Program-made: the position numbers and the translations under genes
The notes under the pieces: generated by a model
What the model saw: the letters and a program-made list of their open reading frames with translations, nothing else
The model's database searches: none
What the model was told of the DNA's origin: nothing
Source of the DNA: Polyangiaceae bacterium
Lineage (GTDB): Bacteria; Myxococcota_A; Polyangia; Polyangiales; Polyangiaceae
NCBI GenBank assembly: GCA_044376115.1
Contig: JBILLK010000051.1
Location: 1-26,623, forward strand
Direction: 5' to 3'
DNA: 26,623 nucleotides
Part shown: piece by piece, positions 1 through 26,623 of the stretch
Position numbering within the stretch: position 1 is the first letter of the stretch
Layout: each line of letters starts with the position of its first letter

Positions 1-50
1 GGCACCTCCATCGTTGGGAGTGCCACATTCTCGTACGTTTTGTCGTCCAT
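1..50 (-). CDS. istA: 5' fragment of a probable IS21 transposase (IstA), runs off the window
   Basis: AAGGAG RBS (58-63), then ATG at 50 reading MDDKTYENVALPTMEV. Its position right inside the IS21-like end is where istA normally starts; only 16 codons are visible. Confidence 0.55.
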   Translation of the reverse strand, partial: MDDKTYENVALPTMEV

Positions 51-127
51 CTCAGAGCTCCTTGGTTGAAGCCCGAGGGGGGTCAGTTTTAGGGGCGCGA
101 GGGGGTCAATTTTACGGGCGCCCTACA
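1..127 (-). mobile_element. IS21-family insertion sequence, left end (partial)
   Basis: Minus strand starts TGTAGGGCGCCCGTAAAATTGACCCCCTCGCGCCCCTAAAACTGACCCCCCTC. It has a terminal TG and two tandem ~23-bp subterminal repeats (75-98, 99-121) with the AAAA(T/C)TGACCC core typical of IS21 ends, then an RBS and ATG. Confidence 0.8.
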
Positions 128-433
128 TCAACAGGGTCCCAACGACTTTCCGCCTCTCCGTGACCCTGTTGAATGGCTCAAAAAGAGACAGTCGTGTCTC
201 CAGGACCCTCTCAACAGGGTCCCAACGACTTTCCGCCTCTCCGTGACCCTGTTGAATGGCTCAAAAAGAGACAGTCGTGTCTCCAGGACCCTCTCAACAG
301 GGTCCAAAAGACCTGGTGTGTCAAAAGAGACCCGTTCAACAGGGTCCAGAAGACTTTCAAAGTCTCCGGGACCCATTCAACAGGGTCCGGAAGATGTACG
401 ACCGGGACCTCAGGTGACACTTTTGACCGGGTC
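128..433. repeat. Array of 18-bp palindromic boxes at 41-42 bp period, including an exact 83-bp tandem duplication
   Basis: GACCCnnTCAACAGGGTC at 204, 287, 329 and 370; inverted copies (GACCCTGTTGAATGGCTC) at 162 and 245; a truncated copy at 128-138; a degenerate copy at 416-433. 128-210 equals 211-293 exactly. Confidence 0.9.
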
Positions 434-472
434 AGGCAGCTCGGGAGTCTCGTTCATCCGTCCCAGCGAGCC

Positions 473-3400
473 TCACGGAACCTTCACCTTCTTCTCCCCA
501 CTCCCCGAAAGGCTAATCGCCGAAAAGCTCTTGCCCGACCGCAGTTCGAGCGCGCGGGCGAGGTAAACGTCGGGTTTGCCGGCCTGTTCGTTGAGGGAGC
601 ACGAGACGAGCGGGGCGAGGGATAGCGGTTTATCGCCTTGCATGATGTAGCCCCAGCCCTGCTCGAGTTTGCCTCGTACGGTGCGTTCGCGGATGGGGAA
701 GTGTGAAGGGTTGCCCTGCAATGCTCGGACGCTGTAGCGCGCGGTGCCGGCTTCGGGATCGTGGCTGACGATGCCGGCGAAGGAGACGAGCGGGGCGTTG
801 CGGAGGGCGGCGAGCCCTTGCTCGAATCGCAGCCACAGGTCCCGTAGCTGCGCCTCGTCGGCGGCGACGGCCTCCTCTGCACCGGTGATGCCGTGGGCGA
901 AGTCATTGCGGTCGGGGATCACCAGCGTCTCGATCTCGCTGGCGATCTCCGAGCGTTCGCCGGACTTCGTAAGCAAGATGCGCACGCTACGGCTGAGGCC
1001 GTCGTTTGCGTCTTCCGGCAACAGCGCCGCAAGGCCGCATGCGAGCTGGAACCATGCGCCCATGCTGACCGGCCCGCTGTTCACCTTGCCAATCAAGCTC
1101 TGCGCGGCGGCAGGCAGCGCGCCGCCGTTGCGATCCTTGAGCACGGCGATCGCGATCGCGACCAGGAAGGTGAGCGACTTGTCGAAGGCGTCACGGAGCG
1201 ATTTGACCCGCAAGACGGCGTTCGCGTGGGAGGCCACGATCGCGTCGAATACGGCGATGGGGAAGGGCAGCTCGCCGCGGTCCTCCCTCGGCTCGGTGAC
1301 GTCCTCCTCGCCATCGACTTGCGCAGCGGCCTCCGAGCCGCCCTCCGACATGTTGACCTTCATCCGCTCGGCCTGCTCGATCACGAGCTGTGCGGCCTTC
1401 TCGCATTGGTCCGGCGGGTAGCCGCTCTTTTTGAGCAGCCGCCTCAGTTCGATGCGCAACTTTGACTGCACCGACTTCTTGCGATGCCAGTCGAGGGTGG
1501 CCTTGGTGCGGACGACCTCGCCGAGCATCTTGGCGATCTTGGCCAGCCCTTCGTCCTTCATTGCTTCGAGCGCGCTTGCGTTCTCGGCCAGTGCGTCGAA
1601 AAAGGCGCTTTCTTCGGGCGAGAGCTTGAGTGCCGTGCTGCGCGCATCGACCTCGCGTAGCTCCTTGGCCATCGCCAACAGCTCCTCGAGCACCTCGACG
1701 TTGGTGATGCTGCGGGTGCGATAGCGCCGCAACGCGTCCTCGAGCATTTCGGAGAAGCGCTTGCCTTGGACGACGTTGCGCTGTTGCCGCTTGCGGACCT
1801 CGTCGCGCAGCAGCCGTTCGAGCAGCGCTGCCGCGAGGCTCTTGTGCTTCATTCCGCGCACCTCGGCCAGGAACTCCGGCGAGAGGATCGAGATGTCCGG
1901 ACGCTCGAGCCCAGCGGCTGCAAATACGTCGACGATCTCCGAGCTAACCAGCGCGTTCGATACGATCTGTTTGACCGCGTGTTGCAACTCGCCGGTGCTG
2001 AGCCTGCGTGCGCCCTCGAGTTTGATCAACCCCGCGCGCACCGCTTGGTAGAAGGCGACCTCGTCGCGAACCTCATCGCATTGTTCATCCGGGACCGAGG
2101 CGGCGAAGGCGCTGGTCAGCTTGCTGACCGCCTGGGCGAAGAGCTCGTGCCCATCGGGGGGAGGCGCGTGCTTGGCGTGTTTGGCCTTTCCGCTTGTGGG
2201 CCGGCTGCTTTGGTCCTCGCTGCCTCGCTGCGCGAGGACGTGCTCGCGCGCCGCCGGCAACATCGCCAGTCGCTTAGCCGGCTTGCCGTTGAGAAAGCCC
2301 TGTACGTCGAAGCCGTGGAACACATCCCGACAGATCGCGAGCTGCTCGAGCATCACGCTGACGATGGCTTCCTTCTTACTCGTGGGATCTCCGCGGCCCT
2401 CGCTCTTGCGATAGGTGGCGAGCGCCTGCTTCAAGAAGGAAGCGATACCGATGTAGTCGACGACCAGGCCACCGGGCTTGTCACCGAATACCCGATTCAC
2501 CCGCGCGATCGCCTGCATCAGGTTGTGACCTTGCATCGGCTTGTCGACGTACAGCGTGTGCAGGCAAGGCGCGTCAAAGCCGGTTAGCCACATATCGCGC
2601 ACGATCACGATCTTGAGCGGATCTTCCGCGTCTTTGAAGCGGTCGGCCAAACGCTCGCGCTTCGCCTTTGTGCGCACGTGCGAGCGCACCGGCTCTTTGT
2701 CGCTGGCCGAGCCGGTGATGACCACCTTGATGGCCCCGGCCTCGTCCGAGGCGTCCTCCCAGTGCGGTCGCAGCGCGACGATGTGCCTGTAGAGCTCCGC
2801 TGCGATGCGCCGACTCATGCACACGACCAGCGCCTTGCCGGCGAGGCCTTCGCTGCGACGCTCGTAATGCTCGACCAGGTCTTTGGCCACGAGCTTGAGC
2901 CGCTTCTCGCTGCCGACCAAAACCTCGAGCGTGCTCCACTCGCTTTTGAGCGCCTCGCGCGCTGTTTCTTCCTCGCCTTCAGTCAGCTCCTCGAACTCGG
3001 GATCGATCTTGGGCCGCTCCTCCTCGGAGAGGTCGAGGCGCGCCAGTCGGTTCTCGTAATAGATGGGGACGGTGGCCTTGTCTTCGACGGCCTGCAGGAT
3101 GTCGTAGACGCTGATGTGGTTGCCGAAGACCTCGATCGTGCTCCTGTCGTCGAGCTCGACCGGTGTACCGGTGAAGCCGATGAAGGAGGCTTTGGGCAGG
3201 GCGTCGCGCAGATGTTTGGCGAGGCCATAGGACTTCTTGCCAGTCTTGCGGTTGAACTTGGCCTCGAAGCCGTATTGCGTGCGATGCGCTTCATCGGCGA
3301 TCACCACGATGTTGCGGCGGGTGGAGAGCGGCTCGCTTTCCTCCTCGTCCTCGGGAGCGAACTTCTGAATGGTGGTGAAGTAGACGCCGCCCGTGGCAGT

Positions 3401-4531
3401 GCGCAGTAGCTCCCGCAGGTGCGCGCGGCTCTCCGCCTGCACTGGGTCTTGCCGCAAGAGCGACTTCGACATGGCGAAGGTGCCGAACAGCTGCTCATCG
3501 AGATCGTTGCGATCGGTGAGGACGACCAGCGTGGGGTTGCTCATGCGCCGGTCGAGCACGAGCTTGCGCGCATAGAACACCATGGTCAGGCTCTTGCCCG
3601 AGCCTTGGGTGTGCCACACCACGCCGACCCGGCGATCCCCGCCTTTGCCGGCTGCGCGCGCTGTCTCCTCCACCGCGCGCCGGACCGCATGGAACTGGTG
3701 ATAGGCGGCGATCTTCTTGTGCACCACGGTGCCGTCGCTGCCGCCGACGTGCTCGAAGGTGACGAAGTTCTGAACGAAGTCGAGCAGGCGCTCTTTCTGG
3801 AACAGGCCGCGCACCAGCACCTCGAGCGGCTGGGCATGTTTCGGCGCGTCTTGCTCGCCCTCCACCGTGCGCCAGCGCGCGTAGCGTGAGGCATCCGCGG
3901 TGAGCGAGCCGACCCGCGCCTCGACGTCATCCGAGGCGATCAAGAGCACGTTGGCCAGCAGCAGCGAAGGCACATCCTCGCGGTAGTTGCGTAGCTGCTG
4001 GATGGCCTTCAGCACGTCCGCTTGGGCGTCGCTCGGATTTTTGAGCTCGAACAGCGCGAGCGGCAGGCCGTTCACATACACGACCACGTCAGCGATGCGC
4101 GGCCGCCCGGTCCCGCGCTGACGATCGATCACCGTCACCTGGCTGGTCACCATCCAGTCATTGGCGTCCGGGTTCTCGAAATCGATCAGCGTCACCCGCT
4201 CCCCGGTGTTGCGGCCCTGCTCGTCCATCACATCCAGCTCGATGCCGTCGGTGAGGGCCCGATGCAGCCCCTCGTTGTCGAGTGCGAGCGTGGCCTTGTC
4301 GCGGCGCTCGACGATCTTCAGCGCCTGCTCGACTGCGTCCTCCGAAAGGTCAGGGTTCAAGCGCCGAATGGCAGCGGAGAGTCGGCCGACCAGGATCGCG
4401 TCGGTAAGATGCGAGCGCTCCTCGTGGACCGAGTCCGGATCGAGATGGTCCGGCGGCAAGACCTCGTAGCCCAGCTCCGCAAACCATTCGAGCGTCGCGA
4501 CTTCGAGGTCCGACTCGCTGACGGCGGGCAT
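473..4531 (-). CDS. hsdR: Type I restriction enzyme R subunit with an extra C-terminal HEPN-like domain
   Basis: Nuclease motif [17 protein letters not shown] and QLRNY; Walker [36 protein letters not shown]3387-like tail ending around GYPPD..EQAE, then ~290 extra residues containing RNDFAH. Confidence 0.95.
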
Positions 4532-4533
4532 GG

Positions 4534-5910
4534 TTAGAGCACCTCCGACGCAAGCCGTTCGGCCTCGGGCACGCGCAGTTCGCCGGAGAGCAGCTTGGGG
4601 AGGAGGGCGTCACGGAGAGCCGTCAGCGAAATCATGGCTGACTCATCCTCGAAGCGACGCGAGAGCGCTGAGACCAGTGAGAGAAGTGGCTTGAGGTCTG
4701 GGCGAGGGGGGAGCGCTACGGGGAAGGCGAGAAAGTCCTCTCGGCTTATCGACAGGTTTGTTGTTCCCATCGCGTGTGCACGACTGTGCGTACGGAACTC
4801 GGGGCTTCGCAGGGACCAGTAAACAAACTCGGATAGCCCATCGACTTCCGGAACGATCAACTTGACGGTGTCCTGGGTGAGACGTCCCAGCGGAACTGTC
4901 GGCGGTACGCGCGCGACGCTACCGAGCAAATCGCCGGATTGCGTTACATCTTTGAGTGAGGCAAAGAGCTCGCCTGGCCGAAGTATGAGCTTCTCGGGGG
5001 ACTCGCCTCCATAGGTGCGCAACGAATCACGTCGAAAACCTCCGTCACGTCGGATGGACGCGAGCCCAAGAAGAACAGGTCCAGGCTCACCAATATGCGC
5101 GCTCTTGTAGGTTGTACCGCGTTGGAGCTCTAGGAGGCTCCCAACTCTCGTATTGCTCCATCCTGCGGGTATGGGTCCGAGTTGGGAGTCTTCGAACTTG
5201 CCAGGAAACAGCTTTGCCGTCTCTGCATCCATCCCCTCTGGCTGCCGGCCCTCCATCTTCGCCCGCACCGGATCGAAGTCGACGAACCACGATTGAAACA
5301 GCGCGCGCGCCATCGCCTCGAGCGTCTCGTTCGTCCGACGGTTCAGCTCAATCTTGTCGTCGAGCGCACCGAGGATGCGGGCGATGGCGCGTTGCTCGGG
5401 GAGCGGCGGGCAAGGAACCTTGAACGCTTCTATATGGCCTTTTGTAATCGCGCGCCGCGAGCCCCCCGCATTGAAAGACTCGATATATGGCTTCACGTTC
5501 GGGTGTGTGAGAAAGGAAAGTAGATATCCCGGGTGAGCGACATCTGATGCAGCGCGAATGATCGACACGTGTTGATTGACGCAAGCAGGTAGAACCGACT
5601 CCGGAACCACGCACGCGCGACCAAAAGTGACGCCGTCACCAGTGATATTTAGAAGAATATCCCCCGGGCTGAGCCAAACCCCGCGAAGGCGGTGCGCCTG
5701 TTCATCTGAAATGAACGCTAAGCCTTCCTCATCGAAGCGCCGGTCAAAGACGTTCTGGCTCCGAATTAGAGCGAAACCCGTCCTGTTCTGTTGGTACGCA
5801 TCGGATCCACCTGTAGGCGTCGCACCCGAGCCGATCTTCGTTGTGATCGCCTGTAACGGAACGTGATCCCAGAGCGAAGCATATGCTGTAGGCGCGGTTT
5901 TACCTTTCAT
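4534..5910 (-). CDS. hsdS: Type I RM specificity subunit
   Basis: Two target-recognition domains separated by the conserved [45 protein letters not shown] helix; C-terminal [14 protein letters not shown]. Confidence 0.95.
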
Positions 5911-7031
5911 TGCCCACCTCCCAACTCCGCCTCAATCTGTTCCACCGTCGGCAAGCTCCCCTCCAGCTCTTTCGGCAGCGACGCGAGGATCTGCGTCTCC
6001 CACTGCGCAACGCCGATCGGCTTTGTCATGTCGCGGAGGGCGTACTCCACGACCACGCGGTTCTTCGACTTGCACAACAGGAGCCCAATGCTCGGCTTGT
6101 CGTCGGGGTGGCGCAAAAGGTCATCCACCGCGGACAAGTAGAAGTTCAGCTTGCCGGCAAACTCGGGCTCGAACGGCACGACCTTGAGCTCGATAACCAC
6201 ATAAGCGCGAAGCTTCAGGTGATAAAACAATAGGTCTAGTATGTAATCCTCCTCACCCACCTCGAGTCGGACCTGGCGGCCAACGAAGGCAAAGCCGACG
6301 CCGAGCTCGAGCAGGAACTTCTGGATGTGATCGACGAGGCCTTGTTCGAGCTCGGCCTCACGGCGAGGGTCGGCCGTGCCGAGGAAGTCGAACAGGTACG
6401 GATCCTTGAAGATCTGCGCTGCGAGGTCGGACTCGCCGTGCGGCAGCGCCTTGTCGAAGTTGGTGATGGCCTTGCCCGCGCGCGTGTGGGTCTGCGCGGC
6501 CATCTGGTGTTCGAGCGTGGCGCGGCTCCAGCCGCCGGTGATCGCGTGCTCAACGTAGTGGAGGCGCGCCGCCGGATCTTTGATGGCCTGGATGAGGCGG
6601 ACGAGGTGTCCCCATGGCAATTGTGAAACAAGCTGTTTCACTTTCTCGGCGTGGGGAGCGTGGCCCGGAAACGCCTCCGCAAACGCTCGCATGAAGAGCA
6701 AATTGCGCGGGGAGAAGCCCTTCATGTCGGGGAAGGTCTGGTTCAAGTCGGAGGACAGGCGGTCAATGATGCGCGCGCCCCAGCCCGCTTGCTCCTGCCG
6801 CTCGAGGATCAGCTGCCCAAGGTCCCAATAGAGGAGCACGAGCGCGCTGTTTGCCGTCTGAACAGTGCGAAGTCGCGCCTCTTGGATGCGCTGCTTCATC
6901 TCCCGGACGGTGTTCGCATAGTCCGCCGGCAAGCCTGCCTTGGCGGGTGCAACGGGGAACGTCGTGTCCGCGCCTCGCGTGCGACCGCGAGACAACCGCT
7001 TCGGCTCGGCGGCCTTCGGTTTAGAAGCCAT
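5907..7031 (-). CDS. yhcG: YhcG / DUF1016 PDDEXK nuclease-domain protein
   Basis: [62 protein letters not shown]. This family is commonly embedded in type I RM operons. Confidence 0.92.
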
Positions 7032-8673
7032 AACCCAGGCTCGCGAGGTTCTTCTTGATCTCCTTCTCGAGCTTCTGCCCTTCGGCGAACTGCTGGGCGA
7101 GCGTCGCCGTGAGGCGCTTCATCTTGGCGTCGAAGGGCTCACCGTCTTCCTCCACCTCTTCGGCGCCCACGTAGCGGCCGGGCGTCAACACGTAGCCGTG
7201 GCTGGCGATTTCCTCGAGCTTGGCGGCCTTGCAGAAGCCGGCCTCATCGGCGTATTTGCCAGCGCCTTTCTCCCCGCGCCAGGCGTGGTAGGTGCGGGCG
7301 ATGCGCGCGATGTCCTCATCGGATAGCTCGCGGTGCACGCGGTCCACCAAGGTGCCGAGCTTGCGCGCGTCAATGAACAGCACCTCGCCCTTACGCTTGC
7401 GATACGGCGTTGCAGCCTTGTTTTTGGCGAAGACCCAGACGCACACCGGGATCTGCGTCGCGTAAAAGAGCTGGCCCGGCATCGCCACCAAACAATCGAC
7501 GACGTCCTTGTCCACCATGGCTTGGCGGATCGTGCCTTCACCGGACTGTTGCGAGGACATCGAGCCGTTGGCCATCACCACGGCGCCAACGCCCTTGTCC
7601 GGGTGCAGGTGATGCAGAATGTGCTGCATCCAAGCGAAGTTCGCGTTGCCCGCAGGCGGCACCCCAAACTGCCAGCGCACGTCCTCCTTCAGCTTGTCCC
7701 CACCCCAATCGCTAATGTTGAACGGCGGATTCGCTAATACGTATTCGGCCTTCAGGCCCTTATGCAGATCATTGCGGAAGCTGTCGGCGAAGGTTGCCCC
7801 GAGGTTGGACTCGATGCCGCGGATAGCCAGGTTCATCTTCGCCAGACGCCAGGTGGTGGCGTTGAACTCCTGGCCAAAGACCGAAATATCCGTGGCGCTA
7901 CCGCCGTGCGCCTCCAGGAACTTCTCACTCTGGACGAACATGCCGCCCGAGCCGCAACACGGATCGAAGACGCGGCCCTTCATCGGCTCGATCATCTCGA
8001 CCATCACCCGCACGACCGATTGCGGCGTGTAGAAGTCACCGCCCAAGCGGCCCTCGGCCGAGGCGAACTTGGAGAGGAAGTACTCGTACACCCGGCCGAG
8101 CACGTCCTTGGTCGGGTTCTCCTTGTCGTGCAGCGCAACGCCGCTGAGCAGGTCGATCAGCTCGCCCAGCCGATGTTTGTCGAGCGCGGGCCGCGCGTAC
8201 TCTCGCGGCAAGGTTTGTCGAAGCGCGTCGTTCTCCCGCTCGATCGCCTCCATCGCCTCGTCGATCTTCTTGCCGATCGACGGCTGCTTGGCCTCCTGCT
8301 GCAAGCTCGACCAGCGCGCCTTCTCCGGCACCCAAAAGACGTTCTCGGCGCTGTACTGCTCCTTGTCATCCACCTCACTCGGGTCCTCCGCGGCGATCAA
8401 TTCGCGCCGCAGCTCGAACGCGTCGGAGATGTACTTGAGGAAGATCAGCCCAAGCACCACGTGCTTGTATTCTGCCGGATCCAAGCTACCGCGCAGCTTG
8501 TCCGCCGCGAGCCAGAGCTTCTCCTCAAAGCCGATCACCGCCCCGGAGGTCTTGTTGGCTTTGCCCCGGCCGCCCTTGCTCGAAGGCGGCGGCGTGCTCT
8601 CGACGGTCGTGCCCTGAGCCTTCGCGCGTGGAGCCTTCGCTTTGGTGGGGCCATGCCCCTTCTTTGCTTTCAT
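7021..8673 (-). CDS. hsdM: Type I RM N6-adenine methyltransferase M subunit (start re-called to ATG 8673 or GTG 8676; the ORF-track start at 9030 overlaps the sigma gene)
   Basis: [35 protein letters not shown]-binding FDPCCGSGG, catalytic [12 protein letters not shown]. Confidence 0.95.
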
Positions 8674-8683
8674 CACCACGTCG

Positions 8684-8710
8684 CACGCCCCAGGTTGCCG
8701 AGTTCTGACA
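8684..8710 (-). promoter_or_regulatory. ECF-type promoter motif, copy 1 (upstream of the hsdM operon)
   Basis: Minus strand TGTCAGA-actcggcaacctggg-GCGTG, 7 nt before GTG 8676 and 10 nt before ATG 8673. Confidence 0.65.
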
Positions 8711-8796
8711 CGGCGAGGAACGTACCGCGGCGCGCTGGCTGGTTCCAAGCATTCCTGGCTTTTCACCAGCCAGCCTGCCCTGGTAGCGTTCATCCC

Positions 8797-9339
8797 GTGG
8801 CGACGGGGGCCGAGGCACTTGAGTGGAATGAGGTCGTGGACAGGCTGCGCGCCTTGCCCGAGGCAGAGCGTTTTGGCCACGCCGATGCTGGCCGACTCTA
8901 CATGCTGGCGCAGCGGCTTGCCCCGGGGCTCTTGCGTGGGTTCACGCTTCGGACCGAGACGCCCGAGGACCTCGCGAGCGGGCTGCTTGCCGAGAAGTTC
9001 GCGCAGCTCGTCGAGGATAGCGGGGACCATGCATGGCCCTATTTTGTGGCCGCCCTTAGGAACCGAGCCATCTCGTGGATCCGTCGTCCGCTATCCAAAG
9101 TCAGTTCCAAGGAGATTGAGGGTGTGCGCTCGACGGAGGACGAAACGCGATATCACGCTCGTCAGCACCTAACGATCGTATGGAGGAAGCTCAGTCAGAA
9201 AGAGCAGGAGATCTTCGCAGCGGACGACGCAGGCGAAAGCCGGGAGGCAATCGCCGCGCGATTCAAGACGAGCCGCGCCAACATCGACCAGATCATTTCG
9301 CGAGCGCGCGAGCGGTTGAGAGCGCAGGGGTTAGGATGA
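8797..9339 (+). CDS. ECF-type sigma-70 factor (~180 aa; C-terminal part of ORF 7762..9339)
   Basis: Region 2-like [24 protein letters not shown]; region 4 [44 protein letters not shown] start inferred 7 nt after an extended -10 (TGGTAGCGT, 8781-8789). Confidence 0.82.
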
Positions 9340-10088
9340 GCCTGCTACTTCCATCGAGGCGGATCGATCTCCCCGGCGGCTATCGCTGGGAGCCCAACTT
9401 GGTCGATTTGGAGGCATGGCAGGCGCACCTGCTCAAGCACCCCCTCGGCCTCTGGGCAACGCGCGAGTTGGGCCGGTCGTGGGATCATGAGAGCTGGACC
9501 AAGACCACGCCTCCAGTGCTGGACGAGCAGAAGCGTTCACAGCTGTTCGCGGCGATCGCTCAGGCTAGCTCGGCCGCGAATGCCTGCGCGGTGCCGGAGG
9601 TATTCGGTGTGCAATCGTCACAAGAAACGGAACCGCAGTGCTACCGCTGCAAGGCGCCGTTGCTCACACAGTGCTTTGGCCTCATGAACTCTATCGGCAT
9701 CTCGCCCCGCTACGCTGAACTCACGGAACAGGTCGTCGCAAGCTTGAGTGAGGGCGAGGCGGTTGAACGGCGGGCGCTAGCTGCAACGCTGCAAAGAACA
9801 GCACGCCGCATGGAGGATTGGTCCAACCTGGTCGTTATGGCCGTTGGCAACCTTGGCCGTGAGGCTGGACACGGGCTCCGCCTGACACGGGGCGACGGGA
9901 TCCGGGTCGAGCTCAGGCTCGGCCTCAACCACCGACTGCAATGGCGGACGACCTACCGTATCCCCGAGATTGCTGCGCATTCGGGGGCCTGGGGGTACCT
10001 ACTGAAGCTGCCCGACCCAGCGCCCAAACTTTCTTTGTCAGATGTCTACGTCGTCCCGCGTGCCTGGTGGCAAGAACATGGAAGCTGA
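9336..10088 (+). CDS. Hypothetical protein (250 aa) with a Cys cluster, coupled to the sigma gene
   Basis: ATGA overlap with the sigma stop; contains C..CYRC..C; no family recognised. Confidence 0.75.
   Translation: MSLLLPSRRIDLPGGYRWEPNLVDLEAWQAHLLKHPLGLWATRELGRSWDHESWTKTTPPVLDEQKRSQLFAAIAQASSAANACAVPEVFGVQSSQETEPQCYRCKAPLLTQCFGLMNSIGISPRYAELTEQVVASLSEGEAVERRALAATLQRTARRMEDWSNLVVMAVGNLGREAGHGLRLTRGDGIRVELRLGLNHRLQWRTTYRIPEIAAHSGAWGYLLKLPDPAPKLSLSDVYVVPRAWWQEHGS
10036..10062 (+). promoter_or_regulatory. ECF-type promoter motif, copy 2 (internal, upstream of the putative anti-sigma)
   Basis: TGTCAGA-tgtctacgtcgtccc-GCGTG, 15 nt before ATG 10078. Confidence 0.55.
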
Positions 10089-11208
10089 ACGCACCCCAAT
10101 GCATGAGCTGACGGCAGGTGGTCTCGAAGGTCTGGCAGACCAGCCGTTTGGCACGATGGATACGCAGGCGCTGATCGTAGCGATGACCGTGCTCGGCGAT
10201 GCTGTGCGGCTTGGCATGCCAGTACCGTCCGCGCTTCTTCAGCGCGTGACCCGAGAACTCACGCAGGCTCAAATCGAAGGCGTGTTCACTTCGCTCAAGG
10301 AGGAGGTGGGCGGTTGGGCATTGCCGCGGAAGCTTGGTCACGACGACGATCCGATGTTGGAGTGGGCAATCGGCCGACGTGACGAGATCGAGAGCGTTCT
10401 CATCGGTGCGCGTCGCATCTTCATGCCGCGCGGAGTCTTGATCGACGCCTCTGCACAGGCGCAGAGCTTGGCGGTTGCGATCAGCCAGCGCGATCTGACC
10501 TGTGGAGGTTCGGTACCTCGCAGCGACGCCGAGAGGCTTCTGGGTCAACGGCTTGAGCTGGTGGCCGAACGCTCGTGGCTAGACAAGCTGAACTGGGCGG
10601 CCGAATCCGAATCGACATCACCTGATGCTTCGCCTCCGGAGCAGCTGGGTCTCGGCCGGCCAAGCTTCGAATCTTTCGCGCGATACGTGATCACCGGGGA
10701 GCTCGCGACCTGGGTTGAGACGGCCGCAAACCGCTCGAGCGATGTTGCAGCGGAATTGGAAGACGTCGTCGCCACCTACCGAGAGCAAGGCAACGTATTG
10801 AGCCTATTGGCGGCGCGTTGGATGCGTGACCGCCGGGCTCAGACCGGGGAGCCCAGGCTGCCGATCGCGTTTCGGCGGGCACGCCTGAGCGAGCAACGGT
10901 TCGCGGCCGCAGACCAAGAAGCCACTGCTGAAGCTGACGCACACGAGCGCAATCTCGGCGTTCTGGCGCCCCTCGACGCCGAAGCCCGGTTCGTAGAGAC
11001 CGACCGCACCCTCACACTCGAAGTGTTTGAAGGCAAGACCACGCTGAAGTCGGTGAGCTTGGATGGTGTGCTGGCGGAGCGGCCTGCAAGCGGGCACACC
11101 TGGTCCATCACCATCCCGTGGGTGCAGCGCGACCGGGCTGTGAAGCTCCAGGTCGTAGATGTCACAGGCAACGCGTTCGAGGAGGCGATCGCCTGGACCG
11201 ACGAGTGA
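10078..11208 (+). CDS. Hypothetical protein (376 aa), putative anti-sigma / protease substrate
   Basis: Overlaps the upstream stop by 11 nt. Helical N-terminal part, linker RRARLSEQRFAAADQEATAEAD, then a ~90-aa beta-rich C-terminal domain. Function is inferred from context only. Confidence 0.7.
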   Translation: MEAERTPMHELTAGGLEGLADQPFGTMDTQALIVAMTVLGDAVRLGMPVPSALLQRVTRELTQAQIEGVFTSLKEEVGGWALPRKLGHDDDPMLEWAIGRRDEIESVLIGARRIFMPRGVLIDASAQAQSLAVAISQRDLTCGGSVPRSDAERLLGQRLELVAERSWLDKLNWAAESESTSPDASPPEQLGLGRPSFESFARYVITGELATWVETAANRSSDVAAELEDVVATYREQGNVLSLLAARWMRDRRAQTGEPRLPIAFRRARLSEQRFAAADQEATAEADAHERNLGVLAPLDAEARFVETDRTLTLEVFEGKTTLKSVSLDGVLAERPASGHTWSITIPWVQRDRAVKLQVVDVTGNAFEEAIAWTDE

Positions 11209-12959
11209 ACCGCGCACAATTCGAGAGAGCCATCACCGACGCAGAGCGGGCGTCGCTCGCCTCCGCCCGCGCCAGGCTGCACCAACTCCGACGATGTTTG
11301 GGCGAGGTGTGGGTCGATGCGGGTTTGCAACGCCGGATGCTTGAGCTTGCCAGGCGGTGCGACGAGGCGCTGCCTGAGATCCCAGCACACGATCTAGCTA
11401 TCGGCGATGCTTGGCTGCTCCTCGTGGCCGAAGCCGGTGGCGCCGGCACTGTCGCCCGAATGAGGGTCGCGCGGCACCGGCCAAGCGCGAACCTCCTCGA
11501 GGCGTTCGAAACCAGCAACGCCGTGATGGGCCTGGCTGCAGCAGCCGCTCAATCGCGACGGTTCGTTCCGCATGAAGCGCTCGGTTTGCGCTTCGAGCTG
11601 GCTGATCAGTCGGTAGTGCGAAGGGTGCAAGGTGGGTCGCTCGGGCTATCAGCCTGTGTAGCGCTCGTATCATCTCTGACAGGGATGCCACCGCGATCAA
11701 ACGTCGCGGGAACTGCGAGGATCGACCCGGCAACGGGCAAGCTCCTATCTGTCACGCATGTAGAGGCGAAGCTTCGTGCACTCCGAGAAGAGTGGCCCCA
11801 TGTCGACACCGTGGTGCTCGCTGGTGACCAACCACTTCCAACCGATCTACGCGGCCTCAGCGTGATTCACGCGAGCGCTTTGCGAGAGGCTCTGGAACCC
11901 TTCGGTCTCAGTCTCGACTCCTTGCCGCAACCTCCGATCGAGAACCTCCGAGCACGGGTGGGTGCGTTTAGCTCCGATGATGCTGTCGCCCACGATCTGG
12001 GCCAATGGATGTCGCGCTCCATCGAGGCCCTGGAGATAGCGCAACTGCTTGAAGCGGAAGAACCGGATCTCGCGGCTCACTCACGGATATGGGCAGCCTT
12101 GTTCGCGTCGCATGCCGGAAGGAACGATCAGGCGGAGCGGATCTTGGCGCAAGTCACCGAAGCTCAGCTAGAGGAGCCAGAGCACCGCGTCATGCGAGCC
12201 GTCGTGCTGGCCTCTGTGCGGATCGATGAGGACCCCAGAGCCGCAGCGACGCTGGGTGCGGACGCCGTTGAGCTGGCCCAAGCGCTGGAGGGTCGAAACT
12301 GGCGGGAGTGGCACGGCAAGGCGCTTGGGACTCATGGCCGCGCGCTGATGCATGCAGGCGAATACAAAGAGGCAGTGCCGCTCCTTCGCAAAGCGTACGA
12401 ACATCACCGCGATCACCTGAGGCGAGAAGCCGGCAGATCGGCTTGCTACCTCTCATGCTGTCTGCGGCTCGCGGGCCGACCATTGGCGGCACTAGAGATG
12501 GCGCAGCTCGCGCACGATTCGGCCGACATTGCGGCAAAGGTCTCCACCGCAGCCAGCTCGACGCTCGCCTACGCGGACCTGGAGAAGGCACGGGCGCTCG
12601 AAGTGTTGGGCCGTTTCGAGGATGCTGCTGTCCTGCTGCAGCGACTGGTGACCACCGGAGCTAGCCATCGTCACTATCCTCGGCTCGGCGCGCATCGAAC
12701 CCTGGCGAGGGTGTTCCGTGCACAGGGCCGCCTACCCGAGGCGGACGACCATCGCCGGCTATGCTGGGATGTCGCATGCGACGAAGGGCAGGGGATCACG
12801 GCACGCAAGCTGGGTCTGGTCGCAGCGTGCGAGGAGCTCGATCACGCAGCCAGTACGCAGCGAGAGCCCATGATCAGCTCGGGCGAAGTCGAGGCGCTCG
12901 CGAGCGTCCTCCTCGGAACAGCCTCGCGAGCCCACACCCTTAAAACCTGGGTCTACTAA
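11205..12959 (+). CDS. Lon-type (S16) protease domain fused to TPR-like repeats, no AAA+ domain (584 aa)
   Basis: GTGA overlap start. VQGGSLGLSACVALVSSLTG..VAGTARID..GKLLSVTHVEAKL..VVL matches the Lon_C core, with Ser145 (11637) and Lys189 (11769) 44 residues apart (43 in E. coli Lon S679/K722). The C-terminal half has TPR-like helices (ALGTHGRALMHAGEYKEAVPLL, LARVFRAQGRLPEA). Confidence 0.8.
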   Translation: MNRAQFERAITDAERASLASARARLHQLRRCLGEVWVDAGLQRRMLELARRCDEALPEIPAHDLAIGDAWLLLVAEAGGAGTVARMRVARHRPSANLLEAFETSNAVMGLAAAAAQSRRFVPHEALGLRFELADQSVVRRVQGGSLGLSACVALVSSLTGMPPRSNVAGTARIDPATGKLLSVTHVEAKLRALREEWPHVDTVVLAGDQPLPTDLRGLSVIHASALREALEPFGLSLDSLPQPPIENLRARVGAFSSDDAVAHDLGQWMSRSIEALEIAQLLEAEEPDLAAHSRIWAALFASHAGRNDQAERILAQVTEAQLEEPEHRVMRAVVLASVRIDEDPRAAATLGADAVELAQALEGRNWREWHGKALGTHGRALMHAGEYKEAVPLLRKAYEHHRDHLRREAGRSACYLSCCLRLAGRPLAALEMAQLAHDSADIAAKVSTAASSTLAYADLEKARALEVLGRFEDAAVLLQRLVTTGASHRHYPRLGAHRTLARVFRAQGRLPEADDHRRLCWDVACDEGQGITARKLGLVAACEELDHAASTQREPMISSGEVEALASVLLGTASRAHTLKTWVY

Positions 12960-12974
12960 ATTCGGAGGATATTC

Positions 12975-13001
12975 TGTCAGAGGCGGGCCGCCTGCCGCGT
13001 G
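12975..13001 (+). promoter_or_regulatory. ECF-type promoter motif, copy 3 (upstream of the coiled-coil nuclease)
   Basis: TGTCAGA-ggcgggccgcctgcc-GCGTG, 8 nt before GTG 13010. Confidence 0.65.
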
Positions 13002-13009
13002 GGGGTTAC

Positions 13010-14722
13010 GTGAACAACGCTGCGGCTCTGGCCGCCTCCTCCGGGCCCACTTCCTCCAACCTCTCGCTCGCTTCGTCGTTGGTGGTCGACGCGACCTTCG
13101 ACGGTGAGACGCTACGAGCCTCCATCTGCGACTCCAGCCAAGAACTCGCTGGCGTCCTTACGCATCTCGAACCTGCACGGCGCTCACGCTTCGTTGAGAC
13201 GGTGTGGACGTCCGGCCTTCGAGCGGCGCTCAATGCGCAGCGGCTCGCCGATGAGGCACGGCTTGACGATATTGGTCGTGAACTTGTGACGACCTTCGGT
13301 GAGAAGCTGGAGGCCTATCACGACCGACAGCACTCCGATCTCGCCCGCGCGCTCGCTGAGTACTTCGATCCCAAGGATGGCCGTGTAGCGGCGCGGATCG
13401 ACGGCTTTCTGCGCGATGGCGGGGAGCTGGCGCGGACGATGGATAAGTATCTATCGGCGGATGGTGAGCTGGCCAAGACGCTCGCACGGTCCTTTGGTGA
13501 GTCGAGTGCGCTCATGAAGCGGCTCAGCCCAACGGACAGTGAGGGCCTGGTGCAGCTCGTTGAGAACAAGCTGCGAGCTGCTGCCGAAGCCCAGCGCGTT
13601 CAGTTCGCGGCCGCGCTCGACCCGGCTAACGAATCCGGCTCGCTTGCTCGCTTCTTCAGCAAGGTGAAGCAGGAACTCAAGTCAGCTGGCGAAGAGCGCG
13701 ACAAGCAGTTCGCTGCGCTCTCACGAACGCTCGATGTCAATGACCCGAGCTCGCCGCTCAGCCGCTTCTTCAGGGAGAGCTCGAACGCAAACCGCGAGAT
13801 GCTCAAGGCGATGAACGCCGAGGATCCTTCTACGCCGCTCGGAGCGATCAAGGCTTCGCTCGTAAGGCAACTCGAGTCGAGCACCAAGTTGCAGCTTGAG
13901 AAACTCGACGCGATGGCGACCGTCCAGCGCGAAGATAGCCTCGCCCTCCGAGAGGCCGTGGCCAAACTCGAGGAGCGGCGTAGAGTCGTGGCGCGTTCCG
14001 CCGCAGCTGGGCCGACCTTCGAGGACGCACTGCTCGTGACCCTAGGCGACATTCTGCGTGGCTCTGGCCTCACCCTCGACGCGACGCGCACCGCCGTCGG
14101 GCTACGACCCAACTGCAAGAAGGGCGACGCGGTCGCGCGCTACGGCGCGGAGTCCAAACATGCCGGCGCTGCCGTGGTCATCGAGGCCAAACACGACGCG
14201 AGCTACAACGTGAGCCGCGCACTCGCCGAGATGGAGGAGGCCCGCAGCAATCGCGATGCTTCCGCAGGACTGTTCGTCATGGCGCGATCGCATGCTCCGG
14301 CTGGGTTCCCGCGGTTTCAGCGGCATGGTCGCGACATACTGCTCACTTGGGATGACGCCGATCCTTCGACGGACGTGGTGCTCGAGGCTGGGCTCCAACT
14401 CGCGCTGTTCATCGCACCGCTCGGCCGCCGTGAGTCTGCGGGGCGCGAAGACATCGAGTCGCTCGCGGACCTCGAGTCCCGCATCGAGAAGGAGCTCGGT
14501 CGCTGGGACGGGGTGCGCAAGAAAGCCGAGCGCATGAGGAAGGACGCGGAAGAGCTGCTCGAGGACGCGCGGAAAGGGGAGAAGGCCCTCGGATTGATGC
14601 TCAAGAGCGCCAAGCACGTGCTGAAGACGCTCGACATCCCGCTTCTCGATGCTGGTTCGTCGCGAGAGCCCGCTCTGCTGCTGGCTGAGCGGAGTGAGTT
14701 CGATTCGGATGCGGCCGAGTGA
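13010..14722 (+). CDS. Coiled-coil protein with a C-terminal PD-(D/E)XK-type nuclease domain (RmuC/DUF2130-like architecture)
   Basis: Long helical/coiled-coil region, then GPTFE..KKGD..VVIEAK..Y (E/D/ExK arrangement) and a closing coiled coil. Confidence 0.7.
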   Translation: MNNAAALAASSGPTSSNLSLASSLVVDATFDGETLRASICDSSQELAGVLTHLEPARRSRFVETVWTSGLRAALNAQRLADEARLDDIGRELVTTFGEKLEAYHDRQHSDLARALAEYFDPKDGRVAARIDGFLRDGGELARTMDKYLSADGELAKTLARSFGESSALMKRLSPTDSEGLVQLVENKLRAAAEAQRVQFAAALDPANESGSLARFFSKVKQELKSAGEERDKQFAALSRTLDVNDPSSPLSRFFRESSNANREMLKAMNAEDPSTPLGAIKASLVRQLESSTKLQLEKLDAMATVQREDSLALREAVAKLEERRRVVARSAAAGPTFEDALLVTLGDILRGSGLTLDATRTAVGLRPNCKKGDAVARYGAESKHAGAAVVIEAKHDASYNVSRALAEMEEARSNRDASAGLFVMARSHAPAGFPRFQRHGRDILLTWDDADPSTDVVLEAGLQLALFIAPLGRRESAGREDIESLADLESRIEKELGRWDGVRKKAERMRKDAEELLEDARKGEKALGLMLKSAKHVLKTLDIPLLDAGSSREPALLLAERSEFDSDAAE

Positions 14723-14756
14723 CCGACAGCAGTCGTGCGCGGTCATGTCGAACCGA

Positions 14757-15296
14757 TTAGGACGGCTTCAGACCGAAGAGCTTGAGCTCATCCCTCACGG
14801 CTCGGAGGAGACGCTCGACCGCCCCGCGCGCCGCCATGAAGCTGCCCTGGTAGCCGTCCCAGTCCTCGTACGCGGTTGGCGCCGTGTACTCACCATCGAC
14901 CAGGAACGGGTAGCGGTAGCTGATTTCCTCGGGGGCGTTTCTTGGCGTCGTCGAATCGATCTTCAACAGCGTGGACGCCTCGCCCGCCAGGTTCTTTCTG
15001 ACGAAGGACTGTACCTCACGCTCAAGCAGATGCAGCGCCTTCGACAGCGGAGTGTTGGTCTCTGCAACAGTCTTCAGCGGCGAGTGTTGGAGGAGGAAGA
15101 GCCGCTCGAACTGCGCATGCTCTTCAACGCCACCATTCCAACGCATGAGTGCGAAGGCCTTGATTGCCTTCTCATAGGCTTGCTGAATCCAGTACCGGCG
15201 GTGGCATTCTCGAAGGTCGGCGGACTCAGCGCGCGCCGCGAGCAGGTCGGCGTCAGCCTGCTCGATCCACGCCTTAACCTGCTGCCGCGTGGCCAT
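14757..15296 (-). CDS. HEPN domain protein (start re-called to ATG 15296)
   Basis: WIEQADADLLAA..YWIQQAYEKAIKA..H..RYP, the pattern of HEPN proteins of HEPN/MNT pairs. Confidence 0.8.
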   Translation of the reverse strand: MATRQQVKAWIEQADADLLAARAESADLRECHRRYWIQQAYEKAIKAFALMRWNGGVEEHAQFERLFLLQHSPLKTVAETNTPLSKALHLLEREVQSFVRKNLAGEASTLLKIDSTTPRNAPEEISYRYPFLVDGEYTAPTAYEDWDGYQGSFMAARGAVERLLRAVRDELKLFGLKPS

Positions 15297-15636
15297 TCGT
15301 CGCTCGCGCGATGTCTTGCAGTTCGCGACCGCGAGCGACACCGTGAAGGACCTCGCCGGCTGCGATCTCATGCGCGAGCGCGGGGTCCGCTTGAATGGCG
15401 CGCTTGAGACCATCCAGGTCGGCCGCAATCAGGTTGAGTGGATGGCGAAACGAGCGGCCCGGGTTGAACGCCACCGGGCGCTCCGGGTGCTCGTCGGCGC
15501 CGAACGACGGGATCAGCTCAACGAGCCAGGCTTCTCGATCCTCACGACGAATCCAGATCGCCGTCTCCAACGGGTCGTCCTCGATCGCGGCGTGCGCCTG
15601 AACTAGTTCGAGCATCTCTTCACGGGTGGGAGGCAC
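15274..15636 (-). CDS. Small HEPN partner protein, possibly a degenerate minimal nucleotidyltransferase (MNT)
   Basis: 120 aa, overlaps the HEPN start. C-terminal LAHEIAAGEVLHG resembles MNT tails, but there is no GS..DxD catalytic motif. Confidence 0.6.
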   Translation of the reverse strand: MPPTREEMLELVQAHAAIEDDPLETAIWIRREDREAWLVELIPSFGADEHPERPVAFNPGRSFRHPLNLIAADLDGLKRAIQADPALAHEIAAGEVLHGVARGRELQDIARATNGHAAAG

Positions 15637-15675
15637 AGCCTGAACGTAGCACGGCCCGCGGGTAGCCGTGCCGCT

Positions 15676-16662
15676 TCAACGCGCCCGACAGGGCTCGGCT
15701 TCGGTCACCTTGAATCGAGCGCTCAGGAGGCCCTGCTGAGTAAACACGAGGCAGTGGTTCTCGTTCGCTGGTCGACCGTCCAAACGTTCGACACATTGGA
15801 CGACGAAAGGTCCGCCGGGATCGACCGAGGCCGGCCCGCACGATTCGAAGTAGGTTTTCTTGTTCGGATTGCGGTCGAACCAGTTCTTTACCCAGGCCGA
15901 GACGTCTTCCTTCGGGGCATCCGTCAGCTTGAAGTACCGGTTCATCGGGAACTGCATGAGGCTAGTGACGCGGCCCACGTCGAATGAGTTGATCGCTTCT
16001 TCATAGCTCTTCACCCAGCGTGAGGTGTTGGTGGTGCGCTGGTCAGCGACTGGCTCCGTCGTCGCAATTGGGAGCGGCTTGGCGTCAAGTTCGGATCGAT
16101 TCAGGAGCCACCAAGCCGTGGCCGAAATCCCGACGACTGCCACTCCGCCCAGCCCGACTCCAATCACGTAGCGCCGTCTGCCGGCAGCGCCGGGTTGCCG
16201 AATCGGCTCGGCCTCGACGGCAACCGGTAGGTCCGTTTGGGTATCGAGGTATTCGAGCAACGTCGTACTGTGGCGCAGCATCTCTTGGACGACTTCGGGT
16301 GAGATGATTTTGAGCTGGCTCGTGGCGTGGTGGGCTGAGTCAGCCGCGGGCTTCAGCTTGAGGACGGCGTCCCGGACCGCCAGCGGAAATTGCGGGGAGA
16401 GCCGGATGAGCGCCTTCGCAAGCTGCTCTTTCCGCGGCTTGTCACCCTTGTAGGGTTTGAACGTCGGGTCCTGGATCGACAACAGCGCAAACGCCCACGC
16501 CTCAAGCACCTTGCGTAGAACTTCGAGAGTACGCCCCGGCTCGCTTTGGGCATGGCTGCGAGCGTCACGGAACTCGCGGTGCGCGACGGCCTCCCACTGG
16601 TCGCGCGCGCTTCTTCTCGCGGCCGTGTCGTCAACGTTTGTTCGTGCCCCCACGTCGGTCAT
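15676..16662 (-). CDS. Single-pass membrane protein: DUF4145/HEPN-like N-domain, TM helix, NTF2-like C-domain
   Basis: LRKVLEA..LAKALIRL..LKLKPAADSAHH; TM RRRYVIGVGLGGVAVVGISATAWWLL; C-domain WVKSYEEAINSFDV..FPMNRYF with several Cys. Start is uncertain (16662-16677). Confidence 0.6.
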   Translation of the reverse strand: MTDVGARTNVDDTAARRSARDQWEAVAHREFRDARSHAQSEPGRTLEVLRKVLEAWAFALLSIQDPTFKPYKGDKPRKEQLAKALIRLSPQFPLAVRDAVLKLKPAADSAHHATSQLKIISPEVVQEMLRHSTTLLEYLDTQTDLPVAVEAEPIRQPGAAGRRRYVIGVGLGGVAVVGISATAWWLLNRSELDAKPLPIATTEPVADQRTTNTSRWVKSYEEAINSFDVGRVTSLMQFPMNRYFKLTDAPKEDVSAWVKNWFDRNPNKKTYFESCGPASVDPGGPFVVQCVERLDGRPANENHCLVFTQQGLLSARFKVTEAEPCRAR

Positions 16663-16694
16663 CCTACGCAGCCTCAAACAATTTTGAACGACCG

Positions 16695-16721
16695 TGTCAG
16701 AAGCTCATGCCCTCAGGAGTG
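16695..16721 (+). promoter_or_regulatory. ECF-type promoter motif, copy 4 (upstream of the helicase)
   Basis: TGTCAGA-agctcatgccctcag-GAGTG, 8 nt before ATG 16730. Confidence 0.6.
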
Positions 16722-16729
16722 TGAAGGGC

Positions 16730-19321
16730 ATGAACAAGCTCCCCGCCTCCTGGTCCCTCCGCTACTCGCTCCCACTTGCCGCCCGCGAGGGTGTCACGGT
16801 TAGCACCGCCTCGCTGAATCTCAGCGAGCAAACGCGCGACTACCTCGATCAGAAGTACCCGAGCGGGCTGTTCCGCCACCAGCACCTAGCGGTCGAGAAG
16901 CTGCTCGCTGGCGACAACGTTTGTATCGCAACCCCCACGGCCTCCGGCAAGAGCGCAGTCTTTCAGACTGCAGCGCTCGAAATCCTGGCGCGCGATCCGG
17001 AAGCACGCATCCTTGCGCTCTATCCGATGAAAGCGCTCGGATGCGAACAAGAGGCCCGCTGGGTCGCGGCGCTCAAGGCGGCTGGCATTGCCGGCGGTGT
17101 TGGCCGAATCGATGGCAACGTGCGGGGGGCGGCGCGCAACCTCGTCTGTTCCAAGTCGCGCGTGCTGATCGCTACACCGGATGTGGTCCATACATGGCTC
17201 CTCACAAGGGCCGCTACGAAGGGCTTTGAGGCCGCCACTCGCTTCGTGCGCAACCTGCGGCTCGTCGTCGTGGATGAGGCCCACACGTACAGCGGCGTCT
17301 TCGGCTCGAACTCGGCCTTCGCCTTCCGCCGCCTTCAGCACATGGCCGGCGTGCTGGGCGGCGGCCTGCAGTGGGTCGCGTGCTCCGCGACGATGAGGGA
17401 CGCGAAGGGGCACCTCGAGCGACTGGTCGGTCGTCCGTTCGCTGTGATCGGCGAGGAGGAAGACAGCTCGCAACGGCATGAGGTCAGCATCGACATGGTC
17501 GCTCCGAACGATGGGGTCGACTTTCACAGTGGCCTCGCCGAGCTACTCGGACAATTGCGTGATAGCGGGGAGCAGTTCCTCGCGTTCTTCGACAGTCGCA
17601 AAGCGAGCGAGCAGATGGCCGCGATTCTCCATCGCGATGAGCCGGGTTCGGATACCGATGGCTTCGATCACTTGCTGGATCGCTCGGTGCTTCCGTATCG
17701 CGCCGGGTATGAAGCCGATCATCGGAAGGTCATCCAGGATCGGCTAACCGACGGCTCGTTGCGCGGCGTCTTATCAACCAGCACGCTCGAACTCGGCCTC
17801 GACCTGCCGCACCTCAAGACGGTCGTCCTGGTCGGCGTACCTAGCTCGGGTACGAACCTGCGTCAGCGGATCGGACGCGTGGGACGAAGTTGTCCGGGCC
17901 GGGTGATCGTCGTCAATACTGGCTCGCTCGGAGACACGCTCGTCTTTGAGCAGCCTTCGCAACTGCTCGCACGGCCATTGCATGAATCCACGATCTACCT
18001 CGAGAACCGGCGCATTCAGTACATCCATGCGATGGCCTTGGCGCGGATCGACGGTGAGCACGACCACGCGGCGCTCGCAGCCAAGCAGCCGAGCGCGAGC
18101 CTATTGCAGTCCGTGGCCTCCTGGCCTGAAGGCTTCCTGGCCTTGTGTGACGCGGAGCATGCAGGAGTGGTGCCGCGTGAGCTACAGGACATGCGGCGCG
18201 ACGCCGGAGAGCAACCGACGTTGACGTTCATGCTCCGGGATGTGGAGCCGCAGTTCGACGTCGAGCAGCGGTCGGGCTTTCGACGCGGGGAGAAGCTGGG
18301 CACGCTCAGTCACGGACAGGTTATGCGCGAGGCCTATCCGGGCGCGGTCTACTACTACACAGGCCGGCCCTATCGCGTAACGGGCGTGAACGTCCGCCAG
18401 CGCAAGGTCTTCGTACAGCCGTGCGCCCGCCATACTACGAAGCCGGTGCCTGTGCGATCGCAGCTCACGCCGCAGAGTCAGGTGTTCGGCGGTTTGAGGT
18501 CCGGTCAGCTCTCGGCGATTGAGTGCGAGCTGCAGCTTTGGCGCAAGGTGCTTGGCTTTTCCGAGCGGGCCGGCTCCAAGGTGGAACAGGTGAACTACCC
18601 GTGCGAAAGCCCCGTCCGCTACGAGCAACCCAACTTCTCCCGCGCGTTGTTCACGACCGGTGTGTGCCTGGCGCACCCAGAGCTCGACAGGCAAGGCGTC
18701 GACCCGGAGATGATCTCTGCGCTACTACTCGAGGCTTTCCTTCACTTCGTTCCCATCGAGCGCCAAGACGTCGACGTGGACACGGACTGCTTGCGTGCGA
18801 GCTGCGCCGGGCTCGAGAAGGGCCGGCGAATCGTCGCGCTTTTCGACCAGGCCGCTGGAGGATTGCGGATCACCGAACGCCTGAGTGACCCTGAGGTGCT
18901 TCGCTCCGTACTGGAGGGGATGGTGGCCATCATTGCCGAGCGGACGACGCTCGCGGTCAAGAATGAGGAGCGTCCGATCTCGCTCGCCACCCGGGCCGCC
19001 CTTGAGGCCATGCGCAACGACGCCCAGCAAGACGTCTTAGCGATCGAAGGCCAGTGCGACCCGCTAGCCGCGTCGGAGCGTGTGGCTGTGCTGCTCCCGA
19101 AGAGCCTCGGCGTCGTTCGCAGCAGGCCCTCGGAGCAGTTCGAGATTCACAAGGTGTTCAATCACCCGACGATGGGCGTCGCGTACCGTGGCGTATTCAT
19201 CGGCTCGAATGGCGAGCGCTCCAGTGCTCAAACCGTGACTGTCGACATGGTCGAGGGGCTTGCGGGCCACGTGGTCCAAGGGTTCTATGATCCCGAGACC
19301 GACGAGCAAGTCGCTGCTTGA
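16730..19321 (+). CDS. SF2 DEAH-box helicase, MrfA/Hrq1/DUF1998-like
   Basis: LFRHQ Q-motif, TPTASGKS, YPMKAL, TPD, DEAH..GVFGS, SAT, YRAGY, LELGLD, QRIGRVGR, EAYPGAVY, LFDQAAGG. Start re-called to ATG 16730. Confidence 0.9.
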   Translation: MNKLPASWSLRYSLPLAAREGVTVSTASLNLSEQTRDYLDQKYPSGLFRHQHLAVEKLLAGDNVCIATPTASGKSAVFQTAALEILARDPEARILALYPMKALGCEQEARWVAALKAAGIAGGVGRIDGNVRGAARNLVCSKSRVLIATPDVVHTWLLTRAATKGFEAATRFVRNLRLVVVDEAHTYSGVFGSNSAFAFRRLQHMAGVLGGGLQWVACSATMRDAKGHLERLVGRPFAVIGEEEDSSQRHEVSIDMVAPNDGVDFHSGLAELLGQLRDSGEQFLAFFDSRKASEQMAAILHRDEPGSDTDGFDHLLDRSVLPYRAGYEADHRKVIQDRLTDGSLRGVLSTSTLELGLDLPHLKTVVLVGVPSSGTNLRQRIGRVGRSCPGRVIVVNTGSLGDTLVFEQPSQLLARPLHESTIYLENRRIQYIHAMALARIDGEHDHAALAAKQPSASLLQSVASWPEGFLALCDAEHAGVVPRELQDMRRDAGEQPTLTFMLRDVEPQFDVEQRSGFRRGEKLGTLSHGQVMREAYPGAVYYYTGRPYRVTGVNVRQRKVFVQPCARHTTKPVPVRSQLTPQSQVFGGLRSGQLSAIECELQLWRKVLGFSERAGSKVEQVNYPCESPVRYEQPNFSRALFTTGVCLAHPELDRQGVDPEMISALLLEAFLHFVPIERQDVDVDTDCLRASCAGLEKGRRIVALFDQAAGGLRITERLSDPEVLRSVLEGMVAIIAERTTLAVKNEERPISLATRAALEAMRNDAQQDVLAIEGQCDPLAASERVAVLLPKSLGVVRSRPSEQFEIHKVFNHPTMGVAYRGVFIGSNGERSSAQTVTVDMVEGLAGHVVQGFYDPETDEQVAA

Positions 19322-19358
19322 TTCCTTGGGTCAGACCACAACGGTGTTTGAGCGACCC

Positions 19359-20030
19359 TCAACTCGCCTCCGCCACCACCAGACTGCTGCTAACGCTGTG
19401 CGTCCTCAGCCCCGGGTAGCAAACCGAGCTTGCACCGCAGGCGAGGCGCAAGCAGCCTCCTTGCGCCGGGGTGATCTGCGTGCGCTCGCTGAAGGTCGCG
19501 ATGATGCGACTGCTTGGCCTTAGTTGGGTCGCGAGGTTGTCCAACAGGGCGAGGGCGTCGGTTGGGTGGAGCGCCGAGAGCACGCCCTCGAGTACGACGC
19601 AGACGGGGCGTTTTGGGGCGAGTACGCGGGTGAGCCAATCGGCCTTCTCGAGGTGGCCGCTGAGCTGCCAAAGCGCCTCGTAGTCACCGTCGAAGAGCTC
19701 GCGGCGTAGTTCTGCGACGGCGGGTTCATCCACGGTGATGAAGCGAGCGTCGAGCGCTGAGACGCGCGCAAAGCGCGTCGAGAGGCCGGCTCCGATCTCG
19801 AGTACCGGTGAGCCGGGCCGAAGCTCGTGCCAAGCTGCAACCAAGCGATCGACGGCCAACGTCTCGGCGAAGGCACGGTCCATCTGCTCTTCGGACGGAA
19901 CACCGTCGATATGTTGTTCGAGGCAGTCCCAAAGGTCCGCCGCGATCGGGTCGAAGAAGGCGCCTTCACGAGCCTTTTGGCCGCGCGCGGCGAGCGAGGC
20001 GATCTGATTGAACGGTAGCTCGAGGCACAT
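19359..20030 (-). CDS. Class I SAM-dependent methyltransferase (LCM/TcmP-like)
   Basis: VLEIGAGLSTRFARV, VDEPAVAELRRELF, VVLEGVL. Confidence 0.75.
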   Translation of the reverse strand: MCLELPFNQIASLAARGQKAREGAFFDPIAADLWDCLEQHIDGVPSEEQMDRAFAETLAVDRLVAAWHELRPGSPVLEIGAGLSTRFARVSALDARFITVDEPAVAELRRELFDGDYEALWQLSGHLEKADWLTRVLAPKRPVCVVLEGVLSALHPTDALALLDNLATQLRPSSRIIATFSERTQITPAQGGCLRLACGASSVCYPGLRTHSVSSSLVVAEAS

Positions 20031-20036
20031 TGCTTA

Positions 20037-20639
20037 TTAGCTCCCACTGTAGAATTCGACGACCCGCTGCAGCTCGATCGGAAACAGGATCGAGTCCGCG
20101 TCCGGCAGCGCGCGAAGCAAGATCGCGTCGGCGCGTGGTTCGAGCCAGGAAGGGCGCTCGATCGATTGATCTGCGAGCGCGACCTTGATGTGGACGTTCT
20201 CCTGCGCGCCGGGCTTGAGCGAGATCAGTTCACCGGCGCGTGTACGGTAGGAGGCCCGGTCGACGCGGCGCCCATTGACCAGTACGAAGCCGTGATTGAC
20301 CAGTTGCCGCGCGGCCGGAATCGTCCGAGCGAAGCCCGCGCGAAACACCACGTTGTCCAGCCGGCGCTCGAGGAACTCTACGAGTCTCGGCCCTGGCGCA
20401 CCGAGCGAACGCATGGCCTCGGCCATCAGATTGGAGAGCTGCCGTTCGGACACGCCGTAGTTGGCGCGCAGCTTCTGTTTCTCGATCAGCCGCAGCTTGT
20501 ATTCAGAGACCTTCTTGCGAGCTTGACCGTGCTGCCCAGGCGGGTAGGGGCGCTTCTCGATCTTCTTGCGTGACAGGCCAGGGAGGTCGCACCCAAGGGC
20601 GCGCATGGTGCGGACGCGGGGTCCCGTTGATCGACTCAT
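20037..20639 (-). CDS. rpsD: 30S ribosomal protein S4, stand-alone paralog lacking the Zn-binding CxxC motif
   Basis: [71 protein letters not shown]. Confidence 0.97.
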
Positions 20640-20668
20640 GGGCGGACCTTAACGGTGCTTTGTTGCAA

Positions 20669-20691
20669 TTGTAAATGAAAATCATTTGCAA
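20669..20691. promoter_or_regulatory. Fur/Zur-family operator palindrome upstream of rpsD
   Basis: AT-rich TTGTAAATGA-AAA-TCATTTGCAA, 30 nt upstream of the rpsD ATG. It resembles the Fur box GATAATGATAATCATTATC. Confidence 0.7.
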
Positions 20692-20768
20692 CAAGTGGCT
20701 CTCGTTGGGAGGCCACCCACTCCGATCTCGAGCGCTTCACCGCCCAGCCCTCTTGCTACGCTGCAATG

Positions 20769-21500
20769 ATGGATAGCTGTGGGGCCATCTCGTTTTTGAA
20801 GGCGGTGCCCGCGGTGTCGAGCTTGGCGATGCGGCGCGCAGTGATCGAGCGCGAGCTGATGGGCCTAGAGGCGCCAGCGCAAGCCGTCGCGATCGAGGAA
20901 CTCGCCGTCAGCGCGAATGAGGGCAACGCCAGCGCGCGGACCGCGGTGGTGGCGCTAACCAGTTGGGTCGTGCACCGCCGCAACGCAGGGGCTGATTCAA
21001 CGCTCGATTCGATTGAGCAGGCCGCACGTCACGCGGGGCTCCTCCATGCTTGCAGCTTGGGCGGCGATGCGAGCAGTGTGAAGTCACTCGCGCCGCTTGG
21101 CCGGTTGCCGGAGGTTGGTCTCAATCGCGACGGTTACTTTCCGAAGCTTGTTCCGCCAGAGCGTGGGTCCAGGAGCGGGTGCGGTGGTGACCAGCGGGTC
21201 TTCCGTTGGTTTGCTCAGCAGGGGTTGACCTGGCTCGGCTCCGAGCTAAAGCCGCTGCCGCATTTCTTGCTGCATCCAAGCGGGCCATTCATTGCGCGGG
21301 TATTGCGCACGCCATGGATTCGAGGAGCCGACGTGATACGCGTCGCAGCCCGCAGGCCATCGACGCCCGAGATCGTGCACGCCGTCGCGATGAATGACCG
21401 TTGGTTCTACGAGCCACGGGTGCGAAGGGCCCTGGCCGAGAATCCGTTTACGGCCTCGTGGCTCTCGAGCTGGCTGCGGCTCGCGTTGCCGGCGTCTTAG
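20769..21500 (+). CDS. Hypothetical helical-repeat protein
   Basis: VLRTPWIRGADVIRVAARRP..W..VRRALAENPFT, a pattern I associate with myxobacterial hypotheticals. Extended -10 TGCTACGCT lies 6 nt upstream of ATG 20769. Confidence 0.6.
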   Translation: MDSCGAISFLKAVPAVSSLAMRRAVIERELMGLEAPAQAVAIEELAVSANEGNASARTAVVALTSWVVHRRNAGADSTLDSIEQAARHAGLLHACSLGGDASSVKSLAPLGRLPEVGLNRDGYFPKLVPPERGSRSGCGGDQRVFRWFAQQGLTWLGSELKPLPHFLLHPSGPFIARVLRTPWIRGADVIRVAARRPSTPEIVHAVAMNDRWFYEPRVRRALAENPFTASWLSSWLRLALPAS

Positions 21501-23287
21501 CTGCTGCCGGCGTCGAGTCCCAACCTGGCCAGCGCGAGCGGTTCCTCGATGCCTTTCACCGTCGCCGAGGTGCGTTCCAGCAGCGCGAAGCCGGTGGGCA
21601 GCGAATGACGATCCAACAAGCTGCTCGGTAGAACGAGCTGGCGTGGCCCTGCGAGGTGCTGAATGCGTGCGGCGCGGTTCACTGTTTGGCCGAAGTAGTC
21701 GAGCGTGCGATTGGCGGTGACGACGGTGCAGGGGCCCTCGCAAAGGCCAACCTTGATATCGAGATGCTCGGCCAGTTCGGTGCGCTGCTGAAAAGCACGC
21801 CAACCGCGGACCATCTCGGCGGCGGCCTCCACGGCATGTGCTGGGTCGACGAACACCGCCATGATCGCGTCGCCCATCGTCTTGACGATGCTGCCACCGC
21901 GCTCTTCGATGATGGTGCGACCGAAGCTGAAGGAGTCGGAGACGACGCCGAACGCCGCAGCATCTCCAACCCGCGAATAGAGCGCCGTCGAGCCGCAAAG
22001 GTCGCTGAACAGCACGGTGACGCTCGCCACTTTCAGCGCCAACCCAGGGCGCAACGCGGCCGAGCCGAACAACGCGCGAAACTCCGGCATGGTCGCGACG
22101 TCATGCGCGGTCGCTGCGTTGAAGGCCCATTCGCTGCGTTCGAGCTTGAGGTGGCGCGTGGCGCCCTCGCGGTTCTCGACCACGATGCTGGCGTTGGGAC
22201 GCACTTCGATTTGCGCCGGGGAGAGGCCGGAGTCGCTCAAGTCGAGCCGCGCCGAAGGCTCGCCATCCGCACTCACGAGTACGACCGTGCTGGCGCCTCC
22301 GCGCGCGAAGCCGCGATAGCGGCCTGGCTCTTGCGGCGCGTTCACGCTGACCTCCGTGCCCGTCGCGACCACCACTTGCGCGAGCACGTGCGGCACGAAG
22401 ATCGGACCGGCCACACACATCGGGCGATCGTCGACCGCGCGAATGGCAGGGTGGGGGAGGAAACGCGCCTCGACCGCGCGATCCAGGTCCACGCCGAAGC
22501 GAAGATCACACGCGTGACAGTGTGCTTCCAGCCCGACCTCCTCGAGGCTCAGCAGCTCCTGCGCGCTCGTTCGGCAGCTCGGGCAAAGCATGCTCCAACG
22601 CAGTTCGAGCAGCGCCGCGGGCACGGCGTCGAGGCACAAACGCAAGAGGGCGGTGCGATCAAGCTGCCAACGATCAGCCAATTCGAAGGGACGAATGGCG
22701 GTCAGGTCGAGTTCATCGGCGGTCCCAATGTGATTCACCAAGCGGTCGACCAGCCTCGGGTCGTGCTTCTCGGCCAAGGACTTGCGCAGCCCTTCGAGTC
22801 GCTGATTCACCGAGGCCGGCGGCGGGGCAAGCGACGCCAGCGCCGAGCTCGAAAGCTCCGCATCGACCGAGCGGATGTAACGCACCAAAGGTGCGACGCC
22901 CATCGTGGTCGCGGCCCAAACGATCGGCCAGGCGAGCAGCAAGCGAGGCGTCGCTTCGACACGCAGCGAGACCCGCGAGCCCGACCCTTCGTCGGTAAAG
23001 TCGTAACGCGTTCTCACCGTGCGCCCCGGTCCACCGCGCAACACGCGATAAAAGGAGAAGAAGCGATCTTGCTCCCACTCGAACGGGTGCTCCTCGTAGG
23101 TGACAGGCACACCTCCGAGCTTGCCCCGAATCAAGAAGCGCGCACCGCCTGCGCCTTCGATCGGCGTGGCCTCGAGGTGCGGGTTACCGATCGCCCGATT
23201 GAGGCGCGCCGTGTCGATTAGGCGGCCGTACATCGCCGCGCGCGAAGCCCGACAATCAATCACCCGCTCCGCGACGACGAGACTCAT
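21497..23287 (-). CDS. Class III adenylate/guanylate cyclase with SRPBCC-like and DUF5939-like N-terminal domains
   Basis: LFSDLCGST, VKTMGDAIMAVF, IKVGL, DYFGQTVNRAARIQ, VKG; CPSC..CHAC Zn-type motif. The K..D pattern suggests ATP specificity. Confidence 0.9.
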   Translation of the reverse strand: MSLVVAERVIDCRASRAAMYGRLIDTARLNRAIGNPHLEATPIEGAGGARFLIRGKLGGVPVTYEEHPFEWEQDRFFSFYRVLRGGPGRTVRTRYDFTDEGSGSRVSLRVEATPRLLLAWPIVWAATTMGVAPLVRYIRSVDAELSSSALASLAPPPASVNQRLEGLRKSLAEKHDPRLVDRLVNHIGTADELDLTAIRPFELADRWQLDRTALLRLCLDAVPAALLELRWSMLCPSCRTSAQELLSLEEVGLEAHCHACDLRFGVDLDRAVEARFLPHPAIRAVDDRPMCVAGPIFVPHVLAQVVVATGTEVSVNAPQEPGRYRGFARGGASTVVLVSADGEPSARLDLSDSGLSPAQIEVRPNASIVVENREGATRHLKLERSEWAFNAATAHDVATMPEFRALFGSAALRPGLALKVASVTVLFSDLCGSTALYSRVGDAAAFGVVSDSFSFGRTIIEERGGSIVKTMGDAIMAVFVDPAHAVEAAAEMVRGWRAFQQRTELAEHLDIKVGLCEGPCTVVTANRTLDYFGQTVNRAARIQHLAGPRQLVLPSSLLDRHSLPTGFALLERTSATVKGIEEPLALARLGLDAGSS

Positions 23288-23396
23288 ACCAACGCGAAGC
23301 TACCAGGTCTGCGCCCGTACCGGCTGCGCCGTAGCCAAGCGGTGGAGCGCGGTGCCTCTCGACTCGATTACCACCGCACTTCCGATACGCCGCCAT

Positions 23397-24842
23397 TCAA
23401 CGCGTATCCAACTTCTCCAAAAGGAAACGCAGCGTAGGTTCGAAGCGCTCGAGGTGGTCAGCGTGGCCGTGGTCGGTGGGGATGAAGCGCGTCTCCACTC
23501 CGAGCGCTTGAAGCTCGTTAGCGAAGGTCTCCGCGGGGCGGAAAAGGTCGAATTCGTCGCGCCGACCCACCGTGATCAGAATGCGACCGGAGAGCGACTG
23601 CTTCACGCGCGCGAGCATCTTCGCGTCGCGGAGCATGCCGTGCGGCGTCTTGGCGATCCATTGGGCGAGCACCGGCTCGTTAACCACGCCGGTCTCCACG
23701 TCGAAGGGAAGGCGGAAGCCACGCGGGGCCGAGCCATCGGTGGACCAGTTCGCCGCCCAACTCGTGAATTGGCCAGCACCATCCACGGCGTCCTCGATCT
23801 TGGCCCACTGGCGGACCCAAGGCTTGATGATCCGGGTGCCCGGCGAAAACAGCCATTGTTCGACGTCGGGGGCATCCGGTGAGGACGCTCCAATGGCAGA
23901 AAAAAGCTCGCTGTGTCGCATGCCGAAGGAGAGCGCGTTGTAGCCGCCCGTCGACTGGCCAATCAACGCGCGCGCGGCTGGTTTCCGCAAGATGGGCAGC
24001 TCGCGCTCGAGCGCCGGAAGCACCTTGTTGGCCATGAACGTGTCCCATTCGCCCATCACCGGCGAGTCCTCCAAGTAGGTGGAACCGAGCGGCACCGAGG
24101 TGTCGACGCCCACCAAAACGGCCTCGCGCTTCGTCTCCTTTGAAAGCTCATCGAGCCGCTCGCCCGCGTGTCGTTTACCCGTGAGGTACGACATCTCATT
24201 CGACCCGAAGCCGGGGAGCATCAGCACCACCGGATAGCGACGCTTTGAAGCGGGCTTCCACGACGCCGGCAAATACGCGCAGAAGCGGCGGTTCCCGAGC
24301 TTCGCGTCTTCTACGATCACCAGCTTGTAGCGCTCTCCTTGGCAGCGCTCGCGCGGCGGACCGCTTTGGGCCGGAGCCTGCGCAAGCTGGAGCGTGCCAC
24401 CACCCGAGTTCCCGTGCGCCATGAAGCCTTTGCCTCCGCCCTGAAACGTCGCCCAGAAGGTGTGTTCCACGTCGACGATGGCGATGGGCACAGCGTCCTT
24501 TGGTGCAGCGGGCAGCGAATAAGGAAGCTCGCGCGTGCTGGCGAGATCGACCTCGGCGTCGCTAACGACCATGCGGTCGATCATCCGCCGCAAGATAGTC
24601 AGCGAGAATTTCTCTTGCTCCTCCTCGGCGGTGCGCCACGTGAGTAGGAAACGCCCGCTCCCTCGTGCGCCCTCCGGAACGAGCACGGTCCCTGCGAGCC
24701 CTTGCTTTGCAGCTGCGACAAGCATCGGCTCCGCAACGGCGCTACTCGATGCAACCGCCGTCACGGTTGCAGTCGGTGCCACCGGCCGAGCAGGTTCACG
24801 GCACCCCAAGAGCAAAAGGCCCAAACAGAGCAGTCGACGCAT
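23397..24842 (-). CDS. Lipoprotein alpha/beta-hydrolase (putative esterase)
   Basis: MRRLLCLGLLLLGC lipobox; YLPASW..YPVVLMLPG; nucleophile GQSTG; GRRDEF; DHGH. Start re-called to ATG 24842. Confidence 0.85.
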   Translation of the reverse strand: MRRLLCLGLLLLGCREPARPVAPTATVTAVASSSAVAEPMLVAAAKQGLAGTVLVPEGARGSGRFLLTWRTAEEEQEKFSLTILRRMIDRMVVSDAEVDLASTRELPYSLPAAPKDAVPIAIVDVEHTFWATFQGGGKGFMAHGNSGGGTLQLAQAPAQSGPPRERCQGERYKLVIVEDAKLGNRRFCAYLPASWKPASKRRYPVVLMLPGFGSNEMSYLTGKRHAGERLDELSKETKREAVLVGVDTSVPLGSTYLEDSPVMGEWDTFMANKVLPALERELPILRKPAARALIGQSTGGYNALSFGMRHSELFSAIGASSPDAPDVEQWLFSPGTRIIKPWVRQWAKIEDAVDGAGQFTSWAANWSTDGSAPRGFRLPFDVETGVVNEPVLAQWIAKTPHGMLRDAKMLARVKQSLSGRILITVGRRDEFDLFRPAETFANELQALGVETRFIPTDHGHADHLERFEPTLRFLLEKLDTR

Positions 24843-24925
24843 GCGCGCGAAGCTACCAGGTCGCAAAGCGAGGACCAGCCGCGACCGGAGCGAGTATCAG
24901 CCTTTTGTCCCCAGTTCCAAGGGCG

Positions 24926-26498
24926 TTACAGCGCCGTGAACGCGAGCGCCATCTCGAGCTCCGGATCGGCGCCGTTCGCCAGCGCGGATGCAGCGATCGG
25001 CACCGTGAGGTCGGGAATCACGCCTACGCCGTGGAACGTTGAGCCGTCCGGCTGAAGCACCTCCAGGCCGGTGAAAGTCAAACCGAACGCACCGGGCAGC
25101 AGCACGCCGGTGATGTTCCCGTTGGCGCCGGCCGAGGGATTGCCGACCACGGTGACGCGCCCGGCGGCCTGCAGCGTTAGGACCAAGTGTTCGGCGGCAG
25201 ATTGTGTGTGCGGTGAAACCAGTACCACCACGGGACCCGCAAAGCCGCTCGGGTTGGCGGGCCAGGTTTGGGGGAGCGGCGCGACGCTCGTGCCGAGGAC
25301 CGTGGAACTTGCGATCCTCATCGGCACTCCGCTCGATCCATCGACGAGCAGCGAAGGAACGAACTCCCACGCGGCGGCTCCGGGGTAGCCCCGCACATCG
25401 AGCACGAGGCGGCTCGCCGTCGCGAGGTCTGCTTCGATCGCAGGAAGGTCGGCTTCGCTCAGTACCTGACCCGAGATATTGACGTAGTAGGTCGTATCGG
25501 CTCCGAGGTCGCTCAGAAATCCGTGGCTGCGCGCTGGGAAGGGCGGATAGCCAAGCGTCGAAAACTCGGGATCGACCATCACACTGCGCAGCTCTCCGGC
25601 GGCGCTGCGAACGATGAACTCGGCTGGCCCTTCGAACTCCAAGAGTGCGTCTGCTTCGTTTCGAAAGCGACTCGAAGCGCTGGAGGCAATCCGCTCGCCG
25701 CGCAGCTGCATCGCGACGGCCACCGGTACCCCATCAAGCTCTACCAACGTATCGCCGGGCGCGAAGTTCGCGTCGTTCGAGAGCCGCACGACCGGCTCGC
25801 CCGTGCTCGACCTCTCGAGGAAGAGCGCCAGCCGCGCGCGCGGCTCGCTAGCGAATTGCAGGACAAACCCGTGGCTGTCGTGCAGGCCGTGAGCGAGCTG
25901 ACCGATCTCGCGCGCGAGCGCCTCACGTGCGTCTTCGTCGGTGCGCGCTAGCGCGACCACTTGTTCGAGCCGCGGATCGAAGTCGTCCTCAACCACGCTC
26001 CAATACGGGAAGAACTGCCGAGCTGCGCCGTGCGCGATCACGAGCGCCGCGACGCGTGCAGCGAGGTCAGCGTCATTGTCCGGGAGCACGCTCTCGTTCG
26101 GAAACTCGAGTAGATCGTCGCGGCTCACCACGCCCGCGAGCGGGCTAAGCGCACCGAGCTCGAGCAGCGCAGCCGCAAGCCGAGATCGCTCCTCGAAGTC
26201 CATGAGGCCGGCTTCTTCGCTTGCCGCTACGTCGGGCTCGACCCGGTCGGGAAGCGGGCCGTCTTCCCCAAGCACCGTCATCGTACGTTGATAAACGACG
26301 CGATCGCTCAGTTGGGCGGCCGAAAGTTCGGCCGTCTTGGCCATGATTGGTGCTCCGAGGATTGCGGCGCGCCCTGCGGTACGCAACGCGAGAGCAAATC
26401 GCGCTGCGCTGGGTGGTAGCTGTTGCGGAACACGGATCGCTAGCGGCTTTGCGCTGGTAGCGTCTCCGGTCCAGGTCGTTAGCGGCGCCGTCTCGATG
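24926..26498 (-). pseudogene. S41-family peptidase, 5'-truncated by an IS256 insertion
   Basis: FFPYW, LHDSH, PDZ-like PGDTLVELDG, LVLDVRGYP, TQSAAE, SAGANG, GVIPD. The frame stays open and protein-like up to the IS end at 26499, with no signal peptide or convincing start. Confidence 0.75.
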
Positions 26499-26623
26499 GA
26501 GGGTGTCAGAATTTCCGTGTTACTTGCCTAGATGGGCAGTCGGTCGGGAAACATGATGGCTAGATGCGCGAGCGCTTTCGTCCAGGCGACGGGCCGATTC
26601 CATCTGTGCTTGGCCTTTGCCAA
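26499..26623 (-). mobile_element. IS256-family insertion sequence, right end (partial)
   Basis: Terminal GAGGGTGTCAGAATTTCCGTGT resembles IS256 inverted repeats and follows a transposase-like C-terminus. Confidence 0.8.
26528..26623 (-). CDS. C-terminal fragment of an IS256-family transposase
   Basis: LAKAKHRWNRPVAWTKALAHLAIMFPDRLPI* matches the IS256 C-terminal W..P..W..AL....I.F.DR pattern. It is not in the ORF track. Confidence 0.75.
   Translation of the reverse strand: MAKAKHRWNRPVAWTKALAHLAIMFPDRLPI

Follow-up and report, generated by a model that had tools for sequence, protein, structure and literature searches.

A 27-bp element repeated across a defence island of a Polyangiaceae bacterium is probably the private promoter of an ECF-type sigma factor encoded mid-island, with a protease predicted to cut the anti-sigma and thereby free the sigma; we judge this whole explanation, which is drawn from sequence, to be the probable one. 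In particular, the element would act as a −35/−10 promoter, and the sigma would drive six units: two operons, one for type I RM and one for anti-sigma/Lon-TPR, and the genes of a putative nuclease, of two helicases, and of an exonuclease. The control module consists of the sigma, a Cys4 protein, a putative anti-sigma in which an Ala-Ala (AA) linker is conserved, and a protease of the Lon(Ser-Lys)-TPR type.

The original prediction placed four copies of TGTCAGA-N15-G[C/A]GTG, with identical spacing and in sense orientation, in the 26,623-nt stretch of DNA analysed here (the window), and all four are present at those coordinates and on those strands with zero mismatches. Copy 1 (8684..8710, minus strand) precedes the hsdM-yhcG-hsdS-hsdR operon, with a predicted start site at ~8675 and a gap of 7 nt if hsdM starts at GTG 8676 or 10 nt if it starts at ATG 8673; its position before hsdM is kept in loci L007, L057, and L088. 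Copy 2 (10036..10062, plus strand; predicted start site ~10071) lies 15 nt before ATG 10078 of the anti-sigma/Lon-TPR operon and, as a correction to the original prediction, sits within the 3′ coding tail of the Cys4 gene. Copy 3 (12975..13001, plus strand) ends 8 nt before GTG 13010 of the putative nuclease gene and has moved together with orthologues of that gene in L057, L088, and L015, while copy 4 (16695..16721, plus strand), an AGTG variant with orthologous sites in L058 and L089, ends 8 nt before ATG 16730 of a DEAH-box helicase gene; both are predicted to be leaderless. Shuffled windows, with one mismatch allowed, contained a mean of 0.32 sites, and at least four sites occurred in 0 of 100 shuffles. 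The window contains six TGTCAGA heptamers, and those at 11675 (minus strand) and 26504 lack a second box, as first described.

The motif might have been frequent genome-wide, a possibility that the original prediction had raised. In the 10.14-Mb genome (G000), TGTCAGA-N15-G[AC]GTG occurs six times, always in the island, in sense orientation and 7–15 nt before a start codon, and other spacings from 12 to 19 give 0–1 site each. The two further copies are on contig C88, at C88:1506 before an SF2 helicase-HNH gene and at C88:4302 before a DnaQ-type exonuclease gene, each 8 nt upstream of an ATG. The island and its regulon appear to continue on this contig across an IS, the end of which lies at the contig break (1..127) with a flanking GTTGA duplication. 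A better form of the element is TGTCAGA-N16-[C/A]GT[G/C], in which the second box is rewritten; the three other TGTCAGA-N16-[CA]GT[CG] sites in the genome have no ATG 6–10 nt downstream. All three intergenic copies of the window do have the CCT noted earlier in the spacer, but the C88 copies have CCG and CGT, and CCT is weak across sites (T at position 19 in 29 of 63), so we rejected it as part of the element. Sites collected in all numbered 75, and 17 of these had no downstream ORF under the filter used.

The short, fixed distance to start codons would also suit an operator, a signal for translation, or something left by recombination at the 5′ ends of genes, and cassette-boundary repeats do occur in defence islands. 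Such a non-promoter role is extremely improbable for an element that has two boxes, is non-palindromic, has a rigid 16-nt free spacer and, as ECF promoters typically do, a CGT[CG] second box, and is strictly in sense orientation and linked to a sigma gene. A scan of 8400–19500 for the sigma-70 consensus found 0 promoters, and terminator counts were equal to those of shuffles.

The sigma gene (8797..9339, plus strand; start coordinate taken from P0001) encodes a 180-aa protein with a region 4.2. It matches TIGR02937 below the cut-off (E 8.3e-9), and its profile aligns across the two domains with ECF sigmas of solved structure, 5uxx and 4cxf (positions 22–175; E 9e-7 and 8e-6); sigma2 and sigma4 domains alone in ~180 aa define an ECF sigma, and the island protein has this composition. 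Sigma relatives were found neither in viral contigs nor in the first genome-contig scan. The original prediction also equated the geometry of the element with that of ECF41 promoters (TGTCACA-n16-CGTC; PMC3426412, in the part of that report available). The two-box form is shared, with five −35 bases, the 16-nt spacer, and the CGT core in common, but the likeness is that of a geometric analogue only: we rejected an ECF41 assignment for the sigma, which ends just after region 4, without a C-terminal (SnoaL-like) extension, and has no match to TIGR02957. Measured against the same account of ECF41, the island also differs in a G at −35 position 6 (TGTCAGA in all six sites) where ECF41 has C, in a separate partner protein, in a multi-operon regulon, and in predicted transcripts that are mostly leaderless, as compared with 22–23 nt leaders.

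The sites could alternatively be read by a host factor to which the island is tuned, whether another ECF, a DNA-damage activator, or the ECF41-like sigma that the genome encodes on contig C12 (E 4.8e-51). The latter might cross-read the sites in view of the promoter likeness, and no sense motif precedes the gene of the island sigma, whereas autoregulation is usual among ECFs. We regard a host reader as very unlikely: there is no host regulon, the three other genomic sites being poorly placed as described above, the ECF41 C is replaced by G in every island site, both the motif cluster and the sigma are missing from 8 of 10 genomes of the same genus, and box bases vary with the recognition regions of the island sigma, not with the host.

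The private-promoter reading is supported, at the level of sequence, by its behaviour across relatives. In a motif search on homologous islands, as the original prediction had proposed, all 14 loci with a sigma of the island clade carry the motif beside it (12 with exact spacing, 2 with N15 variants; shuffle means for an exact-spacing site, 0–0.15). Clusters of at least three sites within 30 kb occur in 5 of 41 genomes, and each of these clusters includes such a sigma (a core one in 4, a distant one in 1). Genomes G646 and G642 have the same regulon with unrelated spacers, and in G646 the prediction ran in reverse, with motif clusters leading to the module. In all nine loci found later by the Cys4 profile, the four-gene module is accompanied by TGTCAG[AGC]-N16-CGT[CT] before the anti-sigma gene. 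The copy inside the Cys4 gene fixes Ser as TCA and Arg as CGT in 18 of 18 homologues, both being rare codons (background 4.3% and 11.3%); codon usage shows selection on the DNA boxes within this coding sequence. Co-occurrence, reverse prediction, absence of the motif where the sigma is absent, codon constraint, and box changes that track the sigma together favour the original proposal that the motif is the cognate promoter of the island sigma. A motif found, in many relatives of soil type, solely beside one sigma family, and changing with it, is likely to be the island's own on-switch. On G665:C2, two well-placed sites accompany a Lon-TPR-like gene, with no sigma match in the 20 kb fetched.

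Specifically, loci with CGTG have sigmas from one clade, with an altered loop preceding the YF motif, and Lys at the position of sigma residue Q165 pairs with C as the seventh base in two separate groups. The CGTG/CGTC switch is a single evolutionary event, and the seventh-base pattern comes from few related genomes.

The start of the Cys4/His protein gene (9336..10088, plus strand; 250 aa, no known family) overlaps the sigma stop codon. Its family has 99 representatives, with H35, C84, C102, C105, C113, and Y126 invariant in 84 of 84, and its AF2 model has a pLDDT of 95; Pfam and PDB profile scans gave nothing credible, and ESM Atlas gave no usable match. The putative anti-sigma (10078..11208, plus strand; 376 aa) is modelled with a helical N-domain, a predicted four-helix unit (residues 197–255), a disordered AA linker (272–284), and then a C-terminal beta domain. 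For comparison, class I anti-sigma domains have a three-helix bundle and one further helix by which the sigma is bound. It has no match in Pfam, PDB (sequence), or ESM Atlas; zf-HC2 has no match in the window anti-sigma and matches a fused relative weakly (E 0.025), and alignment of the anti-sigma profile with the N-terminus of a fused relative (hhalign) gave a probability of 0.3%. The third protein (11205..12959, plus strand) has a Lon-type (S16) protease domain without an AAA+ module, followed by TPR repeats; TPR and Lon_C are its sole domain matches, the Lon domain matches Lon structures (E 4e-11), and the Ser and Lys (S145, K189) are kept in 27 of 27 sequences. PADLOC gave no match for this protein, and no part of its alignment is well enough conserved to scan with.

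These partners also admit an arrangement in which the promoter is right and the control differs, with the Cys4 protein as sensor or true inhibitor, or with Lon-TPR as an effector that cuts other targets, sigma not being released. The overlapping sigma and Cys4 genes would share a transcript, Lon-TPR would itself be expressed from the promoter, and the PCaspase of Haliangium, in the available part of its report, cuts many proteins, a sigma among them (bioRxiv 10.1101/2023.06.23.546230). Moreover, sigma and motif persist in L044, L045, and L055, where the partner is membrane-anchored and the fetched stretch has no Lon-TPR match, which means that the promoter can do without the protease. We consider this arrangement unlikely, since L033, L047, and L054 lack the Cys4 gene but retain sigma, anti-sigma, Lon-TPR, and motif, and since all 15 of the aligned Lon-linked partners and all 9 found later preserve the AA linker, with AA upstream of the Lon domain in each of the 6 fused forms read, although the partners are Ala-rich and the AA motif is thus partly expected.

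The regulon had been described as island-wide, which goes too far. It would comprise six transcription units and leave out the sigma-Cys4 operon, a HEPN/MNT-like pair, and the 15676–16677 gene, none of which has a sense motif copy before it. The predicted members in the window are the type I RM operon (473..8676, minus strand; hsdM 7021–8676, yhcG/PDC-S02 5907–7031, hsdS 4534–5910, hsdR 473–4531), the anti-sigma/Lon-TPR operon, a coiled-coil protein with a putative PD-(D/E)XK nuclease domain (13010..14722, plus strand), and the DEAH-box SF2 helicase (16730..19321, plus strand; Pfam DEAD and Helicase_C, TIGR03817 below cut-off at E 4.7e-69). The nuclease label comes from a weak Mrr_cat match in a homologue (E 0.0019) and from a PD-(D/E)XK-like motif picked out by visual inspection; a Pfam scan of the window protein gave no match, and homologues adjoin the module in L015, L017, L057, and L088. 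We infer that regulon genes would be inducible outputs of the protease cascade. Across loci they include DnaQ exonucleases, UvrD, SbcD, and ClpP, which fit DNA repair as well as defence.

In the proposed mechanism, the anti-sigma would grip the sigma through its four-helix unit in the resting state. A signal, probably phage infection or accompanying DNA damage, would reach either the TPR region or the Cys4 protein as sensor and activate the Lon domain, which would cut the AA linker; with AA now exposed at its C-terminus, the fragment would pass to ClpXP, as for CalpT, and the sigma would be freed. The response would be a pulse that limits itself, since the sigma drives expression of its inhibitor and of the protease while its own gene lacks the promoter. 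The flipped −9 base may be the one that ends the second box, as with the flipped T−9 of Mtb sigma-H, which would place +1 on the start codon in 4 of 6 units, giving leaderless mRNAs.

The closest parallel, as far as the available part of its report describes it, is CalpL-CalpT-CalpS, a type III CRISPR SAVED-Lon protease, anti-sigma, and ECF-like sigma, in which CalpT is cut in LAAA and has an AA degron (bioRxiv 10.1101/2024.05.08.593097). Both systems have an ATPase-less Lon domain with a Ser-Lys pair, an adjoining ECF-like sigma, and a partner whose small C-terminal domain is preceded by an Ala-rich linker. CalpL has SAVED where the island protease has TPR repeats; CalpT is MazF-like with DUF2080, whereas the island partner matches neither and has an N-part predicted to be all-helical; and the island adds a Cys4 gene and a target promoter and regulon readable from sequence. 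CRISPR, Cas10, and cyclase genes are absent among the window proteins scanned. In Myxococcus xanthus, the accessible account describes an island-encoded ECF sigma, DdvS, that runs a defence island from four promoters under a control protein with TPR and protease parts, ddvS being expressed from a DdvS-dependent promoter of its own (PMC11506125). DdvA is a membrane anti-sigma with a periplasmic TPR-CHAT, whereas the island parts look soluble, with a Lon-type protease on a separate gene, no promoter of this kind before the sigma gene, and RM, helicase, and nuclease outputs unlike those of DdvS-DdvA. No CHAT match was found in the module, the partner having predicted helical and beta domains. The SAVED-CHAT/PCaspase/PCc-sigma system of Haliangium ochraceum, as partly available, likewise links a protease to a sigma in a myxobacterial defence locus but has caspase-family proteases and is cOA-triggered and CRISPR-linked (bioRxiv 10.1101/2023.06.23.546230). 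The open-access literature searched has no description of the module or of a TGTCAG promoter, and the available part of the ECF re-classification supplement has no TGTCAG.

Protease-gated sigmas are known from CRISPR-linked systems and DdvA-DdvS, and their target promoters are often unknown. Here, promoter, variants, and regulon are all readable from sequence, making the circuit directly testable; a Lon-TPR homologue is present in cultured Sorangium strains, so a bench host may exist. The motif would serve as a search tool for defence genes, and, since the site is rare genome-wide, sigma and promoter together make a candidate orthogonal switch. If the RM operon is indeed under a stress sigma, restriction would take an unusual, inducible form. 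We put at about even the chance that the island represents an undescribed, CRISPR-independent, soluble master-switch family of defence islands in myxobacteria, in which a Lon-TPR sensor frees an orthogonal ECF sigma to drive a leaderless regulon that includes type I RM, any newly arriving gene can join by acquiring the 27-bp promoter, one promoter lies within codons of a new metal-binding family, and sigma helix and promoter have co-diversified as a recognition code (Gln with A/G, Lys with C at the seventh base).

Four overlapping plus-strand genes lie between the hsdM operon and a putative nuclease gene, encoding a 180-aa ECF-type sigma factor (8797..9339), a 250-aa four-cysteine protein (Cys4; 9336..10088), a 376-aa putative anti-sigma factor (10078..11208), and a Lon-type protease without an AAA+ module and with fused TPRs (Lon-TPR; 11205..12959). 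The nuclease is presumably PD-(D/E)XK, a label assigned by eye. Cys4 has 99 representatives at 50% clustering; its four cysteines, His35, and Tyr126 are invariant in 84/84 aligned sequences, namely the window protein and 83 of the 99 representatives (fragments and a few others excluded). Its model is a single, confidently predicted domain, and no Pfam or PDB family was found for it. The model of the 376-aa protein, which has no family match, places an N-terminal helical domain ahead of a four-helix unit (197-255); residues 272-284 form a disordered linker to a C-terminal beta domain. The Lon-TPR catalytic residues S145 and K189 are kept in 27/27 homologues. The module is distributed patchily: out of 401 genomes sampled from the phylum, 11 match the Lon-TPR profile, and 13 out of 401 sampled from the order match the Cys4 profile, own genome included in each, and titled loci come from Polyangiaceae, Labilithrix, Myxococcaceae, and further myxobacterial or deltaproteobacterial assemblies.

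The two-box element TGTCAGA-N16-[C/A]GT[G/C] is a real feature. Its four 27-bp copies stand exactly where the original prediction placed them, before the hsdM operon (8684..8710, minus strand), the anti-sigma gene (10036..10062), the nuclease gene (12975..13001), and a DEAH helicase gene (16695..16721); shuffles with one mismatch allowed gave a mean of 0.32, and 0/100 reached four. The source genome, of which the window is the entire contig C3, contains 238 TGTCAGA heptamers, only six of them followed after 15 nt by G[AC]GTG, and alternative spacings of 12 to 19 gave 0-1 matches each. The genome-wide scan proposed with the prediction found the motif to be rare (six sites in 10.14 Mb). The two extra sites lie on contig C88, each 8 nt upstream of an ATG, at 1506 before an SF2 helicase-HNH gene and at 4302 before a DnaQ-type exonuclease gene. 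The spacer CCT once proposed as a shared element is missing in both C88 copies and weak over 63 sites. A lone TGTCAGA at 26504 falls within 26497-26623, the end of the contig; five more contigs share this stretch, which is a repeat or an IS end.

The motif follows the sigma factor across genomes. A scan with sigma region 4.2 recovered 14 genome loci, of which 12 contain at least one TGTCAGA-N16-[CA]GT[CG] (shuffle means 0-0.15) and the remaining two contain N15 versions 8 or 15 nt upstream of ATG. Each of 41 related genomes has 0-12 matches to a loose pattern. At least three sites within 30 kb are present in five genomes: G000 (the source), G642, G667, G601, and, among the matches listed, G646. 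In four of these the core sigma lies inside the cluster, and in G601 the cluster holds a more distantly related sigma. The fifth core-sigma genome, G163, has a single adjacent site and a stop within the match. Sigma and cluster occur together in two of ten same-genus genomes and are both absent from the other eight. Because the genomes compared are kin, the comparison is reported as counts, with no test statistic. The regulons of G646 and G642 match that of the window (anti-sigma, hsdM side, nuclease, SF2 helicase, and DEAH helicase) with unrelated spacers, and in this comparison the site travels with the nuclease gene. In G646 (loci L057 and L058), the matches to anti-sigma, nuclease, hsdM, and helicase all change frame partway, from either frameshifts or sequencing errors. 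One exception is G665:C2, where two sites are well placed and a Lon-TPR-like gene is present, with no sigma match within the 20 kb fetched. In G678 (C113, C38) and G676 (C27, C46), one contig carries a large regulon of 9-10 sites and a second contig more clusters, suggesting control in trans.

The boxes covary with the sigma factor. GTG is the ending of all 19 sites in the islands of the window/C88, L007, G646, and G642, and GTC that of most others. The sigmas of the window, L007, and G646 form one clade (support 0.997) in which no PRA loop precedes the conserved pair of aromatic residues, and the G642 sigma has a loop of the same type; the GTG/GTC change with the sigma loop is a single event. 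According to bioRxiv 10.1101/534826, T-9, the final −10 base, is flipped into the loop before the aromatic pair in Mtb sigma-H. At the seventh position, Gln-type helices go with A or G, and helix VDKAMQR, present in three related loci, goes with C. No TGTCAGA site accompanies a sister sigma with QNVxKAASNGR; what goes with it is G[GT]TTCAGC...GAGTG, present five times across two congeneric genomes, with three of the five inside 28 kb.

The site upstream of the anti-sigma gene sits within the Cys4 coding tail, where selection on the DNA is visible. Specifically, TCA encodes its Ser and CGT its Arg in 8/8 first homologues (background 4.3% and 11.3%), in G642, and in 9/9 loci found later by Cys4 profile, a total of 18/18, 16 of them found by protein and not by motif. 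At the protein level, Ser is kept in 81/84 and Arg in 78/84 Cys4 sequences. In L033, L047, and L054, loci without a Cys4 gene, the site still lies between sigma and anti-sigma.

A host factor could instead read the sites, and the source genome does encode an ECF41-like sigma; that genome has no host regulon with the motif, and we consider this reading unlikely. ECF41 is characterised by the promoter TGTCACA-n16-CGTC and a C-terminal extension on the sigma (PMC3426412 and PMC7826278), and the island sigma showed neither. The motif is very probably the promoter of the island's own sigma, as originally predicted, given the site-sigma linkage in 14 loci, the clusters with sigma in five genomes, and the codon constraint.

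With the last box base taken as −9, transcription would begin (+1) 8 nt further on, at the start codon. The near-leaderless spacing first noted in the window recurs among 75 collected sites (17 of them without a downstream ORF under the filter used): 8 nt is the commonest site-to-start gap (14/75), and a start lies at 7-10 nt for 31/75 sites versus 21/238 for every TGTCAGA of the source genome. We infer from sequence that sigma-dependent transcription is mostly leaderless.

Contigs C3 and C88 each start with one end of an IS-like element, presumably IS21-like, flanked by the same GTTGA and the same 83-bp repeat, from which we infer that they are probably halves of a single island. The two IS ends (window 1-127; C88:1-126) are inserted in a repeat array with a 5-bp GTTGA duplication, splitting the island over two contigs. 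The array (window 128-432; C88:127-400) consists of 41/42-bp-periodic units of alternating orientation with core TCAACAGGGTCC, an exact 83-bp duplication, and then 22-bp units. Three places in the source genome have the array, which also spans C8:44747-45274 and 49563-49698 and C22:516-979; the partial copies on C8 bracket two genes, and that region has other defence-like genes. The array possibly marks recombination or cassette-insertion sites. The ORF at C88:359-1501 resembles the extra C-terminal domain of the window HsdR (28% over 272 aa), an extension shared by HsdR of L007 and L058. Two minus-strand regions have no promoter copy: 15676-16677 encodes a 333-aa protein with a hydrophobic stretch that adjoins the module also in G646 and G642, a candidate envelope sensor or effector, and 14757-15636 contains a HEPN-like gene (E 0.0026) with a small partner upstream, the two likely forming a toxin-antitoxin pair that inserted into the island. 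Beyond the island, an S4 ribosomal protein gene (20037-20639, minus strand), away from the ribosomal operon, is probably a paralogue.

In the proposed circuit, the 376-aa protein would inhibit sigma, and Lon-TPR would cut it at an AA linker, releasing sigma; this full mechanism is likely. AA is present in 15/15 aligned Lon-linked partners and 9/9 later ones, and ahead of the Lon domain in 6/6 fused forms read; the partner proteins are Ala-rich. In fused forms at L015:9263-12364, L016:8847-11441, L017:9030-11570, and L036:9315-12272, a long N-terminal region joins Lon-TPR through an AA motif, beside a more distantly related sigma and, often, a gene judged NYN/PIN-like by eye; these relatives are possible self-cleaving anti-sigmas. 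By general degron logic, the AA end exposed by the cut would direct the fragment to ClpXP. CalpL cleaves CalpT in LAAA, which lays bare an AA degron, according to bioRxiv 10.1101/2024.05.08.593097. CalpL/T/S and DdvA/DdvS (PMC11506125) resemble the module in logic, but each has defining parts that are missing here. The literature searched, whose coverage leaves out most subscription papers, yielded no description of the module or of its promoter.

No site precedes the sigma gene itself, and one precedes the inhibitor and protease operon, which suggests negative feedback. Three loci, L044, L045, and L055, have this sigma and motif, a partner that is membrane-anchored, and no Lon-TPR match in the stretch fetched, which makes the input exchangeable. 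The tail of the partner in these loci reads CxCxxGDPxCxC, and the target is a paralogous membrane protein. Genes behind sites in other loci include those for UvrD-PDDEXK, DnaQ exonucleases, SbcD, MoxR, ClpP, PP2C, and a GNAT; phage or DNA damage may set the circuit off.

Follow-up and report, generated by a model that had tools for sequence, protein, structure and literature searches.

A predicted sigma factor, anti-sigma and Lon-TPR protease switch beside a type I restriction-modification operon in a Polyangiaceae bacterium

How bacteria induce their defense systems on infection is largely an open question, and type I restriction-modification (RM) systems are usually regarded as constitutive. 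In a stretch of 26,623 nucleotides from a Polyangiaceae bacterium (GCA_044376115.1, contig JBILLK010000051.1, positions 1 to 26,623, forward strand), which we will call the window, a type I RM operon lies back-to-back with four overlapping genes that include a sigma factor and a protease. Could these four genes control the defense genes beside them? We think that they probably form a cytoplasmic sigma factor/anti-sigma/protease switch that turns on defense genes, similar to CalpL-CalpT-CalpS but with TPRs as the input.

The operon and its protease

The four genes and their overlapping junctions are as a sequence-only reading had described them. All are on the forward strand: gene 1 (8797..9339, 180 amino acids) encodes a divergent ECF-type sigma factor; gene 2 (9336..10088, 250 amino acids, with an ATGA overlap with gene 1) encodes an accessory protein of no known family; gene 3 (10078..11208, 376 amino acids, with an 11-nt overlap with gene 2) encodes a predicted soluble anti-sigma factor and protease substrate; and gene 4 (11205..12959, 584 amino acids, with a GTGA overlap with gene 3) encodes a Lon-TPR protease. 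The RM operon, hsdM-yhcG-hsdS-hsdR (473..8673, reverse strand, assigned by Pfam), is divergent from them, with the start of hsdM at 8673. No cas family was found among the 15 window proteins that we scanned, as that reading had also stated. Its description of the operon as CRISPR-free holds for the source genome (95.9% complete), where the genome-wide search covered Cas10 only and the Cas10 palm (PF22335) had no match (the control was positive in 6 of 14), but type III operons with GGDD Cas10 lie beside two of 28 other loci. We did not find the operon described in the literature that we searched, which was mostly open-access main texts.

The gene 4 protein matches Lon_C (E = 0.013) and TPR_12 (E = 1e-8). 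Its model (pLDDT 91.6) has a short helical N-terminal domain, a Lon domain (residues 61–236), and a TPR superhelix (about 242–584) which closes with a conserved W-x-Y. Residues 61–236 align with Lon proteolytic domains (1xhk_B, Z 18.2, rmsd 2.5, 164 residues aligned), and residues ~242–582 align with TPR superhelices (8rte_B, Z 18.9, rmsd 4.0, 301 residues aligned). The predicted catalytic residues S145 (codon at 11637-11639, forward strand) and K189 (11769-11771) are invariant (28/28), which upholds the claim of an intact Ser/Lys dyad. Because only 60 residues precede the Lon domain, there is no room for an ATPase domain, and gene 4 lacks the AAA+ module of LonA and LonB. Throughout its C-terminal 340 residues, the protein is made of all-helical TPRs with no SAVED domain, and the protease domain is Lon-type, not a CHAT His-Cys protease. 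We also considered that gene 4 might be a housekeeping Lon, and rejected this.

Single-sequence scores for the gene 1 protein stay under curated cut-offs (for TIGR02937, E = 8.3e-9 but below the cut-off). A 17-row alignment (profile A5) matches solved ECF sigma factors over positions 25–183 (E = 8e-11), and at under 200 amino acids the protein fits ECF regions 2 and 4 only, so its assignment as an ECF sigma factor is borne out.

Gene 2 had no significant match in Pfam, NCBIfam, PADLOC, or PHROG, and nothing was found for it in the ESM Atlas (model pLDDT 0.33). In an alignment of 25 sequences, C84, C102, C105, C113, H31, H35, E52, and R208 are invariant; the cysteines are possibly a metal site. 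A match to a cytochrome trimer among PDB sequences was built on three 8-bit CxxC repeats, and we rejected it.

We compared 28 other full-length loci of the Lon-TPR protease, many of which are kin rather than independent. Gene 3 lies directly 5' of the protease gene in all 28, and the sigma factor is found in 23; of the five loci without it, three stop at a contig edge and two are degenerate. Gene 2 is present in only 18 of the 28 and is therefore accessory. It is missing from seven intact loci, so the four-gene order that the sequence-only reading expected to be conserved is not obligatory. The spread of the operon is patchy: within the order it occurs in 26 of 401 genomes, and within the genus in one of the three other genomes. 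The gene 3 profile, whose sensitivity is limited, found 4 of 401 genomes across the phylum, all in the same order. No relatives were confirmed in viral contigs, plasmids, or phages. The neighbors include Wadjet, McrBC, GmrSD, HEPN, STAND-TPR/WD40, E1/E2/JAB, RM, and type III CRISPR, with hsdM within ~10 kb in 7 of the 28 loci with separate genes (one of them doubtful) and in 3 of 12 loci of a fused subtype. This variety argues against a guard that is specific to RM, and we rejected that part of the earlier proposal. Its broader idea of a defense switch triggered by a protease is partly supported, by the co-occurrence of the genes, the conserved dyad, the independence from Cas10 in the source genome, and the predicted promoters described below. 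A phage component as the direct input of the TPRs is conjectural.

Gene 3 as the predicted anti-sigma factor and substrate

The model of the gene 3 protein (pLDDT 91.5) has a helical region (residues 1–255), a disordered linker, and an Ig-like beta-sandwich (residues 286–376, at 10933..11205 on the forward strand). The first 255 residues are all-helical, with pLDDT mostly >90, and do not include a MazF-like N-terminal domain. No membrane helix is present (the maximum 19-residue hydropathy is 1.62, and it is 1.37 for gene 4). We found 148 relatives at 50% clustering; a cluster look-up gave no informative names.

In 113 aligned members, a unit of short helices (residues 195–236, at 10660..10785 on the forward strand) is conserved: P195 in 108, G207 in 110, A217 in 110, and L227 in 104. 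It has no conserved Cys or His, and it may resemble a class I anti-sigma domain without the zinc ligands. Furthermore, it is retained next to the sigma factor in a locus that lacks the protease (L033). No Pfam anti-sigma domain matched any of the 113 members, which counts against a switch. A predicted complex of the sigma factor and gene 3 scored 0.00, with the sigma factor folded without an alignment, and we used it neither way.

The predicted cut site for the Lon domain is F275-A276-A277-A278 in the linker (10900..10911, forward strand). These alanines are present in 104, 109, and 92 of the 113 members; AAA is found in the linker of 92/113, as compared to 7.7% of other windows of sequence. 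The most frequent words are LAAAT, LAAAD, and LAAAS, and the median distance from xAAA to the end of the protein, which is also the end of the Ig-like domain, is 99 residues. In a locus without a sigma factor (L124), both the AAA and the promoter motif (see below) are lost. CalpT is reported to be cleaved inside LAAA, with demonstrated release of the degron that is thereby exposed (bioRxiv 2024.05.08.593097), and SsCalpT is reported to be cleaved in VA/ST ahead of an Ig-fold piece of 8.7 kDa (bioRxiv 2021.12.06.471393). Similarly, we predict that a cut in gene 3 would leave a C-terminal xAA degron. The earlier expectation of a CalpT-like substrate among the middle proteins is thus supported for gene 3, rather than gene 2, by the conserved xAAA before an Ig-like domain.

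CalpT had no sequence or fold match to gene 3 among the matches listed. Checked for homology to CalpT10/DUF2080, the Ig-like domain gave generic Ig-like matches only (the best is 9ll2_A, Z 7.5, rmsd 2.7, 85 residues aligned). CalpL, CalpT10, and Csx30 are not among the fold matches listed for genes 3 and 4, which excludes nothing. The 113-row profile of gene 3 matched no PDB sequence, and the best score of residues 1–256 in the ESM Atlas, 0.81, is merely a lead. Searches of Pfam, NCBIfam, PADLOC, and PDB sequences, run without a positive control sequence, gave no homology of genes 2 or 3 to Csx30 or Csx31.

A promoter motif and its putative regulon

A scan for sigma-70 promoters gave 0 sites. 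We identified an ECF-type promoter motif, TGTCAG[AG]-N15/16-CGT[CG], which is a new element here; its excess is statistical, and we infer that the gene 1 sigma factor recognizes it. In 18 earlier loci there were 31 matches (1.5 expected). In 22 loci that were fetched after the motif was fixed, there were 34 matches (1.2 expected, maximum 3), and the excess was at spacers of 15–16 only. We also noticed nine matches at a spacer of 9–10, which we read as the inner CGTC of sites 5' of gene 3. The density of the motif is 12.0 and 9.4 per 100 kb near the operon versus 0.29 genome-wide.

In the window, a predicted promoter for the RM operon (8684..8710, reverse strand) lies 10 nt before the ATG of hsdM, and this placement is repeated in L034, L035, L115, L117, and L130. 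A predicted internal promoter (10036..10062, forward strand) is embedded in the 3' part of gene 2, with 15 nt between it and the ATG of gene 3, and may resupply the anti-sigma factor and the protease. A relaxed form of the motif is found 5' of gene 3 in 26 of the 28 loci, versus 1.6% of genome windows, and it persists in loci without gene 2 (L015, L039, L113, L114, and L119). A third predicted promoter (12975..13001, forward strand) lies 8 nt before the GTG start codon of gene 5 (13010..14722, forward strand), and homologs of gene 5 in L020, L034, and L117 have the motif at the same placement. Gene 5 has a long helical region and a PD-(D/E)XK-like motif (E338, D373, and E392-A-K394, invariant in 4/4), and one homolog has a weak match to Mrr_cat (E = 0.0019); gene 5 may encode a nuclease.

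In two other genomes, the motif is 5' of type III cas operons: before cmr1 in L037 and before cas10 in L135, where it was predicted first and then found. It also lies ahead of a ClpP gene (L057). Both the regulon and the likely degron step go beyond the sequence-only reading.

Several observations about the motif count against a switch. Where gene 2 exists, the copy before gene 3 overlaps its codons. Genome-wide counts overlap, with 3–22 in carriers of the operon and 2–30 in non-carriers. L036 keeps the motif with no sigma factor detected nearby, and in L021, L023, and L131 the sigma factor is present but the fused gene lacks the motif in front of it. No strict motif accompanies C41, the other HsdM-like gene in the window.

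The proposed switch and its alternatives

We propose that at rest, gene 3 holds the sigma factor. A ligand on the TPR superhelix would activate the ATP-independent Lon domain, which would cut gene 3 inside xAAA, so that the 10-kDa Ig-like domain is dropped and the C-terminal xAA degron is left. By analogy with CalpT, Clp would then degrade the N-terminal fragment and free the sigma factor. The freed sigma factor would transcribe the neighboring RM operon and gene 5, a small number of unlinked genes for enzymes that act on nucleic acids, and genes 3 and 4; the last would reset the switch. The promoter would likewise drive SbcCD-like genes and operons of type III CRISPR in other genomes. Gene 2 would be an optional extra.

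CalpL also has an ATP-independent Lon domain with a Ser-Lys dyad and a helical domain in front, a neighboring substrate whose Ala-rich site precedes an Ig-like domain of 10 kDa (a likeness in sequence features only), and an ECF sigma factor next door. However, CalpL has a SAVED domain, which binds cA4, instead of the TPR superhelix; its signal comes from type III CRISPR (Cas10); and the N-terminal part of CalpT is MazF-like. CalpL-CalpT-CalpS acts downstream of cA4, while we predict that this Lon/anti-sigma cascade is placed upstream of RM and CRISPR. In anti-sigma relays such as RseA/DegS and RsiW, a site-1 cut is followed by Clp degradation of the remnant via an Ala-rich degron. But those are trans-membrane relays for envelope stress with PDZ or site-2 proteases.

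DdvA-DdvS from Myxococcus xanthus, as outlined in PMC11506125, also combines an ECF sigma and anti-sigma factor with a TPR-protease module, controls a CBASS/CRISPR island, and has a trigger that is described as proposed. Unlike our predicted cytoplasmic proteins, DdvA sits in the membrane, carries a zinc anti-sigma domain as well as a TPR-CHAT cysteine protease in the periplasm, and is processed by RseP. Here the protease is Lon-type and separate (except in the fused subtype), and type I RM is the most frequent target. According to PMC10028731 and bioRxiv 2022.08.17.504292, type III-E CASP systems likewise have a TPR-bearing protease that cuts an anti-sigma factor, sigma sites within the locus that give positive feedback on defense genes, and an extra small gene alongside the sigma and anti-sigma factors. 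Csx29, however, is a CHAT cysteine protease that is activated by Cas7-11 and target RNA, and its cut is at M427/K428 instead of at an Ala run.

What does the protease sense? The likeliest candidate, though a tentative one, is a conserved cytoplasmic sign of invasion in the form of a protein or peptide from a phage or plasmid; damaged nucleic acid, which we rank behind it, is a somewhat unlikely one. We also noticed that an RNA ligase (above the cut-off for TIGR02306), a DEDDh exonuclease, and SbcCD fit repair as well as defense, which counts against the switch as we propose it. A LexA-independent response to nucleic-acid damage or stalled replication, using the same switch and with defense genes in its regulon, is unlikely overall. 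It would explain why, in the source genome, the motif precedes the RNA ligase, the exonuclease, and a ResIII helicase-HNH gene, and why L022 and L035 have it ahead of SbcD-like genes, and the invariant R379, R421, R463, H303, and H383 of the TPRs could bind phosphate. But the operon's patchy spread, its location in defense islands, and the hsdM and cas10 operons among the targets do not fit, the closest TPR folds (Rap, NprR, and LGN) bind peptides, and no recA or uvr gene was among the motif matches that we examined. The similarity to the peptide-sensing Rap and NprR might instead suggest a myxobacterial module for general stress or developmental signaling that has nothing to do with invaders. 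The targets include kinases, FHA proteins, and proteins of no known function, and in a third subtype (L133 and L134) there is a hydrophobic helix as well as a TPR partner that is exported. We consider this the least probable reading, given the patchy distribution and the promoters that recur before hsdM (in the window and five loci) and cas operons (two loci).

It is improbable that the promoter is that of a different sigma factor, with the operon as just one member of its regulon and other targets for gene 1. In the source genome, the sigma profile does have three further matches, all weak; L036 has the motif without a sigma factor nearby; and a non-carrier (G263) has 30 strict matches. But of the six of these that we examined, five are inside open reading frames and none is directly before a start codon, and the motif is ~30–40 times denser around the operon, which it follows beside differing neighbors. 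Or the protease might be a downstream effector that docks on a neighboring defense complex, as Csx29 does on Cas7-11, with toxicity of gene 2 or of a gene 3 fragment as the main output. The slot after the sigma factor holds either gene 2, with H-x-x-K-H and its invariant cysteines, or, in the fused subtype, a protein that starts with a D-x-D-N-V word as in PIN/NYN RNases; and two loci lie next to operons with Cas10. This too seems improbable: neither gene 2 nor the NYN-like protein matched an RNase family, intact loci can lack gene 2, no neighbor is constant, the source genome has no Cas10 match, and the promoter points from the sigma factor to the defense genes.

The boldest reading of the switch, to which we give a little less than even odds, is a stand-alone cytoplasmic pattern-recognition protease, whose TPRs detect a conserved invader molecule so that, by way of a CalpT-like cut and degron, the sigma factor switches on the nearby arsenal (including RM and type III CRISPR-Cas). 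Since the predicted promoter is in front of both RM and CRISPR genes, the operon may be a general on-switch for immunity. If so, restriction-modification would be inducible by infection, and identifying what the TPRs bind would bring to light a new signal of infection. The circuit is compact, soluble, and testable (via S145, K189, the cut site at A276–A278, the degron, and the promoter), and such a protease, gated by a ligand, independent of ATP, and directed at a short Ala-rich site, could be put to use as a component of sensors.

The boldest reading would also make Calp one sensor-swapped branch of a wider family, with SAVED, soluble TPR, fused self-cutting, and membrane forms. When profiles of gene 3 and of the N-terminal part of the fused subtype were compared, the result was not significant (best P = 0.011), which counts against the switch. 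An (R)xAA(A) word is found right before the Lon domain in 7/7 aligned members of the fused subtype, and RWAA is retained in the third subtype.

A conserved operon for a sigma factor, a predicted anti-sigma factor and a Lon-TPR protease

ORF inspection bore out the four reading frames and overlapping junctions of the sequence-only reading: an ECF sigma factor (gene 1), a 250-aa protein (gene 2), a 376-aa predicted anti-sigma factor and substrate (gene 3), and a Lon-TPR protease (gene 4). We conclude that this operon is a conserved and real variant of the protease/anti-sigma/sigma cascade, and apparently an undescribed one. It had been proposed to act as a defence switch. We consider it likely that the operon works as a protease/anti-sigma/sigma switch; that the input of the switch is invader sensing is a more tentative idea, somewhat under an even chance.

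Gene 1 (180 aa) falls under the cut-off of TIGR02937 (E = 8.3e-9), and a 17-row alignment of the neighbours' sigma factors matches solved ECF sigma factors (E = 8e-11). Judged from these comparisons, gene 1 is a divergent ECF sigma factor. For gene 4 (584 aa), we found 27 full-length or near full-length relatives from 8000 scored candidates, and Ser145 and Lys189 are invariant in all 28 sequences. The structural model (pLDDT 91.6) opens with 60 helical residues, behind which comes a Lon proteolytic domain (match to 1xhk_B: Z 18.2, rmsd 2.5, 164 aligned). A TPR superhelix follows, and it resembles most closely a Rap protein with bound peptide (8rte_B: Z 18.9, rmsd 4.0, 301 aligned). Domain analysis agreed with the earlier claim that gene 4 has no AAA+ or SAVED domain. 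Eight TPR surface residues are kept in 28/28 sequences (H303, D341, T376, R379, H383, R421, E460 and R463), and because this surface is so strongly conserved, the alignment suggests a single conserved ligand. Candidates are an invader peptide, damaged nucleic acid, or a host signal. Gene 4 ends in W-V-Y (window 12948-12956; W582 in 25/28 and Y584 in 27/28 sequences), which is a possible self-docking inhibitory tail.

In profile searches with the protease, the class yielded matches in 14/401 genomes and the order in 26/401 (these counts overlap, and both include the host genome). The named relatives are from Polyangiaceae and Sorangium. We tallied 42 loci, excluding L040 (a near copy of L039) and L033 (which lacks the protease); many of these loci are kin, so they are not independent. 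In the 28 loci with a full-length stand-alone protease ("split" loci), gene 3 is directly upstream in all 28, the sigma factor is present in 23, and gene 2 is present in 18. So of the conserved four-gene order that had been expected, the gene 3 and sigma parts stood, but gene 2 is missing from seven intact loci (L015, L037, L038, L039, L113, L114 and L119), and the core is therefore sigma, gene 3, and protease. Of the five split loci without a sigma factor, three are at a contig edge (L017, L121 and L127) and two look degenerate (L036 and L124). In L117 (genome G946, from the same genus), gene 3, gene 5 (the predicted regulon member 3' of gene 4), hsdM and hsdR have frameshifts, which may be sequencing errors or decay. 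Gene 2 carries H-x-x-K-H, a word that may be shared with some RNase toxins, as well as four invariant cysteines.

Another 12 matching loci have no stand-alone gene 3; nine of these have a sigma factor and eight have a different second gene. Where the locus is complete, this fused subtype (L020:8263-11364, L021, L022, L023, L024, L025, L026 and L129-L132) encodes a protein of 830-1150 aa in which Lon-TPR is fused behind extra N-terminal domains, and it is probably a self-cutting anti-sigma factor. The chain runs from the extra domains through an AA(A) word to Lon and TPR, and ends in G-E-V-Y. The second gene of the eight loci encodes a 480-aa protein with no Pfam match; it opens with a D-x-D-N-V word, presumably that of PIN/NYN RNases. 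In a membrane subtype (L133:538-4128 and L134:7212-10943), a sigma factor and a gene 3 relative are followed by a Lon domain with a hydrophobic helix after it and by a separate TPR gene, whose product has a probable signal peptide and is predicted to be exported.

The predicted substrate and its cut site

A full HMMER search with gene 3 gave 148 representatives, of which 112 near full-length ones were aligned with gene 3 itself (113 rows). In the model (pLDDT 91.5), a helical domain and a conserved short helical unit (195-236) precede a linker, and residues 286-376 form an Ig-like sandwich whose fold matches are generic (best Z 7.5). In its layout, gene 3 is CalpT-like. The linker is poorly conserved, yet A276, A277 and A278 are kept in 104/113, 109/113 and 92/113 members; AAA occurs within the linker in 92/113, as compared to 7.7% of equal windows elsewhere. 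The most frequent words are LAAAT, LAAAD and LAAAS, and the piece downstream of AAA has a median of 99 residues. We predict that A276-A278, which the sequence-only reading had not seen, is the cut site. The fused subtype keeps the AA(A) word just before the Lon domain (7/7 aligned), the membrane subtype's gene 3 relative keeps RWAA, and sigma-less L124 has lost AAA from gene 3.

No Pfam anti-sigma model matched any of the 113 members, and profile comparison gave no link between gene 3 and the N-terminus of the fused subtype. Residues 195-236 may resemble class I anti-sigma domains. In L033:8414-9981 (genome G114), a sigma gene is followed by the gene 3 N-domain and 195-259 unit, which continue into a hydrophobic helix and coiled coil; the Ig domain and the protease are absent, and a promoter motif (see below) precedes the next gene. 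Keeping the N-domain and this unit beside a sigma factor is as expected of an anti-sigma domain.

What is directly supported is the conserved operon, the dyad, the alanine site, the modelled domain folds, and the statistics and placement of the motif. We propose that gene 3 holds the sigma factor until ligand binding by the TPRs switches on the Lon domain. A cut in gene 3 at xAAA would expose a degron, and Clp would remove the N-terminal fragment. The freed sigma factor would then transcribe defence genes as well as its own anti-sigma factor and protease, which would close a negative loop.

By analogy, this working resembles CalpL-CalpT-CalpS. CalpL cleaves CalpT within LAAA, which yields a C-fragment of 10.9 kDa and a C-degron that is required for sigma release (bioRxiv 2024.05.08.593097). 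In Sulfurihydrogenibium, VA/ST is the site and an Ig-fold piece follows it, and Ala or Gly can be accommodated in the pocket of Lon (both bioRxiv 2021.12.06.471393). However, the operon is not a member of that system: SAVED and the MazF-like domain are absent, and no match to the Cas10 palm turned up in the host genome, which is 95.9% complete. The nearest system in logic is DdvA-DdvS of M. xanthus, which controls a CBASS/CRISPR island via a membrane TPR-CHAT anti-sigma factor (PMC11506125). Internal sigma sites are common to type III-E CASP (PMC10028731 and bioRxiv 2022.08.17.504292) and to our operon, where they are predicted. Passages from bioRxiv 2023.06.23.546230, PMC8195603, PMC11229360 and PMC7826278 do not mention a Lon-TPR module, and a literature search outside subscription papers and supplements found no description of the operon.

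A predicted promoter motif and regulon

An alignment of seven regions upstream of sigma, together with a reading of L037, suggested the promoter motif TGTCAG[AG]-N15/16-CGT[CG]. This defines a predicted regulon that the sequence-only reading had not seen. The window has three copies: 10 nt before hsdM, 15 nt before gene 3, and 8 nt before gene 5. Across 18 loci (leaving out the window, L034, L035, L037 and L040; 4/18 had been in the first alignment), there were 31 hits versus 1.5 expected (maximum 4 in 30 simulations). Another set of 22 loci, fetched once the motif had been set, spans 362,626 bases and gave 34 hits versus 1.2 expected (maximum 3 in 20), with at least one in 16/22; neighbouring spacers gave 1-3 hits, except for 9 with spacer 9-10. 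Ahead of the protease gene block, a relaxed motif is present in 26/28 split and 8/12 fused loci, versus 109/6904 genome windows. Loci that lack gene 2 keep the motif too, so gene 2 codons do not account for it. From its co-location and its -35/-10 shape, we infer that the gene 1 sigma factor reads the motif. Against this, the copy before the fused gene is absent from L021, L023 and L131, and L036 has a copy with no detected sigma factor. Whole-genome counts also overlap (3-22 in five carriers versus 2-30 in five non-carriers), although in the non-carrier with 30 hits, 5/6 examined were inside ORFs.

The motif precedes hsdM in L034, L035, L115, L117 and fused-type L130, cmr1 in L037 (which has Cmr genes), SbcD-like genes in L022 and L035, and ClpP in L057. 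In genome G826, RAMP and cas6 genes come before the operon; a copy was predicted for the start of the cas operon, and one was then found ahead of cas10 (L135:13380). Elsewhere in the host genome, the motif stands before a ResIII helicase-HNH, a DEDDh exonuclease, an RNA ligase and a DUF7873 gene. In the membrane subtype, the motif is placed before a nearby HTH gene instead. Among 87 sites in the loci, an ATG lies exactly 8 nt past the second half-site in nine, which suggests leaderless or nearly leaderless transcripts, and at 15 nt in 12, many of them gene 3 orthologues. In L016:16123-18700 and L057-L069 (genome G235), short genes (cREC receiver, ClpP, unknowns) stand in runs, with a motif copy for each; the runs are repeated on two contigs, and there are 22 strict sites in a 5.8-Mb genome.

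Neighbouring genes

As the sequence-only reading had described, a type I RM operon (divergent hsdM-yhcG-hsdS-hsdR) is back-to-back with the sigma operon. HsdM lies within about 10 kb in 7/28 split loci (that of L038 is doubtful and possibly low-complexity) and 3/12 fused loci. Across the loci, other neighbours include Wadjet, McrBC, GmrSD, HEPN, NACHT/NB-ARC with TPR or WD40 repeats, dynamin-like and E1/E2/JAB genes; the surroundings of some loci are ordinary. Ubiquitin-like E1/E2/JAB genes adjoin the operon in L132:2085-6056 (several with the motif) and L036:3897-6288. The HsdM of L035:5568-7418 has an N-terminal XRE-type HTH (Pfam HTH_3), and those of L130:4928-6697 and L120:2048-3850 start similarly.

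In the window, two small genes (14757-15603, minus strand), of which one weakly matches HEPN (E = 0.0026), are possibly a HEPN/MNT-like pair. An 875-aa DEAD/DEAH helicase (16694-19321, plus strand) matches TIGR03817 below cut-off (E = 4.9e-69) and is BrxHI-like in PADLOC. HsdR (473-4531, minus strand) has about 290 extra C-terminal residues past its T1RH-like_C match, and its N-terminus looks, by eye, like those of STAND-type neighbours in L113, L118 and L124.
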